This document shows, piece by piece, positions 1 through 64,000 of a DNA stretch of 64,000 nt; position 1 is the first letter of the stretch, and each line of letters starts with the position of its first letter. Below the pieces are notes generated by a model. It ran no database searches and had not been told where the DNA came from. It saw only the letters and a program-made list of their open reading frames with translations. The stretch lies in the NCBI RefSeq assembly GCF_006345805.1, contig NC_043001.1, positions 30,814,001 to 30,878,000 of the forward strand, in the 5' to 3' direction. Made by a program: the position numbers and the translations under genes. The DNA comes from Octopus sinensis (Eukaryota).

Positions 1-203
1 TAATAGTAATAATAATAATAGTAATAATAATAATAGTAGTAACAATAATAATATTAATAGTAATAATAATAATAATAATAACAGTAATAATAATAATAAT
101 AACAGTATTAATAATAGTAATAATAATAATAGTAATAATAATAATAGTAATAATAGTAATAATGATAATAATAGTAATAATAATAATAATAACAACAACA
201 ATA
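1..203. repeat. (TAA)n / (TAG/CAA)-interrupted microsatellite
   Basis: Directly visible trinucleotide repeat; further (TTA)n tracts at 636-672, 1083-1112 and 1320-1372. Confidence 0.95.
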
Positions 204-635
204 ATTTCTGTACTGGGCACAAATGCCCAAGACATTGGGGGGACAGCCACAAAACAGTAGGTATTTCCATGAAGTAAGAAAGGAAAATAATGAGAACAAC
301 AGAATTGTAAGAAAAAAAAGGTCCCAAATGAGGAGATGGGCAGCTGTCTAAAGACAGTCAAGGAACACCATATTTGGGATTACTCAAACTACCCAGCTGT
401 CATTCTCGGGTGTACACACAGGTCCATTCACATTGGTCGTGATCACAACTCTCTACTCTCATCATCCATTCAAAGTGGAACAACTTGATTATTACTATCA
501 TTTTTTACTTCTCAGAGCTCTTGATCCTACTTGCTTTGGTTGATTCTGTGAGAGCAGACAGCAACCTGTTGTGAAAGGTCTTACAGGGTTTCTTTCCAAA
601 AATGATAAGACTTGGTACTTTGGGTATTAAATATT

Positions 636-673
<38 letters not shown>

Positions 674-678
674 TGTGA

Positions 679-1068
679 AGGCGCATGGCTCAGTGGTTAG
701 AGCGTCGAGCTTACAATCGTGAGGTTGTGAGTTCGCTTCCCGGACTGAGCTGCGTGTTGTGTTCTTGAGCAAGACACTTTGTTTCACGTTGCTCCAGTTA
801 ACTCAGCTGTAGAAATGAGTTGCGACATCACTGGTGCCAAGCCATATTGGACTTTGCTTTTCCCTAGGATATAAGTCCAACCCATGCTAGCATGGAAAGC
901 GGACGCTAAATGATGATGATGATGATGAACATCAGTGGTGTGGAGAGAGGAGGCTGGCATGCCTGGGTGACTCCTGGCCTTCCATAAATAGCCTTGCCCG
1001 GATTTGTACCTTGGAGGGTAACTTTCTAGGTGCAATCCCATGGTCATTCATGACCGAAGGGGGTCTCC
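679..1068 (+). mobile_element. tRNA-derived SINE (GGCGCATGGCTCAGTGGTTAG head family) with nested LINE-tail fragment
   Basis: A-box TGGCTCAGTGG and B-box GAGTTCGCTTCC. Related copies at about 10665-10980 (-), 41655-41885 (+) and 50195-50482 (+). Confidence 0.75.
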
Positions 1069-1081
1069 TCCTCCTCCTCAA

Positions 1082-1113
<32 letters not shown>

Positions 1114-1114
<1 letters not shown>

Positions 1115-1319
1115 GGCAGTGAGTTGGCAAAACTGTTAGCATGCTGGGCAAAATATTTAGTGGTATGTCATTACGTTCTGAGTTCAAATTCTGCTGAGGT
1201 CGACTTTGACTTTCATCCTTTTGGAGTCAATAAACTAAGTACCAGTTGAACACTGAGGTCGATGTAATAAACTATTCCCCTCCCACCAAATTTCAGGCCT
1301 TGTGCCTATTGTAGAAAGG

Positions 1320-1373
<54 letters not shown>

Positions 1374-1590
1374 AAGACAGCAAGCTGGCAAAATCGTTAG
1401 CACACCAGGCAAAATGCTCAGCAGCATCTTATCTGTCTTTACGTTCTGAGTTCAAATTCCACTGAGATGGACTTTGCCTTTCATCCTTTCAGGGTCGATA
1501 AAATAAGTACCAGTTGATCAGTGGGGGTGGATGTAATCAGTTATCCTGCTCCCTCAAAATCTGAGGCCTTGTGCCTTTATTAGAAAGGGT
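1114..1590 (+). mobile_element. Two tandem SINE copies (GGCGGCGAGCTGGCAG head family) in (TTA)n
   Basis: Both contain GAGTTCAAATTC...CTTTCATCCTTT...GATAAA...AAGTACCAG and are separated by (TTA)n. Confidence 0.8.
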
Positions 1591-1953
1591 TATTATTATT
1601 ATTATTATTGTCTCCTTTCATCTGATGCCTTTGTGGCAATAAAAGACATTTTTTAGGTTATTTTTGACCTTAGCACAATTTGAGCTTGGAACACTGAGAA
1701 AATATTGTAAAGAATCATATCCTTTTACTACTTTGACCATACTGAAAAAGTATATTATTCACATGGGTAAGATGATCTAAGTTTTTACTCTGGAGTCAGT
1801 AGAACTTATCATTTGGTAATGGATTTGAACAATCAGTCAATCAACATTATATATACACACACACAAAAATTTAGATTCAGATGAATTAGGTACTTAGGTT
1901 GAGATAACAGAATTTAGTACGGTATTATCCATACAGTTTCTAAATACTGTGAT

Positions 1954-2236
1954 TAAAATCAAAATAAGCAACAGGATATCCAGAGGTAGTGCAGTACGAT
2001 CGTTTCAAGTGACTCTATTTAATTGAACAATGCAACCATTACACCAGTTTAAATGCAGAGCTATCCTCAGCTGCATAAATACATATAATTAAATTAAATT
2101 ATAACAGATGGACACATTAGTATAATTTTACCTTAAACCTCCAAGAAGGTAAGGAGGTAGACAAAGAACATGCTGTCTTCACTTGGAGTCGCTTGAAATG
2201 ATCATACTGGATATCCTGTTGCTTATTTTGATTTTA
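1954..2236. mobile_element. Fold-back element, probably an inverted Penelope-like terminal repeat
   Basis: Perfect 30-bp inverted repeat at 1954-1983 and 2207-2236, with further imperfect pairing inside; contains a hammerhead motif. Confidence 0.7.
1990..2075 (-). ncRNA. Type I hammerhead ribozyme motif (complete core)
   Basis: Minus strand: UGCAG-CUGAGGA-[long stem II]-GAAA-CGAUCG-UA-CUGCA. 5-bp stem I, palindromic stem III ACGAUCGU, GUA cleavage triplet. Confidence 0.75.
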
Positions 2237-4369
2237 TATAAATGTGTGTGTGTGTGTATATATATATATAACACATGCATATGCAAATACATTATTGTTG
2301 TTGAATCACTCCACTGTACTACTGCAAGTTAATAGATCAAGCTTCCTGCTACTCCTGGGTCTATAGGTTAATATAGGTTGTGGTGCACCTGAGCACTGTA
2401 TACAATAATTTCATTATATTTTATATATAACTAGATGTTATAACAACAACTACAGCAGAATGGTTAAGGATATTTTCTTGTTATCTATATTCTGAAGCAT
2501 CCACATGAATATAATAACATATTTAAAGGGTTCTATACTTTAGAATTGTTTAAAGGCTTCATTGAAGATACATTTAACTATAAGGAAAACATATCTGTTT
2601 GTTTTGTATAAGATTTGTGTATTTTCCCACCTTTTTTTTTTGCTTAAATTCTAGATGTTTAATCCTAGTTTCATACTTTGTGAAGCATCTCTGCAAGCAT
2701 TGTAGCCCACTGAGGGGAAATTATCTCTTGTACAACAGGGCAGCTGTTTTCATTCATTTTATTCATATTTTATTTTTTTAAATGTCATGTTGTTGGCTGG
2801 ATGAAAACTGATGAAATTAATGTCGACATTGTTTACAAAATCTGATTCTGTTTCCCTTTATCTCCACGTAAATAATAAAAAAAAATATTATCTGAAAATA
2901 AACATACTCATAAGGAAGCATATCAAATACCTTGATACTGTTATGTATACATTCAGCTGCCAGAATATTCTTGCTTAATAAAATATGCCAATCTCAGCAT
3001 ATGTTTGTTTTGTTATTGTTTCAGCTTTCACAACATACATGCACACACATGCCATGACATGTATATATAGGCATGCAAGCACACACATGCACATCCACAT
3101 TGCACACATGCAAATTATTCATACAGTTATTCTCCTTTCTATGTAGATACAGGGTTTCTGGATTTGTTTTACATTCCAATCTGATTTAGTCCTGACACTG
3201 TTGAATAATTCTATCCCTGTTATATTTCACCTTAGTGTTGTCTTGTTTCTTATTCTCCACTTCAAAAATAAGCAAATACAACAATACCTGCTACATATTG
3301 GTTTCAGAAATATTTATTATTTTGAATCTTGCAATTGGCAGTTATAATATTTATTTCTTTATTGCCCACAAGGGGGTAAACATAGAGGGGACAAACAAGG
3401 ACAGACAAAGGGATTAAGTCGATTAAGTCGATGAAGTACCTTAATTATCAGTCAATTAATTATCGAAACAGATTAAATACATTTTTGAAATATATGAGGA
3501 TCTTTTACTGTTGTGATTAAAATATGAATAGTTCCATGACTCCTAAATAAGTGTCTGATGACTCACTAGGCTGATCTAGTCTAGCATTAGCAAGCAAAGC
3601 ATGAGAAAAATTGTATAGAATTCTGAATGATAAGTTAATTTATCGTATAGTGGTCTCTTCGTTAATTTCTTGTCTACTTCCATTCTAACAACACTTAAAG
3701 AACGTGTGCCTTCAATTTAATAAATGTCACTATCTTGCTCATACTATTAATGCCCACTGCTTTAATTATTAACATTTGAAATCTAGAATATCTCTGCTCA
3801 TATTTGAAATGACATCATTTATCTCTGCTTCTAAACTGGTGTGCTGGAATACCTGCTACATATAAGTTTCAGCAATATTTATTATTTTGAATCTTGTAAT
3901 TGGCAGTTATAATATTTCTTTATTGCCCACAAGGGGGTAAACATAGAGGGAACAAACAAGGACAGACAAAGGGATTAAGTTGATTACATCGACCACAGGG
4001 TGTAACTGGTACTTTATTTATTGACCCCGAAAGGATGAAAGGCAAAGTCGACCTCAAATAATATTTAATTCATACTGTTCATCCATTGAACTTTCTTGCT
4101 TTTAGAGAAGTGTTTTTAGCTTTGCCATATATGTATAAACACACACACACATACAAATCCATCCATCCATCCATCTATCCATCCATCCATTCAAACAAAC
4201 AAACAAACATACAAGGTGATTGTTCCATCTTCACAGATAATTACTGCCTCTTTGTGCTTCCTCATTGTCAGTGGCATTTCTGACTTTCCATTTGTGACCT
4301 GCCAGATGACTTTTCAGCCCTGTTGCTGACCTGCATTGTTTAAAGCTTAGGTGATGGATAAATGTTTCT

Positions 4370-4655
4370 GAACGTGGCCAATGACAGCGCTGCCTTCATT
4401 GGCTTCCGTGCTGGTGGCCTGTAAAAAGTGCCAACCAATCGTGGCCATTGCCAGCTTCGCCTGGCACCTGTGCCGGTGGTACACAAAAAGCACCCACTAC
4501 ACTCTTGGAGTGGTTGGCGTTAGGAGGGGCATCCAGCTGTAGAAACACTGCAAGATCAGACTGGAGACTGGTGCAGCCTCCTGGTTTCCCAGACTCCGGT
4601 CAAACCATCCAACCCATGCTAGCATGGAAAACGGATGTTAAACGATGATGATGAT
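4370..4655 (+). mobile_element. RTE-LINE 3' tail / derived short element ending in (ATG)n
   Basis: GGAGTGGTTGGCGTTAGGA...CCAACCCATGCTAGCATGGAAA...(GAT)n. Approximate positions of other copies: 9170-9440+, 11250-11490-, 19588-19770+, 20873-21250-, 31555-32025+, 39200-39380+, 39756-40290-, 41008-41655+, 58600-58915+. Confidence 0.8.
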
Positions 4656-5071
4656 GTAATTCCAAATGATTAGACCTTCTGTCACCATAGAACTTTCACT
4701 AGATAGATGACAAATAAAGTCACCATAAAGCAATATCTGTATGTCATTGGATTATAGTGATAAATACTTGTACATGTGCCACTCTCTGAGTCTCCATAAT
4801 TAGAATCTAGTTACGGGCCAAAGTGAGATGTCTTGTAATCTTGTGAAACTGCAGGTTTTACATCAGAGTGTCCCACTCCTAGAAGAATGTGACAACAGCT
4901 CAGGGTCCCTCACTCTTAGAGGTTTTATTGTGTGCCATGCCACCAACAGAGGATATTCTGTGTTCCCATGCTCAGAATGCTCAGACGCAATGTCATCACA
5001 TATGTTAGTTAACTGGGACTCTGACTGATGCTACCACCATGGGTCATATTGGATGAACTGTTTACCTTCGA

Positions 5072-6396
5072 AGACCCAATCCATCACTGGAAGTGTAAAA
5101 ATCTGTAAAACTTTCCAGAAGTTAATCATTTAAATATATATGAGCATGTATAGATATGCAACTATATGCATGAGAATACATACATAACACATACAAATCT
5201 GCACATACATATATACATATATACATACATACATACATACATCATACATACATACATACATACATACATACATACATACGTACGTACGTACGTACGTACG
5301 TACGCACGCACGTATGTTCTTCCAAGAAAGCTAGCTCATATACACACCCCTGTTGACTTAGGCATCATTTCCCTTCTCTGAGCAGGTATGTCATCTATTT
5401 TAGGAGCCATTAATTAAAACCTGGGCACAATAATGGCTATGAAGTAGTTCCACACTCCTCAAAACAATGGAAATCCTGGATGCAGTTTAAAGCCATACAT
5501 ACATACATACATACATACATACATACATACACACATACACACATACATACACACACACCACACACACACACACACACATACACACATACATACATTTGCA
5601 ATCCAGGAACAGGAAATATCAACCAAGTACCTGATGCACAAAAGGATAGAGATGCAGGAAAAGCCATAAAATGTGACAACCGATGCAGACTTTGTGGAGT
5701 TCACACTGAAGATATCACCCACATCATATGCAGTTGTCTGAAAATGTCATCACAGTATTATTATCTACCAATGAGACATGATGTTGTAGCTAGGATACTC
5801 TATAATGTAATCCATCAGAAGGATAATCCCAAGGACAAAGAAATAAGAACCCACAATATGGTAGAAGCCATAGCCACTCATAATAAAAAGGAATACTAGT
5901 GGAATGTACCAGTGAAGATCTCAATAAAATGTAAACACAACAGACCTGATATAATGATTTGGGATAGAGAAGAGAAACTGTACACAGTTGTGGAAAGTAG
6001 CTGCCCAGGAGATATTAACATAAAGCTGAAGATCAGTAAAAAAGAGAATACTGATGCTGAACTATTGAAGAAAGAAGCTAATTCGAAGACTACAGACCCA
6101 ATCCATCACTGGAACTGTAAAAATCTGTAAAACTTTCCAGAAGTTTATCATTTAAATATATATGAGCATGTCTAGATATGCAACTATATGCATGAGAATA
6201 CATACATAAAACATACAAATCTGCACATACACACACACACACACACACCACACACACACACACACACAAACAAACAAACAAAATACCCTGTTGTTGATGT
6301 TGAAATTCCAATGAAGGAACCTTGGATCTAGGTTAGTAACTGGTTCTTTCTCTATTGACAAGAAATCTTGAAATAAACTGAATAATGATATGCATG

Positions 6397-6444
<48 letters not shown>

Positions 6445-6570
6445 TACATACATACATACATACATACCCTGTTGTTGATGTTGAAATTCCAATGAAGGAG
6501 CCTTGGATCTAGGTTAGAAACCAGCTCCTTTACTGGCAAGAAATCTTGAAATAAAACTGAATGATGACAT
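5072..6570 (+). mobile_element. Restriction-like endonuclease (RLE; R4/NeSL-type) non-LTR retrotransposon 3' fragments
   Basis: 5597-6150 encodes AIQEQEISTKYL (frameshift) CRLCG...HIICSC zinc knuckle, RHDVVA, NRPDIMIWD...VVE.SCP, with a stop codon. The 3' end is duplicated (5072-5215 vs 6093-6230; 6283-6390 vs 6463-6570). Confidence 0.85.
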
Positions 6571-6573
6571 ACA

Positions 6574-6604
<31 letters not shown>

Positions 6605-6888
6605 TGTGATTTCACTTAGGCATAGTGGTTCTAATAATCACTGGTTAGAACTCAATGTACTTAGGCTCTAGAGTAAAGAATTAAGTAATAAGTACAGTGT
6701 ACAATATTAATTAATGACTGACAAGAGAATAGGGGTCACATAATCACCTTCATTAGTTTGCAGCTATTTCTGGTATAAGAAGCTGTGCACTCAGCTCTGA
6801 GTACACTGCTTCTTATATCAGAAAGAGCTGTAAGCAAATGAAAGTGACACATAACTCCTTTTGTTGTCTTGTCATTAATTGATATATA

Positions 6889-8177
6889 TGTTGGGTCATC
6901 CCATAAATAATGCAATTTTTTAATACTTCTTTTGTTTTTCAAAATTAAGATAAACAAAGTTCTTTTTTAATCTAAAATATGCTCTCTATTGTCTACAATA
7001 CTCTTCCATCTAGCTGGTGAAGTTGCAAGGCCCCTCTTCCAAAGTTCACTTGTCTGTGATGAAAAATACTCCTCCAGTACTGTTCTGATCTTGTCTACAG
7101 AATTCATATTTTCTCCATCCAAATGATTTTGAAGATTACAGAATAAATGATAATCAGATGGGGCAATGCCAGGTGAATATGGTGGTTGGGGTATCGTTTC
7201 CCATTCAAACTGCTCCAGCCTTTGGAATGTCATCCTTGCTGTATGTGGTTGAGCATTATCTTGATGGGAGAACACCATTTGTCTTGAAACCAAAGCTGGT
7301 TGTTTTTCTTCTAGCACTGACTTAAGTTGCTCAAGTTGCTGTGTTATCATTTAGTTTGGGTTTAAAAGTTCAAAGTGGACTAACCCTTTCATATCCCACC
7401 AAACAGATAACAACACCTTACATGTGTGAAGACCTTCTTTAGCCTGGGTTGCTGGTGTTTTTCCTTTCCCAACCAAGTCTTCAGCACTTTTTCTATGGAG
7501 GAGATTTTTATAAAGAACCCATTTCTCGTCACCAGTCACTACTTGGTCCCCCAAAAAGGTTCATTTATGAGATAAGACAGCAAAGAAGAGCACACATTCA
7601 TTCTCTATGTACGATTAGACTTGGAGAGTTTGTGAGGAACCCACTGACCCAAATTGCTACCATTTCTGATGGCATGTAGGTGTCGATGACTAGTTAAAAG
7701 GCCAAATCCAAGCCTCTCTGCTAGTTTCTCAACAGTTACAATGGGATTTTGTTCCACCAGGGTTTGCAGGACGTCCTCGTCAAACTCTACAGATTTTCTA
7801 GGAAGAGGCTTGTTTTCTAGACTGTAATTTCTGGCTCTGAATTTTTGGAACCACTGTTGACATTAGCTTACACTTATTGTCCGATCCCCATATACTGCAT
7901 TTAAAATCCTTTGCACTTTCCAATGCATTGTTGCCTTTATTGGATTCTCAAAGGAAAATATGCTGAATATGCTCCTTTGTCAGCTTTCATTATAGCTTTA
8001 ATAAAATAACTGCCAAAATCGAACTGCACTCTTCAAAATTTGCACTAAGAATAAGGACAAGATAATATTACTACTTGCTTTTATAGCAAGTTGATGCAGG
8101 TACTTTATCCTCTCCCGCTCCGACTATTAGTTTATGCTATTGAAAAAACCCCGCATTATTAACGGGATGACCCAATA
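6889..8177 (-). mobile_element. Near full-length decayed mariner (DD34D) transposon
   Basis: TIRs TTGGGTCATCCC...ATAATGC at 6891 and 8175 in TA context. Motifs TGDEKWVLY, HQDNAQPH and YSPGIAPSDYHLF, with frameshifts. Confidence 0.92.
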
Positions 8178-8212
8178 TATATAGCTTTCCAGTTTAGTTG
8201 AATGCTATTACC

Positions 8213-8442
8213 TATTTCTTTACTACCCACAAGGGGCTAAACATAGAGGGGACAAACAAGGACAGACATAGGTATTAAGTCGTTTACATCGACCCCAGTG
8301 CGTAACTGGTACTTATTTAATCGACCCCGAAAGGATGAAAAGCAAAGTCGACCTCAGCGGAATTTGAACTCAGAACGTAACGGCAGACGAAATACGGCTA
8401 CGCATTTCGCCCGGCGTGCTAACGTTTCTGCCAGCTCGCCTA
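8213..8442 (-). mobile_element. SINE (GGCGGCGAGCTGGCAG head family), young copy
   Basis: CpG-rich copy. Close relatives at about 34845-35077+, 36085-36316+, 43875-44327 (three nested pieces), 46914-47141-, 31030-31240- and 50666-50860+. Confidence 0.85.
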
Positions 8443-11400
8443 CCTTCAGTAATAACAGATGTGTTTCAAAGATTGTATTCTTAGACATTTTAAGTAGAAT
8501 GTGGTTTTTACAATTTTGTTTGTATTTTCATGTTTTTTTAAAAAATTTAATGTTTGCCCTCTGACCCTGTAATTAAGAATGAATTACTAATAATCTACTT
8601 ACTTTTAGGCTGCGAGTTGCTACTGCTGTTGTCATTGCTACAAAATAACGTTACTATATCATTGCTGTTGCTATTATAAATTATACTAAACGCGATATAT
8701 ATTTTTTTCCTGCTGTTCGTATTACCTCCCTTACATCAGCTTGTTATTGTAAACTACTTGAGTTTGGCGTAATTTACTATTTCTCACCTCTTTGAGTTCT
8801 ATAAATCGTTTTGCTTTCGTTAGTTTGTTTAATCATCGCGAGTAAATTAATTCTGGAGCGCTGCCCTCAAAATAAGATGCATTAACAAGTCTATCATAAA
8901 ACCTTTTTTTGAATTCACATTTTACATGCTATCTTTAGGATAATTCAGCTTTGCTGTTTATTGACACTATATGCCAACGCCTATTCTTCCATATTAACGT
9001 GTATGCTTAACATTCAGATACAAAAACAAAACGAAAGGAAAAAAACTCATACATCGCCATTAACCTTAAATATATATACACATATATATATGTCTACCGT
9101 ACTACCACGTAACTCTGGGTCTGGAAGGGACTTTGCTCCATCCACAGACTTGGTCTGTGACACTCAGCAAGCCTTGACTGGCTTCTGTGCCGGTGGCACG
9201 TAAAAAGCACCATCCGATCGTGGCCGCTGCCAGCCTCCCCTGGCACCTGTGCCGGTGGTACGTAAAAAGCACCCACTGCACTCACGGAGTGGTTGGCGTT
9301 AGGAAGCGCATCCAGCTGTAGAAACACTGCCAGATCAGACTGGAGCCTGGTGCAGCCTTCTGGCTACCCAGACCCCGGTCGAACCGTCCAACCCGTGCTA
9401 GCACGGAAAGCGGACGTTAAACGATGATGATGATGATGATAATATATATAAACATTTTCCCACAAGGGGATATTTTCCATGATACTCTATTATCTTTCCA
9501 GCTGATTTCTCTTTGTCTAACTTTGATATCAATTGTAGTATTATGTCTATTTTTTATGGTGGTATGGGTTGGAGAGTTTGACAGGAACCGATGGGTTGGT
9601 AGATGCTGTTTTGCTCCAGTGTCACAGTTTGGGCATGGTTTCTTAGGCTGGATACCTTTTCTAATGTGACCCACATTTGAGTGTTTCTTAAGGTAATACT
9701 AATAAGGTTACCTTGTCATTTGGAAAAATTTTAGAGATTTATAGTGGTCGCCACTTGTAACGATAAAGTTTTTAGTTGATGTTGAGGATCACTAGTCGTA
9801 ACGGTTAGGTTTTAATTAGTGTAGTTACTAATTGTAATGGGTTAGATTGATTAGTAAACTATAATGTGAAATGTCGGAGTCAGCAGTTGTAGCGATAATA
9901 ATTTGTTGTTATGACGGCAAGTTGTAAGATGTGAAAGATGGACAGTGCCTGAAGTTTTAAGAAAGTATTTATTTACCGTTATGTTACAATACCTTGCCTC
10001 GACGGGCAGGTTATGATAAATCCAAAAGCTTGCGAAAGAAAGTTAGATGCGGTAGAATGTTTCTTTACATAGTTTGGCATATACGAATAGTTAGTAGTAA
10101 TCCGCAGATAGCGACAGAATGTTGTAAGAGAACAGAATTAGAGCTAGAGAGAATTATAGGGTGTTGTCTCACAGTTGCTGACAGTAAACTTCATTTCTCC
10201 CTCTGACCAAGGTTGTAGCTGGTCAGCCAGATTTCGTCATCACCGAAGTGACTACTTAGTTGAGTTGTCACCAACTGTGACTAACTGACTTTTGCTTGGG
10301 GTGTGCTTGCTTTTATAACTATCCAGAAGGATAGATACATCATTGAGAACAATAGATTTAGTTGGTGGTCTTGTTATCTCTGTTCTAGCTTTTGGTGAAG
10401 TAGAAGAGGTTAGAAAGGGTCAAGTGGTGAAGACATTATTTCGGCCTAGCTAAAGGCATCTAGATAATGTAAAACTGCTGTCAGAGAAAAGCCATTGTTC
10501 CACCATGGGAAAAGTTCTGTTGCAGTGTTAATTTAAATTTGGCTATGGTGGATCGAATTCACTTCATGCATGCAAGATCCACTGCAGATCCCATGTGTTG
10601 GGAAGTTAAAGCATGATAAGAAGAACAGGTTTATTGTTGACAGAAGGTGTCTCTGGAGAAACTGGCACTCCATTAGTTATGATGAAGGTTCTAGTTGATC
10701 CAGTCAATGGAACAGCCTGCTTGTGAAATTAACATACAAGTGGCTGAGCACTCCACAGACACATTTATCCTTAGTGTAGTTTTCAGGGATATTCAGCATG
10801 ACACAATGTGACAAAGCTGACTCTTTGAATTACAGGAACTTACTCAATTTTACCAGCTGAGTGGACTGGAGCAATGTGAAATAAAGTGTCTTGCTCATGA
10901 AAACAATGCGCTGTTGGGAATCGAACCCACAACTTTTTGATTGTGAGCTGAATACCCTAACCACTAAGCTGCATGCTCCCACTGTCTGGGGGAGAAACTG
11001 AGACAGTGTTAGAGAAGGGATTAATTGGAAGGAAAGAGAAAGAATAGTATCAGGAGTTATTGAGAGTGAGTTAGAGAATGATGAAGAAGATAGTGGAGTG
11101 GGCTGAGTAGGAGGAATTTAGGACTACCCAGCTCCCATGATATATATATATATGAATAGATGAGGCTGGGCTGAACTCATAGGATACAAGACAATTAACT
11201 GAGTATGGAATCTTACAGTTTGTTGTATCTTGTCATTGGTGTTGTGTAGTCATTATCATCATCATTGTCATCATTTAACACCTGTTTTTCTATGTTGGCA
11301 TGGTTTGGATGGTCTGACAGGAGCTGCACCAGATTCCATAGTCTGTTTTGGCTTGATTTTTACAGCTGGATACCTTTCCTAACACCAACCACTTTACAGA

Positions 11401-14124
11401 GTATACTGGGTGCTTTGTATGTGGCATCATCATCAATGCTTTTTACATGGCACCAGCACCAGTGCTTTTTACATGGCACCAGCACCAGTGTTCTTCGTGG
11501 GCAAGCATTACCAAAGTGGTCTGATGTTACCAAGGTAGTGTTAAACATTACCACTTGTCACTTAGCTAAAACTCTTAACATTCAATAACCGAGTTCAATT
11601 AGCTTAAATATTTCTATTTTATCTCAGATCAGTTTTTATAAATCAGATCTATGACCAAAAATGTTCCTTCCATGACCATCTTGTCTTTTTCAGATGTAGT
11701 GTATCTAGGACAACATTATCCAATATATTCCACTTTTCTCTGAGACAGTAACACTATTGTTTGTAATTTTTTTTTTACTGTTAAATCATTGAAATACTTC
11801 ACAAAATGCATAATATCAAATATTTCTGTTTTTATGCAAACTAGATTCAATTTTATTTTGTAGCCATTATTTTCACATCCATTATTCCTGTGTTGCATTC
11901 TTGCAGTAAAGTTTACTAGTTATGCTTGTATTATGCCTTGAAAAAATTGCAAAAAATTTGGACTTCAGTTAGAAAATATCTGTTCCTTCAAATCTTTGCA
12001 CATTTTTAAAAATATGATTTTGAGCATTCTTTCTGCTATTCCTAAAATCTGAACCACAGAATGATTTTAGGAAGGGGTAAAAACAGAAAATAGCTGTTCT
12101 CCCTAACTGTGTGCTTATGTGCACATTCATGTTTTATAACTAAAGAGAAAAAAAATTGTTCACTTACAAGGTTCTCGGGATGTAATCGGATTTTTTAATT
12201 GAAGTGGGCGATGGTTACTCACATGGATGTACACAATGTGCAAAGAAAGACAAAATGTGCACACAATGAAAATTTCTGAACACTCCCACGGTAAAAAACA
12301 AAACAAAAAAAAAATTAACGAGAATATTGCTAATGGCTAAGATTTGTTCTATATTTATAGCAAGAAAATTCTACATTATGTCTCATTTTACTTTGATGCT
12401 TATCTTTAGTTTGGTGAAACCCAATAGTGTTAATTAAATCATTTCAACTCTCTCCAATATGCACACCATGCTCTTTGACAAATTTTCTGCTGGTTCTGAT
12501 TTCATATCTAAAATTGTTGAAATATTTACCAGTCTTTTCTTCTGCAGCTCTATGTGTTGATAGATCCAATGGGAAAATGTACAGAAATAGTGGATATCAT
12601 GAAATTTTTTCCTTGATTTTAATATTCTTCATATTTGTTGATATCCATGTTTTTCAGCTTTGCTAGCAACATCTCTCCTGATACCAGGAGATAAAGATTA
12701 TTGATGTTAAACCTGAGACAACCTGTTAGATATTTGTGTGTTTCGCTGAGAATGGTATCAAGAGAGCTTGTACTTGAAGATCAATCTCATACTGGACAAG
12801 CATATTTTGCAATGATGTGATATTGATCCAAGACTGTTATTTTGACTTAAACCTTTCTAGAAAGTTATTACATTCATATAATATCATTCTGAGCTCACTT
12901 TGGACCTTAGATTATTTAAGTATTTCCTGAATGCTGGACTACTGTCTTGTACTCAGCATATTTCGTATTCCAGTAGTGTTCCATCATACACCAGACTTTA
13001 AAATATTTAACTTAACTCTGAATTTGTTTCATTGCTTTTTAAAAGGGATTCAGAAACTTGTATTTTCACAGGGTTAGCAATTAATTGAGGGTCTTTATAG
13101 TTACAGCTTAGATTGTTTAAAGTTCAAGTCAGGTTTCAATTTTTTTATTTTGAGGTAGATTAAATAATACTTATGAATACAGTTTTAGGTTTGGGGAGTA
13201 CCTTCTCACACATTACTGGTATTTGCTTATTAGTAAATTCTAAATCAGGGTTGTCATCATATTTCTAGTGTCTACCATTGAACGATTTTGTTTGTTAAGC
13301 AAAGATCATTGTTTTCTGCCCTAGAATTAACTTTTCATTCAATGTTACTAATTTGAGCAAACCTCATTGAATATTATGACTATTAAATTCTTCAATAATA
13401 AATTTGAGTTTTGATGAATTTATAAGTGGTATCTCACAATCAAGAAAGGGCAAACCCATAAATTTCTAAATCAGTATTATTATGAATTATTTCCATTAGA
13501 ATATTATTTCTACTTCCATGTATTGCTGTAATAGACATTTTGTTTTTCATAAATAGACCTTTCTGTGTTGCCAACTTATCATGTTCTCTTATTTCTACTG
13601 TGATGAAAAAACACTGCTACTTACTGGGTTTCATTTTAGGATTACACATACTTTCCATTATTATGACTTGGTGTCATCCTGGTTATTCACATCATCAACA
13701 TCATAATGCCTGTCTTTCTATGCTGCACCAGTTAATATTCTCACATACACAAACTATCCAAGTGCTTTCTTGACTGCTTTCTCACCTTCAGATCTATTCA
13801 TCACCATCTCTATGCCTGTCAAATGGTCTATTACCTAAAAGCAACACACCTCACATCTGCTGTCTGTGCAACAAACTAACACACTTGAGTTCTTTAATTC
13901 TAAGCTGATAACCACAAGCAGCAAATGTATTTCCTTCTGACACATTGCAGACAGCTAATCAACTGACTGACACCATCTTTATAGCTATGTCTCTACTAAT
14001 TCTTTTTACAACCTAAATCTACCATGTTTCACCTATGACTGTACTGTGGCTGTGCAAGAGAAGAAGACAACCTTCAATAACTAGAGGTAGGAGTTAACTT
14101 TTTACAACAATACTAGCATTTTTT

Positions 14125-14519
14125 TTTTACTTGTTTCAGTCATTTTGACTGTGGCCATGCTGGAGCACTGCCTTTAATCGAGCAATTCGACCCCGGGACT
14201 TATTCTTTGTAAGCCCAGTATTTATTATATCGGTCTCTTTTGCTGAACCGCTAAGTGACAGGGACATAAACACACCAGTATCGGTTGTCAAGCAATGCTA
14301 GGGGGACAAACACAGACATACACACATACACGCACATACATATATATACATATATACAACGGGCTTCTTTCAGTTTCCGTCTACCAAATCCACTCTCAAG
14401 ACTTTGGTCGGCCCGAGGCTATAGTAGAAGACACTTGCCCAAGGTGCCACGCAGTGGGACTGAACCCGGAACCATGTGGTTGGTAAACAAGCTACTTACC
14501 ACACAGCCACTCCTGCGCC
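14125..14519 (-). mobile_element. tRNA-derived SINE (GGAGTGGCTGTGTGGTAAG head family)
   Basis: A-box TGGCTGTGTGG, B-box GGTTCAGTCC, internal (TA)n(TG)n, tail ACTGAAACAAGTAAAAGAG. Approximate other copies: 16740-16965-, 17240-17550+, 17815-18232+, 18235-18535-, 27755-28576, 29965-30125-, 30236-30638+, 38714-39000+, 47943-48555+. Confidence 0.85.
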
Positions 14520-15779
14520 TATGATAATTATCAAGATAATAAATGCCTTTATACATTGTATAGCTTTTAAGCTCCCTTACATCATACCTCACTGGTAGGA
14601 TTTATTAAATTTATGGACTCCTCTTACCTGTCACACCTAAACCAAGGTGGCTCCATAAGTATCAATTCTTTGGACAAAGCTAGCATTTATTGTACATTTT
14701 GCTTCCAACAATACACTTCACATTCAAAAAATTCCTCCCAGTTTCTCTGTCCCTACACCTATCTTCCTTTCTCACACTGATACCATGTATACACAGTTAC
14801 TCCAATCTAACAATGACCCTGGCAATATCTTTCCATTATCCTCAACAATGTGCTTTAAATCTGTTTTCTATTGTTACCTAACTTTTCTCTTTCTTTCTCT
14901 GTTTGTCTATTAATCTATCCCTCTAGGCGTGTGTGTGTGTGCACACACAGACACCCCACACATCTTTGGAATTGTACTGTTGTGTGTGTGGTCCCCAAAA
15001 TGAGCAATTTCTCTGAAACTATCAATAAGCATCCTTTTGCTCTGACATCCCACATTTTGAATGTGGTGTAAACAATTATAAGCTGTCAGCTCCTTCATAA
15101 GATCATTGAATCTTTCCTTTCTTATCAATCACCAATACAGCTGAATATATTTTCCTACATCACAGAGTGATTTAGAATTTACTAATAAGCAAATACCAAT
15201 GTTGTTGCCCTTGTTAGCAGCAAACCCTTCAACCATGTTTTGCATGAAAACTTCCTAGCTATGTTACTCGCGGGCTCTGTCTGTTTCTCAACTTTTTGGT
15301 CAGAACTTTCCAATGTAACAGGTACTGGTCAGTACTATCTATCATATACTCTATCAGCTCTTCTATATCATCTACTCAGAAGCTAAACACCTCATAGTAG
15401 ACAAGCATTACTTAAAGAACAAATCCTCGAATCGGATCATGACCAATTCACCAATCTACTTCCTCTGATAAGGCATGACAGTTTTTCGTGCTTATCAAGA
15501 AAATAGCCCATCACAACATTCAAATTATGCATAAACAATACCTAGCCAAATACCATAAAGTCACTATAAGTTCTGTGTTTAACAAGCTCTGATCTCCTCA
15601 TAGTAATCTTACATAAAGCCAAAACTGCATTAAAAAATCTGATTTTCACTATGGCTCTGGTTTCAGTCCCACTGTGTGGCAACTTGGACAAGTATCTTCT
15701 TCTTACGGAGTATACTATAACATTTTTCAATTTCTTCTGCCATTACTTCAATGGTCTCTGCAAAGGTGGACTACTAAGG

Positions 15780-16740
15780 TGTTCCTGAATTCAATATTGA
15801 ATGGAAGAACTCATTAAGCTTTGAAATAAAGTGAGGATATTGGCTGGAATATCAGGTCAAAAGTGCTTGCCATTGGGTAGAGCACCTATGACTTTCTTAG
15901 AAGGTGATATGGTGATATGTGTTTTGGGAAAATGAGCTATATTGCTTCCTCATTGATAGCAGTGGGATAGTTCAGGACACAAAGGAAATGCCCCATCCAT
16001 CTTTCAAGGATTTTCTTGTCTGTTTAATGCTGTCAATCTATTTATGCTCAGTAACAGACCACACTTTTATAAGAAGAAAATAGTCCACCTTTACAAGAGG
16101 AACAGAAAGTGTTAGTACTGTAGCAACCACATGAACATATATCTGTTGTCAATGGCTCAAAAGATCCTTGTTTGAATATTGTTGAACTGGCTGATTGATC
16201 TCTTTGAAGAGGGCCTTCTGCCTGACAGCTACAGTAGCTTTAGAAAGAGTATAGTCATTGTAAAATCAACATGGTAGTTGTGGCATACCAACTTCAGAAG
16301 TGTCTGGAGTATCTTCATCATTTTTACACTACTCTGAATTAACCTTATAAAAGAATTTGATATTGTTAATTGTGAGGAGCTCTGGAGGAATTATGGCCTT
16401 GTTCAATATCCCATGTTTATTGCTCTGGTATGGTTGTTGCATGGAAAGAATTGATTATGGAGAGTCAATAGTGGTATTCCAAGTCGCAAATGGTGTTAAG
16501 CAAGGTGTGCTAGCACCTGAGCTTTTCATCATAATGTTGGTAGCCATGCTGATTGATTTATTTCAGAACTTTGAGAGTGACTTTCTCATACACTATCACA
16601 TTGGTGGAAAGCTCTTTAACCTTTGTACACTTGGGACCAAGCCATAGTGGAGAAGAGAGTGTGCATACAGCTTCCTGTTTGTGGGTGAATATGTTCTCAA
16701 TGCAGGATCAAACTCTGGGATGCAGCAGTGCATGAACAAG
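15780..16740 (+). mobile_element. Highly decayed RTE-type LINE reverse transcriptase fragment
   Basis: FQVANGVKQGVLAPELFIIML resembles RT motif GVKQGCVLAPTLF, followed by GKLFNL; many stops and frameshifts. Boundaries approximate. Confidence 0.65.
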
Positions 16741-17977
16741 ACAAACATAGACAAACAAACATATACACACACACACATATATATAAATATATATACATAT
16801 ATATGATGGGCTTCTTTCAGTTTCCGTTTACCAAATCGACTCACAAGGCTTTGGTCGGCCCGAGGCTATAGTAAAAGACACTTGCCCAAGGTGCCATGCA
16901 ATGGGAATGAACCCGGAACCATGTGGCTGGTAAGCAAGCTACTTACCACACAGCCACTCCTGTGCCTGTCTATATGTAAGGACAACCACAATCTTACTTG
17001 GCTTGACATATCTTCTGAAGCACTGCAAACTGCCCGGAGTCTCAGTCTCCTGTCATCCTCTCTGTGAGGCCTAATGTCTGAAGGATCTTTCTCACCACTT
17101 CTTACACACACACACACATCTTTTGATTTTTACTTGTTTCAGTCATTGGATTGCAGCCATGCGGGGCACTGCCTTGAAGAGTTTAGTTGAATAAATCAAC
17201 TCCAGAACATATATTTTATTTTTAAGCTTGGTAGTATAGGCGCTTCAGGCCGACCAAACCCTTGTAAGTGGGTTTGGTAGATGGAAACTGGAAGAAGCCT
17301 GTCATATATATGTATATAATGTATGTGTGTATATGTTTCTGTGTCTGTGTTTGTCCCCCCAACATCGCTTGACAACCGATGCTGGTGTGTTTACGTCCCC
17401 GTAACTTAGCGGTTCAGTAAAAGAGACTGATAGAATAAGTACTAGGCTTACAAAGAATAAGTCCTGGGGTCGATTTACTTGACTAAAGGCGGTGCTCTAG
17501 CATGGCCACAGTCAAATGACTGAAGCAAGTAAAAGACTAAAGAGAGAGTATTTATTCTGTCAGTCTGTTTTGCTGAACTCCAAAGTTACATAAACACACA
17601 CAGTTCTACAATACACTCTTCTCCTATATGCTTTGTCAACCTATGCCGTTTTTCATTGTTACTTTTCTTGACACAGATCAGCTCTAATGCAGCAGATCTA
17701 TGATACATGGTCTCCTTGTAATATTTCTATATTTCATTGAGATGTAATGTATCTAGGACTACATTATCTAATGTGTTACTCAAATTGACACTAGTACTTA
17801 TTTCTTTTTAAAAAGGCGCAGGAGTGGCTATGAGGTAAGTAGCTTGCTTACCAACCACATGGTTCCGGGTTCAGTCCCACTGTGTAGCATCGTGGACAAG
17901 TGTCTTCTACTATAGCCTCGGGCCGACCAAAGCCTTGTGAGTGGATTTGGTAGATGGAAGCTGAAAGAAGCCCGTCG

Positions 17978-18016
<39 letters not shown>

Positions 18017-19083
18017 ATGTTTGTGTGTCTGTGTTTGTCCCCCTAGCATTGCTTGACAACCGATGCTGGTGTGTTTATGTCCCTGTCACTTAGCGGTTCA
18101 GCAAAATAGACCGATAGAATAAGTACTAGGCTTACAAAGAATAAGTCCTGGGGTTGATTTGCTCAATAAAGGTGGTGCTCCAGCATGGCTACAGTCAAAT
18201 GACTGAAACAAGTAAAAGAGTAAAAGAGAGAGCATGTTACTTATTCTATCTGTCTCTTTTACTTAATTTTGAAGCTACAGGGACATAAACGAACAAACAT
18301 TGGTTGTCAAGTGGTGGTGGTAGGGATAACTTGAAGACAACCACACATGTGCGTGCACATGTGTGTGTATGTGTGAGGGGTTTCTTTTGGTATTTGTCTA
18401 CCAAGTCCACTTACAAGACTTTGGTCAACCCAGGGTTGTAGTATAAGGCACTTGCCCAAGGTCCTTTGCACTGGAACTGAACCCAGAACCATGTAATTGG
18501 GAAGCAAAACTTCTTACCACACACAGCTATGCCTGAGTGAGAGTGAGAGGGATGGCAGATAAAAAAAGAAAACTATTAAAAGGATGAAGATGATTCTAAA
18601 GGAAGAAGGAGACAAACAAATATGCAGTATGAGTTAGAAATGTAAAACATGTGGTCAAAAGCACCGAAAAATAAAAACGGAAGTAATAACAACAAAGGAT
18701 TATGTAGAACAGAATATAAATCTGCCAAATGGAAGCAGATGTAACATTCCAAGAAAAAAAATTCAAATTGTGAGTAGGAGGTGAAAAAGAAATAATAATG
18801 ATACATGCATAAATACATACACACATGTATTTATATATGTGTGTGTATATACACACATTCCTGTGCACTTGTATTTATTTTGTTTTCTCATACAAGCAAG
18901 AGTTAGATTAATATATCATTTAGATATTATTTTGTAGCCAGAGGCTCTTCCTGTTGCTAACCCTTATCTTTCCTTTAAGTAAGGTATGTTTTATTCCTCA
19001 TGTCTTTGAAGACACAAAGTTAACAGGCTATTTGTTAACAGTATCACTGCTTCAATGATTTTCAGGGAAGTGCAAATGTAAAC

Positions 19084-19145
<62 letters not shown>

Positions 19146-19308
19146 CAGGTTTCTTACAGTTTCTTTTTACAAAATACCCTCACAAGACTCTGGTCAGTCT
19201 GAGGTTCTAATAGAAAAATTTGCTACACTGAGCTATGTGGCTGCAAAGCAAACTTCTTTACTATATAACCATGCTGATACCTTTATGTATGTACATGTGT
19301 GTGTGTGT

Positions 19309-19343
<35 letters not shown>

Positions 19344-21260
19344 TGTGGACATGCTCATAGCTGTGGTTTGATTCTGTGTGCAGTTTATATTTGTCATCTT
19401 AGTAGTTGAGTGCCCAATGTGGCAATTGGTTTGTTATTGTGACATAATGCATGAACTATAAATAAAATGCTGTGGTATTGAAACATATATAGCATGGATC
19501 AAACTGCTAGCATCCATTCATATCCTTTTATGACATATATTTATGCATTCTCATACATATATAAATGTATACATGTACGGGTATATGATGGCACGTAAAA
19601 AGCACCCACTACACTCACGGAGTGGTTGGCGTTAGGAAGGGCATCCAGCTGTAGAAACTCTGCCAGATCAAGATTGGAGCCTGGTGCAGCCATCTGGTTC
19701 GCCAGACCTCAGTCAAAATTGTCCAACCCATGCTAGCATGGAAAGCAGACGTTAAACGATGATGATGATGATATATATATATATATACACACATACATGT
19801 GCTTATACATATATAAATTATAATCATCCACAATTGCAGAAACCATAGCATTTTACATTCAGCCAAAAATACCTTTTAATTCCATACCAGTCATTTAATC
19901 TCAGAAAAATAATTCAAGAGTCACAAATTATTAACAACTGTAGACAAACACCGACTTTTAAGAGACTTTTAATGAGGAAAAGCTATGAAGAAATTATGCA
20001 GGTAACCAAATGTGGAGACTTTTGTTGTAAAGACTATTGATGTGTAAACTGACTGAAAATTTTAGAAAACAAGAGATTCACATATGGGAAAGAATTGAAA
20101 GATAGTGCAAATATGAATTGCAAACCAAAAATTTTATTTACTGCATGACATGTTCCCAATGCCATGGGAATTATACCAGCCAAACAGGATCAAAATTTAT
20201 AGCCTGAGTTAGAGTGCATGAGCATCAAATCAAAGATCCATCTATTTGTAATGTTCAATTTGTGCAAATAGAAAATTCAGAATATTCTCGTTTTTCAAAA
20301 TAAGGAAGAAAATTTACAAAAAGCAAAAGAAGAATACACTGTAACTGTGTAAGAATTCTAAATCTGAAATAAGAAATAGTTAAAACAGTTATAACAATAA
20401 AAGCAACTGATTATATTTGCATCACCTTATAACATGTTTATTTGAAAAGTTTAAAACAACAAGATGTTCTTACAGAAAATATTCCTTTCAGAAGGTCAGT
20501 GTTCATCTGCTTTTTTAAAAACTTTCTTTAAAAAATATAATTCATACATTTTTATTCAACAAAATTATTTTTCTAATATTCTGAATAAATTAAGGAATGT
20601 TTTCTAAAATAATTTTAATATATATTAGTGTGTGTGTGTGTGTGTACGTGTACTTGTATATGTATATATAAATGCATATATATATATATTTCATATATTT
20701 AAATTCATTTCGTCGTTGTATTTACTGCAGTTATATATATATATATATATATATATTTATTTGTTTTATTTTTTATTTTATCTAGTTTCAGCTCACGAGC
20801 TGTGGCCATGCTGGGGCACCGCCATTTAAATGGAATGCTTACAGCACCTAGGTTTCCCAAATATAAAAATATCATCATCATCATCATTTAACATCTGTTG
20901 TCCATGCTAGTATAGGTTTCATAGTTTGACCTGGGCTGGCAAGCTGGAAGGCTGTTTCAGACTCTAGTCTGATTTGGTATGGTTTCTGTGGCTGGATGCC
21001 CTTCCTAATGCCTACCATTCTGAGAGTGTAATAGGTGCTTTTATGTGCCGTTTGTGTGACACCAGTATCTGCCTTGAATATAATTTCACTTGGCTTGGTG
21101 AGTCTTCTTCTCAAGCACGGCATAATGCCAAAGGTCTTGGTCATTTGTCATTGCCTCCATGAGGCACAACACTTGAAAGGTGCTTTTCACGTGCTACTGG
21201 CATCGGCTACCTTATCTCCATGAGGCCCAGTGCTCAAAAGGTGCTTTTTATGTGCCAATA

Positions 21261-22171
21261 CGAGGTGGTACCCAAAAATAACTGGAAACATTCTCTGTGG
21301 GACAAACTTGTAGTTCAGGTTTCTGTTGCTAGAAGCCACTTGATGTGATCCTCAGGCATCAATCTGCCGACTGGCATTGTCTGGTGAAGTTGTACTGCCA
21401 TGTGGTGTGTATTTGTTTCGTAGTGCTTCTCCCCTGTTCATTGACTTTTGTGATCGCTGAAACGATGGAACAGCGTGCTTCTGTGAAATTCTGTTTTCTG
21501 CTGGTGAAAATGGTGACTGAAACAGATGTCATACTTCAAACAGCTTACAAGGACACTGTCATGAGCAAAACACAAGTTCACGAGTGGTTTCCATGCTTTA
21601 GGAATGGTCACTTGTCACTTGAAGACCAGCCTCATTCAGGATGACTGTTAACCTCCCAGACGAATGAAAACATCATAAAAATTCATGAAGTGATTTTGGA
21701 GAACCATCACTGAACTATTGATGAACTTGTTGATATGACTGGTGTGTCCTGGAGCTCCTGCCAAGGAATTTTGTGTGAGGAATTGCAAACGAAAAGAGTT
21801 GTATCAAAATTTGTGCCTTGCTTGCCTACAGAAAATCAAAAGCAGTCACAACTGAATGTGTGTTGTGAACTGAAAGAATTGGAAGTTGATCCGGAATTTT
21901 TATCAAAGGTCATCGCTGGCAACAAAAGTTGGTGCTATGGAATTTGCAGATGTGGAAGAGGTGAAGAAGAAAACAACGAAGGTATTAAAAGGTATCACCT
22001 TGCAAGAGTCCCAGCACTGCTTCTAATAGTGGAAAATGCTCCTGGAACAATGCATTGTTTCAAATGGAGAATACTTAGAAGGCGATAAAAGTGTAAACAT
22101 GTAAAACTAAGTGAATAAAATAATATTGCAGAATTCCAATTTTTTTTGGGGGGGTGGGGGGGTACCCCTCG
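21261..22171 (+). mobile_element. Internally deleted mariner transposon
   Basis: Ends TA|CGAGGTGGTACC and GGTACCCCTCG. Motifs MEQRASVKFCF, EDQPHSG, KFVPCL and IAGNKSWCYG, then a jump to the C-terminal GEYLEGD. Confidence 0.88.
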
Positions 22172-22202
22172 TGCATATATGTATGTGTGTGTGTGTAAAT
22201 AC

Positions 22203-22423
22203 ATATAAAAGGGAAAACCTGTAAGTGGACATCCATTATGCTAGAAGAAGATCCGTTATGGTCTTACCACTAAGAAAGGAATGTTCTCAAGAAAAATTTA
22301 GCAAACGCCAAAACATAAATTTTGCTAAATTTTTCTTGAGAACATTCCTTTCTTAGTGGTAAGACCATAGCGGATCTTCTTCTAGCATAATGGATGTCCA
22401 CTTACCGGTCATCCCTTTTATAT
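22203..22423. repeat. Near-perfect hairpin, about 100-bp arms with a short loop
   Basis: ATATAAAAGGGA...AAATTTAGCAAA (to about 22304) is reverse-complementary to TTTGCTAAATTT...TCCCTTTTATAT with few mismatches. Confidence 0.92.
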
Positions 22424-22529
22424 GTATGTAATATAATTTTTTTCTGAAACTTCAGATTTTTTAAATATGCTAGACCACTGGTGTTAAATTAATATTAATC
22501 AAATTAATATTCAATTTTTCACTCTTATT

Positions 22530-22748
22530 ATGTGACAGTTATTCGGTAGCCATCATAAAACTCCGAGTTTCGGATGCTGAGGTGGAAATCCACGCTGCCA
22601 TCACTTCAGTTATCTGGCCATCAGAAAAATGCTATTTTTTCAAAGCATTTTTCCAATGGCCGGATAACTGAAGAGATGGCGGTGTGGATTTCCACCACAG
22701 CATCCAAAACTCGGAGTTTTATCATGGCTACTGAATAATTGTCACATT
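22530..22748. ncRNA. Hairpin of about 105-bp arms, each arm carrying a hammerhead motif
   Basis: + arm 22663-22723: GAUAA-CUGAAGA-GAUG..CAUCC-AAAA-CUCGGAG-UU-UUAUC. - arm 22554-22614: GAUAA-CUGAAGU-GAUG..CAUCC-GAAA-CUCGGAG-UU-UUAUG. Confidence 0.75.
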
Positions 22749-23149
22749 TACAGACAAATTCCTCTATTTACATAATATCGATGTCTCTTTCTTTCTTTTG
22801 TTGTCTTACCATTTTTATCAATACATATATATATATATATATATATATTTATCATTGATATAATATGATTTATGATTATCCACAGGTAAACATAAATTCC
22901 CATTTTGAACTATTGCTGAATGGGTTCTGTTCAAGTTAAGTTCTGTGTATTCAGTAGACTCACACTTGACTCTCTTTTGCTAGATATTCATTGAGAGCGT
23001 TGTAGTGTTTTCTTTGAGGCAGTGTTCAAATGAGCACCACTAACATCACCCATCCATGTTGTTCTGTTGACTTTAGCTTCAGCAGCAATGACAAAAGTTT
23101 GTGGATGATTGCTGTGTCCAGATACGGTACCAGACATTAAGTATTGATA

Positions 23150-23939
23150 TTGAGTTGTCCGGAAAGTTCATGCCGATTTTTAAAGGAAAGAAAAAGGTCA
23201 ATAAATACTTGCCATTACATTTTTAGTCAACCAAATATGAACCATTTTGTTGCACAATGCATCTCCATCTTTCCTTTAACTTGAAAATACCCTCTTCCCA
23301 GAATTGAGGTGGTTTCATAGCAAAGAATTCATCAAGGTATCTTTTTACATCATCCAAGGAATTGAAATTTTTACCATTAAGACTATTCTTCAGAGACCTG
23401 AATAAGTGGAAATCTGAAGGAGCAATATCTGGTGAATATAGAGGGTGGGGTGACACATCCCAGTCGAGCTGCAGCAATTTTTGTCTGGTTCCCAAAGCAT
23501 CAAGTGCCGAAAATGAACTTACTTATCTTCCATTTTAAAGGGTTACAGAATTAACACAGGTTATAGGAAAATAAACCTTCTTCCACGAAAAGATAGCTTA
23601 ACCCTTTTGTTACCAACCTGGCTGAAACCGGCTCTGGCTCTGAGTACTAATGCTTTGTTTTCATAAGTTTTCAATTAAAATCTTCCACCAAACCTTAGTC
23701 GCAATTTATGTTCCTAACACTAGCTGAATGATAACTAAGTTATTTTACTAAATTCTTTGTTATATTTAAAGTAATTGAAAGAAACACTGAGTATCTCAAA
23801 ATAAATACAGTAACGAAAGGGTAAAACTGTGCTCTAAATGGAGGTGTAGTCATATCCTATTTTATGGACTCAACCATGTTCTAAAATAAGTCGAAAGGTA
23901 AGCTACTATAAATCGGCATGAACTTTCTGGACAACCCAA
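23150..23939 (-). mobile_element. Internally deleted mariner transposon
   Basis: TA-flanked TIRs TTG(A/G)GTTGTCC(G/A)GAAAGTTCATGCCGATTT. ORF fragment with HPLYSPDIAPSDFHLF...NGSYL. Confidence 0.9.
23602..23821. mobile_element. piggyBac-like MITE nested in mariner
   Basis: TTAA|CCCTTTTGTTAC ... GTAACGAAAGGG|TAAA termini. An inverted, truncated copy lies at 35686-35876. Confidence 0.7.
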
Positions 23940-24414
23940 TACAATGTACTCTGCTGGAAGGTATTGAGCACTTTTGATGTTTTACAGGAAATATATGCAT
24001 TACTTTACCCTGTGGTTTACAGCAATCTCACATATGCACATGCACGCACACACACACACACACACTCTCTCTCTCTCTCTCTCTATCTCTTTCTCTCTCT
24101 CTCTCACATACAAGTTATAAGAGATATGACTAGTTTCATGTGCAAAAAAAAAGGTTAAAGCCTGCAGTGTAGTGCATATGTATTTGCACCTAAACCCTTT
24201 ATAGCCATGCAGTGATTTCACAAATACTTTATTTCTTATATAATGAATATGCAAATATTCACAGCTGGTACAAAAGTATTGATTGAAGAAACAATTTACA
24301 CATATGTACACACAGATTCATGCATGTTTAATTTGGTGTTATTTGTTTTTTTATACCAAGATCAACTTTTCATGAACTATATATGGATTATCCAATTTAT
24401 TATTTTGTTTGTTC

Positions 24415-24792
24415 AGGAGTGGCTGTGTGGTAAGTAGCTTGCTAACCAACCACATGGTTCCGGGTTCAGTCCCACTGCGTGGCATCTTGCGCAAGTGTCT
24501 TCTGCTATAGCCCCGGGCCGACCAATGCCTTGTGAGTGGATTTGGTAGACGGAAACTGAAAGAAGCCTGTCGTATATATGTATATATATATATATGTGTG
24601 TGTGTTTGTCCCCCTAGCATTGCTTGACAAACGATGCTGGTGTGTTTACGTCCCCGTCACTTAGTGGTTCGGCAAAAGAGACCGATAGAATAAGTACTGG
24701 GCTTACAAAGAATAAGTCCCGGGGTCGATTTGCTCGACTAAAGGCAGTGCTCCAGCATGGCCGCAGTCAAATGACTGAAACAAGTAAAAGAG
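24415..24792 (+). mobile_element. tRNA-derived SINE (GGAGTGGCTGTGTGGTAAG family), full length
   Basis: Complete head to AAAAGAG tail; an inverted copy lies at 26355-26883. Confidence 0.85.
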
Positions 24793-24796
24793 TATA

Positions 24797-25891
24797 TCTA
24801 TTATATAAAATCCGTTCTGTCTGTCTGTGTGTGTGTCTTCTAGGGTCTCGAGCATCCTCCATCTGATTGTGCTCAAATTTGATATGTAGATACCAACGGT
24901 ATCAGGGCGTGTATAAGTCTTGAAAAAATTACAAAAATCGATTCCATTTAAGAATGCAATCGATAAAGCCATGGGAACGTGCAAATACATCAGTTGAAAT
25001 CTGTCTTTTGCTGGTGTCTCAAATTTAGGTTAAATCAGTGTTTCTCAAAGGGGAGGCCTATGGGACGGTCGGACAAGTTGTTTTGAGAAAATTTAGTTTA
25101 AATGTTTGACAACTCAGCACCGTCCATTGAATGGAGGGGGGGGGGGCGTTTTGCTTGTCTGTTATATAAAATCCGTTCTGTCTGTCTGTGTGTATCTTCT
25201 AGGATCTCGGGCATCCTCCATCCAATTGCGCTCAAATTTGATATGTAGATACTGATGGTCTCAGGGCGTGTATAAGTCTTGAAAAAATTACAAAAATTGA
25301 TTCCAGGTGAGAATGCCATTGATAAAGCCATGGAAACGTGCATTTGTATGAGCAAGTACATCAGTCGAAATCCGTCTTTTGCTGGTGTCTCAAATTTAGG
25401 TTAAATCAGTGTTTCTCAAAGGGGAGGCCTATGGGACGGTCGGACAAGTTGTTTTGAGAAAATTTGGTTTAAATGTTTGACAACTCAGCACCATCCATTG
25501 TACGGGGGGGCTGGTTGCTTGTCTATTATATAAAATCCATTCTGTCTGTCTGTGTGTATCTTCTAGGATCTCTGTCATCCTCCATCCGATTGTGCTCAAA
25601 TTTGATATGTAGATACTGATGGTATCAGGGCGTGTATAAGTCTTGAAAAAATTACAAAAATTGATTCCAGGTGAGATTGCCATTGATAAAGCCATGGGAA
25701 CGTGCATTTGTATGAGCAAGTACATCAGTCGAAATCCATCTTTTGCCGGTGTCTCAAATTTAGGTTAAATTAGTGTTTCTCAAAGGGGAGGCCTATGGGA
25801 CAGTTGGACAAGTTCTTTTGAGAAAATTTAGTTTAAATGTTTGACAACTCAGCACCATCCATTGGACGGGGGGGGGGGGGTGTTTTGCTCG
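24797..25891 (+). mobile_element. Head-to-tail array of three ~365-bp non-autonomous Helitron-like units
   Basis: Units 24797-25157, 25158-25521 and 25522-25891. Each starts TCT(A/G)TTATATAAAA, has a subterminal CCGTCCATTGGACGG-type palindrome and ends CTTG/CTCG. The array sits between A and T with no TSD. Confidence 0.75.
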
Positions 25892-28128
25892 TATCTCAAA
25901 TATGGCTGCTACTAACTATCTTTTTCAAGCTTATGATTCTATCTGTAAGATCAAACAATCTTGGCAAATCCTGTTTTTCTTTTCTTTCTTTCTTTCTTTT
26001 TTTTTTTGAAATGGCTTTTAAATAAAGAGGAAATCTGTTTTCTCTATAGAACAGAAATATTTAGGCACTGGATAATTTAAAAGGAAGTAATCTACAGCTG
26101 ATCTAGTGAAATAATATTGCATTTGTATCCTCAAAATTTATAATAAATATGAAAATTTGTAAAATACTATGACAGAAAAATTGATGGCTAAAGAGAAAAA
26201 TTAGTATGGAAATTTTGTTTTATGATAAATTATAGCCCACTTTTTATTTCAATGGTTTAACCAAAATTGATTGAAAGAAATAGTTATGTTTTTGTTCATT
26301 TGGTACAGTTAAAAGCAAATATTTGCATGACATATTTCAATCAGTTGGACTATTTTACTCTTTTACTCATTTACTTGTTTTAGTCATTTGACTGTGGCCA
26401 TGCTGGAACACTGCCTTTAGTCGAGCAAATTGACCCCAGGACTTATTCTTTGTAAACCTAGTACTTATTCTATCGGTCTCTTTTCCCGAACCACTAAGAT
26501 TCAGAGACGTAAACACACCAGCATTGGTTGTCAAGCGATGTTGGGTGGACAAACATAGACACACAAACATATATATATAATAATAATATTAAGGAGTATA
26601 TCCAAACTTACAGGGTAGTTTGAAACACTACTTGAGTTGCCTAATAGTGGTTTTATCTCTAATTTAATTTATATATATATATTATATATATATTATATAT
26701 ATATATATACATACATACTTACGACAGGTTCTTTCAGTTTCTGTCTACCAAATCCACTCACAAGGCTTTGGTCAGCCTGAGGCTATAGTAGAAGACACTT
26801 GCCCAAGGTGCCACGCAGTGGGACTGAACCCGGAACCATGTGGTTGGTAAGCAAGCTACTTACCACACAGCCACTCCTACGCCTATTTAATTCATCATAA
26901 TTGTTTCAATGATCCTTTTTCATGCTTGCATGGGTCAAATGGAATTCAATGAAGCAAATTTTCCTTTTTTTTTATGGTTGTTTACCCTTCCTGTCACTGA
27001 CCATTGTCTGTTTCCAAGCAAAAAGCAATAATCCTTAAGTTTATCAAAAAACAAGATGCTTGGACATAGTTACCAGCACAACATGTCAACACTTGTTAGA
27101 TAGCCTGTCATCCTTTTACGGTTGACTACAAGCATATAACGCTATCTATATTTGTTTACAAGGCTGTTGCTTTGTTTACAGTCATCAAACTCATGCCAGA
27201 CGAAGAGAAAGTATGAAATCTCTTACACAAACATACAAGCACACACACACACACACTAATACATACACAAATAAGCAATACATAAACATAAATACATACA
27301 CACACACACACACATGCATAATCACCATCATCACTATCATCATTTAACTTCTATGTTCCATGCTGGCATGGATTGGACAGTTTGACATGAACCAATGTGT
27401 CCTAGGACTCTATCAAGCTCCATTGTCTGCTTTGGCATGGCTTTTTATGACCAGATCTCCTTCCGAATGCCAACCACTTTACAGTGAAGACTGGGTGCTT
27501 TTCTTCAAGCCACCCACTAACCATGGAGTAGATGATGGGGTCACTTTCATGCTAGGGGACAAGGGGAATTACCATGAGAGAGTCAGGGTAGAGCAGGTTC
27601 CTGCAAAAAGATCTGCATGGTTACTAAAGGAAATAAGTTTGGGAGAGACAAAATGAACAGTAGCTGATATAATACATAAATAGATACATTAATTAATACA
27701 TACAGATATAAATACATTAATTAATTAATACATACAGATATATACATATAGATGCAGGGGTGGCTGTGTGGTATGTAGCTTGCTTACTGACCACATGGTC
27801 CCAGGTTCAGTCTCACTGTGTGGCACCTTAGGCAAGTGTCTTATACTATAGACTTGGGCCGACCAAAGCCTTGTGAGTGGATTTGGTTGATGGAAACTGA
27901 AAGAAGCCTGTAATATATATATATATATTTTTTTTTTTTCTATTTCTTTTTTATTCATTTCAGTCATTTGACTTCAGCCATTTGACTACCTTTAGTTGAG
28001 AAAATCGATCCCAGGACTTTTTCTTTGTAAGCCTAGTACTTATTCTATCGGTCTCTTTTTGCTGAACCGCTACATTACGGTGATGTAAATACACCAGCAT
28101 CAGTTGTCAAGTGATGTTGGAGAGACAA

Positions 28129-28183
<55 letters not shown>

Positions 28184-28348
28184 CACACACACACATAACG
28201 GGCTTCTTTCAGTTTCCGTCTACCAAATCCACTCACAAAGCTTTGGTCGACCCGAGGCTATAGTAGAAGATATTTGCCCAAGGTGCCAATGCAGTGGGAC
28301 TGAACCCAGAATGATGTGGTTGGTAAGCAAGCTTCTTACCACAGAGCC

Positions 28349-28380
<32 letters not shown>

Positions 28381-28797
28381 TATATGTATGTATATGTTTG
28401 GGTGTCTGTGTTTGTCACCCCCCCCCACCATCGCTTGACAACCAATGTTGATGTATTTACATTCCGTAAGCAGTCTGAAAGCATAAGTACTAGGCTTACA
28501 AAGAATAAGTCCTTGAGGTCGATTTGTTCAACTAAAGGCATGGCCACAGTCAAATGACTGAAACAAATAAAAGAATATGTACTTACAATAGTTGTCTTCA
28601 GTTTTTGTCTACCAACTTCACTCATGAAGTATTGCATCTATAATACAGAACATTAGCCACCAGTGTTCATGTTGTGGGATTGGATCCTAAAGACATGATT
28701 CTAAAGCAAACTTCTTAAACCACATAGACATGTTTGTACTTAAAGCTTTGCCAAATTGTTAAATTCTTACCATTGTTTCATGTGGTTCAATCTGACA

Positions 28798-28940
28798 ATA
28801 TATTCTTCACTTCAACAGTGATTGAAAGCAAAACATAAAATGTTTCTTTTCTGTGTAAGGAAAATGGTGCAGAATCTATCTTGCTGCAGCTAAATGATTT
28901 TATTCTGACTCACAAAATCACTGTTGAAGGGAAGAATATT
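28798..28940. repeat. Small MITE-like inverted repeat
   Basis: TATTCTTCACTTCAACAGTGATT (28801-28823) pairs with AATCACTGTTGAAGGGAAGAATA (28916-28938), one mismatch. Confidence 0.6.
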
Positions 28941-30643
28941 TTTATTTGACCATATCTACAAAGCATATAAAGTTAAATTGTTTTGTTCCAATATGTTCTA
29001 GAAAAAGAAAATTTTGCTTCTAACTACAAAATATTTCTAAAATGCTGTGTACAGGAGATAAGCATTCAGAAAATACAAACCAAAACTTCTGTTATCAAGT
29101 GTAAGTAAACATGTACTTCAATAAAAACAAAAAACAAAACAAGAAAAAAATCAAGTGTACTGATAAAAGTTTACTTATTTGCTATGGAAAGGACAGAGAA
29201 ATTTCTAGAGATTATTTGAGCATTAATGAATTTAAGTTCAGCTATTTTTGAGAAGTAGAGTAATGCCTTTGAGCTATTTCTTTTCTCTTTATCTGAATGA
29301 AAATGTGATTCAACCAAATGATGAAATAATTTCCATAAAGACTTTCTGCCTACCATTTATTCATCCCATTTTACTGGTTTCTGTTCTTGTTAAATAGCCA
29401 TAGATCTGCCGATATTAAGAAGTCATAATGAAATTCATTCCAGTATGACCATCCTGTTTTTTTTTTTATATATGTAGGATAATTATCCTACACGTCATCC
29501 TATTTTATAAGACCACAAGGATGTGATTAAGGGAAAACCAACTGCTCTTTCAAATAGGTTGAATTACTATGTTGAGGCTTGTTCGCCCATTGGTTTGTCT
29601 TTTTCTGCTTTTTAACCATTAGGCTGTCGTTATACTGGGGTACCATCCTGAAATGAATGAAATAACATTATCTTGTTTAGCTTTTCAAAATTACTGATAA
29701 TGAAGAAGGAAAATATGAGAACAGCACATCATCATTTTAAGGTCTATTTTTACCCATGCTTGAACAAAGTTTATTGAGGCACATTTTCTACAACTGGATG
29801 CCCTTCCTGTTGCCAACCCTCACTTGTTTCCGAGCATGATGATATTTGCCCATAGCCTGACATGTTTTTGTAAATTATTGGAAATGAATGACACTTATTT
29901 ACAGCAATCACACAATGCCAAAATAAGGAGATATAAAAACACACACACACACACACACACATGATAGGCCTCTTTCAGTTTCTATCTACCAAATCCACTC
30001 ACAAGGCTTTAGTTGGCCTAGGGACGTTATAGAAAACACTTGCCCAAGGTTCCACACAGTGGGGCTGAACCTGAAACCATGTGGTTGGGAAGCAAACTTC
30101 TCAACTACACGGTCATACTTGTGTCCATGCATATTTACATATGATTCAAAATTGTACAAAAATAAAACGAAAGACAGAGGCAGGTAAGAGAAGAACAAAC
30201 ATGGTGTATTAGTTTGGTGCTCAGGAAAAATGGAAGGTGTAGGAGTGGCTGTGTGGTAAGTATCTTGCTTACTAACCACCTGTTTCCGGGTTCAGTCCCA
30301 CTGCATGGCACCTTGGGCAAGTGTCTTCTATAGCCTCGGGCCGACCAAAGCTTTGTGAGTGGATTTGGTTGACAGAAACTGAAGGAAGCCCATCGTATAT
30401 ATGTGTGTATATATATGTATGTATGTGTGTGCATATGTTTGTGTGTCTGTGTTTGTCCCCCCACCATTGCTTGACAACTGATGCTGGTGTTTATGTCCCC
30501 ATAACTTAGTGGTTCAGCAAAAGAGACCGATAGAATAAGTACTAGGCTTACAAAGAATAAGTTCCGGGGTCAATTTGCTCAACTAAAGGCGGTGCTCCAG
30601 CATGGCCACAGTCAAATGACTGAAACAAGTAAAAGAGTGAGAT

Positions 30644-30679
30644 CTTTGACGTTTCGAGCTTACACTTTTCTACAGAAAG
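30644..30679 (-). ncRNA. Minimal hammerhead-like motif with variant core (CUGUAGA)
   Basis: CUUU-CUGUAGA-AAAGUGUAAGCUC-GAAA-CG-UC-AAAG. Related copies at 33164-33199 (+) and 48189-48224 (-). Confidence 0.5.
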
Positions 30680-33094
30680 GAATATGTGCATACACATATA
30701 TTTATATACATATGTATTTGTGTGTGTGTGTTCATATCTTGTCATTGTATGCAAATTCTAAGTGACTGTCATGTGATGTTGACAACCAGACATGAACACA
30801 CGCACTCTCACATATAAGCAGCAGTGTCCATTTGTAATCTTCTGTAAAACCATGTCTGGCCATTGTGTTGTTTATGTTTGAAGGACTAGTAGTGGAAAGA
30901 TTGCTTTACTTGGAAATGTGTAAGGGTTGGTTAGAGGTTGAGATTTTGGTTGTAGAAAAATCGGCTTCAAAAATATCATCTAATCCATACAAGCTTTATA
31001 CTTGAATAATATAAAAGCCAGCAATAAATAATACAGGCTTCAAATTTTGGCACAAAGCCAGCAATTTTGGGGAGGGGGTAAGTCAATTACCTCAACCCCA
31101 GTACTCAACTGATATTTATTTTATCGACTCCAAAAGGATGAAGGGCAAAGTTGAACTCAGCAGAATTTGAACACAGCTTGTAGACAGATGAAATGCCACT
31201 AAGCATTTTGTCCAGTGTGGTGACAATTCTTCCAGCTTGTCACCTTTGTTTGGTAAATAATATTATGAGGAGGAGAGGTGGGAAATTTTGTACATGATTT
31301 GTTCTGTTCAATGTTGAGGAGTTCTGAAAATGCTGAACAAAAAAATATCAATAAAATAACTGTAAAATGATTCGTACAAACAAAAGTATAAAGATAAGTA
31401 TGATTGTTGGTTCCGCTACAACAGAGCAACTTGGAATGAAAGTAGAAGATAATTAAGCATGTCCTTCTTGTTGTGCCTGACTGAACAGGCCTATAATGAA
31501 AGGCTTCTAGCCATGTTTATCTTATTTTGTTTGTATGCATTATGTATCTCATTGACAGAGCGGCTAACCGGCTTCCGTGCCAGTGGCACTTAAAAGGCAC
31601 CATTCAAGCGTGATCATTACCAGCGTCGCCTTACTGGCACTCAAGCCCTGTGCTAGTAAGGTATTAAGAGCACCATCCGAGCGTGATCGTTGCCAGAGCG
31701 GCTATCTGGCCTCCGTGCTGGTGGCATGTAAAAGACACCATTTGAGTGTGATCGTTACCAGCATCACCTTACTGGCACTTGTGCCGGTGGCATGTGTAAA
31801 AGATTCAAGCGAGGTCGTTGCCAGTGCCGCCTGACTGTCCCCATGCTGGTGGCACATAAAAGTACCCACTACACTCTTGGAGTGGTTGGCGTTAGGAAGG
31901 GCATCCAGCTGTAGAAGCTTTGCCAGATCAAGATTGAAGCCTGGTGCAGCCATCTGGTTCGCCAGCCCTCAGTCAATCGTCCAACCCATGCTAGCATGGA
32001 AAGTGGACGTTAAACAATGATGATGACTACATTATCCAATGTGTCTTCTCTTTTCTTAAAACAGTGGAATGTAATTTGAGGGAGTGTTGACTGTTGTTAC
32101 TTGCTTGTGACTCATGTTTAGGTTCTAGTATAGACATGCAATTAAGCAATATTAAGATTTTTTAAATACGGTTAGTGAAAGAACCTTCATAACATTGGTA
32201 TGTTAAGAAAATCTGAGTTGACTATGGGAATATGAATTTCTTTAAGAAAGCCTTAGTTCAAATCTTGGCATGTAAAGAACAAATAGAATAAAATCTATTG
32301 TTACAACATTTTAAAGCATTTTGTTTTGTTTGCGTAATAAAATTAAACATGTCAGCTCATGTTTAAAAGTATCCAGATTTGTTCTTCTATTATTCATATC
32401 TCCCATCTCCCCTATTATTTAACCCAGAAAATCAAATTTACAATGCACAGAGTGATTCATGGAATTAATGTCAAGTTAGGGTTTTTCTTTTTTTTTTTTT
32501 TTTCAATTCCCCTGTCTCCAAAATGGGTGCGACGAGAGTTCTTGGAACCAATCCCAACTCTCAATTTGCCAAGCAGATGAAATGTATATCTCATCTGTTG
32601 AAACTGATATCAATTTATTGTAGGCTTTGCTCTAGAAAGAGAACAAGATTGTTAAAAGAAAACAAAAATGCTTAATTAAAAAAAAAAAAAAAATTATTGC
32701 TTGCAGTGGGTAACTGCTCTGGTAATTTTTTGTTTATTGCAAATTAGCTGCTAAGATGGCTTGCAAACTATAGCTGAGATGGCTTACAAACGATAGTTGT
32801 GAGTAGGAACTTGATAACTTTATTTGTCTATGTTTTATGCTTGGTGTTTAAAGTGGGCAACATTTACCCTAAAATTGAACTACACTAAACAAATAAATCA
32901 CTTAATTTTTTAATATATTTTGATGGTTCTTGATTTCTTTTCCTATTAAAGTGTTAAAAAAGCTAGAAGCCTTTGATCATAGGTCTGTTCAGTCAGGCAC
33001 AACAAAGAGGGTATGCTTAATTATCTTCTACATTCCTAGTTGCTATGTTGTAGCAGAACCAACAATCTCTCACCCCCTTTGTATGTATGTGTGT

Positions 33095-33290
33095 GCATAG
33101 ATCGTTAGCCACTACACACAGTTTTTTCTCTCCTTGTTTCTCTTCTTGTTTTTTTCTGTGTCCCTTTCTGTAGAAGAGCATAGACTCAAAACGTAAAAGA
33201 CTTTTTCTATTCCTGAGCGTTATACAAATACATCTGTTTGTTTTGTACACCACCTGTCTTCGTCTTTTGTTTTTTCGTAAACTCTCCCTA
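33095..33290 (+). mobile_element. Short dispersed element resembling a Penelope-like terminal repeat
   Basis: Homologous inverted copy at about 48095-48290; both carry the minimal hammerhead-like motif. Confidence 0.6.
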
Positions 33291-35454
33291 TATATATATA
33301 TATATATATATGCAGGTATATACATATGTAATTGCATTGTCACTCTCTCTTACGTCATGTAACCTATGTAATGAGCCTCTCCTACAATCACCCTTCTTTA
33401 TTGCTATCACTCTTTCACATTAATCCTTCTTTTGTCTCACATTGTTAACATCTGCCTCTCTCTATCACAGCCATTATTCCCTCTTCTATTATTTGACCTC
33501 CTTTTTATCGTTCTCTTTTCCCCATCATACTACTGATACTGTTTCTCTTCAACCTCCTTACCAAGAACCTTCGTATAGCTGTAGATCACCCACTAATTCT
33601 CTCTCTCTCTCTCTCTCTTTCATTACTCTATCATTTTTTCCCTTTGTTTCTTTTGCTTTCATGGCTCTCCTATTACTTTTTCAATCATATTTCTTATTTT
33701 ATTTCCCTACCAATAACCATCATGTAACTGTTTATCTCTCTCTCTCTCATTTATAGTTTTCTTTTCTCCCAATCTTTCACTCCTACTTTTCTGCTTCTTT
33801 CCAGTTACTTTTTCATATGTTACCTTTTCACTCTAGCTTTCTTGCTATCCATCTGTGTAGGAAAGAAAGAAATGAAATGAATATAGACAATTCAGGGAAG
33901 AAACAAGTCCCTTGTTAAGACAATAAGGGCACAAAAGAATGGAGACAATGTAGGGTTTTTTTTAGTTTTGCCAGGGACAAAAGCAACACCTCTAGTGCTG
34001 GAGCTTTGATAAGATGTACCTATTACAGATTGTTAAACGGTTGGCAATAAGAAGGATTTTCAGAGAACTGAAGTGCCTTGATTTATATCATAATATCTAT
34101 TCCTTTCTGCACCTCATTATTCTTAGTTCCAAACCTAAGGGTTCCACCTTTCATGCACTCATCATCATCATCATCACTACCAAACATGATATAAGATAAA
34201 TAACAGGTAATGACTTTAGAATGGAGATATTTTAGATTACTATAGTTAGTGTTTCAAATCAAACTTTAAGCAGACATTTCATGAAATAAAATCCCTTTAA
34301 GATTTTTGTTTGTCTCTTATCTGAGACTACTGACAACTATATCTGAGCCTGTCCCTTGAATTTATAGGATACAACACTTTGTTAAGTAATCTTTATTTGT
34401 ATCAGTTAATGTATTTACTTTTATATGGCATTACATTAGATTGGGGTAAACCTCATAAGAAATACACACCAAATTTGAAAAAAAATCAATCTTAGGCTTG
34501 CTCATCATTATTTTGAATGTCTTTAGATTCTTTCATCTGTTTGATATATATAATTGTGGATAATAAGGAACAGAAGTTGTGGTTGTTACTGTTTATATAA
34601 AAACAGCTGAATACTAAATTGAAAGATCATTGAATACCTTTTAGTCAAGTACCATATTTATTTGTTTTTATAAGATAAGATTTATAATGACTTTAAAGCT
34701 TTGGCTTGCTTGCTGTCATCAGACTGTTTTGTTTGTTTTTCAAGTCTTATGTAGAGTGTTTTTGACAGGGTGTTCTTTTTGGTGGGTGGAACAATGTAGA
34801 TGAAAATTGGGTATGGTGTAAGTTAGTTTGTTGGCAGAAAATAAGGTAGTGAGCTAGTAGAAATGTTAGCACGCCGGGCGAAATGCTTAGCGGTATTTCG
34901 TCTGCGGCTACGTTCTGAGTTCAAATTCCGCCAAGGTCAACTTTGCCTTTCATCCTTTTGGGGGTCGATTAAATAAGTAGCAGTTATGCACTGGGGTCGA
35001 TATAATTGACTTAATCCGTTTGTCTGTCCTTGTTTGTCCTCTCTGTGTGTAGCCCCTTGTAGGCAGTAAAGAAATAAGAAAACAGTAGCTGAGTGGGAAA
35101 GGAGATAAAGAAAGATAGGAGGAAACTATGTTTGTAGGGTTGCATGGAGGGGGAGGTGTGGTGGAAACAGTTTTTCTGGTTTGATAATGGAAGGTTGTTG
35201 TTACTGCTATTGTGGTTGTTGTATGCAGTTTGATGACAGCTAGTGAAGCTTTAAAGTCACTATGATACTTTCTTTTGTAAAAATTGATAAATATTACCAT
35301 AATTACTGATCCGATGCAAGTTTTTTCTATTCATCATATTACAACTAAAATATATCTTGCTAAATATCATGTATGGTGGTATTGACTGCATGTGAAATAT
35401 TCAATTGGATACCTTTTACCTAACTAAATATTTCAATTTTTATTTGTTTTCAAG

Positions 35455-35652
35455 AGTTTGAAATCAATAGACTTGGACAGCATGGAACCTCTTAACCACA
35501 AGCGTCTGAATGAAAACCATTATTTACACATCTTTGAGAAGTATGGTTTGAAAATTATGGCTGAACCAAATGACCTCTTTGAACCCTATCGTTTAGTTGT
35601 GGATGGTTTTGTTGGAGACGAGCAGTGTCAAGAAATGATAAACCTGGTAACT
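35455..35652 (+). CDS. P3H: Prolyl 3-hydroxylase-like gene, exon starting dioxygenase-like domain 1
   Basis: Pyrimidine tract + ttcaag acceptor, ACT|gtaagt donor, phase 0-0. Translates SLKSID...FEKYGLKIMAEPNDLFEPYRLVVDGFVGDEQCQEMINLVT, resembling P3H1 YEGISLTMNSKLLNGSQRVVMDGVISDHECQELQRLTN. The exact acceptor (35455 vs 35457) is uncertain. Confidence 0.85.
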
Positions 35653-35874
35653 GTAAGTATTTTAGTTGAACATTTTTTACCTTAACCCTTTTGTTATCAT
35701 ATTTCTGTTGAGATGTTTTCTGTGTTTCTTTCAATTAATTTTAAATACAACAAAGAATTTAGTAAAATAACTTAGTTATCATTAAGCTAGTGTTAGGAAC
35801 ATAAATTGTGACTAAGGTTTGGTGGAAGATTTTAATTCAAAACTTATGCAAATGAGACATTTGTACTACAGAGC

Positions 35875-36015
35875 CATCACAAAATTATCACAAAAAACTG
35901 CTACTCAGTGTTTCATGTTCCAGTTTGTCGGAGAGGTGTGAATAAGAATCACAACTGTCTAACGAACAGGAAGGTGAAACTCTAAGTAGCAGTTTTTTGT
36001 GATGTTTTTGTGATG
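35875..36015. repeat. Fold-back element with two decayed hammerhead motifs
   Basis: TCACAAAAAACTGCTACTCAGTGTTTCA pairs with TGAAACTCTAAGTAGCAGTTTTTTGTGA. + arm reads AACUGU-CUAACGA...GAAA-CUCUAAG-UA-GCAGUU. Confidence 0.65.
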
Positions 36016-36406
36016 TTTTTGCAGTTTTAATGATAAAGTGTGTGTGTGTGTGTATATATATGTATATATATATATATATATACAGGGCGGCGAGCTGGCA
36101 GAAACGTTAGCACGCCGGGCGAAATACGTAGCCGTATTTTCGTCTGTCGTTACATTCTGAGTTCAAATTCCGCCGAGGTCGACTTTGCCTTTCATCCTTT
36201 CGGGGTCGATAAATTAAGTACCAGTTTCGCACTGGGGTCGATGTAATCGACTTAATCCCTTTGTCTGTCTTTGTTTGTCCTCTCTATGTTTAGCCCCTTG
36301 TGGGTAGTAAAGAAATATATATATATATATATACACTGTTGTGTCTGGAGAGTCACTTACTTTTAGTGCCTTATAATTCAACACACGCACCAGTAAAATT
36401 TATAAA

Positions 36407-37720
36407 TCATCATCATCATCATCATCGTTTAATGTCCTTTTTCCATGCTAGCATGGGTTGGACGGTTCGACTGGGTCTGGGAAGCCAGGAGGCTGCACCA
36501 GGCTCCAGTCTGATCTGACAGTGTTTGTACAGCTAGATGCCCTTCCTAACGCCAACCACTCCGTGAGTGTAGTGGTGCTAGGGGAGGCTGGCAACAGCCA
36601 TGATTGGTTGGTGCTTTTTATGTGCCACCAGCACAGGTATCCAACTATAATTTCCATTTGATTTTTATTTGATGTTGATGTACTTGACTCAATAGGTCTC
36701 CTCAAGCACAGCAGGTCGCCCTACGATCCAAGGTAAGCACAGCAGGCCGTTCTGCGATCCAAGGTACTTTGGATGGGCTGGGGCTGCTGTGTGAAGCTGG
36801 TGCAGGAAACAGCCATGAACTCACGTTATTTGTTGGGTCTTCGTAGTCACAGCATATCTCCAGAGATCTCGGTCTTTTGTCATTGCCTCTGTGAGGCCCA
36901 ACATTCGAAGGTCATGCTTGACCACCTCATCCCATGTCTTCCTAGGTCTACCTCTACCCCGGATTCCTTCAACTGTTTGGGAGTGGCACTTCTTCACACA
37001 TCTCTCTTTATCCATCCGTTGTACATGACCATACCAGCACAAACATCTCTCTTGCATGCCACATCCGATGCTTCTTATGTCCAGCATTTCTCTCAGGGCA
37101 CTTACACTCTGTTGTGTGTGCACACTGACATTACACATCCTGTGGGTCATACTAGCTTCATTTCTTTCAAGCCTATGCGTGTCCTCCGCATTCACAGCCC
37201 ATGTTTCACTACCGTGAAGCACGGCAGTTTGCACACATGCGTCTTACAATCTACCTTTCACTCTGAGTGAGAGACCCTTTGTCATCAGTAGGGGTAGAAG
37301 CTTTTTAAACTTTATCCAGGCTATTCGTATTCTAGTGGTGACACCCTCTGAGCACCCACCTCCACTACTAACTTGGTCACCTAGGTAGTGGAAACTATCA
37401 ACTACTTCTAGTTTCGCCCCCTGGAGTGTGATGGAATCTGTTTTCTGAGTATCTGTAGTGTCTATTGCCTCTGTGCATCTGCAGCACACAAAAGCTATCT
37501 TCTCGGTTAATTTTCCTTTGATGTTGCTGCACCTCTTATGCGTCCATAGCTTACACTGGGTACATATTATCGAGTTTCTACCTACACCTTTTCTACAGAT
37601 CAAGCAGGGCTACCTACCTGAGGGTGTGTGTGATACGTTCACCATCCTACTTACTATAACTTTGGTCTTTGCTACATTGACTCTAAGGCCTTTTGATTCT
37701 AAACCTAGCTTCCACACACC
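36407..37720 (-). mobile_element. 5'-truncated RTE-clade LINE with 3' UTR and (GAT)n tail
   Basis: GLRVNVAKTKV, PHD-like ICRKGVGRNSIICTQCKLWTHKRC, FHYLGD, LHGSETWA, RGRGRPRKTW and DRDLWR, followed by the dispersed tail sequence. Confidence 0.92.
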
Positions 37721-38166
37721 TATTGGATTGACTAATATATATATATATCTATATATATATATATATATTGGAAGGTTTGGAGATGATGTACAGGTATTAT
37801 ATATTAGAAGAAATGAGGTAATCAGAAGATCGGATGGTTTATATTTACAGAGATTTATTTATATATTACATTTTTTATATATATATCATATCACTTAGAT
37901 CATTAGCGCTTTCTCCCATTCTAGTGGGGTTTTCAAATCAAACTGAGTTCCTTTGTGGGGAATTTTAATCATTTTATAGAATTTCGTAGTGGTGGGGAGG
38001 AATATAAGACAGTACAAGAGGATGAGATGGATGAGGAGAAAGTGAGAGAGAGAGAACATGTGTGTATGTGTGTGTGTGTGTGTGTGTATTTATATATATA
38101 TAAATTTAGAGAGAAAGAGAAAGCTAGATGCATGTTCTATATTTTTTATTTTTGTTATATTTTCAG

Positions 38167-38220
38167 CTTCAGAAAACTGTTGATGGTATGAAAACACTCA
38201 CTGTGCCAGAAACTGTTGAA
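38167..38220 (+). CDS. P3H: P3H-like exon (54 nt, LQKTVDGMKTLTVPETVE)
   Basis: tttcag acceptor, GAA|gtaagt donor, phase 0-0, in frame with neighbours. Positional equivalent of the GDGY...GLTV exon but shortened. Confidence 0.75.
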
Positions 38221-38628
38221 GTAAGTTGCATTATTAATTAATTTAACCATTTCAGCAACACATTTGTCTGAAACTTCCATACTTCCTGGAATATGCATAA
38301 TTAGACAGAGCTGGTTTTTGTATTTCTCTAATTCATTCTCACATTTGTTTCACTTATCTTAATATTAGTTTGTTTGATTTAAGGCGGTAAAAATGCTAAA
38401 GTGCTAGACTAAATGACCAGCAATGTTTAATTTCATCCCGAAGTGTTCCAAGTTCAAATTCTGGACTCAGTTTTGTCTTCTCATGACATTAAATAAAATT
38501 GCATATATATATATATATATATCATCATCATCATTGTTTAATGTCCACTTTCCATGCTAGCATGGGTTGGTCCAACCCATATATGTGTGTGTGTGTGTGT
38601 GAATACATATAAAAATAAACAAACACAC

Positions 38629-38660
<32 letters not shown>

Positions 38661-39137
38661 AACACACACACAAACACACATATACATATACATAAATATA
38701 TATATATATATATGGTAAGAGGCTTGCTTACCAACCACATGGTTCCAGGTTCAATCCCACTGTGTGGCACCTTTGGCAAGTGTCTTCTGCTATAGCCTTG
38801 GGCTAACCAAAGCCTTGTGAATGGATTTGGTAAATGGAAACTTGTTGGTGTGTTTACGTCCCTGTAACTTAGCGGTTCGGCAAAGAGACCAATAGAATAA
38901 GTTACTAGGCTTACAAAGAATAAGTCCCGGGGTCGATTTCTTTGACTAAAGGTGGTGCTCCAGCATGGCCACAGTCAAATGACTGAAACAAATAAAAGAA
39001 TATATATATAAAATAACTGAATGACTCTGATTTCTGGTACTCAGAGTTGCTAGTTTTCAGTCATTAAAGAATACATTCCATTTGTACTGAGTAACTTATC
39101 ACTTCTGGTGAATTAACACATACACACCACACACACT

Positions 39138-39191
<54 letters not shown>

Positions 39192-39656
39192 TGTGTGTTT
39201 GTCATGTAAAAAACACCCACTATTCTCTTGGAGTGGTTGGCGTTAGGAAGGGGGCATCCAGCTGTGGAAATCTTGCCAGATCAGATTGGAGCCTGGTGCA
39301 GCCTCCTGGTTTTCTAGTCTTCAGTCAAACCATCCAACCCATGCCAGCATGGAAAGTGGATGTTAAACGATGACGATGCTGCTGCTGCTGATGATATATA
39401 CATGGAAGTAGGGATCAAATGAATCAGCTATACTGCTCTCTCATATGTATCTGATAGGGGCTCTTGCCAAACATCACTAGTGTTGGTGGCATGTAAAAAA
39501 ACATCCAATACATACTATAAAGTGGGTGGTATTAATAAGGGCACCCAACTGTTGAAATCAAGCTGAAGGTGACATTGGAGCTTCATTAAACTGTTCGACC
39601 CTTGCCAACATGGGAAATGGATGTTAGAAGAACAAGTTGTAGTAGTAGTAGTAGTA

Positions 39657-39687
<31 letters not shown>

Positions 39688-40358
39688 TGTTGTTGTTGTA
39701 GTTATATAACTAAATAATCCTTAGCCTAGAGTTTTATTCAATAGTTTTATTTTTTCATCATCATCATCGTTTAATGTCTGCTTTCCATGCTAGCATAGGT
39801 TGGACGATTTTGACTGAGGGCTGGTGAACCAGATGGCTGCACCAGACTCCAATCTTGGTCTGGCAGAGTTTCTACAGCTTGATGCATTCCTAATGCCAAC
39901 CACTCCGAGAGTGTAGTGGGTGCTTTTACATGCCACCGGCACAGGGGCCAGTCAGGTGGTACTGGCAATGACCTCGCTCGAATCTTTTTACACATACCAC
40001 CAGCACAGGTGCCAGTAAGGCAATGCCGTTAACGATCACGCTCGAATGGTGCCTTTTACGTGCCCACCGGCACGGAAGCCAATTAGCTGCTCTGGCAACG
40101 ATCACACTCGGATGGTGCTCTTGGCACCCTACTAGCACGGGCATAAGTGCCAGTAAGGCGATGCTGGTAACGATCACACTTGAATGGTGCCTTTTACGTG
40201 CCCACTGGCACGGAAGCCAGCTAGCTGCTCTGTCAACGATCACACTCATATGGTGCTTTTTGCACCCCACTAGCACGGATGCCAGTCATCGAATTTGATT
40301 TTAGTCATTGAATTTGATTTTCATTTTATGATTTTTAAAAAATTTTATCTTTTGACAG

Positions 40359-40503
40359 AAAATGAATGTTTCTGAAGACTACAATGTTGGATTACGCTTG
40401 TTGCTTCGGATGAGTGGTATTGCAAAACAGTTCATCCAGAAATACTTAAATCACAATATTTACCATTATTCCACAAAGGTTATTTGCAAAGATAAATGGA
40501 ATG
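40359..40503 (+). CDS. P3H: P3H-like exon (KMNVSEDY...IAKQFIQKYLNHNIYHYSTKVICKDKWN)
   Basis: tttgacag acceptor, G|gtaaga donor, phase 0-1. Resembles P3H1 KVRRIMESYFRLDTPLYFSYSHLVCR. Confidence 0.85.
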
Positions 40504-42015
40504 GTAAGAATAGACTATATTATTGTTGTTAATCTTATTTTCATAATATCATTAAGTAAACATTTGTATTTTCAAATTTATTATTTTTACTGAGGAGAGT
40601 AAATGATCTCTGGATATTTTGACTTTTTCTCCTTTCTCTTTTTGTGAAAGATGTTAAATAAAGGTTGATATGTATCTTTGTCAGAGGAGTTAGTCCTTTC
40701 CTAAACCTTTGTTTATATAATTCCCAAAAATATTTTACATTTTATTTTTAAACCTTTAGCATCCAAATTATTCTGTGTAACACTTATTTATTCACAGTGT
40801 TATGAATAATCATATGTTATCTCATAGCTTTGAGATTTCATTGATGTGCTTGCTTATTTTTCAGAATGACATTGTAGGGTATTGTGAGAAGCCTGATCAG
40901 GCCAGTCTGAACATAAAAACAAGGTAGAATATTTGTGTTGGATATAGCTTGTCTAAATGCTAAAGGGTTGTGAAAATGCCTGACGTAATGGTTAGGGATA
41001 TTTGGTTCCTGGAAATATGCTGTGCTTGAGAAGACCCGGCAAGCCAAGTGAGACCATAACCTCGTGGCCTATGCCAGGGGTGTATCCAGCCCACTTATGT
41101 GTACCTTTCCTTCATTGGACACTAAACTCTGCTTGCGAAGACCTGTTGAGGCAAGTGAAATTGAAATCAAAATCAAATTCGCTGACTGGCATCTGTGCTA
41201 GTGGAGTGCTAAGAGCACCATCCGAGCGTGATTGTTGCCAGAGCAGCTAACTAGTTTCCATGCTGGTGGCCCGTAAAAAGCACCATTTGAGTGTGATCGT
41301 TACCAGCATCGCCTTACTGGCACATTGTGCCAGTGGCACATGAAAAAGACATTCGAGCGAGGTCATTGCCATTGCTGCTGGACTAGCTCCTGTGCAGGTA
41401 GCACATTAAAGGCACTATTTGAGCGTGGCCGTTGCCAGTACCACCTGACTGGCCCTCGTGTCAGTGGCATGTAAAAGCACCAGCTACACTCTCAGAGTGG
41501 TTCGTGTTAGGAAGTGCATCCAGCTGTAGAAACTCTACCAGATCAAGATTGGAGCCTGGTGCAGCCATCTGGTTCACCAGTCCTCAGTCAAATCGTCCAA
41601 CCCATACTAGCATGGAAAGCGGACGTTAAACAATGATGATGATGATGATGATGATTGTAAGGATGTGAATTCAATTCCCGGCAGCAGGGCACATGTTGTT
41701 CTTGGACAAGACACTTTATTTCACATTGCTCCAGCCCACACAGCTGGCAAAACGAGCTGTGCCTATAATTCAAATGGTCAACCATGCCACATTCTGTGTC
41801 ACTGAGAACTACTTTAAGGTATGTGTATTTGTGGAGTACTCAGCCACTTGCAAGTTAATTTCATGAGCAGGCTGTTCTATTGATCAAAGCTTTTGTTATA
41901 AAATGTTCTCTACATGTTATACAAGATGTTGCATGATTCCCCAGACTAAGGCAACTCATTGAAATTTATCCAAACTTAATTTTGTTTAATATTGAATTCT
42001 CATTTTTATTTTCAG

Positions 42016-42079
42016 GGCATTGTTTCCTCACTGAGTCTGGTAAATGTCTTTCAGAATTTGTTCCAGAAGGGAGTTTTCA
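42016..42079 (+). CDS. P3H: P3H-like exon (GHCFLTESGKCLSEFVPEGSFQ)
   Basis: ttttcag acceptor, CA|gttagt donor, phase 1-2. Keeps the two Cys of P3H1 DNCILNAETLVCVKE but has no HxD motif. Confidence 0.8.
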
Positions 42080-42419
42080 GTTAGTAATCATTTGATTTTT
42101 ATTCTAGATGTTGTTTGTAATTTTTGATAGTTTTCAGTTTGGCATTGAGTAAAAGCATCATTTTCAAAACATAATTATGTAATGCATCACAAGCTATGTT
42201 TCAACACATGAGTCAAACCTTCCATTTAAGAATCCTAAAGATAAACATCTCTAGAACAGGGGAGGTCAGCAACTTTCCCTTGCTAGTCTGGCGTCCACAG
42301 ACTAGTTTTGTGGTATTTGCCTCTTATTAATGTAGAGTTGCTGAATCCAGCAGGCATCGCTGCTGACTGATTGTTCGAAGGATTATTTACCTAAATTCAG
42401 TAGGTAAATATATACTCTC

Positions 42420-42822
42420 TCTTTTACTCTTTTACTTGTTTCAGTCATTTGACTGTGGCCATGCTGGAGCACCGCCTTTAATCGAGTAACTCGACCCCGG
42501 GACTTATTCTTTTGTACGCCCAGTACTTATTCTATCGGTCTCTTTTGCCGAACCGCTAAGTAACGGGGACATAAACACACCAGCATCAGTTGTCAGGCGA
42601 TGCTAGGGGGACAGACGCACAAACACACACACACGCATATATATATATATACATATATACGACGGGCTTCTTTCAGTTTCCGTCTACCAAATCCACTCAC
42701 AAGGCATTGGTCGGCCCGAGGCTATAGTAGAAGATACTTGCCCAAGGTGCCACGCAATGGGACTGAACCCAGAACCATGTGGTTGGTAAGCAAGCTACTT
42801 ACCACACAGCCACTCCTGCGCC
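42420..42822 (-). mobile_element. tRNA-derived SINE (GGAGTGGCTGTGTGGTAAG family), young copy
   Basis: Full-length and CpG-rich; closely matches the + copy at 45609-46016. Confidence 0.88.
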
Positions 42823-42854
42823 TGTATATATATATATAAATATATATTTATTCC

Positions 42855-43033
42855 AGATTTAATTGCGAGCTACTATAAGTTTCATGTCTCTGATAATTCA
42901 ATAGATAGATGAGATTGTATTGCATAAATGATTTCTGAATGAATGCTCAGTAAATCATGGCATGCCATAGAAGCTCATCCAACTACTGTATTATTAGAGG
43001 CATGAAATTTATTGTAGCTTGCATTTAAATCCT
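42855..43033. repeat. Fold-back element with about 42-bp arms
   Basis: GATTTAATTGCGAGCTACTATAAGTTTCATGTCTCTGATAAT pairs imperfectly with ATTATTAGAGGCATGAAATTTATTGTAGCTTGCATTTAAATC. The arms carry only a GAAAC...GUA half-motif. Confidence 0.7.
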
Positions 43034-43111
43034 GTGTATATTAGATGATATCTATCTCTCCCTGGGTGGAGTATTTTCTTTTTGTTGATTCCACCAGTAA
43101 CAGAACAGAAC

Positions 43112-43156
<45 letters not shown>

Positions 43157-43224
43157 TGTAATTTAGGGTATCTACAAGATGCCGCCATGCTGAAAATAGC
43201 TGCCATTATATATATATATTTATA

Positions 43225-43258
<34 letters not shown>

Positions 43259-43530
43259 TTGACAATTAGTAAACATTTAATCATTAAAGTAGAAAATAAT
43301 CGTCAGAAAAGTTATTCATCTTCACTTTTACAAATATACACTCCTGCACCAAGTATTCTCTATATACATACATTTTACACCAACAAGTTATGTATCGAAG
43401 AAGAAACTTTGGAAAATTTTCTACAGATTTCTATTTATTTTTGTTTGTAAGGTTTTTATAATTTTTTTTGCTTTTTTCTATGATTGACACTTCTGAGATT
43501 ACGTGTTCCCATTTGTTTTTCTATTTCCAG

Positions 43531-43594
43531 GAGTATAACACATCTTTCAAGCATTCCTAAAGCTGGTGGGAGTTATTTTGCTAAGCCTGAAGAG
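43531..43594 (+). CDS. P3H: P3H-like exon (SITHLSSIPKAGGSYFAKPEE)
   Basis: tttccag acceptor, GAG|gtagtg donor, phase 2-0. Equivalent to P3H1 SAILYLNGDFDGGNFYF. Confidence 0.8.
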
Positions 43595-44772
43595 GTAGTG
43601 TTGTTATTTTCTTTTCATTTCTTTTAGTTCTTTCTAATCATTAAACTTCCTGAGTATAACTGTTTACATTGGGCCCTAGTATTTACTTATTGACTGATAC
43701 TTACTTTATTATCATCAAATGGAGGAAAAGCAAAACGAACCTAAGTGGGGTTTGAACTCAGAATGTAAAGGGATGCCACTGGACACTATAAATCAATCAG
43801 AGTTGAACTCTATAGATATGGTAATTGAGCCAGATAAATGTGTTTGAGATATAAGTGAAACTGTCTCTTATATATTTCTTTCCTGCCCACAAGGAGCTAA
43901 ACATAGAGGGGACAAACAAACGGATTAAGTCGATTACATCGACCCCAAGGCGGTGAGCTGGCAGAAACATTAGCACACCGGGCGAAATGCTTAGCGGTAT
44001 TGCGTCTGTCGTTGCGTTCTGAGTTCAAATTCCGCCGAGGTCGACTTTGCCTTTCATCCTTTCGGGGTCGATAAATTAAGTACCAGTTACGCACTGGGGT
44101 CGATGTAATCGACTTAATCCGTTTGTCTGTCCTTGTTTGTCCCCTCTATGTTTAGCCCCTTGTGGGCAATAAAGAAACAGATTACATCGACCCCAATGCG
44201 AAACTGGTACTTTATTTATCGACCCCGAAAGGATGAAAGGCAAAGTCGACCTCGGCGGAATTTGAACTCAGACAAAATACCGCTAAGCATTTCGCCCGGC
44301 GTGCTAACGTTTCTGCCAGCTCGCTGCCATATTCTCTTATATTTTTGTCCAGGGTCTCGTGGTTTCCAAAGTGTGGAGCTATGTCAAAGAGCTAATGATG
44401 CTTTTGGTCAAACCATCCATCATATCAATGATCAAAATCAGTCACTAATTATAATTCATTTATTGATATTGATGGTGGTAAGTCTCATAGCCCACTGAAT
44501 CACAAGCATCACTGAAGCCTTCCTTGTCATGCAACCTGGCTGAGTGCATTCTTCTCCATTAAGTTGAATGCTGTTTAACTTAGCCCCTGCAAGTTCGCAA
44601 ATCATTTCCCAATTATTGTGCTCAATTTGTTCATGTATTGTACCTGCATACTATCTATTTATTGACTAATTAGGATACACTGAGTGGTTATAGACATGAT
44701 GTTGAGTAACCCAGTACTCAATTGACTCTGCTAGCTATTTGGTTTTAATTAATTTTTTCTTCACTGTTATAG

Positions 44773-45123
44773 ATAATTATTCGACCAAGGTGTGGCAGAA
44801 TGGTCCTCTTCAGGTCAACAGATCCACTTGGTGTGAAACCTTTCAACGAATCAGAAATGGAAAGATGTGTTTTGTGGAATGTTTTTGGAAATGACCCCAT
44901 GCAAAATGAAATCGACCATTTAGATGCTCTGATCCTTCTTAGGAACATGGACCAGCAGATTATGTTGAATACTTCTGAAAGCCGAAGCCAAGTATTAAAT
45001 GATCTATTAAATCAAGGAGTTGAAGTGGTCTCTACTGAGAAAGAGATGCTGGGCAAAGAAAGATTTATTGCCGATGGGTTGGCATCGAAAGCTGAATGTG
45101 AAACTCTCATTGATTTAGCTAAT
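44773..45123 (+). CDS. P3H: P3H-like exon: end of domain 1, linker, start of domain 2
   Basis: ttatag acceptor, AAT|gtaagt donor, 351 nt, phase 0-0. RPRCGRMVLFRSTDPLGVKPF...ERC...DP matches P3H QPQCGRAVGFSSGTENPHGVKAV...QRC...LDP. QGVEVV...GKERFIADGLASKAECETLIDLAN then restarts the domain. Confidence 0.92.
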
Positions 45124-45181
45124 GTAAGTTTGTTCAGTATTTGTCTTTCCTTATTCCTGTTTCATTGTATAGAAATTGCTG

Positions 45182-45342
45182 AATAGATATTTGATGATAA
45201 TGTATTGGATATTTGATACAATAGATAACAATAATAGATATTTGATGATATTGTATTGGGAGTCAACAATAATGAATATTTGATATAACGGATAAGAATA
45301 ATAGATATTTGATGATAGTGTAATGAGAGTCAACAATAATGG
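45182..45342. repeat. Degenerate minisatellite
   Basis: AATAGATATTTGATGATA occurs three times, with GAGTCAACAATAATG sub-repeats. Confidence 0.7.
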
Positions 45343-45608
45343 AAGGGCCTCAAACTAAATGCCTTGTAAGAGAGTGTACACAAGTATACTTGATGTAGTA
45401 AACTTTAAGATTTAATCAATTGAAATTATCACCCTACTGAAGAAAATGTTTAGCTCTCTTAATTTTAGCTGATAAAAAGGCAGGGGAAATAACCTTGAAA
45501 ATTTTGTTAAAATAAAATATAGAAAATGATGGGGAATGTATGAGCTTTAACAGTGCAGTGACAACCAGGTACATATTTCAGTTTTATTACTCCTCACAAC
45601 ATAGTGAG

Positions 45609-46016
45609 GTGCAGGAGTGGCTGTGTGGTAAGTAGCTTGCTTACCAACCACATGGTTTGGGGTTCAGTCCCACTGCGTGGCACCTTGGGCAAGTGTCTTC
45701 TACTATAGCCTCGGGCCGACCAAAGCCTTGTGAGTGGATTTGGTAGACGGAAACTGAAAGAAGCCTGTCGTATATATGTATATATATATATATATGTGCG
45801 TGTGTGTGTGTCTGTGTTTGTCCCCCTAGCATTGCTTGACAACCGATGCTGGTGTGTTTATGTCCCCGTTACTTAGCGGTTCGGCAAAAGAGACAGATAG
45901 AATAAGTACTGGGCTTACAAAAGAATAAGTCCCGGGGTCGAGTTGCTCGATTAAAGGCGGTGCTCTAGCATGGCCGCAGTCAAATGACTGAAACAAGTGA
46001 AAGAGAGAAAGAGAGA
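45609..46016 (+). mobile_element. tRNA-derived SINE (GGAGTGGCTGTGTGGTAAG family), young copy
   Basis: Full-length head to tail. Confidence 0.88.
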
Positions 46017-46169
46017 ATAGTCTAAAACCAATACTGGATCTTAGAATGAGATTGGAAATGTTTGGTATTTTGTGAATGAGTCATTATAAATTATGATAGG
46101 TGAAAACAAATTTAATGTTTAAAACATAGAATAGTTAAAGTATATAAAAGGTCTCTCTCTCTCCCTTTG

Positions 46170-47640
46170 GTCGCTACATAAACAACTGTATAGGTGCCAC
46201 CTCCCTCTCCCACGAACAACTCTGCCACTTCATCTCTTTCCTCTCTAAGTTTCACCCTTCTCTCCAATTTACCTCTACCGTCTCTAACACCTCAGTTAAC
46301 TTCCTAGATATCTCTCTTACCATTGACCTCCCCTCCCACTTGTCACCACCTCCACCTTCTTCAAACACGCAAATTCCCACCTCTACCTCAACTTCTCCTC
46401 CTCCCACACCAAACGGACCATCCCCTACTCCCAGTTCCTCTGCCTCCGACACTTGTGCAGCTGGGACCAGGATTTCAAGACCCAGTCCCAATACCTTGTC
46501 TGCCTGTTCATGCATCGAGGATACCCCTCAACCCTTCTCCAAACCGCCCTTGCTCGCACTCGTCTAATCGATCGCACCACCGCCCTTTATCCTTCCCCAC
46601 ACCAATCCCCTAACTGCACCCCCTTTCCCCTCCTTTTCCACACCTCCACACTACCCCTTCGTTGGAGGATCCTACGAACCTTCCATTGTCTCCAGCTAGA
46701 TCCCACCACCCACACCATTTTCCCCCACATACATGGGCATATACACATGCACATGCACACAGGAACGCACATATACTCCACACACACACACATGCATATA
46801 CACACACACAGACGCATGCATACACACACAAAACACACACACACAACATATACATACACTCACACACATACATACATACTTCAAACTGCCTGTCAAACAC
46901 CTTTCTACCAACCTATTTCTTTACTACCCACAAGGGGCTAAACACAGAGAGGACAAACAAGGACAGACATAGGTATTAAGTCGATTACATCGACCCCAGT
47001 GCGTAGCTGGTACTTAATTTATCGACCCCGAAAGGATGAAAGGCAAAGTCGACCTCGGCGGAATTTGAACTCACAACGTAACGCAGACGAAATACCGCTA
47101 AGCATTTCCCCCGGCGTGTTAACGTTTCTGCCAGCTCGCCACCTTTCTACCAACCATTCCTCTACACACATGTGAAGAGACACACAACTACACAAAAGAC
47201 CACCACTCCTGATACCATGCTGCTGAATCCCTCCAACATTAAGAGACACAAAGTTCACTCACACATACACATATAAATAGCCAAAACCATATGCACACCA
47301 TACACACAACATATATACACACACGTACATAGATTTGCATGCATGCACATACCCACACATACCTCCTTCTCTTACACTCTTCTGTCTTAGAAAGAACTTT
47401 TTCTTCACCCATTCCCTTCTGGTCATTTCAAAATGTAACCACGTGAATTGTTGGCGATTTTCTTCCTCTGTCTTCCTTTCCATTGAACTTTCCACTGTTT
47501 CTGAAGAAGAGCATTGCTCAGAACGTTAAACCACCTCTCTTTCCTTCCCTGAGCATCTGCTAATACTTTACATGTACAACATTCTGGTGTTGTTGTTTTT
47601 TGTGTTTTACCATTGCACACTGGTAAAACATTGTACACTG
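46170..47640 (+). mobile_element. Penelope-like retroelement remnant interrupted by microsatellite and SINE
   Basis: FHPSLQFT...VNFLDISL RT motif and CSWDQDF...RGYP...LQLDPTTHTIFP thumb region. 3' hammerhead-like GUUU-CUGAAGA-AGAGCAUUGCUC-AGAA-CG-UU-AAAC at 47497-47531. Confidence 0.78.
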
Positions 47641-47760
47641 CTGTCTAAATTAATTTTCTGTATACACATTAGCAATTTGCAAAATCATCCATAGATTTTT
47701 ATGGTGAAACGAAATGTACTGACAGAAAATTAAATCTGGAATCTGCTGAAGTCAAGCCAG

Positions 47761-47812
47761 TCCTTACTGATGAGGCAACGGAAATTGCTGAAACTGAACA
47801 GTCAGTATAGGG
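47761..47812 (+). ncRNA. Hammerhead-like motif, intact core but defective stem I
   Basis: CUGAUGA-GGCAA-CGGAAA-UUGCU-GAAA-CUG-AA-CAG-UC; the flanks (UCCUUA / AGUAUAGGG) do not pair in register. Confidence 0.5.
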
Positions 47813-48302
47813 AATTCTTGATCAGTATTTTCTGGTAATTATATTCCCTGTCAGTATATATGTCTACAATTGTGTGCTTTGACTACAGTATTAGAGCATT
47901 TTAGCTCTTATTTCTAGCAATGTAGGTATTTCTAACACCCTAGCAGGAGTGGCTATGTGGTAAGAAGCTTTCTTCCCAACTACATGGTTCTGGGTTCAGT
48001 ACCACTTTGTGCAAATGTCTTCTACTATAGCATCAGGTTGACCAAAGCCTTGTGAATGGATTTGGTAGACAGAAGCCTGTCATGTGTATATATATATATA
48101 GTGAGAATTTACAAAAAAACAAAAGACGAAGACGGGTGTGTAAACAACATACAGATGTATTAGTTTAATGCTCAGGAAGTGAGAAAGTCTTTTATGTTTC
48201 GAGCCTATGCTCTTCAACAGAACGCAACACAAAAATAAACAGGGAGAGAAAATAGAAAAGGGTTTAGTGGCTAGCAATCTATCATGGTGAATGTATATAT
48301 AT

Positions 48303-48367
<65 letters not shown>

Positions 48368-50960
48368 TCATCATCATTTGTGTGTCTGTGTTTGTCTCCC
48401 CTACCATCACTTGACAACTGATGTTGGTGTGTTTATTCCCCCCCCCCCATAATTTAGCAGTTTGGCAAAAGAGACCGATAGAATAAGTACTAGGCTTACA
48501 AAGAATAAGTCCTCCAGCATGGCCACAGTCAAATGACTGAAACAAGTAAAAGAATAAAAAAATATATATACATAGCTTTGTGTCTTGGTACCCATTAAAA
48601 ATCACATCATTGTCAACTTTGCTTATTATCTCTCAATTGTTGATAAAATTAGCACAAAAGATATGCTGGAATGGATTTAATCAACTCTGCTTCTCTCATT
48701 ATTATTTAGGAATATAATTATATTAGGAATATAATGAAGCTGGTTATATCTGTTTGTTACAATAATGACAAAGCATAATAGTGGTATATTCACTTGTGAT
48801 TACTCTAACATCAGGGAATCACAAAAACTATAAATGATTAACCTGAATATTTAAGTCACAGTCTTTTAGTATTTAGCAATCTGTCTCTTTGTAAAGAGAA
48901 AAAAGTTGCACAAGGGCCTCCAACTATAAAGGAAAATTCCAGTTTTTGAACACCCCTTCACTCACAAATGGTTGAAAGAGGTTCACTTAGCATACTTTTA
49001 TGAGGAGTTGGTAGCAGAAATGGTCGAGTTCTGAAATAAATCCCTTATATTTAGTTAATAGCCCTTTACGTTTTGAGTTTAAATCTTGTCAGAATCAAAT
49101 GCTCCTTTTACTTTTCAGGGTCGATAAGATAAATACCACTAAAAAAATCAGAGGTAGATTTCATTGTTCCTCTTTCCCAAGAATTTGTTGCAGTATACCA
49201 AAAATCAGAAATGAATATTGTTATTTATTTGTAGTTATTGTTCTTTTTATTTTATAATTAATTAAAACATCTTATTAATCAATTTTGAATGAAATATGTT
49301 TGCTTATTACTATTGCTATAGGATCAATAATGACTAGATCTTTGGATGACAATAAATTCTGTTCATTCCCTCTAGGTCTTCCTTTCATTAGGGCCACATA
49401 TCCTTGTTAATCAGAAGCTTTGAATTTATGGCGTCAATCATCTTAACCAAATTTTGTTTGAGCCATCTTACATTAAAATCAAGATATTTTATTTTTACCA
49501 TTTTCTGATTTTTCTTTCGTGTTTTCTGTTTTTCATCCTCAATACATGGGTTGGATAGTTTCTTGTCTCATGTGTTGACATTCTTATACTCTTGGAGCAA
49601 TTGTTTTTGCAGCTGGATGCTCTTTCTTCCACTAGCCACTCAACTGTGAAGTAAGAGTGGAATTTATTGTCAACTTGCAGGACAGAGAGGCAAATAGTCA
49701 TGCCTTGTCCAAGGGTACAAAACAGTGGCTGTACTAATGAATGAACTTATGACCATATGGTCATTAGTCCAAAACAAGTCACAGCCATCTGTTACATTTT
49801 ATTTTATTTTTATTCTATTTAAGTTGTAAATATCAATATTATCACACCTTTATTATTCCAGTGATTTTTAGCTACATTCTTCTGTTGACATCATTCATGT
49901 TTTACCATTTTATCATTGATTACTTGTATCACTCATTTACTTCTGCTATATTCATAAATCTGCTTCTATATTGAATTCAACCTCTCTTGCTCTTCTCTAC
50001 TCTTATAGATTTATTAAATATTCTAGTTTACTATATAAGACCTACCTCATTACATATACACACAAAGTTATTGCACATACTCTTGTTTTGATATAGCTAG
50101 AAGAGGAGCTCAGCATTTATTAATACACAACATATACACCTAGCCTCTTGCTTCAACACAACCTCTAATACATTATATTTGATTTCTGGACTGGGCTGTA
50201 TGTTGATTCCTGGGCTGTGTGTTGTGTTTTGTGCAAAACGCTTTATTTCATATTGTTCCAGTTCACTCAGCTGTAGAAATGAGTTGTGATGTCACTGGTG
50301 CCCAGCTGTGTTGGCTTTTGCCTTTGCCCTTGGGTAACATTGGTGGTGTGAAGAGGGGAGCCTGGTATGCATTGGTGACTGCTGGTCTTCCATAAACAAT
50401 CTTGCTCAGAGTTCTGCTTCAGAGGATAACTTTCTAGGTGCAATACCATGGTCATTCATGACTGAAGAAGGTTTTTACCCTTTACACACACACACGCGCG
50501 CGCGCACACACACATGCATGCATTAGTTGCTTCAGAATTGATTAAAAAGAAGTACCTCTCATAAAGTGAGAAATATGTTGATTTAATTAACTTCATAATT
50601 CCTCTGTAAATTTGGATTTTGTAATGTAAGAATAATATCATCCTTATTGATATTATCAGCATTAAGGTGGTGAGTTTGTAGAATCCGTAGCCCATCAGAC
50701 AAAATTCTTAGCAGCATTTTTCTGGCACTTTACGTTTTGAGCTCAAATCCTGTTGAGGTTAACCTTGCCTTTTGAGTTGATAAAATAAGTAGCAGTTATC
50801 AACTAACACCCACCTCACCCCTAAAATTGCTAGCCTTGTGCCTAAATTCAAAACCATTCTTATTATCTTATCTATTTGTTTAATTCTAATTCCAACACTA
50901 ACTTCAGTTTTCAGTCTGCTAATGTAATATTTTTAAAACTGATGCTTTTATTTCTTACAG

Positions 50961-51056
50961 GCAGGGGGCTCGTTAGGGGATGGCTATGACAGAGAAGCAT
51001 CTCCCCATTCAGCTAATGAGTATTTTGTGGGCCTGAGTATCCCAGGTGCTATCGAG
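50961..51056 (+). CDS. P3H: P3H-like domain 2 exon, variant A (AGGSLGDGYDREASPHSANEYFVGLSIPGAIE)
   Basis: ttcttacag acceptor, GAG|gtatta donor, 96 nt, phase 0-0. Carries the P3H motif GDGY-x4-SPH-x3-E-x-F-x-G. Too short for the ORF track. Confidence 0.88.
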
Positions 51057-53726
51057 GTATTAGCAACGTTCTTTCATAAAGCTGAATGGCTTTATTTTCA
51101 ATTAATGTCTATGTACTCAAAAATGTGAATTCATTTTTTTTTTTTTTAGATTATAAAATGTTCTAAAGTCACGGCTTCTTTAATTCCTTTTATATTAGAT
51201 GGTTGCAATGATCAGAAAAATGAGAAACATTGCAGACAGCTTCTTCCCTAACCTTGAAAATGTTTTAAAAATAATAAAACAATGAACAGCAATTCCCTTA
51301 TTCATATATGTTTGTCAGCTGGTCCAAGATTGGCTTCTGTGTTTGGAAAAATAACTATTTTTGCATCAACAGGAACTTTGTTTTCAGCATGCAACTGTAA
51401 AACATCTGTCTTCTGCCTGGTCAATGCAATCAGCTATTTAATTAAAGTATTGGTTGGAAACCAAGTGAAAATTTGTTAGAACATTTTATGAAAATCTTTA
51501 CAGATTTTTTTTTTTTTTTGCTGTCCATTTAAAAAAAATTCATTGTATTCATTTAATTTCTTCCCTGCATAATGGCATATTTGTATTTTACACACTCCTT
51601 ACTTCCCGGCTTCTTTTTTCCATTCTTCTCCTAAATATTTAGTGAATGATCATTCATAGCTTTTTTTTTTTTATACTGAAATGCATTTTTCTTAAAGACT
51701 ATATACATTACCTGTAGTATGTAAAAATAAGTATTTAGGTTTAAAAAAAAACATTCAATATTTTATGTACCATATAAATTTAGTTAACTTATTTCAAACA
51801 TTTTATTTGATATGCACCATGTTTTTTCATAGAAGTGTTTGAGTAGGGTGATATTTTTATTTAGAGTATTGTATTTTTGTGATGCATGGTTGTGCTGGAA
51901 TGTTTCATAATAATGTACATTCATTATCATGTAAATGTAATCTTATATAGAATATGTTAACTGATTTCTGATTGATTTTAGTTTAATAGATTTAAAAACG
52001 TAAAAACGTATTTATCTTAGCATTGTTGAAGATTCAATAGATTTAGATTAATTTTATATTATGGGGTGGGAGATTATTAACTTTGTGGGGGCATATTGTA
52101 TATGAATAAATGTGGTATATTTATGCACTGATTCTACCTACACTTGTGACATTCAGTTGTACGATTTGTAGTTATTATTATAGAGAAAAAGCTCTTTTGG
52201 TTTTGGTATATAAAGAAATTATTTACTGGCTTTAAACAGATATAGTGTCATTTTATTAAACAAGAAATTTAAGATTTTGAATATTGATTTGGTTTGGCAG
52301 TTTTATGGCTATTCACTCCGTCCGACAGATCAACCATGTATTATGGCTGAAATAATATCTCACCTTGAAAATATAACTAAAGCTGTTATTTACTCACTTG
52401 TGAAGCAACAAAATACAAGTAGATCAGGATATGGATTTTTGATTCATGTCAAATTGACTTTCCTTTGATGCTTGTGATTTGATCTGCCATCGATGGTTGC
52501 TGCGGACTAGTTTTAAACATATTTTTATAACTATAAGAGAATAGTAATGGGAAATATAATCTCTATAAAACAAAATAACTTAGAATAACATCAATGGTTG
52601 TAACTATATAATCTGGTCTTGCTTACAAAGATATAAAACCAAGACAATAATATATATATACATATGCTATTGCATGAAACTGACTTTACTATGAGAATAT
52701 CAAATGAAATTATTTGTAAATTCTTATTTTTGCATTACAAATTGAAGAGACTCTCACAGCTTTAAAGAACTAAAAGAAACATAGCAATATGGCTACATCA
52801 ATAAGATTCTCTCTAATTTTCTGTTTCATTTCTATTGATTTTTTTTTTTACCTTTTTCACTCTCTATCGATCTATGTATTTCTGTATATCTATCAATTGA
52901 TCATCTGACTGACCAATTGGTCATTCATTCAACCAATGATATTTTCAGTTCACTTCCAGCTTCTGGTGATTAATATCCAAAATTATATACATATATATAT
53001 AACAAACTTTCACCCTTTAGTAGCTTTGGTAAATTAACTCAATTATGCTCCAGACTCACTAAATGCTTGTTACTCACAATAATTTATAGCATTTAACATT
53101 TGCAGCTCTGTGTGTGCGTTTTATTTTACTTACTTTATAGATGCTATTGATAAATTAGCATTTGTGATGTATATTTTGTGTGTGTTTATGTAATATATAT
53201 GTATATATAGATAGTGTCTGTACATGTATTATTTCTATTAGAGAACTATAGCAATGATTGTTTGTGTGAATATGTTTTGATTTCAAGATTTGGACTGATA
53301 TACAGTTAATATTGTCATACAAAGAAAACAGCTCATTTATTCTGATTTTTTATATCTAGATTTCTGTGTTATTGTTTGTTCATCCTAAACACACGCAAAC
53401 ATACATAAATGCATCCCAAAACAAAAACATGCTCACATGTGTGTGTTAAAAGTTTTGTTCAGTGTTATGCGGTTTGCAAAAATGGAACAAATATTTAACA
53501 TACAAATGAGTAAGGCACCCACTCACTCCACTTATAAATCTTATTGGCAAATGTAAATATACATACAGGTTGTTACAAATGTATAAAAAAATCTTATCTT
53601 TTATGCTTATTTTTCATTTTCATTTATTCCAACGTTTATACAAAAATAACTTTTGACAAAACAAAATGTGTGTAAAACATTTCATGTTTTTAATAATATT
53701 AACTGAATTAACATATATATATTTGC

Positions 53727-53757
<31 letters not shown>

Positions 53758-54960
53758 GTTATTTTATTTTATTATATCTTATTTTATTTTCCAGAAAAAG
53801 TATGTTTTCACTTACTGTTCATGCATAAATATTTAATTAATATTTTTAGCATTGCAGCAAAAATACCATTGTCCCATCAAGTTTCTTTACTAATATATGA
53901 TGTAGCTCCAGTTTAAAAATGCTTTTGTTTTTATTAATCTATTTTTATTATTATTTACATTTTACATTAATCTTCTTCTTTTTTTATGCTACAATATACA
54001 TGGATTATAGCTTATCAAATTAACTGACAACTGCTTTTGTTTCTTTCCTAAAATCTTTCTCTTTATATTATATGTTGCATATCATCAATATTTAGTGCTC
54101 AATGTGCTTAAAGTATATGTGCAAAAGCTGCGCTTCGGATATGGTTAGTAAAACTTGTGTGTGGGGCTTTAAAACAGATGTCTATTGCTTAGATATTTAT
54201 GTATATTTGTGTCATGAATAGATATTTTACTGATACAATATGTTGTGATCAGTATTCACACACATATGTTTATATATATATATATATGTATATATATGTA
54301 TGTGTGTATATATATATGTGTATATATATAGGATTTCTTATATATCTAAGGGAGGTAACAATCTCTAATCATAAACCTTAAGAAAATAAGTAGCTATGAT
54401 CAATATTACTGAGTAATCATAGCCATTAAAGAAATGCCGCTTCTGTTAAAATTCACAGTTTTTAATGTTTTCACATTTTCTCCTCCTTTCTTTCTCTCAC
54501 ACACACATACATACATGCATATGCATATATGAACATGCATACAAACAGATACATATGCACACCTATCCTGTACTATATAATATGATGCTTTTCTAGTTTT
54601 AGCTTTGAAACAAAACGATGCATTATAACTTTCATCGTTGATGTCAAAGGAATGAACTCCAGTTAAATTTCAAATTAAAGTTAATGTTTTCTGTTCATAG
54701 AAAGTCTGCCATATACTGTTTGGGAAAGCAAATGTGATATTTCTGGAAATACGGGACTTTTCTAGACTCTATTATCTTGGTCACATGTCTACTTTAGAGG
54801 AAAGAATTAAACTGTAATTGAAAGAATGTCTCTATGTCTGTGCGCACGTGTGTGTGTATGAGCATATGTATAAATATATGTAATGTGTGTATATATGTAT
54901 AAGTCTATGTGTGTGTGTGTGAATATATATATATATACTCACACACACAAACACACATAT

Positions 54961-55210
54961 ATATTTTAAGAAGTTAAATGTTATGATCAATCGTAGAGTA
55001 ACCATTGGTTTTGCAACTATAAAGTGCTTAGTAGTATAGGCAACTCGTCAGACACAAATGGTCAAAGGCACATTTCCTCCAGTTGTAGAGAGGTTATGCA
55101 CCTTTGGCCATTTGCATCTGGTGAGTCACCTATCCTGCTAAGTGTCTTATATGTGTGAAACCAATGGTCACTGTATGCCTTGTCATAACATTTAACTTCC
55201 TAAAAGATAT
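54961..55210. repeat. Diverged ~250-bp fold-back element with a hammerhead relic in each arm
   Basis: GAAGTTAAATGTTATGA pairs with TCATAACATTTAACTTC, plus three further paired blocks. - arm: CUGACGA...AAAA-CCAAUGG-UU. + arm: CUGGUGA...GAAA-CCAAUGG-UC. Confidence 0.75.
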
Positions 55211-55234
55211 ATTACTGCTCTAATACTTTAGAAG

Positions 55235-55638
55235 CAGTGTTTCTCAACCAGGGTTCCTTGGAACCCAAGGGTTCTGCAAAAGGTTCCTCAGGGTTTGATG
55301 GGAAAGAGTGAGATAAGCTAATGCTAATTCCATGAACGTAATATACATGCACAACATATTTTGGTTATTGTAATATTGTACTATAGACATCATCCTATCT
55401 AACCTATTATGCTATCAAAAAAATATAACAACCAATGGGGATATATCTAGTGATGTCTGTAATTTATGGACTCCCTATATATATATATGAATATATATAT
55501 ATATATGCAATATTTATCATGTGAACTATGATGACAAAATATGAGAAAGATATGGTATATAATTTTTTTGTGCAGAGGTTCCTTGAGATGTAATTTATTG
55601 CAAGGGTTATGCAAGGGTGAAAAGGTTGAGAAACACTG
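55235..55638. mobile_element. hAT-like MITE
   Basis: Perfect 15-bp TIR CAGTGTTTCTCAACC; imperfect ~8-bp target duplication (CTTTAGAAG / CTTTAGAG). Confidence 0.8.
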
Positions 55639-55685
55639 CTTTAGAGTGTGCTTCTTTTTCAGTTAAGTTATATGAACTACTGATG

Positions 55686-55719
<34 letters not shown>

Positions 55720-55759
55720 TATATATACATGTATACATATATGTACCACTGAATGAACA

Positions 55760-56600
55760 AGCAAAAGAATGTAGCATTCAACTTTTGTGTTGTGGAAGTT
55801 TTTTTGATGGTCCCAAAATCTCTTTAGATGAAGCAGGACAGGGAGGTGAAGTTTTCCCTATCCCTACTTCTGAAGGGGTGCATGTGAAGGCTCTATTTCA
55901 TCCATTAGAGTTATGCCTATGTTATATCTTGTGGTGCCATCAGATTATGTAAGGGTGTCTCTCTTGATTACAGCCTTTGAGAGGTAGGATCCTCCTAGAG
56001 GTAGTTGATAAAATTTTGTAAGTTAGTGGCTGAGATTTGGAGTTGTCACTGTGTGGGTGTCTATTTTTATCTGTTGGAGTGTGCAGTGTTTATTGTAGTA
56101 TCCAGTAGCTAATCTTGATATTATGAGGGTTGAAGATTTTATACTATGTATGAGTCTTTGGAAAATGATCTTTTTAATTAGTGTCAGAAAGCTAGCTATA
56201 TATATATTACTATGTTTTTTCTGCCTTATCTATATTATTAAATTATATTATTCCGTACCTTGAATATTGTTTGACTGAGATTCTCATTAACAGTTCGCTT
56301 TAATTCAAGTGCAAATTTAGGTGGTCAAGGGTTGTGATATCACTTTGGCACTGAGGCTAGCACAATTGTACAGTTTACTGTAAATATGGCATTGTTTCGT
56401 TTTTATTCATCCATGTTATTTAATATGTATAAGTTCATTCATATGTGTGTGGATGATGATGATATCCATTTAATGTTGACTGCTGGAAGAATTGTACCCA
56501 ATACCACTGTTGAGATTTATAATATATTTATCTTGATCAAATCAATTTCTTGCTACACTGAAGTTTCACCTGTGCACTCACAGGGTCATCAGGCAGTTTA
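55760..56600 (-). mobile_element. Decayed Penelope-like element (thumb/GIY-YIG region)
   Basis: Minus-strand fragments KIFNPHNIKISY, PLGGSYLSKAVI...DGTTRYNIGIT and HMHPFRSRDRENFTSLS, with frameshifts. Confidence 0.6.
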
Positions 56601-57257
56601 TGAATAAAATCAATATTGATATTAATATAATTTTTCATTGTTTATTTTATGCTTTTAAATATGGTGTAATTAAAGGATAATTTGATTGTCATTACTAGTA
56701 ACTTCAGTAACTCCATATAAGTTCCTTTTAAACTTATTTATGTAGATATAGATAATAAGATAATGTACACATTAAAACATACGGATATAATTATATTAAA
56801 ACATGCATATAACTATATACACACATTAAAAACAAAATCAACCAAAAGACATTAATCACCAAACTCTCTTGAAATCTCATTTGTATTTTATTTTTAAAAT
56901 TATTTAATGTTGATATTATTTTAATTTATTTTTGTATGTTTCTCTGTTAAAATTTTTGTTTTGTTGATTTTTTTCTAATAATTTGTTTTGCTTTTCAAAA
57001 CCAGTTCATAAATCTTGTTTTCATTTTAATTTTTTTTTTCCATCATATTTATCTAAAATTCAAGTTTTAGATTTTCAGAATCTTTGTTTTATATTCTTTC
57101 AGTCTATGGTCCTAAACATTTTTTTTTTTGTTTTGAAAACGCTAAATAATAGAATTATATTTTACATATATGGAAAAAGCAAATAAATTGACATATATCT
57201 GTCTGTCTGTAGAGTTTGCTTAAAAATGGTTTGCCTGTTTATCTCCCCCTCATCTAG

Positions 57258-57371
57258 GATGGATCTGTGCGTGGAGATGGTTACAAACATCAGCAAGGCA
57301 TACTTTCTTTAATTTCCCCACACACAAAGCATGAGCTGTTCCAAGGCCTCACTGTGGCTCGAGCAGCCAAG
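57258..57371 (+). CDS. P3H: P3H-like domain 2 exon, variant B (DGSVRGDGYKHQQGILSLISPHTKHELFQGLTVARAAK)
   Basis: catctag acceptor, AAG|gtttgt donor, 114 nt, phase 0-0. Matches P3H1 GDGYRGQTSPHTPNEKFYGVTVFKALK with a 6-residue insertion. Confidence 0.9.
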
Positions 57372-57424
57372 GTTTGTATGCTTAAAGAAAATGTATATAT
57401 AATACTACATAATATACATAATAC

Positions 57425-57475
<51 letters not shown>

Positions 57476-59805
57476 GTATGTATGTATACAAAGCTGTTTT
57501 AAAAATTATATAGAATTCTATTAATTTCCAAATACTGCCTGTTCATGATATACCTCCTGCACATGCCTAGTGGTGACACCTCTATTGTTTGGAGACTTTC
57601 CACTGCACTTTTCAGGTCTTCACTTGCACCACTGTATGAAGTTTATTTTCTTTCTATTGTTTTTTTTTTTCCTTCATTGGTCTTCTACATATACATACAT
57701 GATACATATGTATGTATGCATATAATTCATTTGTTGTCTGCTCATTTGTTGATGTTCATCCTTGTTTGTTGTTAATAATTGTACATGGAAATCATGTTAC
57801 TTTCTTTCATTATTTTGTTTGATTTTTGGTTTCTTTTTATTCCAAAAACATACAATTTCTGTGTCTTTCTTTCTTTAGCATGACATTCCATTGCACTAGA
57901 GATCTTAACAGACAATTAATTATCTTGAAATAATTTTCAATTTTCAAAAAAAAAAAAAAAAAATTTAAATAACAAGAGAAAAGATGAAAAAAAAAAAGGA
58001 AAATTAACGAATTTCTTCTAAGACAATTTATTTCATTGGTATATTTCCTTCTAACTTAAAACCTTCCCATATTACTTTCACTTTTGGTCTTTACTGGTGG
58101 ACTTGAGAACTATTTTAATTGATCATCTGTCAGCTTTACTCTTTCACAAGCTAAATCAGCACTGCACTTTTCATGCAGTTAATAGTATGGTCAATGTCAC
58201 TAGCAAAATACCAGCACTGCACTTCCTAAGCATGTTATTTTAGCAATTAGCACACCATTTTATCAAAAGGCTATCAGATGAACATGTGTTATATAGATGT
58301 TTTAACATTCCGCTATGAATTTCCATCCACAGTCATTAGTGCCTTTATAAAAACATCAAATTAGAGGTATTGCTATATCTGGGAAGAGTCATAAATGAAA
58401 AGGGCTATAAATACATTCACTGGTTGTTTTTCTGTACTTCACTTCTATTTCTTCTTCAAAACAGCACCCCAAAATATGTTTCCTTATTCCAGCCTGTAGC
58501 TTTATTGATAGGTATACATTTTTCTTTTAAATGTTTGGTTTTTCAGTTGTTAAATTTGCATGGCGTAGGGAAAAATAATTTTGAAGATTGAAGAAAAGCG
58601 GCTGACTTCCTTTCGACTGCTGGGCCTCACAGAGACAATTACGTAGACCTTTGGCATTATGTCATGCTTGAGAAGATCCACCAAGCTGAGCAAAATTGCA
58701 GTTGTGACAGATACAGCGTCGTGCAAATGGCACATAAAAGCACCCATCACACTCTTGGGGTGGTTGGCATTAGGAAGGGCATCCAGCCATAGAAAACCAT
58801 GCCAAATCAGACTGGAGTCTGAAGCAGCCTTCCAGCTTACCAGCTCTGGTCAAACCGTCCAACTCATGCCTGCATAGACAACGGACGTTAAATGATGATG
58901 ATGATAATGGTGATGATGTTTGAAGAAGCAAGAGGAGTGAAACATAAGTAAAGAACCAGAGGCTGAGGGGCCTTTATCAATTATGACTCTTCCCAAACAT
59001 AACAAAATTGGTTTCAGTATAGAGTTTTAGGTCAAAATTCTTTCAAACTCAAGATTTGAATCAAGCATCAGTATTTTACTATTAGATAAATTAGTGTTAT
59101 ACAGTTGTTTTAGTACCGCACTGTGAATATCCACTTACAGCCATTAGCACTTAAATAGCATTAATAATAAGAAATTAAGAGTCAGTTTGCTTACTAGTCA
59201 TCTGAGCAAAAAGATTCTTTTAAACATTGGATGTACCCCTGGTGGTCAGCTATCTTACGGGATACAGTCCCTTCCAGATTAAGTTAAATTGAGATGTTTC
59301 TGAAAGTTTGAAATTGAAGTCAAAGAATAAAAACAAATGTCCAAAATGTAGATATTTAATATTTCTTTTTCCTACACATTATGAAGATCTTAAAATTTTT
59401 GGTTGTTGGTAGCCATGTATAGCACTATTTCATCCTTCTTTGGAATCATCAGCATGGGATAATCTGTGGGAAATAATAAATTAAGCTAAATTAAGCATTT
59501 TACAAAGTTGGTTCCTACTTTGCAAGGAAATGTTGGAAAAACTTGGTTGATGGTACAGCTTTTATTTCAGGATTTATAACTAGCTTTTAAAAATACTTGG
59601 TTCGTGCAGTTGACATATTTCATTTACAAGGTTTTCATATTTCATCCAAAATAGTTCAACTTGTTTTATCCAATAAGATATAAGAGCACTTAAAAAGATA
59701 CATGAAATGAATGAATAAATGTTATTTCTAGAAATTGAACTATCAAAACTTTACTCTCTAAGTAATAAATTATTGAAACTTATATGTGTATATATACAAA
59801 TATAT

Positions 59806-60106
59806 ACGATAAACGTCGCCCTTTTCAAGCCTAGTCAGGCTCATGGGCCTGGTTTCCCGGTTTCTGTAGCGTATGTGTTCCTCCAGCTGGACGGGATGCC
59901 AGTCTATTGCAGAGCTACTCAAGAAACAGGAAGAGAAAGTGAAAGAAAGTTGTGGTGAGAGAGTACAACAGGGGTCGCCACCACCCCCTGCCAGAGCCTC
60001 GTGGAGCTTTTTAGGTGTTTTCGCTCAATAAACACACACAATGCCTGGTCTGGGAATCGAAACCGTGATCCTCCGACCGCGGGTCCGCTGCCCTGACCAC
60101 TGGGCC
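59806..60106 (-). mobile_element. tRNA-derived SINE (distinct family)
   Basis: Head TGGCCCAGTGGTCAGGGCAGCGGAC...GTTTCGATTCCC (A and B boxes); tail GGCTTGAAAAGGGCGACGTTTA. Confidence 0.7.
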
Positions 60107-61060
60107 ATACATACATGTATGTATATATTTGTATGTGTACATGCACAAAATAATGGGTAGAGTGATGGAGGCTGGGATACATAGTATACCCACATCTGGG
60201 CCTTTTGGATATTAAATTCCTGTGCCCATTTTGCCTCTTTGACACTCCCTTATTTCTCTATATACCACCTGTTACATGCTTACTACTGACCATTTCTTCA
60301 TCTACTTGTTAATAGCCTCCTTTCTCTCTTGCTAGTAAGCATATAGTTACCACTTTTGATTCTTTCCCATCATGATACACGAGTAAGGAGAGGTTGCACT
60401 GGATTTATTGATATCTCATACACCTCTCCATTTACCTTTCTGTGCTTCCCACCATCTCACAGTCTCTACTTTGACTCAGTCTTTTATGGATATTGATCAC
60501 TGTCTTCCCATTATCATCTTGACTTACTTATCCCGTACCTCCTTTCCTGGGACTCTGTAAGTATTGTTTCTAACCTATTGCAATATGTTATTTTATAGTT
60601 TAGCTTTAATTTCTTTTCTAAGATAATGATAGGAAAGAACTGGAAGTGCACTTAAATATATATTTGAATAGTTGGTAGAATAAACCAAGTCTTTTCTTTT
60701 CACAGACAAGATAAATATTTTTTATAATATATTTATATACATATACAAAATAAAAAAAAATATAAGGTTTGTTTATACTTAAAAACTTTTATTGAACAGA
60801 TTATACTCCTTTTTACTTGTAATATATAATATAGTGATTTGATAAATTTTAATTTTATAATTTTCCTTTTATCACTCCTTTTGACAGAACTTCTTTCTTT
60901 TACATAGTAATTTTCTTACATATAAACATATATATCACATACAAGGGAAACTATCACTTAGGAAAATTCCAGAATTTACATACCTTGTTGGTTTTCATGT
61001 ATAGGACTAAAAATTCTACAATTTTAAAAATGGTTGCATAAGAATAGAAATTATCTAACA

Positions 61061-62343
61061 TATGAGAGTTGGTTGAAAAGTTCGTAGGCTGACAAAGATA
61101 CCCTCATGGAATGCAACAAAATGAGGTTTATTTTTCAATATAGTTCCCCCTTGCAGTCAACATACTTCTTTCATCAGTGTTGCAATGCTTGGATCCCTTT
61201 GATGATGAAGTTTTCATCAAAAAAGTCATTAACAGTAGCTATGATATTATCATCACAGTGATACTGGTCCCTAGCCAAATATTTTTTTCATGTAGGGGAG
61301 CAGATACTAGCCAGATGGGGCCAAAGCAGGAAAATAGAGAGGCTGATGAACCAGTTCAAAGCCACAGTCAAGCACAGCAGCTATTGAAACCAATGGCTTG
61401 TGTGTTGGAGTATTATTCTGATGAAACAAGGCCCTTTTTGTCAGTTTTCCTGAGGATTTGGTCTTGATAGCCTTTCATAACTGCCTCAGTAAGTTTGCAT
61501 AGTACATTCCATCGATGGTGTGGCTCTTTTGAAGATAGTTAATAAATACAATGCCTTTTGCATCCCAAGAAACTGAAGCCATCACCTCCTCTGCAGGTGA
61601 AATGATCTTGAGCTTTTTTTGGAGCAGGTGAGGAGGAGTGTTTCCACTGCATGAATTGTCTCTGTCTCTGGATCAAAATAATGAATCCAACCTATTCTGA
61701 TTGAAGAAACATTCAAGGAATCCACTTGGATCTCTATCAAATAGTATCAGGTTTTCCCATAATGTAATCAGCCTGGCATATTTTTGATCAGGTGTCAGAA
61801 GACATGGCACTCACTGAGCAGAAACCTATGACATACCAAATTCATTGTGCAGAATATTCTCAACTCTTTCATGGAATATGCTAATAACATTGGTTATTTG
61901 ATTTATTGTGAAATGCTTGTTATCCATCACCATGTGGTGAATATGATCAATATTTTCCTCAGTGGTGGCTGTTGCACGATGTCCAGACTTTGGGTCATCT
62001 TCAAGCCACTCACTTTTCCTCCTAAATTCACCTGCCTACTTTTGCATTGTTGATAATGCTGGAGTGTCATCCCCCAATGTAGCAACCATGTCAGTATGAA
62101 TGTGCTTGGAGGCTAAACCCTTTTTCTACTGGTACTTGATAACACCACAAAGCCAAATTTTGTCCATTTTCAAGAGAAGTTATTACTAGTCACTTTTGAA
62201 GTCTTCTTTGAACAGTTATGTCAGTTTAGCTGGAAAAAACAATCCATTTATTAAGAAGATTTGAAATTAATGCATGCAAGATTTCACAGCTCTAGCAACA
62301 CTCTTTCATAGTCAGCCTTTGTACTTTTCAGTTCACCCACATA
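61061..62343 (-). mobile_element. Full-length but heavily decayed mariner transposon
   Basis: TIR-like ends GTTGGTTGAAAAGTTCGTAGGCTGAC and GTCAGCCTTTGTACTTTTCAG. N-terminus MDKIWLCGVIKYQ*KKG...IHTDMVATLGDDTP; length about 1.28 kb. Confidence 0.8.
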
Positions 62344-62559
62344 TATCATTGTGAGTATGTGTATATATATTAAAAACACATACACACACTTTCATGTATA
62401 TATATATAAATGTATGTGTGTTTTTTCAATGTTTACAAATAACATGGAAAAAAAAAATAGTTACCAGGGTAGCAAAAATTCACACAAGCACTTAGGATGT
62501 AACAGCCTACTTATAAAGGTAGAAACTCCAGGTTTAGGTGAAATGATTTTGTATAATAT

Positions 62560-64000
62560 AGATAAATAAATAAATGGAGTTAAATGCAGGTGTTATTCAA
62601 ATCTTTTTACTTCCAACATATGTTTCAAAGAAAACATTGGTGTTATTCCAGAAGGAATAAAATGGTGTAAAACAATGCAATCTTCTCATCAGGGAAAGAA
62701 AGAAACCAAACACATCAATAAGACATTTTAATGGAATGTGATGACTGCAGATATGATGAAGGGAACACTAGCAAGTTTAAAAAAAAAAACTGTTAGTCGA
62801 TATAACGTCAAAGGTATTTTATGGAAAGAGAAGGAGGAGAAAAAAAGAAATTAGCAGAAAACAAATAGTGGAGAGATATAGAGCGATAGGTGAATAGGAA
62901 TAAAGCTTAAAGGCATGGAAGTGAAATGTAAGAAGACAGTCAAAGGTCGAATTTTATAGAATGGTAGAAATCATTTATAGAAACTAAAGGTATGTGTCTA
63001 CCAATGTTTGCAATGATAAATGTGTTCTATAAACATGATTACAAGAGGATTCTCTGAGAACAGGATGAAATACATTTCACTGTTACACAAAGATTTACCT
63101 TTATCATACAGAAAAGATATAGAGAGCATATTCCATTCCAAATCAAATTGTTTATTATGATCCTTTAGATACCAAATTAATTTACTAAGCCCAGTATTGT
63201 TATGCTTATTGATATGTCTAAATGTAGAGTAATGATTAGATATTCTTTTGGACAACTGAGATGAAAAACTACCTATACAAAAAAAGTCAGAACTAGAAGT
63301 AATTTTACATTGATAAATAGAGTTTCTAGTCTTAGAATTACTTCTAATAAAATGAATGTGATTGGAGTCAACATCAGAAACACTAACACTGCTGCTATTA
63401 TTACTTAAAGAATGGTTAGTGCTAGCAAAATCAATGTTACTATTTTCATTAAGTGGATTTGTATTTAATAACTTATTATTTTGTGAAGAGATGATTTGTG
63501 AAAAATTTTTTGTGTTAGAAAAACCTATCCTGATTCAGTGTGAATTAATAATCAAATAGTATCTTGAATTTCTTTGGAAATTCTTTTCTCTAGCTTCACG
63601 AAACTGGTGAGGGAGGTTGGATTTGATCTGCTTATCATATGGAATTATTAACCAAACAGTTTTGCTAGGACAAACCTTGTTATTAGGGTAGTTATCTTTA
63701 AATGGCCTTGATGTACCTTTATAAAAAAAAAAGGGGGTCCTAAATAACACTTATCTCCCTTATGCTGCAGAATTAGATTACTTGATTTGGTGTTGTTATT
63801 CGAAATAAAATTAATATTGTTATCACTTGATTTCATGTCCTGATTAATAGAGGTAGAATTAATGTCAATAGAGGAGAAAAATGCATTGTTTTACACCATT
63901 TTATTCCTTCTGGAATAATACCAATGTTTTCTTTGAAACATATGTTGGAAGTAAAAAGATTTTAATAACACCGGTATTTAACTTCATTTATTTATATATA
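62560..64000 (-). mobile_element. Penelope-like retroelement 3' part with GIY-YIG endonuclease and inverted terminal repeat
   Basis: SIYQCKI...FFCIG...SKRISNHYSTFRH...TGLSKLIWYLKD...LEWNML...SLC. 62565-62679 is repeated in inverted orientation at 63881-63996. Confidence 0.85.
62610..62698 (-). ncRNA. Type I hammerhead ribozyme motif (complete core) in Penelope-like terminal repeat
   Basis: UUUCC-CUGAUGA-GAAGA..CAUUG..UUAUUCC(UUCU)GGAAUAA..CAAUG..UCUUU-GAAA-CAUAUG-UU-GGAAG; palindromic stem III ACAUAUGU. Confidence 0.78.

Follow-up and report, generated by a model that had tools for sequence, protein, structure and literature searches.

A predicted catalytically dead dioxygenase domain ahead of an intact one in a leprecan/prolyl 3-hydroxylase gene of Octopus sinensis

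In a structural paper of 2015, OGFOD1 and Tpa1 were called the only 2-oxoglutarate (2OG) oxygenases with tandem double-stranded beta-helix (DSBH) domains, which pack via their minor beta-sheets (PMC4396695). The C-terminal domain of OGFOD1 is metal-free and is thus a precedent for a dead DSBH domain, the origin of which by duplication and loss is speculation only; the same paper describes the beta2-beta3 loop of PHD2 and an algal prolyl 4-hydroxylase (P4H) as substrate-enclosing (PMC4396695). The collagen prolyl 3-hydroxylases (P3H) have non-catalytic relatives and variants of their own. CRTAP and SC65 (P3H4) are presented as collagen chaperones or scaffolds (PMC7619536), and CRTAP has no dioxygenase domain at all (PMC11381544). 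The P3H1 mutant H662A, although catalytically dead, remains capable of complex formation and acts as a chaperone (PMC3900401), and PMC11381544 gives H587, D589, H659, R569 and R669 as tested residues of human P3H1.

The window analysed here, a stretch of 64,000 nucleotides of the Octopus sinensis genome (NC_043001.1, positions 30,814,001 to 30,878,000), holds the middle part of an octopus leprecan/prolyl 3-hydroxylase gene (Table 1). Six exons, all GT-AG bounded and with phases 0,0,1,2,0,(0), splice to 292 amino acids without a stop, which stand verbatim in an annotated octopus P3H (P0001, 956 aa) from residue 375; the preliminary description, which had joined these exons in frame with phases 0,0,1,2,0, is matched to the exact exon ends. 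The motifs RLVVDGF (35590), QCQEMINL (35623), PRCGR (44785) and DPLGVK (44821) belong to a first dioxygenase domain (D1), and downstream of DPLGVK the same sixth exon restarts the domain, as had been proposed, with RFIADGL (45061) and ECETLIDL (45094) of a second copy (D2). The exon 3/4 intron interrupts KWNGHCFL. A phase-0 intron at the same position after the start of each copy had been claimed earlier; all five D1 introns have a D2 counterpart of the same phase, and the matching phases show that the exons of the domain were duplicated as a block. Two more D2 exons in the window (7a and 7b) had been overlooked. An Rfam search gave 0 matches.

Table 1. Exons of the octopus P3H gene, in positions of the window except in the last row
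Feature	Position	Strand	Content
Exon D1-1	35455..35652	+	acidic-linker end and domain 1 start (RLVVDGF...QCQEMINLVT); phase 0/0; D1 HMM 62 bits
Exon D1-2	38167..38220	+	54 nt; lid-loop exon, shortened, without GDGY...SPH; D2 counterparts 96 and 114 nt
Exon D1-3	40359..40503	+	long helix with D1-specific conserved Arg (GLRLLLR), strand I, first Cys; end phase 1
Exon D1-4	42016..42079	+	64 nt vs 115 nt in D2; without 17 codons bearing DLSHPxHxD; C-x7-C hairpin Cys both kept; phase 1/2
Exon D1-5	43531..43594	+	strands III-IV; phase 2/0
Exon 6	44773..45123	+	D1 end with PRCGR, DPLGVK (Leu at distal-His site), ERC with 2OG Arg, terminal helix
Exon 6, D2 part	within 44773..45123	+	D2 start, RFIADGL...ECETLIDLAN
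Exon 7a	50961..51056	+	D2 lid-loop exon, short form (GDGY-x4-SPH); likely alternative to 7b; in isoform X4
Exon 7b	57258..57371	+	D2 lid-loop exon, long form (GDGY-x10-SPH)
Remaining D2 (HADNC, YHGVK, RC, NEEL)	G000:C5:30897971-30903955		four exons, 20-26 kb past window end

Such a tandem could be an artefact of assembly or annotation, made either of two adjacent genes or of the real domain preceded by a pseudogene. In all four runs examined (of 24 listed, for the region 38100-51400 only, and with an RNA nature that is guessed, none being recorded as RNA), a single contig carries exons 3 and 6 at a spacing exactly equal to the length of exons 4 and 5, which agrees with the earlier expectation that these exons are joined in transcripts. 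The contigs omit the introns to the letter, with 127 letters between the pieces, and exon 6 has one match in the octopus genome (G000), so that no retrocopy is seen. A run from another organism shows three exonic differences, two synonymous and one non-synonymous, a number too small for a dN/dS estimate, and Logan contigs of 3.5-6.3 kb hold full-length open reading frames (P0005, P0012, P0013) running from the tetratricopeptide (TPR) region through D1 to D2. The guessed nature of the runs leaves some room for an artefact, as do the D1 exon junctions, which are missing among the 15 joints listed (320 further ones besides) and of which 1-2 and 2-3 have no direct sighting in contigs; however, exon 6 itself contains the D1/D2 boundary, the intron-free contigs are exact and the single genomic match speaks against a retrocopy, and the tandem is present in 57 of 120 listed homologues. 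The artefact reading is already largely refuted, and is extremely improbable.

From N- to C-terminus the protein comprises the leprecan TPR region, D1, D2 and the tetrapeptide NEEL. The TPR region matches PF23557 (247.7 bits, E 2e-73) and, in structure, CRTAP (8K0I_B, Z 29); a hydrophobic N-terminus and the NEEL end are seen by eye, and most relatives have C-termini of the KDEL/HDEL/HEEL type. D2 has the motifs HLVCR, HADNC, YHGVK and QRC, with HxD...H and the 2OG-binding Arg residues kept, and its residues match H587/D589/H659/R569/R669 of human P3H1 in the comparison with 8K0E_A. The HxD...H anticipated for D2 beyond the window reads SHPIHADNCLL and DYHGVK; the intact comparators quoted in the preliminary description, SHPVHVDNCIL and NPHGVK, are instead the sequence of human P3H1, as seen in 8K0E_A. 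Judged by this full iron and 2-oxoglutarate motif, D2 is likely the collagen-hydroxylating unit. Two Pfam hits had been expected and only one is obtained, PF13640 in D2 (46.5 bits, residues 800-885), together with a sub-threshold PF13759 stretch at 545-581; D1 needs a custom profile. With one Pfam oxygenase match and only the names P3H1 and P3H2, the dead domain is hidden in annotation.

The local alignment of D1 with D2 scores 151 (mean 31.6 and maximum 60 in 500 shuffles), with 53 of 228 aligned residues identical, and mollusc D1 compared with non-spiralian single domains, profile against profile, gives a probability of 100 and E 2.5e-41. The octopus D1 has lost the iron triad, in agreement with the first account of this locus: the segment with HxD is deleted, Leu replaces the distal His (as Val does in Argonauta and cuttlefish), and the lid loop with GDGY...SPH is absent. 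No intact HxD or GDGY exon hidden in the D1 introns was found by a six-frame HMM and motif scan. The residues said to be retained are present, namely both Cys of the C-x7-C hairpin, PRCGR, and the strand VIII Arg of ERC in exon 6, which would bind the C5-carboxylate of 2OG and is kept in 52 of 53 D1s. Through this Arg, joined in non-coleoids by the distal His (45-46 of 53 D1s in two alignments, as against HxD in only 3 of 53), D1 could have a weak affinity for 2-oxoglutarate or metal and hence a regulatory or sensing role. Such a role is improbable, since the distal His is replaced in the octopus gene, Argonauta and cuttlefish as stated, the second 2OG Arg (R569-equivalent) gives way to Lys or Asn in coleoids and, in gastropods, mostly to Trp, and no conserved replacement metal ligand is visible in the D1 sequences, the GHC His being Gln or Asn in other coleoids. 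Substitute ligands had been named earlier as a possible objection, and in sequence none that is conserved is seen. Since the lid loop and a Trp beside the active site are gone, the old pocket is not a likely place for peptide binding.

The model of D1 (pLDDT mostly 70-94) has the strand order of D2, and its residues 404-594 superpose on 3GZE, a prolyl 4-hydroxylase, with Z 13.6 and rmsd 3.0 over 162 aligned residues; D1 is thus predicted to be a DSBH fold. The pTM of the full model is 0.55, which leaves the domain orientation open. In a Foldseek search the top matches after P3H1 and CRTAP are OGFOD1, Tpa1 and Ofd1, aligned over 550-610 columns.

The tandem is not specific to octopus. Among the listed homologues, its named carriers are molluscs, nemerteans, annelids and Lingula, whereas all named arthropods and deuterostomes lack it. 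The D2 sequences of Lingula and Capitella are incomplete at their ends. The full triad is found in D1 of Lingula, Capitella and Paralvinella, the distal His only in most molluscs, nemerteans and the leech, and none of the three ligands in coleoids. The models of Owenia and Watersipora have a single domain, so that D1 may be dispensable there or may have been skipped by the models. In a domain tree from a quick search of 83 rows, in which long branches meet and from which 49 of 132 domain rows (near-duplicate, partial or doubtful models) were omitted, D1 is monophyletic in 12% of bootstrap trees, and a single origin is not rejected (p-AU 0.44). A coleoid-specific duplication is rejected (p-AU 0.026). 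Exon 3 alone has no significant pairwise match to Lingula. The two domains, both active at first, would go back to a single duplication near the lophotrochozoan base, with D1 inactivated afterwards, more than once.

The pseudoenzyme-enzyme tandem of the preliminary description therefore stands as regards a dead-type D1 and an intact D2, with loss of the whole triad being a coleoid state; the scaffold, binder or regulator role is a matter of interpretation. It is somewhat more probable than not that D2 hydroxylates collagen and that D1, predicted to be folded and catalytically dead, is used for docking or as a chaperone. D1 directly follows the base of the TPR region; at that place in human P3H1 the single domain is in contact with CRTAP and turned towards cyclophilin B, and by virtue of this position D1 would hold partners or nascent procollagen during hydroxylation by D2. 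Against this view, D1 identity between Octopus and non-cephalopods is as low as 21-32%. D1 may also be a folded relic, a spacer or stabiliser between TPR base and D2 that has no binding role of its own. Of the positions that hardly vary in catalytic domains, 28 are lost across 42 mollusc D1s, and 22 fold positions are kept, the latter mostly Cys, Gly and hydrophobic core, as a relic would have it; in coleoids D1 also changes at about double the rate of D2 (0.42 vs 0.17 on the Octopus-Argonauta path), and it is apparently missing in some lineages, as in the Owenia and Watersipora models. However, D1 is kept in all three sampled mollusc classes with the same two deletions, the R669-equivalent Arg is retained in 44 of 44 mollusc D1s, and conserved charged residues are specific to D1: a Glu (41/42 mollusc D1s vs 0/64 catalytic domains), an Arg (41/42 vs 8/64) and another Glu (41/42 vs 4/64), the helix Glu of the three being Asn in Octopus. 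In conservation D1 equals the TPR region, the identities of the two being 74/74% to Argonauta and 57/52% to cuttlefish. A mere relic is possible, if unlikely.

Exons 7a and 7b, of 96 and 114 nt, are both of phase 0/0 and match the same HMM positions, 57-92. In the model their product is the long loop that follows the first helix of D2, and they would supply D2 with two alternative lids; the duplication is found across three phyla, in molluscs, the brachiopod and annelids. The two exons are likely spliced mutually exclusively. In run X3 a contig measures 153 nt, as it should if 6-7a-8 alternates with 6-7b-8, assuming 31-letter words, and 155 would be expected if 7a preceded 7b. On the other hand, both exons are included in two of four RefSeq models of the octopus gene and in 8 of 53 relatives' models. 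In a search for docking/selector inverted repeats around them, which gave 428 pairs, the 25 longest were microsatellites apart from one palindrome.

A bolder and rather doubtful reading is that the ancestral lophotrochozoan P3H was double-headed, that the first of the heads lost its activity in molluscs/nemerteans and, separately, in some annelids, to find new use as an integral chaperone where CRTAP may be lacking, and that the second head swaps its substrate lid by the exon pair common to molluscs, brachiopod and annelids. If true, a single gene would do the work split among P3H1, P3H2 and CRTAP in vertebrates. The octopus-type family is a second, independent case of tandem DSBH domains whose intermediates are still alive, and the series of D1 from full triad through distal His only to nothing lends itself to tests of how such pseudoenzyme domains originate and what they are kept for. 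The family is also relevant to the debate over catalytic and non-catalytic functions in collagen P3H, and its alternative lid exons are a natural experiment on substrate choice. No description of a tandem invertebrate P3H was found among the papers listed by literature searches, some of which gave the top 10-20 of 133-1,202 hits, although sequences of this kind might be present in the supplementary alignments of PMC11381544 and PMC3900401.

The octopus protein shares with human P3H1 (8K0E/8K0M) the leprecan TPR region, an Fe(II)/2OG domain with equivalent ligands and a C-terminal tetrapeptide of the ER-retention type. Unlike human P3H1, which has one Fe(II)/2OG domain, it has an extra metal-free copy between TPR and catalytic domain, and its gene has a duplicated lid exon. 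No CRTAP/SC65-like gene was found in the octopus genome (one genome search, five candidates scored), so the geometry of the human complex may not apply. CRTAP, SC65 and P3H1 H662A are non-catalytic leprecan components, and D1 would resemble them in this, but it is a dead dioxygenase fold fused in cis. The 7a/7b loop lies at a position like that of the finger-loop lid (beta2-beta3 loop) of PHD2 and algal P4H, an equivalence drawn from topology; here, in contrast, two exons encode different versions of the loop, and mollusc D1 has lost it. OGFOD1, Tpa1 and Ofd1, the ribosomal prolyl 3-hydroxylases, likewise have two DSBH domains in tandem, one of them metal-free. They are a separate family (9-12% identity) whose substrate is uS12 and not collagen, and the rmsd to octopus P3H is 21-24 Å over both domains, so that the packing may or may not be alike. 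In OGFOD1 and Tpa1 the catalytic domain comes first and the dead one second, whereas in octopus P3H the order is reversed and the family, unlike theirs, has living relatives with the full triad in D1. OGFOD1/Tpa1 is the closest precedent for the octopus tandem, with opposite polarity.

The octopus gene encodes a prolyl 3-hydroxylase (P3H) in which an N-terminal leprecan (TPR) region is followed by two Fe(II)/2OG dioxygenase domains, D1 and D2. The six D1 exons join in frame, as the preliminary description proposed: once spliced they give 292 stop-free residues, found verbatim from residue 375 of the annotated protein P0001 (956 aa; source name octopus prolyl 3-hydroxylase 1), and the motifs of both domains lie where that description placed them. 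Its prediction that D2 has HxD...H beyond the window also holds in P0001, but two of its comparator strings are those of human P3H1; the octopus D2 itself reads SHPIHADNCLL, DYHGVK and QRC. Mapping of P0001 to the window with 160 kb of flanking sequence, together with a family search, puts the TPR exons upstream of D1; intron makes up the first 35 kb of the window, where nothing P3H-like was hit.

Exons and other elements of the window
Feature	Position (strand)	Detail
D1 exons (six)	35455-35652, 38167-38220, 40359-40503, 42016-42079, 43531-43594, 44773-45123	AG/GT ends; phases 0,0,1,2,0
D2 exon 7a (short)	50961-51056	GDGY...SPH loop, 4-residue spacer
D2 exon 7b (long)	57258-57371	GDGY...SPH loop, 10-residue spacer; four further D2 exons past window end
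Region just after 7a	51057-54300	AT-rich, few of the repeats common elsewhere
Palindrome	54957-55212	123-nt arms
Element beside palindrome	about 55236-55642	short terminal inverted repeats; presumably MITE-like
Stop-free frames	5414-5899 (+), 46327-46941 (+), 62998-63534 (-)	161-204 aa; we take them to resemble decayed retroelement fragments

The five D2 introns match those of D1 in position and phase (0,0,1,2,0), which marks duplication of a genomic block. Internal exons measure 54, 145, 64 and 64 nt in D1, and 96 or 114, 151, 115 and 73 nt in D2; the two large D1 losses are the GDGY...SPH loop and the DLSHPxHxD segment. The octopus assembly searched has one match to exon 6 (the end of D1 and start of D2), one to the D2 end and four to the TPR region, all four upstream in the same locus, so that no second leprecan gene or CRTAP, nor SC65, is seen there by searches that score few candidates (five in the leprecan-TPR search). 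A 28-residue insert in the TPR region, upstream of the window, occurs in RefSeq isoforms X1, X3 and X4 and is missing from X2, O. vulgaris, Argonauta and cuttlefish; it may be a spurious or young exon.

Exon 6 is present in 20 of 24 listed sequencing runs, RNA being on record for none. In each of four runs compared over 38100-51400, one contig carries exons 3 and 6 together, separated by 127 letters: exactly what remains of exon 3 together with exons 4 and 5, minus two letters already matched. The joining of exons 3 to 6 is read from contig spacing, junctions 1-2 and 2-3 not being seen directly; the MetaClust protein P0003 lacks exon 2. Complete TPR-D1-D2 proteins of 928 aa are encoded by Logan contigs of 3.5-6.3 kb and group with cuttlefish fragments identified by name. 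In each of the four runs the bin 50976-51400 has more contig depth than exon 7a by itself accounts for (64 in run X19), and an alternative end or nested transcript is possible in the AT-rich region after this exon.

Human P3H1 binds iron via H587, D589 and H659 and 2OG via R569 and R669; mutation abolishes activity at four of the five positions (PMC11381544). All five residues are present in D2, and octopus D1 has only the R669 equivalent, which bears out the proposed loss of the iron triad; no His near the old pocket is conserved across three coleoids that might offer a substitute ligand. Judged by sequence, D1 should be incapable of canonical iron binding. An AlphaFold2 model from a 53-row alignment (mean pLDDT 84, pTM 0.55) has the same order of helices and strands in D1 and D2. 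Prolyl hydroxylases align to D2 in the full model (3GZE, Z 15.4), and in a second model, of an isoform without most of D2, 3GZE aligns to D1 (Z 13.6, rmsd 3.0, 162 residues). Octopus is 74, 74 and 89% identical to Argonauta in TPR, D1 and D2, and 52, 57 and 80% to cuttlefish; within coleoids D1 is therefore under as much constraint as the TPR region. Compared with non-cephalopods, its identity is 21-32%, lower than that of the TPR region. D1 has lost the lid and active-site Trp but retains its core, Cys pairs of the disulfide type and a few residues conserved in D1 alone. On these alignments and models, D1 is predicted to be a folded, conserved, metal-free domain copy.

A search with D1 and D2 found 685 proteins; among the 120 matches listed, a profile built from 59 single-domain hits counts two domains in 57. 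Among the named proteins, the suggested survey of Lophotrochozoa places the tandem in molluscs (cephalopods, gastropods, bivalves), the brachiopod Lingula, nemerteans (Lineus, Tubulanus) and annelids (Capitella, Paralvinella, Dimorphilus). A single domain is counted in the remaining 63, which comprise deuterostomes, arthropods, unnamed entries, Owenia, Watersipora and a partial Lottia model. Helobdella and one more two-domain protein came from a second search. Dropping five redundant isoforms or partials and adding P0009 left 53 tandem proteins, many of them congeners. D2 has a complete HxD...H...R in 49/53; the four exceptions are models that are truncated or of doubtful quality, among them those of Lingula and Capitella, in which the distal His position of D2 is not readable. 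In D1, three of the 53 have HxD (Lingula, Capitella, Paralvinella), 46 the distal His and 52 the Arg. Both domains carry the full triad in Paralvinella, although its D1 is strongly diverged, and in P0139. The latter is 643 aa long, starts with a hydrophobic stretch, has no TPR region and combines two P3H domains, each with HxD...H...R, with an RDEL end. P0230 and P0253, also without TPR, alternate three to four P3H-like and P4H-like domains per chain and are another multi-domain 2OG oxygenase type, likely from microbial eukaryotes since the P0253 cluster contains an MMETSP transcript. In Sinanodonta and in Potamilus, both freshwater mussels, a pair of tandem-type P3H models (P0049/P0064 and P0066/P0100) sits on a single contig under nearly consecutive locus numbers: here the whole gene has been duplicated again.

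Mollusc D1s and D2s form separate groups in a quick 83-row tree (SH-aLRT 99 and 98). A careful 39-row tree groups all D1 and D2 rows with those of Owenia and Watersipora, away from the arthropod and deuterostome domains (98/96), and unites mollusc D1s (99/99), leaving mollusc D2s and deeper forks unresolved, with a bootstrap that had not settled. The data do not reject a single clade of all D1s (p-AU 0.44), and separate duplications rather than one are conceivable. A single duplication would, given the relationships among these animals, imply repeated inactivation of D1, because Capitella and Paralvinella keep the triad and leech, Dimorphilus, nemerteans and molluscs are without it. A coleoid-only duplication was rejected (p-AU 0.026).

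The D2 lid exon is itself duplicated, also in bivalves, gastropods and Paralvinella. D2 models of the 53 relatives have both forms in eight, short only in 11, long only in 31 and three not classified; isoforms show three versions in Lingula and two in Helobdella. It is likely that 7a and 7b are mutually exclusive: a 153-nt contig of run X3 consists of 7a flanked by 29 and 28 letters, which is exactly the length predicted if 7a replaces 7b (155 if it preceded 7b), assuming 31-letter assembly words. Even so, two of the four RefSeq models of the octopus gene include both. By its position, the loop is the likely counterpart of the substrate lid in PHD2 and algal P4H (PMC4396695).

The likely role of D2 is the hydroxylation of procollagen prolines in the ER. 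For D1, a putative docking or chaperone module is modestly favoured; a passive spacer is a weaker candidate and a metabolite sensor improbable. In the human complex the single P3H1 domain touches CRTAP and is turned towards cyclophilin B (PMC11381544), and in mice dead P3H1 still supports chaperone function (PMC3900401). The tandem is real and likely undescribed: the literature searched, supplements aside, held no description of it, and the passages of PMC5120351 nothing relevant. By the features tested the whole protein is a leprecan-family member, and D1 alone does not come out as an active dioxygenase. The octopus protein would work like an OGFOD1-type tandem, but it does not belong to that type.
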